This document shows, one piece after another, positions 1 through 20,000 of a stretch of 20,000 nucleotides of DNA. The first letter of the stretch is position 1. Every line of letters starts with the position of its first letter. Source of the stretch: Armatimonadota bacterium (GTDB taxonomy: Bacteria > Armatimonadota > Fimbriimonadia > Fimbriimonadales > Fimbriimonadaceae); assembly GCA_031400935.1 (NCBI GenBank), contig JANNQV010000058.1, positions 53,142 through 73,141 of the forward strand, read 5' to 3'. The notes beneath the pieces were generated by a model. That model was not told where the DNA came from. It searched no databases and saw only the letters and a list, made by a program, of their open reading frames with translations. The position numbers were made by a program, and so were the translations under genes.

Positions 1-2289
1 CTGGTTCCGTATGGTGACAAAAAGACTGCGGCACATCTTCGCTATGCTACTCATCTGAAGCTTGGATATCAGCTATACGAGAGGAGTTTTGAGGAGTTTG
101 GCAAAGTTCGAAAACCCATTCTCTTTGTAATGACTGAAGATGCTGCATCGGCTAACGAGATTTCAGATTTCTTGGATAGTGATCAATTTCCGTTACTGAA
201 AGGCATGGTTCTGAACATCCACACACGGTTGAAAGGAAGCATTAGAAAAGTAACTAGAAATGGCAGAGAAGTCAAAGAGTTCATTGAAAGCGAATCTGGG
301 ATGAAGCCAGAAGAACTTCGTGCTCTTAGAGAGATGTCTAGGGACCTAGATTCACCTTCAAGTAAGTTTCGCTGTGTGGTTTCTGTAATGATGCTTAGAG
401 AAGGATGGGATGTTAGAAATGTCACGACTATTGTCCCATTGAGACCCTATTCAGCAGCATCTGGGATTTTGCCAGAACAAACTCTTGGCAGAGGACTTAG
501 AAGGATGTTTCCAGGTGAGCCAGACAAGACTGAAAAGGTCGTTGTTGTTCACCACAAAGCGTTTCGTGAGCTCTACGAAAAGGAACTTGCTCAAGAGGGT
601 TTAGACATTGCATTTCTACCCATACGAGATATATTCAAAGAAACAGTAACCATATTTGTTGACCACGATAAGAAGAATGTTGAGGAATTGGAAATTGAGA
701 TTCCATTGGTCTCAGATGCAGTGGAGTCGACGACTGAGCTTCAAAGTCTTGAATTTAGCGAGTTTGCCAACTACTTCAAAGCCAACTATAGGCCCTTGCC
801 AGTTGGCCAAAAGAAAGATGCACAAATCTCATATGAGGAAAGGCACCTGTTTACAGACGAGATTGTTGCACAGTTCAAGTTAGATGCTGGATTGCTTGCT
901 GCTGCTTTTACTGCATCTACCTATTTTGCCCAGATGCTTGGAAGAGGATGCAGAATTAGCAATCCGCACAAAGTTCTGGAGCCATTAATTGAAAGGTTCT
1001 TATCCGAAGTCTTATTTGAAAGAAAGGTCAGCCTTTACAATGGTGAAGTTGACCACAGAATGAGAGATGCAGATGTTTTGGAACACGTGAAAGCAACATT
1101 TGCTCCCTTAATAACAAAGAAAACAGTCTGGATAAAGGATCGTAAAAAGCTCTCAAAGGGTTCAAGACTCTCCGTTTGGAAACCATACCAAGCGACAAGC
1201 ACTGCTGATAGACCTGCACTTCCCGCAAAGAGAACCATGTTCAACTTGGTTCCTTGTGCAAACGAGTTAGAGCAGGGATTCACAGACTTTTGTGAGTTTG
1301 CAACTGACGTAGCTGCATTTGTCAAAAACAATGGCCCGCAGAAGCTAATGATTGATTACCTGAAGCCTGATGGACAAAGGGCCCTTTATGTTCCAGATTT
1401 CTTTGTTAGGTCAACGTCAGGCAAACACTTTCTTGTCGAGCTGAAGGGAAAGGTTGATGAACTTGTCCCGATGAAAGCACAGGCTGCATCAACTTGGTGC
1501 AAAGCTGCTTCAAAGGAAGTGGATTGGGAGTACCTATATATTCCGTACCATCTGTTTCAACAAAGCCATGCTTCAACAATTGCCGATATGGCCAGAGCCT
1601 GCATCCCTTCATTGAAGGATCTGATAAGCGAAGCAAAGAACCGTCAAGCAACACTACCACTAGAAGAAGCTACAGCCCTTGCTCATGCTGAAGACCTCTA
1701 CACCAAGACTTTGGCCAAATGCGGTGTGTCATTGCTTTCGGCAGATGTCGAAGGGAGAGTCCGACAAGCTCTTAATGCGCTTGAAGATGCTGTAGTAAAG
1801 AAGGCACCAACACTAGGCTTGGCTTTCCAACCACTTCTTGGTTCCCTTGATAATCTGTCCTTTCGCATCCTTGATCAAAGACTAAGTTCTCATGTCCCAC
1901 CCACCACAACCGAGAGAGAATACTACTTTGATCCTGTACTGTCAGGTTTTAGCGGTGGTGGACTCACTACCCTTCAAAAGCACCAAAGGTGGCTGAAGGA
2001 TAATCTTGTTCATGGCAGAAGAATGCAATTACTTGCAACACTTCTCTTTTGTTTGAAATATGCCAACGAGTGGGATCGGGATGCAGGTGGAGTCTGGGAT
2101 GATGTCAGAGATGAATTCTCTGCTGAGAAGTTGGCAATTCTGTTGCCGATTCTCACAAATGTAAATGATGTTAGGAACAGAAGCGTTGCACACGTAGACG
2201 TTGAGCTATCAGACCCAGAGGAAGCTTGGATCTACATGCGTGAGTGGATTAAGTGCCTTGCCATGATGCTTGACGGACTCGAATCTTAG
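1..2289 (+). CDS. Type III restriction Res-subunit-like SF2 helicase / PD-(D/E)xK nuclease with C-terminal HEPN-like domain (5' partial)
   Basis: Frame 1 is open from base 1 (LVPYGDKK...KPILFVM), so the gene starts upstream of the window. Helicase motifs MLREGWDV and EQTLGRGLR; nuclease motif YVPDFFV...LVELKG (about 1387-1449); RNRSVAH at 2173-2193. Confidence 0.8.
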   Translation: MVPYGDKKTAAHLRYATHLKLGYQLYERSFEEFGKVRKPILFVMTEDAASANEISDFLDSDQFPLLKGMVLNIHTRLKGSIRKVTRNGREVKEFIESESGMKPEELRALREMSRDLDSPSSKFRCVVSVMMLREGWDVRNVTTIVPLRPYSAASGILPEQTLGRGLRRMFPGEPDKTEKVVVVHHKAFRELYEKELAQEGLDIAFLPIRDIFKETVTIFVDHDKKNVEELEIEIPLVSDAVESTTELQSLEFSEFANYFKANYRPLPVGQKKDAQISYEERHLFTDEIVAQFKLDAGLLAAAFTASTYFAQMLGRGCRISNPHKVLEPLIERFLSEVLFERKVSLYNGEVDHRMRDADVLEHVKATFAPLITKKTVWIKDRKKLSKGSRLSVWKPYQATSTADRPALPAKRTMFNLVPCANELEQGFTDFCEFATDVAAFVKNNGPQKLMIDYLKPDGQRALYVPDFFVRSTSGKHFLVELKGKVDELVPMKAQAASTWCKAASKEVDWEYLYIPYHLFQQSHASTIADMARACIPSLKDLISEAKNRQATLPLEEATALAHAEDLYTKTLAKCGVSLLSADVEGRVRQALNALEDAVVKKAPTLGLAFQPLLGSLDNLSFRILDQRLSSHVPPTTTEREYYFDPVLSGFSGGGLTTLQKHQRWLKDNLVHGRRMQLLATLLFCLKYANEWDRDAGGVWDDVRDEFSAEKLAILLPILTNVNDVRNRSVAHVDVELSDPEEAWIYMREWIKCLAMMLDGLES

Positions 2290-2354
2290 CACGAAAACTT
2301 GGATGAAATAGCAAATTGGGACCTGTGGTAAGACTCTATCAGGATGGATTGAGA

Positions 2355-4115
2355 TTACGAGCTGAATCCGATTTGGTCCAGGAACCTGCATGGCCTGTTC
2401 CGAGTATCCGAACCATCTGTGAACACCATCAGAACTTTCTTTGCCCTAGTGAGGGCGACATACAGCACCCTCAGACTTTCAGCGATCTGTTCATCCTTCT
2501 CAGTCTGATCTGAGATGTATTCAACCGAGAAGTGTGGGATTCGACCATCGTGAGCATCTATGATGGCAACAGCATCGAACTCTCTACCTTTCGCTTTGTG
2601 AATCGTCATCAGTTGGAGACAGAGTTTTGGTCTTGCAAAGATTCCAAGATCTTCAACTTTAAGGTTCTCGTTTTCCTTGGTTGAAGCGATGTCCTCTGCC
2701 ATACGACTCGCGGATTCAATCAAGGAATCTGCTTCAGAATCTCCAATGGCTTCAGCCTCAATCAGTACTCTTGCGAAGGCTCTTGTCGCTTCGATCACCC
2801 ATTCTACGGCATATTCGTACTTTGACCTTGCTTGCCGAGCTACCTTCAGGATCTCGCATAATATGACCCTTCCCTTGAAATCGTAGACACTAACAGTGGA
2901 ATCTGGAACTAGGTTCGTCAACAGAATGTACAGGGCACGTTGCACTGACAGAACAATCTCTGGTTCTGGGCTTTCCAGATATGCTCCAATTGCTTCCATG
3001 AGCTGAGCAACTTGGTTCGATCTCTTGTATGGTCTCGCTCCTGGGCCAACAACAGGTATCCCTTGAGCCCTCAATTCCTTGGCCACCTTGTACAGTGAAA
3101 ACCACCAGGGAGCAAGGATCGCTGCATTGCCTATTTCAATGTTATGTTCTTTCAGTTTTGGTAAGAAGTGAGTAAATATGGCATCGTTGGTTGAATCCGC
3201 ATGAATGCGCTGTGGAGTCTCCACAAAGTCAATATGTTCACCAACAGCCATCATTGGAGGAACAGTCGGTAAAAGATTCTCAGCACAGTTAACGATCCTC
3301 TGAGAGCATCGAAAGTTTCCAGTAAGTCTCACATCAAGTGAAGCTCCAGTGCTTTCAGCGAACTTGGTTAGCAATGTTGGAGTCGCTCCAGCAAATCTGT
3401 ATATTGACTGATTGGGATCTCCAACGCAAAAGAACTTTGTCTTACCATACGAATGAATTCGATAAAGAATTCTGATCTGTCCCGGTGATGTGTCTTGAAA
3501 CTCATCAACCAAGAGAAATGCGAACTTGCTTGCCAATCCTCTGGCGATATGGTTGTACTCGATGAGTTTCGATGCAAAGTATACGATGTCATTCAAGCAA
3601 ACATATGCATTGTCATCACACCACTTGCACCATTCCACCATCAGCTGAGTTGATAATCCTTGGACTTGGTACGGTGATCCATTTGGACTTCTATTAATTT
3701 GCTCAAAGAGTTGTTTATCCTTGGCTCGAAGATCGTACTTAGTGATTAACTCATCAACTTTGTCCTTGAACTCTTCAGCATCCTGAGTTAAGATTGTATA
3801 ACCATCTTTCAATACTGGAAGAAGATGATAAAACGGCCTTAGGATATGTTTGAGGCAGAATGAATGGATCGTGCTGACTTCATACAAGTCATCATCATTG
3901 CCAAAGCTGGATGAGCGAATCCTTGCATCAATCTCATCTGCGGCTGCATTGGTGTGCGTAATGCATCCAACTTTCCTGGTTGTGCCTCTGACAACATCAA
4001 CACAATAAATGAGCTTAGCAATAATCACCCTTGTCTTGCCACTTCCAGGACATGATACAAGGCACACATTGCCCTCGATCTCAATCGCTTGACGTTGCTC
4101 TACGGTAAGTCTCAT
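2355..4115 (-). CDS. gajB: UvrD/PcrA-like SF1 helicase, GajB-like
   Basis: Motifs CPGSGKT, DEFQD, VGDPNQSIY, NFRC, TIHKAKGREFD and YVALTRAK. The ATG at 4115 overlaps the upstream TGA (ATGA); an alternative GTG start is at 4127. Confidence 0.85.
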   Translation of the reverse strand: MRLTVEQRQAIEIEGNVCLVSCPGSGKTRVIIAKLIYCVDVVRGTTRKVGCITHTNAAADEIDARIRSSSFGNDDDLYEVSTIHSFCLKHILRPFYHLLPVLKDGYTILTQDAEEFKDKVDELITKYDLRAKDKQLFEQINRSPNGSPYQVQGLSTQLMVEWCKWCDDNAYVCLNDIVYFASKLIEYNHIARGLASKFAFLLVDEFQDTSPGQIRILYRIHSYGKTKFFCVGDPNQSIYRFAGATPTLLTKFAESTGASLDVRLTGNFRCSQRIVNCAENLLPTVPPMMAVGEHIDFVETPQRIHADSTNDAIFTHFLPKLKEHNIEIGNAAILAPWWFSLYKVAKELRAQGIPVVGPGARPYKRSNQVAQLMEAIGAYLESPEPEIVLSVQRALYILLTNLVPDSTVSVYDFKGRVILCEILKVARQARSKYEYAVEWVIEATRAFARVLIEAEAIGDSEADSLIESASRMAEDIASTKENENLKVEDLGIFARPKLCLQLMTIHKAKGREFDAVAIIDAHDGRIPHFSVEYISDQTEKDEQIAESLRVLYVALTRAKKVLMVFTDGSDTRNRPCRFLDQIGFSS

Positions 4116-5923
4116 CCTGTAAGCCACTCAACAGCTTTTGAAACGTACTCAGGAATGTCGTTTGCATGTTTCGTATGTCGAGCTGTAATTTGTGCAAATC
4201 TGGCCTTACCAATTCTCTTTGCAAGATTCAGAACCCTTGTCCCGATCTGATCTGTTGGAAGGTTTGCTTCCTCTCTCGCAATTGCTTCTTGTAGTTCCTT
4301 GAGTAACTTTTGCAAAGATGCAGCTTGGACTTCGTATGCTGCCCATTCCAACATATGAAAGTTGCCCGATGTAGCAATCTCCCTTTCAAACGTAGAAGTA
4401 CTTTGGAACACTTTCACCAAGTCGTTTTCTTCTACATTCAGTTGCCTCAATGTACTGACATCAACATCAGATTCTGCATCTTCAGTATCGACTGCATCTG
4501 AGGGGACAAGATCACCGTCTGCAACCACAGCACACTTCTTTTGAATTCCTTCAGGACCAAACAGCTTCGCATAGACTGAGAAGTGAGTTCCATATATCGG
4601 AACAACAGATATTCCAAGATCTTCCAAGTCAATTCCCATAACCTGTTTGACCAATGGTGGGATCAAGAATTGTTCTGCTGGACCTTCAACCAACATGACA
4701 CGTCGAGCATACAAGAGTGTGGATCTGGTTGCGTCGAGGTATCGCTCCAGATCTGCCCCAATCTTCTCATCAATCCCTGGAATCTGTGCAACTCGAACAG
4801 ATCCTGTGGCTGCACTGCCAGTAGATGTAAGGACTACTTGCCTTTCCAATGGAATCGCAGATGTGACGTGTGTGCTATGTGAAGTTACAAATACCTGGAC
4901 ACTTTTGTTCAGCAACATTGAAACCAGAACCCTCTGAAGCTGTGGATGCAAATGTGCCTCAGGCTCTTCAATCAATAGCAGCTGGCCAGCCATTTTCGCA
5001 TCAACTCGACGCTGCTCGAAATATCTCAGGATCATGCTGATGAAGAGAACATTATTCAAGCCAAGTCCATTTCTGGATGGATCTATATTGTCCAGTCCAT
5101 AACCTGAAAGTAGAACCTTGATACCTCTTGTAATATCAGTGAATGTTGGAGTTCCTAATCCCAATGAAACCGACATTGAATATGTTTTGCCAGCCGCTTC
5201 GCCAAATGAAGCTGTGATCTCATTCGCAAGATCCTTGATTGATTCGCTGTCATTGATTTGCTTGTTCGCATCCTTCAATAAGTCAACTAAGCCGGTTTGC
5301 TCTTCAGCAGGGAATCCTTTCTGATCAATCAATTGCTGAAGCGGAGATCCTCTTTGTTGAGCAAGCCGCGATTCAACATCTCGCAGAGCTTCCATCAATA
5401 CGACCAAATATCCCTGCTGTAGTGTTTCGGATCGGAAGTAAGATCCAAAGTTGTCACTCCAACTGATTGTGGACAGATCAATATCATCTCCACCACCAAC
5501 CAATTCCCAATGATAGTCATCAAGGTTCAGTTCTCTGGCAGGTTTGCCATCTCCCCATTGAGCGATCTCGTCTCTGACCACAGCTCTCGGCCTGAATCTG
5601 TAGCTGAGCCTTGCTACTCCAGATTCAAGTACAGCTTCACAAATCAATGCCTCTTGCTCAGGCTGATCGGCAAAGTCCGAGAACTCAATTGAGATCAGCA
5701 CATGCTCAGGCTTTTTGAATGTGAGGCCGACTGAAACCTCATCTTCCTGCAAACACCGTCGAGCAGAGCTGATAGTTCCGTCCAATACGAGCCTAAGTGC
5801 ATAGAAGAGGTTTGTCTTTCCAGAGTTATTCTCACCGATGAAGCAAGTCACTCCGTCGCAAATTGGGACATCCAAGTGTCGGAAGTTACGAAAATTCCTT
5901 ATGAAAATCCTGCTAATGTGCAT
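4112..5923 (-). CDS. gajA: OLD-family ATP-dependent nuclease (ABC ATPase + TOPRIM), GajA-like
   Basis: N-terminal IRNFRNF, Walker A GENNSGKTN, Walker B/D-loop LLIEEPEAHLHP, H-loop TSHS, TOPRIM LVEG and DGD. Translationally coupled to the UvrD gene. Start is ATG 5923 or TTG 5935. Confidence 0.85.
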   Translation of the reverse strand: MHISRIFIRNFRNFRHLDVPICDGVTCFIGENNSGKTNLFYALRLVLDGTISSARRCLQEDEVSVGLTFKKPEHVLISIEFSDFADQPEQEALICEAVLESGVARLSYRFRPRAVVRDEIAQWGDGKPARELNLDDYHWELVGGGDDIDLSTISWSDNFGSYFRSETLQQGYLVVLMEALRDVESRLAQQRGSPLQQLIDQKGFPAEEQTGLVDLLKDANKQINDSESIKDLANEITASFGEAAGKTYSMSVSLGLGTPTFTDITRGIKVLLSGYGLDNIDPSRNGLGLNNVLFISMILRYFEQRRVDAKMAGQLLLIEEPEAHLHPQLQRVLVSMLLNKSVQVFVTSHSTHVTSAIPLERQVVLTSTGSAATGSVRVAQIPGIDEKIGADLERYLDATRSTLLYARRVMLVEGPAEQFLIPPLVKQVMGIDLEDLGISVVPIYGTHFSVYAKLFGPEGIQKKCAVVADGDLVPSDAVDTEDAESDVDVSTLRQLNVEENDLVKVFQSTSTFEREIATSGNFHMLEWAAYEVQAASLQKLLKELQEAIAREEANLPTDQIGTRVLNLAKRIGKARFAQITARHTKHANDIPEYVSKAVEWLTG

Positions 5924-7303
5924 TTCTTGTCCCAAATCCTCACAACAAAGACCCTCTCGAACTAAGTATACGCATTGGCTTGTTAAAAACTAGAGGTCCG
6001 TGAATATGGATGCCATGAAAAGGCTTGGAATGCTCTGAAAATGCGGAATACTTTTCTTTGCAATTTCACTCCCATAAGTTTATTCAGGCAGAAGCTGCCA
6101 TTGTCCTAGCCTGCTCTTCTTTTGGCTCTGTCAAGAGAGCCCTTCCTTTTGTTTCAAACTTATTTTCACAACTCAAATAAACTGGAAAGGAAAGAGTGTA
6201 ACTTAGTTACACATTTCTTTGATTAGGTTCGATTCGGGTTTTCCTTCCTTAAGCGCCCTTCCTCAAGCCTCCAATCTCATATAACTTTTATTAAATTCTG
6301 AAAGGGAGAACTGGGAACTGTGTTCCCAGATTCTTGACGAACTTGTTTTTCAAGGCATTTTTATTCTCTGTTTCAGAATTGAGTTTATTGGGTTCAAGAT
6401 GCAGAAACTCCTTAAGACTCAAATTCCTACGAATCAACTTTACTAAATTCTGGATTGAAGAATAATGGGAACGAGGTTCCCATTACCAAAGGATCATTTA
6501 TTTCACTATTCAGTATTTTTGAATTAACTTGAAATCCTAAGGAACTCCATCTATACTGCTCCCTGTTCAAGGGAGCAATTTGTTTTTGCTGGAAATAGGT
6601 TCGAATATGATGAAGAAATCTCTCTCGGTGATCCACCAATACTAATCTTCACTCCCATTTCCCAAGCTCTGCTGTGAAGCAATCAGGGTCTCTTACGTGT
6701 TTTTGAGAAGGTGCACGACTGTTTACGTGCCGCTGCATACTTCAGCTAACCGCTTCAACCAGATGCCTTGGTTTAGGATGGGACTTACACCTTGCTCTTT
6801 TGCAGAGCTTCTATATGCTGGTCCAAGAAATATGATCTTGGCCTTTCTTTCACCCACAATTCGACTTGCAGATGTTATTTTCAAATTCAATATTATTGTT
6901 GTGGCAATCGAGACAAACTTGCACAGTTTCTTGCGATTTCCAAATCAAATAGAGGATGCGACCTCTAATAATACTACTCATTTTCTGACGGAAATATTAC
7001 AAAAATCTCTCAACATCCTGAGAACATTCAAGAAGGAATATGATCCTGAACAGCCCTGTTCACATACAAAAGGGCACAGAAATGACTTAACCCCACCTTA
7101 GGCCCACCCTAGCTATGGGTTAGGGTACCAATGTAGTCTTAAAGAGCGCAGTAAGTCCCCAGTAACCACAAGTCTTCCTAGCATTGAAGCTCTTAGAGAA
7201 CGAGAACCCAATAATGACATACCTCTGAGAGATAGGGGCGCCTTGAGTTAATGACCCCCCCATCGTTTCTGAGAATTATATTTTCCTCCAGTGGTCCTGT
7301 TTC

Positions 7304-7417
7304 CACAGACTTCGTCTGTGCCTAGGGCAGCCCAAATTCCAACTAGGTGGTGAAAGACAAGTTCTTTCTATATTCCAGTTTTGTATTTAAGAAAGGGTAG
7401 CTCCAGCTTCGCTGGAG
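7304..7417. repeat. Cluster of short hairpins, two with CTTCG (minus strand CGAAG) triloops
   Basis: CACAGAC-TTC-GTCTGTG at 7304-7320; GAAAGA-caagt-TCTTTC at 7352-7368; CTCCAGC-TTC-GCTGGAG at 7401-7417. Confidence 0.7.
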
Positions 7418-7502
7418 AAAGAAATCGCTCACTCAGTTACTCCAACTCACTCACTCACAAACCTGTTAAGGGTCAGGCCGAGTGCTTGATAAGGAGAAAT
7501 CA

Positions 7503-8300
7503 ATGAATGACAAGATCCAGAGTAAGGCTGACCAAGCCATACTTACTCTCTCTCAGTCCCTTGATCAGGGCAAATCTGAGACTCTCAAAACCTACCTAAC
7601 TACTATGGCAAAATTCCATAGGTACTCCTGGTTCAACTGTATGTTGATATGGCTTCAGAAACCTAATGCTACTCATGTTGCAGGGTTCAAGAAGTGGTTA
7701 GAATTGGGTAGGTGTGTAAAGCATGGCCAGTCAGGGATTATGATTCTTGCTCCTGTGATTTATAGGAAATCTAAGGCTGAGAAAACCCAAGAGGAGACTG
7801 AGCAGAGAGAAACTGCAACTAACTTTACGACGGCATTTGTCTTTGACATATCCCAGACTGAAGGTCGACCACTAGCTGCACTTAGCAGAAGAACTGGTAA
7901 CCCTGGCATTTACACTGAAAGAATTGTATCCTTTGCGAACAGTAAGGGAATCATAGTCAAATTTGCTGAGAACCTGAATGGCTGTTTGGGACTCAGCAGA
8001 GGCGGAGTTATAGAGGTCCTGTCAGATCTTCCAGCTGCAGAAAAGTTTGGTGTACTCGTGCATGAGGTTTGTCATGAAATCCTTCACCAAGGTGAGCATG
8101 TTGGAACTAAGCCTAAGGTAGTAAAAGAGTTGGAAGCCGAAGCAACAGCCTTTGTAGTCTGCACTGCCATTGGCCTAGAGGATAGGTCAGCATCTGCTGA
8201 CTACATCCACTTGTACCAAGGAGATTCTCAGCTACTCATGGCTAGTCTAGCTTCTATCCAGAAAGCCTCATCTATGATCTTGAAAGACATCCTTGACTGA
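7503..8300 (+). CDS. ArdC-like protein (N-terminal ssDNA-binding domain + zincin-like HExxH domain)
   Basis: FHRYSWFNCMLIWLQKPNATHVAGFKKW..LGRCVKHG and VFDISQTEG are typical of the ArdC N-domain; HEVCH...ELEAE is the metalloprotease-like motif. SD AAGGAG at 7491-7496 precedes ATG 7503. Confidence 0.8.
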   Translation: MNDKIQSKADQAILTLSQSLDQGKSETLKTYLTTMAKFHRYSWFNCMLIWLQKPNATHVAGFKKWLELGRCVKHGQSGIMILAPVIYRKSKAEKTQEETEQRETATNFTTAFVFDISQTEGRPLAALSRRTGNPGIYTERIVSFANSKGIIVKFAENLNGCLGLSRGGVIEVLSDLPAAEKFGVLVHEVCHEILHQGEHVGTKPKVVKELEAEATAFVVCTAIGLEDRSASADYIHLYQGDSQLLMASLASIQKASSMILKDILD

Positions 8301-8420
8301 GCCTGATTGGCCTGCCTGTGATTGATGCCCTGCAGACGTTCATTGGAGCCTTCACATAGGGTCCCTTCCAATGTACTTTGCAGGGCAAATAATCTTTCAG
8401 GCATGGTTAGGCAATAGGCT
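8300..8420. repeat. Long imperfect inverted repeat (rod-like stem-loop 1)
   Basis: Nested pairs AGCCT/AGGCT, TGCCTG/CAGGCA, TGCCCTGCA (8326-8334)/TGCAGGGCA (8379-8387) and CATTGGA/TCCAATG. Confidence 0.8.
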
Positions 8421-8431
8421 TCCTGTTCACC

Positions 8432-8626
8432 ACAAATCAGTCACTGGCATGAAAAGTGGACATGCCTCCCAGACTGAATTCACCTAGGTAGTTCACGCTC
8501 ATCGCTGCTAGATACTGCAGGCACAAACCATCCTGCTGTATCTAGCAAAAGATGCCCTGCGGGACGCTACTACCTAGCGACTTCTAGTCTGGTGCCCTCC
8601 ACCTTCATGCTACGGAACTGATTTGT
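8432..8626. repeat. Long imperfect inverted repeat (rod-like stem-loop 2, about 195 nt)
   Basis: Nested pairs ACAAATCAGT/ACTGATTTGT, GCATGAA/TTCATGC, GTGGA/TCCAC, CCAGACT/AGTCTGG, CTAGGTAGT/ACTACCTAG, TGCTAGATAC/GTATCTAGCA and GCAGG/CCTGC. Confidence 0.85.
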
Positions 8627-8641
8627 AAGCTCACTGTCCGA

Positions 8642-8705
8642 AGTGTTTGATGTCACTTGACATCAAACACTAGTGATAGGCATAATTATGCTGACAGATG
8701 TCATC
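8642..8705 (+). promoter_or_regulatory. Sigma70 promoter with two putative BlaI-family operators
   Basis: TTGACA (8657-8662), 18 bp spacer, CATAAT (8681-8686). A perfect 14-bp-arm inverted repeat at 8642-8671 contains GATGTCActTGACATC; the second site GCTGACAgaTGTCATC is at 8690-8705. Confidence 0.75.
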
Positions 8706-8722
8706 AACCTAAGGAGGATTTC

Positions 8723-9877
8723 ATGAGGTTACTTTTCTGTTCAGTCATTTCGTTGCTTGTCTTAACTGGTTGTGGTGGAGGAGGTTCAGGGTCCTCACCC
8801 ATAACTGAGGGCTCAATATCAATAATAGGAGATTTTGCACCAGCAACCCGCACAGTCCCTGGCTATGCCACTGAACTGAGAGTGGTCATTACTCCACCAC
8901 TTGGAGTAGTACTTCCACCGAACATTGTCAACCCAATCGTACTTACCCGATCTTCACCACAAAGGTCTCTTTCAAATCTGAGTGTAAGTTCGAGTCCCTA
9001 CCAATTAACAATGACAGCCTACACAGGCACTTCTAACGTGGGTGCTGCTGTCAGGAGCATAGTCGTACAAGGTGCGAGAATCTCAGAAGTCGATGTCTCA
9101 GCAAACCTACAAAGTGGAGTTGATTCAATAACTGTTGAAGGAAACTCATCTGTCCTGCAACAAGGTTCAACACAGCTAACGGCATATGCAAGGAATGCTC
9201 AATCTGCAACTCTCTTTTCAGGAGATGGGTTCTCTTGGTCAAGCTCTAATTCAAGTATCTTGTCTGTTGATGCAGATGGAACATTAACAGGTGAAGGTGG
9301 TGGCGATGCCGAAATCACAGCTACCCTTAGCGGAACTTCTCAATCTGGTTCCAAAAGTGTAACAGTAATTCCAACAGGGCAAGGCGCCCCCTTAATTTCA
9401 AATGGAGATATGGAAATTGCTTTTCGAACAATAAGCACAGAAACTTCTCCTTATCCGTTCAGCTACCCTGCAGCACCAGTTCATTGGGTGATGAATACAG
9501 GTGCTCCTAATAGGACAGCAACAAGCGAAATTATGATCTCCCAGGCTCCAACTGGAAGTGGAAGCATGGTTCGCTTCTACAACAATCAAGGGCAAGATGG
9601 AACCTACAATGGTTCTGCATTAGCTCAGTACTTCCCAGCCACCTCAAATGTGCGCTTCGAATGCGATATCAAAGTACTTCAAGGAACAGTGATGTTAGGA
9701 CCAGTTGGAACAAGTGGCCCTTTCTATAGCCAAACAACTTACACACCAAACGGTTCATGGAGACACATTCTAATTGATTGCCCTGTTTCTACTGAAACTG
9801 TTGCATTTCAGAATGTTGGACCTCTCGATTCAGTGCTTGAAATCTACTTGGACAACGTGAAGGTCTATCACCCCTAA
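8723..9877 (+). CDS. Lipoprotein with Ig-like (Big_2-type) domain and a C-terminal beta-sandwich/CBM-like domain
   Basis: SD AAGGAGG before ATG 8723; lipobox LTG-C followed by GGGGSGS; WSSSNSSILSVDADGTLTG...AEITAT is Ig-like; ISNGDME...IYLDNVKV resembles CBM-type jelly-roll domains. Confidence 0.7.
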   Translation: MRLLFCSVISLLVLTGCGGGGSGSSPITEGSISIIGDFAPATRTVPGYATELRVVITPPLGVVLPPNIVNPIVLTRSSPQRSLSNLSVSSSPYQLTMTAYTGTSNVGAAVRSIVVQGARISEVDVSANLQSGVDSITVEGNSSVLQQGSTQLTAYARNAQSATLFSGDGFSWSSSNSSILSVDADGTLTGEGGGDAEITATLSGTSQSGSKSVTVIPTGQGAPLISNGDMEIAFRTISTETSPYPFSYPAAPVHWVMNTGAPNRTATSEIMISQAPTGSGSMVRFYNNQGQDGTYNGSALAQYFPATSNVRFECDIKVLQGTVMLGPVGTSGPFYSQTTYTPNGSWRHILIDCPVSTETVAFQNVGPLDSVLEIYLDNVKVYHP

Positions 9878-9916
9878 AGAAGCAGTATCCAACGATTCTT
9901 TTGGCTCATTGCTACT

Positions 9917-11653
9917 TCATCTTGCAGTGGGCCAAAGACTTGCATTTCCATCAGACACTTGGCTAAATCTGAAATCCCTTAGATCTACTTTGGCAATGTG
10001 AGGCTGGCTTCCATCTTGGGAAGTCATGACAACTGAAGTGTCTCCATCGACAAACTCAACTTCACCAGTATCAAGCTGATTTAGTGGCACCAAAGGCTGA
10101 AATATTCCAGTCCTCAGATCAAGAATTGCAGATTCATGCTTTGTCCTTCGATCAGTTGCAAATAGGACATACATGCCATTCTTGCTGTACCTGCCATGAG
10201 TATCTTCACATGTACCAAGCGTAAGCTGAACAAGGCCACTACCATCAAGGTTCATAGACCAGAGTTTTTGAGATCCTGTTCTGTGGGATGAGAAGATGAT
10301 CCTTTCCCCATTAGGATGAATTGAAGGCTCCAAGTTCCTCTTTCCATCCACGGTAATTAGTTTCCATGTTCCAGAAACGGGGTCAACAATTCCAATTTCC
10401 CAATTTCCAGTCACCATTGTGCAGAAGACTAGTTTCGAACAGTCTGGGCTCCATCTAGGTTGAACATCTCTCTTTCCAGTTGAAACAATTAGCTTCTCTC
10501 CAGTTCCATCAACATTTGCAATGTAAATGTCTTCCTGGCCATTTGGAGATCTGTTGAAGGCAATCCATTTGCCATCTGGCGAGACAGAAGGAACTCCAAC
10601 ATTTGTGAACACTTCTGGAAGTGGAGTTGGATTTCTACCATCACTTGTCATTCTCCAAAGCCTTGAAACTCCATTTCTTGGAGCTACATACACAACCTCG
10701 TCATGCCCAATCTGGTTTGGATCTGGATTGTAAGCACTTACAAGTTGGAAAGGCAGCAGGATTGGAACGAAGCTTGCTAAGCTCGTAATACTCCACTTAC
10801 TCTGCTGAGGTTTTGCATCTTTGGACAGTGCCCTAATCCTTGTTAGCAAATGACTTTGACCTCTGAGTCTTGAAAGAACAGGCTGAGGAATAGCTGCCAC
10901 ATTTGAAACTAAGAGTTCTTTGTATCCCTGTCTGCTTCCTAGTTTCTGATCAATGAATTCCTCTTGGGCAAGGTTGGAATTCCTAAGCCCAAACCAAACA
11001 AGAGGATTCCACCAAAGGAGATGTTGAATGAGGGCATAGAGAACTAGCCTGATCGGGTCATGTTGTTTGAGGTGAAGAAGCTCATGCTCGATAACCAGCC
11101 TGCAATTTGCGGCTTCCAAATCCAAGGATGCAGGAAGAAGAATGACAGGCTGAGTTACACCCCAAACACAGGGTGATTGAATTGCATCTGATACTTTGAG
11201 CATGGGAACGTCTGCAAGTTCAAATTGCTGTCCTAGTTCATATAGGAGCGCGAGTAGCTCTTCATCCACAACTTGTTCAGCGCTCCTTACCAATCTGAGA
11301 GTTGCTATAAGTCTCCATCCAAGAACTCCAACTCCAAGAATGGCAAGTGTTGCCACGATGATGACAAAGTAACTTGTCTTAGGATCACCTAGATAAGTTG
11401 GGGACAATTTGGCATATCCTGGTTCGAGCTCAAAGACTTGTGCTCCAAAGTTTCCTTGAATCTCATTACCTTTCAGAATAGGTAGATAAATTCTGGAAAA
11501 AGGAATAAATAAGATCAATGGGGATGCAAAGCAAACAGTCCAAATCCACTTTCTAACAAGAGAGTCTCTTCTGAAAATCCAACTTAAGGCCAGCCCAAGT
11601 GCAAAGACTGCTGAAATCCTGAACAGAATCTCAATGAGTTGGAATTGGGACAT
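9917..11653 (-). CDS. BlaR1/MecR1-family M56 metallopeptidase with C-terminal TolB/PD40-like beta-propeller
   Basis: N-terminal TM segments; SPCVWG...PVILLP, HELLH and WWNPLVW; repeats PSVSPDGKWIAF, PRWSPDCSKLVF and PSIHPNGERIIF. Lies directly downstream of a BlaI-like gene. Confidence 0.85.
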   Translation of the reverse strand: MSQFQLIEILFRISAVFALGLALSWIFRRDSLVRKWIWTVCFASPLILFIPFSRIYLPILKGNEIQGNFGAQVFELEPGYAKLSPTYLGDPKTSYFVIIVATLAILGVGVLGWRLIATLRLVRSAEQVVDEELLALLYELGQQFELADVPMLKVSDAIQSPCVWGVTQPVILLPASLDLEAANCRLVIEHELLHLKQHDPIRLVLYALIQHLLWWNPLVWFGLRNSNLAQEEFIDQKLGSRQGYKELLVSNVAAIPQPVLSRLRGQSHLLTRIRALSKDAKPQQSKWSITSLASFVPILLPFQLVSAYNPDPNQIGHDEVVYVAPRNGVSRLWRMTSDGRNPTPLPEVFTNVGVPSVSPDGKWIAFNRSPNGQEDIYIANVDGTGEKLIVSTGKRDVQPRWSPDCSKLVFCTMVTGNWEIGIVDPVSGTWKLITVDGKRNLEPSIHPNGERIIFSSHRTGSQKLWSMNLDGSGLVQLTLGTCEDTHGRYSKNGMYVLFATDRRTKHESAILDLRTGIFQPLVPLNQLDTGEVEFVDGDTSVVMTSQDGSQPHIAKVDLRDFRFSQVSDGNASLWPTAR

Positions 11654-11659
11654 TTCTTC

Positions 11660-12031
11660 TCACTCTTCAAGCTTGTCAAGAAGTTCTCGAAGCTCTTTTA
11701 GCTCAGCAGGGTCAATTCCCTTTGCATCTGCAAGGAAAGAAGCAATTGGTTTCAGGCTCCCTCCTAATCTGTCTTTGACAAATGACTCTACTAGCTGCCT
11801 TTCCATATCCTCAGAGGCTTGTTTGGCAGAGTATATGAATGTTCCTTCGACCAGCTCCCTCTCTACCAATCCTTTCTTTAGCAACCTATCCATTGATTTG
11901 ACAATGGTTCCCCTTGTGTAGCCCTGAGGTTTTCCAAACTGATCAAAGATATCCCTGACTGAGAGAGAGCCTTGGCTTGAAAGGAACTGTAGGAGATCGA
12001 ATTCAAACTTGCCTGGGGGTCTAGATGCCAT
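11660..12031 (-). CDS. BlaI/MecI/CopY-family transcriptional repressor
   Basis: EFDLLQFL...SVRDI...YTRGTIVKSMDRLLKKGLVER...FIYSA...ELKELRELL pattern. Likely start is ATG 12031, 6 nt after CATAAT. Confidence 0.85.
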   Translation of the reverse strand: MASRPPGKFEFDLLQFLSSQGSLSVRDIFDQFGKPQGYTRGTIVKSMDRLLKKGLVERELVEGTFIYSAKQASEDMERQLVESFVKDRLGGSLKPIASFLADAKGIDPAELKELRELLDKLEE

Positions 12032-12054
12032 GAAGAAATTATGCACTATTTCAT

Positions 12055-12108
12055 GATGACTATTGACATCTAGTTTCAGAGTTTGTTAGACTGATGACAG
12101 TAAGCATC
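12055..12108 (+). promoter_or_regulatory. Divergent promoter region with two putative BlaI-family operators
   Basis: TTGACA (12063-12068), 18 bp spacer, TG-T-TAGACT (-10 at 12087-12092). Sites GATGACTatTGACATC at 12055-12070 and GATGACAgtAAGCATC at 12093-12108. Confidence 0.7.
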
Positions 12109-12132
12109 TATGAGTACTCGGAGAACTTGGAA

Positions 12133-12744
12133 ATGGTCGTGCATCTCGTCATCCTCTTTACACTCGCCCCTGCAACAATGCCTAGCATAAGCCATTTTCT
12201 TGGACAGAGTGCTTTGCCACTCACACTTAGTGAAGCCCAGAATTTCCGAGGCGACATAACTGCGACCCTCAAACGGTTTGTTCAAAGGAAGGCCTTTATT
12301 GGCACCTCCATCGATGGTAAGAAGATGACTGATACAGTGAGAGAGTTTAAATTGAACGCCAAGTTACTAGTTCTTCATAACAATTCTACTATTAAGAATG
12401 TTGTAACAGATGATACATACGCCATACCGCTGAACAAAGTCACTGAGCTGCATCTTTCTGACATTGTCTTTGCATACCAAGAGCTTTCAGTAGAACTGAA
12501 ACCTGGCGAGTGGCATGGCGTAGTGTTTGTAACTGATCCTCCTACTAAGCAAATTAGGATGTTACGACAAATCACATTTTTTGAGAAGCGGAGTGAGCCC
12601 ACTAGTAAGCTAGAGGGTAGGTGTTTAGTAAAGTTCCGAAGTTCGGCATCTGAGGCTCGTATCGTGTTAGATCTATGCAGGCAGCTCTGTGAGCGATATG
12701 GTGGAACTCCAAAACTATACGATGGTATTGGCAAAAATGAGTGA
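12133..12744 (+). CDS. Hypothetical protein, possibly exported
   Basis: Open frame; GGAG at 12120-12123 before ATG 12133; hydrophobic N-terminus MVVHLVILFTLAPA. ATG 12094 is too close to the predicted -10 to be transcribed. Confidence 0.55.
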   Translation: MVVHLVILFTLAPATMPSISHFLGQSALPLTLSEAQNFRGDITATLKRFVQRKAFIGTSIDGKKMTDTVREFKLNAKLLVLHNNSTIKNVVTDDTYAIPLNKVTELHLSDIVFAYQELSVELKPGEWHGVVFVTDPPTKQIRMLRQITFFEKRSEPTSKLEGRCLVKFRSSASEARIVLDLCRQLCERYGGTPKLYDGIGKNE

Positions 12745-12774
12745 CACTTCTGAATGTAATTCTTATGACTGATA

Positions 12775-12900
12775 ATGGGAAGCACTTCAGAATTCATTGA
12801 TTACAACGAGTTTCTTGGTGTGAACTTAGATGCTTTAAGAGATGTCATTTCTGAGCGAATTCGAGCAATGTATGAGACCTGGCTGAGCGTTCTCGCATGA
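12775..12900 (+). CDS. 41-aa ORF resembling the N-terminal half of a J-domain (possible remnant)
   Basis: MGSTSEFIDYNEFLGVNLDALRDVISERIRAMYETWLSVLA*; its stop overlaps the next start codon (ATGA at 12897-12900). Confidence 0.4.
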   Translation: MGSTSEFIDYNEFLGVNLDALRDVISERIRAMYETWLSVLA

Positions 12901-13619
12901 ACCGCAAAGAGTGGGCTGCAAATGTCCTTCGTATCCCCCCAAATTCCACTCATGATGTAGCTAAACAAGCTCATCGAGATCTGCTTATGGTTTGGCACCC
13001 TGACAAGTACTCAGGCAATCTGAGGTTGAAGGGCAGAGCCGAAGAAATGGCTAAGGAGATCAACCTGGCCTTCGAAGTGTTTACGGGTAAAGACTCTGAG
13101 TCTCAGATTCCTGGCACAGAAGAAAGAGCAAGTTACTTTTCAGAGGATTCGTCAAAACCTGATTGGAGCAATTGGCAAAAGACTTCAAGTGGAAGCGCAG
13201 GTCCTCCAACACAAGAAAAGGAACCTGCTGCATCAGCTGGTATGCAGGACATGTGGTGGGTTGAAGAATCCAAGCTTTATGAGCAAAAAGGTCGAACACA
13301 GAATAATCAGACAACCTCACGACAAACTAACGAAAGTGGGGGATCAGGTTGTGCAGGCGGTGTGATAATGGGAGGGCTAATTGGCCTCCTTTTTGGTGGT
13401 TGGGGTGCCATTCCAGGAGCGCTGATAGGTGGACTTATTGGCGGATCAATAGGCAATAACGACAAGAAGTCTGGAGATGCAGTTGATGCAATGGGTGGAA
13501 GTACTTTGGGCTGCCTTGGATCATTCATAAGTGGTCTTTTTGAGACTGTGGTTGGGTGTGGTTGCGTGATTGCTGTTGGAATCGTAATCCTTGTGATAAT
13601 TGCATCCTTATCAAGGTGA
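12897..13619 (+). CDS. J-domain (DnaJ-like) membrane protein
   Basis: VLRIPPNSTHDVAKQAHRDLLMVWHPDKY...KEINLAFEV contains the HPD motif; low-complexity linker; Gly-rich hydrophobic segments and a C-terminal TM helix. Confidence 0.75.
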   Translation: MNRKEWAANVLRIPPNSTHDVAKQAHRDLLMVWHPDKYSGNLRLKGRAEEMAKEINLAFEVFTGKDSESQIPGTEERASYFSEDSSKPDWSNWQKTSSGSAGPPTQEKEPAASAGMQDMWWVEESKLYEQKGRTQNNQTTSRQTNESGGSGCAGGVIMGGLIGLLFGGWGAIPGALIGGLIGGSIGNNDKKSGDAVDAMGGSTLGCLGSFISGLFETVVGCGCVIAVGIVILVIIASLSR

Positions 13620-13674
13620 TTTGTTCACACGCTGGATTGGGTCAAAGTTAACAAGTGCCGAAGCATAATTAGCT

Positions 13675-13866
13675 ATGGAAACAAGATGCAGATGTTGTGC
13701 TCAACAGACTCCGAAGGAAAGGCCAAGGATCTGCCCTGAATGCCTTCACGAGTTCAAAGGCAATGGCTGGGATGGAATAGATGCACATTGGCGATCTAAG
13801 CACGAGGATGTCATGTCTTATGAGGAGTTCTGGGACAGCTTGTGTTCAGATCATAAGGGCAGCTGA
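13675..13866 (+). CDS. Small Cys/His-rich (zinc-finger-like) protein
   Basis: 63 aa with CRCC, CPEC-x14-H-x4-H and C-x2-H; CATAAT lies 5 nt before the ATG. Confidence 0.6.
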   Translation: METRCRCCAQQTPKERPRICPECLHEFKGNGWDGIDAHWRSKHEDVMSYEEFWDSLCSDHKGS

Positions 13867-13894
13867 GAGCCTGTTGTGCCTCCTTTCTAACCAA

Positions 13895-15007
13895 CTAAGC
13901 AAAGAGCTTTGATCCTACTGCATCACTTGCTTCTCTGATCTGCTTCTCTGAAGTCTCAGCATAAATACAAGTCACTGCCAACTGTGAATGTCCTAAAGCT
14001 CTTGAGACTGTGATCAGCTCTGTACCACTCTGTAAGGCTATAGAAGCAAAGGAATGTCTCAATTGGTGAGAAGTGACCTTACCAATTCCAGCCTTTGCAG
14101 AATCAACCTCCAAAGATCTATTGTAATTCCTGGGATCTATTGGTCTAAGGGATTCAGTACAGAAGATGAACTCTCCTTTCTGATCCAGTTTATTTAACTC
14201 TGATATGATTTCAGGAACTAGAGCTACTTTCCTTCTGGAAAGATCAGTCTTGAGAGGTTGCTCTACAAGTGCTCCATTGGACCTCTGGATCTGCCTAGTG
14301 ATCGTTAGAACATCATCCTTAAGATCACTCCATTTGAGTCCTAGAAGCTCTCCGACTCTTAAACCAGTGGTAGCTTGCAACTTATAGGCAGTTTTCATTG
14401 TTCCAGCTTCCTTAAAGAGCTTCTGAATCTGCTCAATGCTCAAGGCTTTGATCTGTCTAGCAGGGATCTTCTCATGTACCTGTGATCGTATGGCTGGATT
14501 TGAATCAATGTATCCAAGTCTTACAGCATGATTGAGAGTAGCAACCAAGAATGCTCTAAGTCTGGATTTAGATCTTGCACACATAGGTCTGATTGATTGA
14601 CCTTTGCAGTTGATTCTGATAGTCTTTGGCTTATTGATCACAAGCTCAATATCTTGGACTGTTAGCTTATTAAGCTTGATATCCTTGATTGAATCAAGAT
14701 GGTGCTTTGTGAAGCTTGCATACATTCTCTTGGTAGAAGCTCTTAGCTTGAATGTCCATACAGTCTCTTCAAGCTGGTTAATGAGCTTCCCTACTGTCAT
14801 TCCAGTAGCTTCTTTGCTCTTTGGTGCTCCTTTAAGAAGCTCCACATTGAACTCTTTCAACTTGCTCCAAGCTTCAATTTCATTATCAGCATAAGCAGTG
14901 AAAGTCTTGTTAAGTCCATCTGCATCTTTGTAGTTGCGTCTTGCAATCTTTCTACCAGTAGCTTTGTGATCACAAACCGATCCCGGAATCTTTGAATTTG
15001 TTGCCAT
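13895..15007 (-). CDS. int: Tyrosine recombinase / integrase
   Basis: Full catalytic set: TGLRVGELLGL (R), LKT (K), HQLRH (HxxR), LGHS (H), CIYA (Y); 370 aa including a core-binding region. Confidence 0.95.
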   Translation of the reverse strand: MATNSKIPGSVCDHKATGRKIARRNYKDADGLNKTFTAYADNEIEAWSKLKEFNVELLKGAPKSKEATGMTVGKLINQLEETVWTFKLRASTKRMYASFTKHHLDSIKDIKLNKLTVQDIELVINKPKTIRINCKGQSIRPMCARSKSRLRAFLVATLNHAVRLGYIDSNPAIRSQVHEKIPARQIKALSIEQIQKLFKEAGTMKTAYKLQATTGLRVGELLGLKWSDLKDDVLTITRQIQRSNGALVEQPLKTDLSRRKVALVPEIISELNKLDQKGEFIFCTESLRPIDPRNYNRSLEVDSAKAGIGKVTSHQLRHSFASIALQSGTELITVSRALGHSQLAVTCIYAETSEKQIREASDAVGSKLFA

Positions 15008-15077
15008 GACTGTTTAATTAAACGGATGTACTCACTGAAACAAATACATCATTTTCAAATTTGTGGAAAACGTAAGT

Positions 15078-15115
15078 AACTGTAGCCTGTTGAATAGAAC
15101 TCAAAGGCTACAGTT
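15078..15115. repeat. Intergenic stem-loop H1
   Basis: AACTGTAGCCT/AGGCTACAGTT 11-bp arms plus TTGA/TCAA. Confidence 0.8.
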
Positions 15116-15128
15116 TCTAAGTTTATTT

Positions 15129-15446
15129 TCATTCTGCTAGGTTAGGATACTCAGGATATGCTTCCTTGATCAGCTTGATTTCACTTGGTTTGAGAAGGGC
15201 AATACTGCTAATCTTTCTGTACTTCTTATAAGTACCAATCGCGTAAGACAACTCATGCTTGAAGTCATCATCAGCATCTGGTCTATCCTTGAGGATTTCC
15301 TCAAATAGCGAGGCTCGCTCTTGAAGGCCTCGAATCTGAAGGTTGACTCGATTCTCAAGATTCTCAAGATTCTTAATACGCTTCTCTGCACTCCAGCCCA
15401 AGATCGCGCAGGATTGAACTACTATTTCTTTCTGAATTTCTGTCAT
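15129..15446 (-). CDS. Hypothetical protein (helical, coiled-coil-like)
   Basis: 105-aa ORF with SD AAGGAG upstream. Confidence 0.7.
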   Translation of the reverse strand: MTEIQKEIVVQSCAILGWSAEKRIKNLENLENRVNLQIRGLQERASLFEEILKDRPDADDDFKHELSYAIGTYKKYRKISSIALLKPSEIKLIKEAYPEYPNLAE

Positions 15447-15469
15447 TTCTAATTTCTCCTTAAGATAAC

Positions 15470-15502
15470 CAACTGAGGCTCATGGTATAAGAGCCTCAGT
15501 TG
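15470..15502. repeat. Intergenic stem-loop H2
   Basis: CAACTGAGGCTC-9 nt-GAGCCTCAGTTG. Confidence 0.85.
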
Positions 15503-15513
15503 CTTCCTTGACT

Positions 15514-15846
15514 CTATAGTGCTAGGAAGGGTTCGGGTGTCATATCGAACAGGTCCAGTGGTTCATTGTCCACACTGATTCTGCCTCTGATGCTTTCAAT
15601 TCCTGCATAATTGATGTGAAAGAACATTGGATATGAGAAGACACAATTGCTTTCATCTCCAATCTTTTCCACAACACTTTGCTCAAAGACACGGTTCAGA
15701 TTTCTCGAAACAGAGAGTTCGTGAGCAGCCTTGAACTCTTTTCCTGAGAGCCTGAATTCCAGCTTCTTACCTATGCTATTCGGAATTCCAATTGAACTTG
15801 CCATAGCTTTCAGTGATAAATATAACTCAACTTGCTTAATGTTCAT
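15514..15846 (-). CDS. Hypothetical protein
   Basis: SD-like AAGAGG before ATG 15846 (MNIKQVELY). The longer predicted start at 15900 lies inside hairpin H3. Confidence 0.6.
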   Translation of the reverse strand: MNIKQVELYLSLKAMASSIGIPNSIGKKLEFRLSGKEFKAAHELSVSRNLNRVFEQSVVEKIGDESNCVFSYPMFFHINYAGIESIRGRISVDNEPLDLFDMTPEPFLAL

Positions 15847-15876
15847 CGTTTTTTTCCTCTTGAATTGAGTAGGTAA

Positions 15877-15909
15877 CTGAGGCTCTTGGATCAACTCCAA
15901 GAGCCTCAG
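15877..15909. repeat. Intergenic stem-loop H3 (related in sequence to H2)
   Basis: CTGAGGCTCTTGGA-tcaac-TCCAAGAGCCTCAG. Confidence 0.85.
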
Positions 15910-15924
15910 AAAAACCTATCTTTG

Positions 15925-16311
15925 CTAAGCAGCAGCCTTCTCCTTTGGGCTGAATGCTTCATGTTTCATCGAGGCATTTACCTTGCGAATAAGAACGGCC
16001 TGATCATCAAGGAGAATGATCACCTTCCTTCCGGTAGCTACTTTAGCTCTTTTCAAAGCAGCTTGGAAGACAGCATTATCATCCAAATCAGATTGACTTG
16101 CCCAAGTGTATTCGGCAACCATCTTCTCAGAATCAAAGCCTGAAGCTCTATAAGCTCCCCAATTTTTGGGGTCCTTTTCAGTATTCGCAATATATGGGTG
16201 TGCAGTTTCGAGCTTAACGAAGTGTGCTAGAAAAATATCAACAGGTGATATTTCAAGAGCAAGTATGTTGAGGGAAACACTTTTGGTGCTTCCAAAATTA
16301 AACGATTTCAT
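15925..16311 (-). CDS. Hypothetical protein
   Basis: 128-aa ORF with a strong SD (AGGAGG) 8 nt upstream of the ATG. Confidence 0.75.
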   Translation of the reverse strand: MKSFNFGSTKSVSLNILALEISPVDIFLAHFVKLETAHPYIANTEKDPKNWGAYRASGFDSEKMVAEYTWASQSDLDDNAVFQAALKRAKVATGRKVIILLDDQAVLIRKVNASMKHEAFSPKEKAAA

Positions 16312-16423
16312 AGTTTTGACCTCCTAGGTCTGATCAAAACTGCTGGATAGAAAACAACAAAAAGCCTGTAATGACAAACTAAACAGCAGTTTGATCTGCA
16401 TATTCAATTACCATTACAGGCTT
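16312..16423 (-). promoter_or_regulatory. Structured leader with overlapping alternative pairings (terminator-like stem, SD-sequestering stem, anti-sequester segment)
   Basis: 16412-16423 pairs with 16362-16373 (12 bp, followed by a U-rich tract). 16332-16341 pairs with 16312-16321. 16384-16396 pairs with 16332-16345. Confidence 0.55.
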
Positions 16424-16461
16424 AGGTTGATCCTCAAGGGACCAACGCGATTGAAACTAGA

Positions 16462-16866
16462 CTATACCACCGCTTTTGGAGGATTTATCTGATTTATTGA
16501 AAAAACTCGCTTTTCAGGTTCAAAAATATCTGCTCCAAGCTTCTTGAAGGGGTCAATCTCTGGTCCAGCTTCAACCAAGAACCACTCTTCAAGTGCTCCA
16601 GTAACTTGAACCAGGCAACATGGCTCCTTTCCTCCTGATCTGATCTGAGGAAATTCAAACTCAATATCCTTGGAGTTTCCAATCCAGCTCCACTCTTCCT
16701 GAAGATCTGAATCAAGATCAAGTTGCCAATATCCTTCAGTACCTTCTGGAAGCCTAGCAAGCTGCTTTCTGATCATTTGATCAACAGCTAATCTAGCCTT
16801 AAAAGCAAGACTGCTCTTATCTTGCTTTTCCTTTTGCCTTCTCTTCTTTCGACCTTCCTCTTTCAT
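16462..16866 (-). CDS. Hypothetical protein
   Basis: 134-aa ORF starting 9 nt after the tRNA CCA; basic N-terminus; no clear SD. Confidence 0.55.
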   Translation of the reverse strand: MKEEGRKKRRQKEKQDKSSLAFKARLAVDQMIRKQLARLPEGTEGYWQLDLDSDLQEEWSWIGNSKDIEFEFPQIRSGGKEPCCLVQVTGALEEWFLVEAGPEIDPFKKLGADIFEPEKRVFSINQINPPKAVV

Positions 16867-16875
16867 TTTGAGACC

Positions 16876-16951
16876 TGGAGCTGCTAAGGAGACTCGAACT
16901 CCTGACTTGATCTTTACGAAAGACCTACTCTACCAACTGAGTTATAGCAGC
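16876..16951 (-). tRNA. tRNA-Thr(CGT), complete, element-borne
   Basis: GCTGCTA TA ACTC-AGTTGGTA-GAGT A GGTCT-TTCGTAA-AGATC AAGTC AGGAG-TTCGAGT-CTCCT TAGCAGC T CCA forms a 76-nt cloverleaf with G1-C72/C2-G71. Confidence 0.95.
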
Positions 16952-16967
16952 TCTTCTGAACCTTATG

Positions 16968-16997
16968 ATTCTACTCAAGGCTTCCCTATAGAGACAA
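16968..16997 (-). promoter_or_regulatory. Putative sigma70 promoter of the element tRNA
   Basis: Minus strand TTGTCT, 18 bp spacer, TAGAAT, ending 16 nt upstream of the tRNA. Confidence 0.55.
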
Positions 16998-17003
16998 GCT
17001 GAA

Positions 17004-17052
17004 TCTGAGTAGCTCTGTGTAAAAATCTGTGTAATCCAGAAAAACTGAGTAA
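17004..17052 (+). repeat. Four 9-bp direct repeats, putative integrase arm-type sites
   Basis: TCTGAGTAG at 17004, TCTGTGTAA at 17014, TCTGTGTAA at 17026 and ACTGAGTAA at 17044. Confidence 0.6.
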
Positions 17053-17084
17053 ATTTGAACCTAAATCCACTAGATTTCTGCTTG

Positions 17085-17121
17085 TTACGAAAGAATTGCT
17101 CTACCGCTGAGCTAAAGTGGC
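17085..17121 (-). pseudogene. 5' half of host tRNA-Thr(CGT), truncated at the end of the anticodon loop (att junction)
   Basis: GCCACTT TA GCTC-AGCGGTA-GAGC A ATTCT TTCGTAA is followed by non-tRNA sequence (CAAGCAGAAATC). Confidence 0.9.
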
Positions 17122-17236
17122 ATTAGCTTGAGTTGAGAATTTTACTCTAGACTTGAAAACTGGGTCTAGGTCGCTTGCCAACTGCGCCGACAACTTGCCG
17201 GCCACTTGCAAACGTAGGTTGTGCGATAATGCCTTC

Positions 17237-18055
17237 ATGACACAAGCCACAAGCCTTCCCTCGCTTAACGACGAATTCCCGTTGCCCGAAAATGCCGTCA
17301 CTGGATTTCAAGAAGACGGCTGGGCTTTGCTCCGAAATGTTTGCTCGCCAGAAGAAGCCGCAACTTACGGCAAAGTGATCCGCGAAGTAGCCATCGCAAA
17401 CAGCAATGAAACTCGCCCGATGGAAGAGCGAGACACTTATGGAAAGGCGTTTCTACAAATCACGAACCTTTGGCGACTTGATGAACGTGTCGCGGCGTAC
17501 ACGCTGAGCAAACGATTCGCAGGCATCGCGGCAAAGCTTTTGGGAGTGGGACATGTTCGCATCTACCACGATCAGGCCCTGTTCAAAGAACCAGGCGGCG
17601 GACACACGCCATGGCATCAGGATGGTTATTTTTGGCCGCTCGACCATGCAAAGACGGTCACGATGTGGATGCCGCTGATTGATGTTCCAGCCGAAATGGG
17701 CACGATGTCTTTCGCCGACAAATCCCACCAAGCAGGAATCGTTTCGCTTGAGGTGGGTATTTCCGATTCAAGTGAGTCGTACTACGAACAATACATTCGA
17801 GATCAAGGCTATTCTGTAACCACAAGTGGAGCCATGAAGGCGGGCGATGCCACATTTCATTCTGGACTCACTTTACACAAGGCGCCCAACAACCCCACCC
17901 AAACTGTGCGCGAGGTTATGACGATCATATACTTTGCAGATGGGCTGCGAATCGCCGAACCTCAGAACACTAATCAACGAAACGACCTCGAAACCTGGTT
18001 CCCAGGAGCGAACGCTGGAGATTTGGCGGCGACGGAGTTGAACCCGAGGATCTAG
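17237..18055 (+). CDS. Phytanoyl-CoA dioxygenase (PhyH)-family Fe(II)/2-oxoglutarate dioxygenase
   Basis: DQALFKEPGGGHTPWHQD (HxD), TMWMPL, GDATFHSGLTLH and a downstream R. Likely start is ATG 17237, 6 nt after TGcGATAAT. Confidence 0.9.
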   Translation: MTQATSLPSLNDEFPLPENAVTGFQEDGWALLRNVCSPEEAATYGKVIREVAIANSNETRPMEERDTYGKAFLQITNLWRLDERVAAYTLSKRFAGIAAKLLGVGHVRIYHDQALFKEPGGGHTPWHQDGYFWPLDHAKTVTMWMPLIDVPAEMGTMSFADKSHQAGIVSLEVGISDSSESYYEQYIRDQGYSVTTSGAMKAGDATFHSGLTLHKAPNNPTQTVREVMTIIYFADGLRIAEPQNTNQRNDLETWFPGANAGDLAATELNPRI

Positions 18056-18202
18056 TCGAAAACTTAAATCCGCCTTGAGAATGGCAAACCCATTTCACAT
18101 CAGAACTGCATTCGGCATTTCAGATTAATATGTAACGGACCCAAAACGCAATATGACCAATAAATTTGTGCCAAAGTACCCGTTATCAGGTAACGTCTAC
18201 AA

Positions 18203-19711
18203 ATGTTCGGCCCGCGCGTACTTCTTATCGTTGGAATCTGTTTGACAATGTGTGCTACGACTTCAGCGCAAACGGTGCGCCGATGGTACAAGAACTTCCC
18301 GAATGCGACAATTCTTGCCAACGCCGATTGGTCCAAGACTAATCAACTTGTCGCTACAGACTCACTTAACAACTGCTTCTTGGTTTCGCAGACCTCTTCG
18401 TCTCGCTACAATAATGACATTCAAATCATGAAAGTTAGCCCCACCGGTTCCCTGCTTTGGGAGCGATGGATTCGAGGTACTGCGAATCGCGACGACAGAG
18501 CTATGGAAATGGCAGTTGACCGAATGGACAACTTGATAATCGCTGGATACGTGTCGAATGCGAGTTCTGGACAAGACGCTTTAGTAGCAAAATACTCTCC
18601 AACCGGCGAAGTAATCTATTCGCATCAAACAAACGGACGCCTAGGACGAGACGATCAGTGGGAACACTTGACGATCGGGTCCGGGAATACAGTTTTTGTG
18701 ATGGGAAGCCATGACGAGACTAGTGGAATAGCAGATTGGTCATCAACTTTGGCTGTGCAAGCTCGCTCGATGAGCGGCACGCTGCTATGGTCGCAGACGA
18801 CAGAGGGGTTAGATAAGGTTAAAACCCAAGCAGTCTTCGCATTGCGCACAGCACTCTCGCCGTCAAGTGGAAGCGGCACTACGAAAAAACCACCCGGCAG
18901 TGGTACAAAGGCGAGCCCGACATCTTTGGTGACGGTTCGGTTTGAAGGAGAAGGCTGGCCTGGACTTTTGCTGACTCAATACGACGTTACAACTGGCCGT
19001 TCAATTGGAACATGGAATATAAGCTGGTCGTATTTTGGCAGTGCCGGACGTACGGGGCCAAAGGGTAGATTTGATGATTTTGGTTCGATGCAGAGCTTAA
19101 TGAAACTCCATTGTTCGTCAAGCGGAGAAATGACTCTTGTTGGTAACTGTTTGAAGAACAATAGTTGGAGTGCGTTTGTGATTCGATTCAATTCCGCTAT
19201 GGCGCCTATTTGGGCAACTCGTTTCGAGCCCACAAACCGGCAAGGCTGCGGTGTGCGTTCCAATGGGGTAGTTGTTGATAGCAGCGGAAACTGTTTTATC
19301 GGTGGATACAACTATCTTGACTCGATTTTGACAAATGGATTTGTCGCCCGGATTGGCAACACTGGCACCATAGATTGGCAGCATAGCGAGCCAAGATTGG
19401 CTTACTTGACTGGCGGACTAGCCATGGATTCGTCTGGAATGATCTTCGCCGCTGGGCGATCAGATGCTCTTGGCGAGTCCCGCTCACGGCTATGCGTTAT
19501 GTCGTTTTCAATGGGTGGAAAGCAGAGCCTTGTTGATCTGCTTGACGCATCGAACTACACATTCGGCAGGGGAATTCAATTCGCTAGTCACAACACAACA
19601 TCAAGAGGAATGGCATTTGCTCCGAATGGCACTCTGTATGTAGGAGGTTCATATGGTGCTCCGGCATTTGGTGCAAATCTCCTCGTAGCCTATGGCAACC
19701 CAAAGAGATGA
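18203..19711 (+). CDS. Secreted beta-propeller-repeat protein
   Basis: Signal peptide ending TSA-Q; repeated blades such as AVDRMDNLIIAG...VAKYSPTG and VVDSSGNCFIGG...VARIGNTGTIDW. Confidence 0.7.
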   Translation: MFGPRVLLIVGICLTMCATTSAQTVRRWYKNFPNATILANADWSKTNQLVATDSLNNCFLVSQTSSSRYNNDIQIMKVSPTGSLLWERWIRGTANRDDRAMEMAVDRMDNLIIAGYVSNASSGQDALVAKYSPTGEVIYSHQTNGRLGRDDQWEHLTIGSGNTVFVMGSHDETSGIADWSSTLAVQARSMSGTLLWSQTTEGLDKVKTQAVFALRTALSPSSGSGTTKKPPGSGTKASPTSLVTVRFEGEGWPGLLLTQYDVTTGRSIGTWNISWSYFGSAGRTGPKGRFDDFGSMQSLMKLHCSSSGEMTLVGNCLKNNSWSAFVIRFNSAMAPIWATRFEPTNRQGCGVRSNGVVVDSSGNCFIGGYNYLDSILTNGFVARIGNTGTIDWQHSEPRLAYLTGGLAMDSSGMIFAAGRSDALGESRSRLCVMSFSMGGKQSLVDLLDASNYTFGRGIQFASHNTTSRGMAFAPNGTLYVGGSYGAPAFGANLLVAYGNPKR

Positions 19712-19798
19712 GCAGGAAACTACCGCTTCCGCCGTCTTATAAGTTATGAGATTAAGGTTCGGCCGTTGCCCAGCCGAATCCCAATATTCCTGCAATGC

Positions 19799-19999
19799 CT
19801 ACCGATTTGGCTTAGCTGGCGCTGCTAGTCGTACATCCTCCAGCCGATAGTTCATTCCGCGCTCTTTTGGCATTCCATAAAGCTCTGGGTGCTGATACGT
19901 CCCACGCTCGCGCCCTTGTTTTTCGATCACGTCTCTTGGCTTTCGGTCACGCACGTAAAGGTCGTTTCTGTCAGCATCTACTCTCCAGGAAACTTCAAT
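19799..19999 (-). CDS. C-terminal end of a convergent gene (5' part outside the window)
   Basis: IEVSWRVDADRNDLYVRDRKPRDVIEKQGRERGTYQHPELYGMPKERGMNY...* ; protein-like, and reminiscent of C-terminal tails of fibre-like secreted proteins (function uncertain). Confidence 0.6.
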   Translation of the reverse strand: MEVSWRVDADRNDLYVRDRKPRDVIEKQGRERGTYQHPELYGMPKERGMNYRLEDVRLAAPAKPNR

Positions 20000-20000
20000 G

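Follow-up and report, generated by a model that had tools for sequence, protein, structure and literature searches.

An Armatimonadota defence island that appears to split a tRNA-Thr(CGT) gene at its anticodon loop and to carry a foreign stand-in

Canonical tRNA-gene islands, as treated in the available part of the Islander database paper (PMC4383910), arise by integrase-driven insertion, and the displaced fragment of the tRNA gene marks the island end. Another strategy, tRNA-dependent lysogeny, has been demonstrated experimentally in phages (Guerrero-Bustamante & Hatfull, mBio 2024, PMC10865867). In the cases set out in the accessible sections of that paper (the actinobacteriophages Fionnbharth/K4, Cluster L, Cain, Gaia and others) a tyrosine integrase acts on an attB in a tRNA gene through a core of 8-17 bp, the gene is not reconstructed, and viable integration requires that the phage carry a tRNA of identical anticodon. 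The authors also mention Lj965, a Lactobacillus johnsonii prophage, as a candidate, and phage-related sequences that substitute host tRNA genes are described for Sinorhizobium meliloti in the available part of a further paper (PMC11476347).

The DNA considered here, referred to as the window, is the whole stretch of 20,000 nucleotides that was analysed (C58:53142-73141 of the Armatimonadota assembly G000), and its right edge coincides with the contig end. The reading that best accounts for the locus, with a probability of roughly 0.8, is that of an integrase-driven island that broke a tRNA-Thr(CGT) gene and brought along a foreign tRNA-Thr(CGT) as a stand-in (table 1). Recombination by a tyrosine integrase would have inserted 24.35 kb into the 7-bp anticodon loop of the chromosomal gene. 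Since the attP would share only the loop with the attB, the host gene would not be rebuilt; its two dead halves would bound the island, and the complete foreign gene, which has the orientation of the broken half and lies 133 bp in from the junction, would stand in for the lost tRNA. The basis is the split itself, the 7-bp core and the arm repeats, together with an intact allele both in a congener and in sequencing samples that contain this DNA, and the finding of a sole Thr(CGT) gene, that of the island; the integrase presumably made the insertion.

Table 1. Features of the locus, in window coordinates except where contig C58 is named.
Feature	Position	Strand	Basis or remark
Type III restriction (Res) protein, 1139 aa, C-terminal part	1..2289	+	gene start outside window
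GajB	2355-4127	-	PADLOC 2.8e-193
GajA	4112-5935	-	PADLOC 2.1e-207
Other cargo: ArdC-like anti-restriction, Big_2 protein, BlaR1-like/BlaI pair, 216-aa ORF, DnaJ-domain protein	7482..13619	.	Pfam
Tyrosine integrase P0001, 370 aa	13895..15007	-	Pfam Phage_integrase 3.3e-22; PHROG integrase 6.8e-52
Four small ORFs (105, 128, 128, 134 aa) between integrase and tRNA	15129..16866	-	no family match
Complete tRNA-Thr(CGT), 76 nt, CCA encoded	16876..16951	-	ARAGORN, Rfam, cloverleaf fold
Promoter-like site of island tRNA, TTGTCT-18-TAGAAT	16968..16997	-	17 nt upstream; 9/12 consensus match only
Island P' arm, 133 bp	16952..17084	-	repeat and motif content
TCTGTGTAA pair in P' arm, 12 bp apart	17014-17022, 17026-17034		
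CTGAGTAAAT in P' arm	17045-17054		
TTGAACCTA in P' arm	17055-17063		
Common core, 7 bp, TTACGAA on + (anticodon loop)	17085..17091	+	sole sequence common to both junctions
Orphan host tRNA-Thr(CGT) 5' half, nt 1-37, ending with the anticodon loop	17085..17121	-	identical to 5' part of the congener (G001) gene
Promoter-like site of broken host gene, TAGACC-18-TAAAAT	17139..17168	-	consensus match only
Host flank PhyH-family dioxygenase	17153..18055	+	syntenic with G001
Second core copy	C58:45871-45877		outside window (window coordinates -7270 to -7264)
Predicted host tRNA-Thr(CGT) 3' half	C58:45837-45877	-	7.3 kb left of window base 1

Read from its sequence, the host tRNA-Thr(CGT) gene is split exactly at the 7-nt anticodon loop, and its halves lie 24.35 kb apart. 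On the minus strand, from 17121 to 17085, the acceptor 5' strand, the D arm and the 5' strand of the anticodon stem are followed by the loop TTCGTAA and then by unrelated DNA. The far end was located by a genome search for the loop joined to the complement of the host anticodon stem, which returned one fitting site on the island contig; there the loop is succeeded by the 3' strand of the anticodon stem, the variable loop, the T arm, the acceptor 3' strand, U73 and CCA, and the DNA preceding it on the island side is non-tRNA. A sequence-only reading of the window had described the 37-nt half that ends after the loop and runs into non-tRNA DNA, and had foretold that the loop and host 3' half would be found behind non-tRNA DNA at the far end; the first point agrees also with the gene of the congener, and the second turned out as predicted. 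The bases flanking the 7-bp core on either side differ between the two junctions, and no tRNA is called at either of them by ARAGORN or by Rfam at E<=1. Beyond the loop the right junction passes into the P' arm and not into the 3' half expected of a canonical tDNA island, and the far junction has no island 5' half of the kind that restores the gene in a reverse-orientation island; a 7-bp core, with no tRNA rebuilt at the junctions, is the arrangement of tRNA-dependent lysogeny. Promoter-like hexamers, by consensus match only, are still found 18 nt upstream of the orphan half. A trans-spliced split tRNA was considered and rejected, the complementarity beside the two halves amounting to only 6 bp, and we know of no bacterial precedent for such a gene.

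An empty site is present in a genome of the same genus (G001), where an intact tRNA-Thr(CGT) lies directly beside phyH and equals the exact join of the two halves: the 3' 45 nt of the gene match C58:45833-45877 at 45 of 45 positions, the 5' part is identical to the 37-nt orphan fragment, and nuoA/nuoC occupy the opposite flank of the locus in both genomes. An island-type tRNA is absent from G001, where a search with the island tRNA retrieves nothing but the resident host-type gene (75% identity), so that the comparison of empty sites beside phyH, suggested with the sequence-only reading, yields an intact host-type gene and no precursor of the island copy. Together with the split halves and the catalytic integrase described below, the intact gene would indicate that an element integrated into an attB overlapping the host tRNA gene. 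As a separate observation, a 1.58-kb insert with a YaaC-like gene (L029:1100-2678) lies between nuoC and the intact tRNA 3' end in G001, so that the other flank of the tRNA is variable too.

Occupied and empty alleles coexist in the samples of two freshwater-sediment runs (X1 and X2), which are possibly the source samples and so not independent of the assembly. The contig reaching from the island to the junction has a depth of 10.3 in one run and 11.8 in the other, and that leading from 17085 into the flank 25.3 and 30.5. Both runs also have another contig on which 17085 is immediately preceded by 23 letters that agree fully with the host 3' half, hence the presence of the intact allele; the island/flank depth ratio of about 0.4 is a hint only, contig depths not being cell shares. 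These runs also bear on the notion that the junction is an assembly chimera, the artefact against which the sequence-only reading had cautioned. A draft, metagenome-style assembly of 67 contigs might harbour such an error, but both junctions lie inside one 73-kb contig, the halves fit to the base, and contigs of the two runs, which also hold the intact allele, cross and reproduce the right junction, though the runs may be source data; a chimera is therefore hardly credible. Towards the contig end (window 19860-20000) the depth climbs to 57.8 and 68.8, against 25-30 just before, and a repeat probably ended the assembly there.

The island proper extends over C58:45878-70225, i.e. 24,348 bp between the two core copies, with a GC content of 43.6% as compared with 48.4% and 50.0% in the flanks. 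Paired TCTGTGTAA repeats, 12 bp apart, are found at both ends, at 51-71 bp from the core on the right and at 85-105 bp on the left. Genome-wide there are eight exact copies of TCTGTGTAA, three of which are at the island ends, where one more copy has a single mismatch. Both ends likewise contain ATTTACTCAG and TTGAACCTA, and in the P' arm GTTCAAA begins 24 nt after the core. The 7-bp direct repeat, taken alone, would equally fit transposition with a target duplication of that size and without any part for the integrase, and a weak TnsA-like match (E 0.0054, below the cut-off) inside the Res protein could be quoted in its favour; yet no transposase and no terminal inverted repeats are found in the island, the break falls exactly at the anticodon loop that tyrosine integrases use, and breaks of this type are also where related integrases are located, which makes this explanation highly improbable. 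Long repeats and nested att sites are likewise absent from the island, a self-comparison giving two internal palindromes only. Where the Big_2-domain ORF starts there is a near-perfect palindrome of 30 bp (28/30; window 8642-8671), possibly an operator or terminator.

Elsewhere in the G000 genome six other tRNA genes have ordinary 3'-fragment repeats, with start positions that range from 10 to 33 and in five cases fall within 28-33. Ordinary restoring islands appear to be common in this genome, and the Thr(CGT) locus is the exception. The six are Thr-UGU, Arg-UCU, Gly-GCC, Val-UAC, Val-GAC and Trp, the contigs concerned are C41, C35, C45, C18, C20 and C28, and three of the repeats are on the same contig as their tRNA, 6.6-38 kb away.

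The complete gene next to the right junction is the sole tRNA that ARAGORN calls in the window; its Rfam score is 63.3 bits, as compared with a gathering score of 29, and a cloverleaf fold was obtained. The sequence-only reading had placed a full gene with the same anticodon 133 bp further in and had listed differences between the two tRNAs in the acceptor stem, D arm and anticodon stem, all of which hold. The island tRNA has the strand orientation of the broken 5' half and, as in tRNA-dependent lysogeny, the anticodon of the destroyed gene, to which it is about 75% identical. It shares 13 bp around the loop with the attB, with the three loop-adjacent stem pairs kept and the two outer anticodon-stem pairs different from those of the host tRNA; the attP shares 7 bp. 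In the sequence-only reading the changed anticodon stem may prevent the new copy from acting as an attB, an effect that would have to come from the two outer pairs. Common to both tRNAs are G1-C72, C2-G71, G35, U36, U73 and an encoded CCA, and these would be threonine identity elements. The promoter-like sequence of its own with which the island gene had been credited corresponds to hexamers matching 9 of 12 consensus positions 17 nt upstream, and read-through from the surviving host promoter-like site may also be possible, because that site is co-oriented with the island tRNA. In an RNA run (X3) only 17085-17216 is covered, which represents the intact host-type gene of a relative, with none on the island, and the run is uninformative on expression. 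The island tRNA is presumably expressed and charged, and the host would need it.

The tRNA complement bears on such a need indirectly. Of 47 tRNA genes found by ARAGORN in the assembly, one is a Thr(CGT) gene, that of the island, and the remaining threonine set consists of two UGU genes and one GGU gene. With a completeness of 95.6% over 67 contigs, the assembly could have missed a second Thr(CGT) gene. The codon ACG accounts for 25% of threonine codons in 1,203 long host ORFs versus 7% in 17 island ORFs (14.4 versus 3.8 per 1000 codons), and the island tRNA thus fits the demand of the host and not that of the island. The destroy-and-replace interpretation proposed from the sequence alone is accordingly supported by the far junction, the sole Thr(CGT) gene and the empty site.

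Alternatively, the island tRNA may be incidental cargo, either a hitchhiker or a counter to tRNA-cleaving defences, with the host tolerating the loss through tRNA-Thr(UGU) reading ACG. The two tRNA-Thr(UGU) genes of G000 might indeed read ACG by wobble, in which case a replacement may be dispensable. A 738-aa AAA_13/PDC-S06 protein encoded in the island but outside the window (L002:7671-9887, plus strand), whose C-terminus matches the anticodon nuclease PrrC weakly (4.4e-10), would also be in keeping with this view; it is a possible RloC-like tRNA nuclease, and its gene has the type III restriction-modification genes and one for a DUF2130 protein as neighbours. That such tRNAs may act against defence systems is raised in the discussion of PMC10865867. 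However, the anticodon is identical to that of the destroyed gene, out of more than 40 represented in the genome, the tRNA is only 133 bp from the break and co-oriented, and ACG is heavily used by the host and little by the island, all of which makes incidental carriage unlikely.

As to where the stand-in came from, a match at E<=0.001 is present in 25 of 175 genomes of the host family, the top one, self excluded, reaching 84% over 57 nt. The host itself probably belongs to a Fimbriimonadaceae-like lineage of Armatimonadota, to judge from named NuoC matches at 67-70% identity. In a phylum sample of 401 genomes 26 match at E<=1e-8: at this threshold there are none among 47 sampled genomes of the host family (G000 excluded) and 17 of 28 in another family (f25), with 83-85% identity. 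Four of the best five loci are chromosomal tRNA-Thr(CGT) genes, and three exact patterns of the island tRNA have no match in viral contigs. Within the anticodon loop, six of the seven positions are invariant among nine aligned Thr(CGT) genes.

The integrase has the catalytic residues R217, K253, H314, R317, H340 and Y349, which are invariant in an alignment (A1) of 11 homologues. Its best homologue (P0002, on JGI contigs) is 56% identical and the next ones 34-41%, all on metagenome contigs, and single-protein searches of genome and metagenome contigs returned no close relative with DNA context. A search with the alignment yielded 80 metagenome loci (best 36%), 48 viral loci (<=30%) and one genome locus (27%); for the metagenome and viral loci L030-L157 and for L168, ARAGORN gave either no integrase-tRNA pair or one of the ordinary kind. 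Among the 175 genomes of the host family four, including G000, have an integrase match at E<=1e-30, and the nearest genome-resolved relatives are those of G431 (38% identical) and G511 (35%). In G431 a 37/37 identical copy of tRNA positions 1-37 is located 4.55 kb upstream of a complete tRNA-Thr(CGT), and in G511 such a 37/37 copy lies 9.7 kb upstream of a complete tRNA-Thr(UGU). In both cases the integrase is between two 5'-half copies, and the intervening DNA of G511 encodes a type I restriction system and an AAA_21/DUF4276 pair. To judge from this layout, they are islands upstream of the gene that would restore the tRNA with an island-borne 5' half. A reverse-orientation tRNA island that supplies a new 5' part and a promoter and so restores the gene is said to have been described by Zhao and Williams in J Bacteriol in 2002.

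The G431 and G511 islands of reverse polarity correspond to L176:4492-11749 and L177:1226-11028, respectively. In G431 the integrase, which is preceded by an HTH_17 gene, has been truncated through insertion of an IS (rve), and a 28-nt repeat of the 3' part is present 2.6 kb downstream of the tRNA. A different arrangement is observed in G174 (L028:8664-8840) and at about L168:5100-5200, where an inverted tRNA 5' half with the anticodon stem-loop (loop CTCTGAA) lies upstream of integrases 33% and 27% identical, respectively, to that of the island, with a GGTTC-ATTT-GAACC hairpin 24 nt after the loop. Between the inverted copy of G174 and the full tRNA-Lys(CTT) next to it, 39 of 40 positions agree, and a partner 3' half is absent from the G174 genome; the tRNA adjoining the inverted copy in L168 is Val(TAC).

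Two consequences follow for the island of G000. The premise that attP normally supplies the 3' half, adopted in the sequence-only reading, does not hold for this integrase clade, in which the two closest genome-resolved relatives supply the 5' half. Moreover, G431 and G511 leave an orphan host 5' half, so that this feature is normal for the clade; what is unusual in G000 is the unrepaired far junction, the P arm without a 5' half and the whole tRNA behind the P' arm. The search among integrase homologues for this same layout, also suggested at the outset, returned none among those with DNA context, the 35-38% identical integrases restoring the tRNA. In the P' arm GTTCAAA occurs exactly 24 nt after the core in G431 as in G000, and this common spacing relates the att architectures of the two. 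An alignment with MAFFT places a gap in the P arm of G000 at the 5'-half stretch of the relatives, with no convincing remnant.

The missing stretch lends itself to two explanations. In one, the island once repaired the gene with its own 5' half and a later chromosomal deletion removed that half, leaving the element as a stranded relic. G431 and G511 do carry the half in the P arm and it is just that stretch which G000 lacks, but arm-type motifs persist at the far end, 18-105 bp away from a 7-bp core that is itself intact, so that this end resembles a working P arm rather than a scar, the intact allele in the same samples is what a recent or mobile insertion would leave, and the half could equally have gone from the element before insertion; a stranded relic is thus quite unlikely. 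In the other, which elaborates the reading of a break with a stand-in and is offered tentatively, as a possibility less probable than its opposite, a lineage that normally repairs its target with a 5' half would have had a member, that of G000, in which the half disappeared and a whole tRNA came to lie behind the P' arm. A match to the 7-nt loop would then suffice for the attP, and this would free the island to move between hosts with differing tRNA bodies. The closeness of the island tRNA to another family (83-85%) rather than to the host (75%) fits this host-range reading.

As regards cargo, the adjacent GajA (ATPase and TOPRIM) and GajB (UvrD helicase) constitute a Gabija system, with Pfam matches to AAA_15, OLD-like TOPRIM and UvrD. 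Upstream of the Res gene the island contains a type III methylase (6.1e-240), a PDC-S06/AAA_13 gene (2.6e-129) and a DUF2130 gene. The 216-aa ORF matches no known family in the Pfam search, and the four small ORFs have no match in Pfam, PHROGs, PADLOC or NCBIfam and may be regarded as candidate excision or regulatory genes. In PHROGs the 19 island proteins gave weak structural matches, to head closure inside the Res protein (3.7e-4) and to Ig-domain and tail proteins for the Big_2 protein (2.5e-6 and 2.3e-4); no capsid, terminase or portal, as a temperate phage would have, is found among them, and the island is therefore not called a prophage. In X1 and X2 the 3' part of the ArdC-like gene (window 7991-8300) has a second version on other contigs, with about 91% identity (20 other letters in 226), which shows that a related element exists in the same community.

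Several practical consequences may be considered. Island finders that seek a restored tRNA together with a displaced fragment would overlook islands of this type or set their ends wrongly, and in tRNA surveys the foreign gene would pass for one of the host. Relatives that repair with the 5' half permit a direct comparison of how an attP shrinks to a bare loop, and the coexistence of intact and occupied alleles in the sediment samples provides natural material for testing excision and fitness. If the host-range reading is correct, the island would be a snapshot of how break-and-replace integration arises and of what is gained by it.

With canonical islands, as the available part of PMC4383910 presents them, the locus has in common the integrase-driven insertion into a tRNA gene; unlike them, and unlike the six other G000 loci, the Thr(CGT) island restores nothing. 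With reverse-orientation islands it shares a fragment at the island edge that is the tRNA 5' part, as in G431 and G511, but these two supply a restoring 5' part and the G000 island does not. Among the openly available papers listed by the literature searches, none was found to describe break-and-replace on a non-phage defence island or in this phylum. The mechanism itself is already published (2024, PMC10865867), and with the phages covered in the accessible text of that paper the likeness is close: a tyrosine integrase works at an attB inside a tRNA gene through a very short core (7 bp in G000 as against 8-17 bp in the phages), a diverged tRNA with the anticodon of the target gene is part of the element, and there are paired arm-type sites on the two sides of the core. 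The carrier in G000, however, has defence cargo without a virion module and is not a recognisable phage, its host belongs to the Armatimonadota and is not an actinobacterium, and its integrase relatives restore with a 5' half and not a 3' half. Furthermore, its tRNA is 133 bp from the core, behind the promoter region of the broken gene, whereas that of Fionnbharth is elsewhere in the genome according to the same portion of the paper, which also shows for its phages the tRNA requirement that would apply to the G000 island. In S. meliloti (PMC11476347) and Lj965, as far as the available parts of the sources describe them, a host tRNA is likewise replaced by an element gene more like those of unrelated taxa, in elements that, unlike the present one, are phage-related and from other phyla. 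New in G000 are the non-phage carrier, a host from this phylum and an integrase of 5'-half-restoring ancestry; break-and-replace integration would extend to non-phage defence islands in a distant and little-studied phylum.
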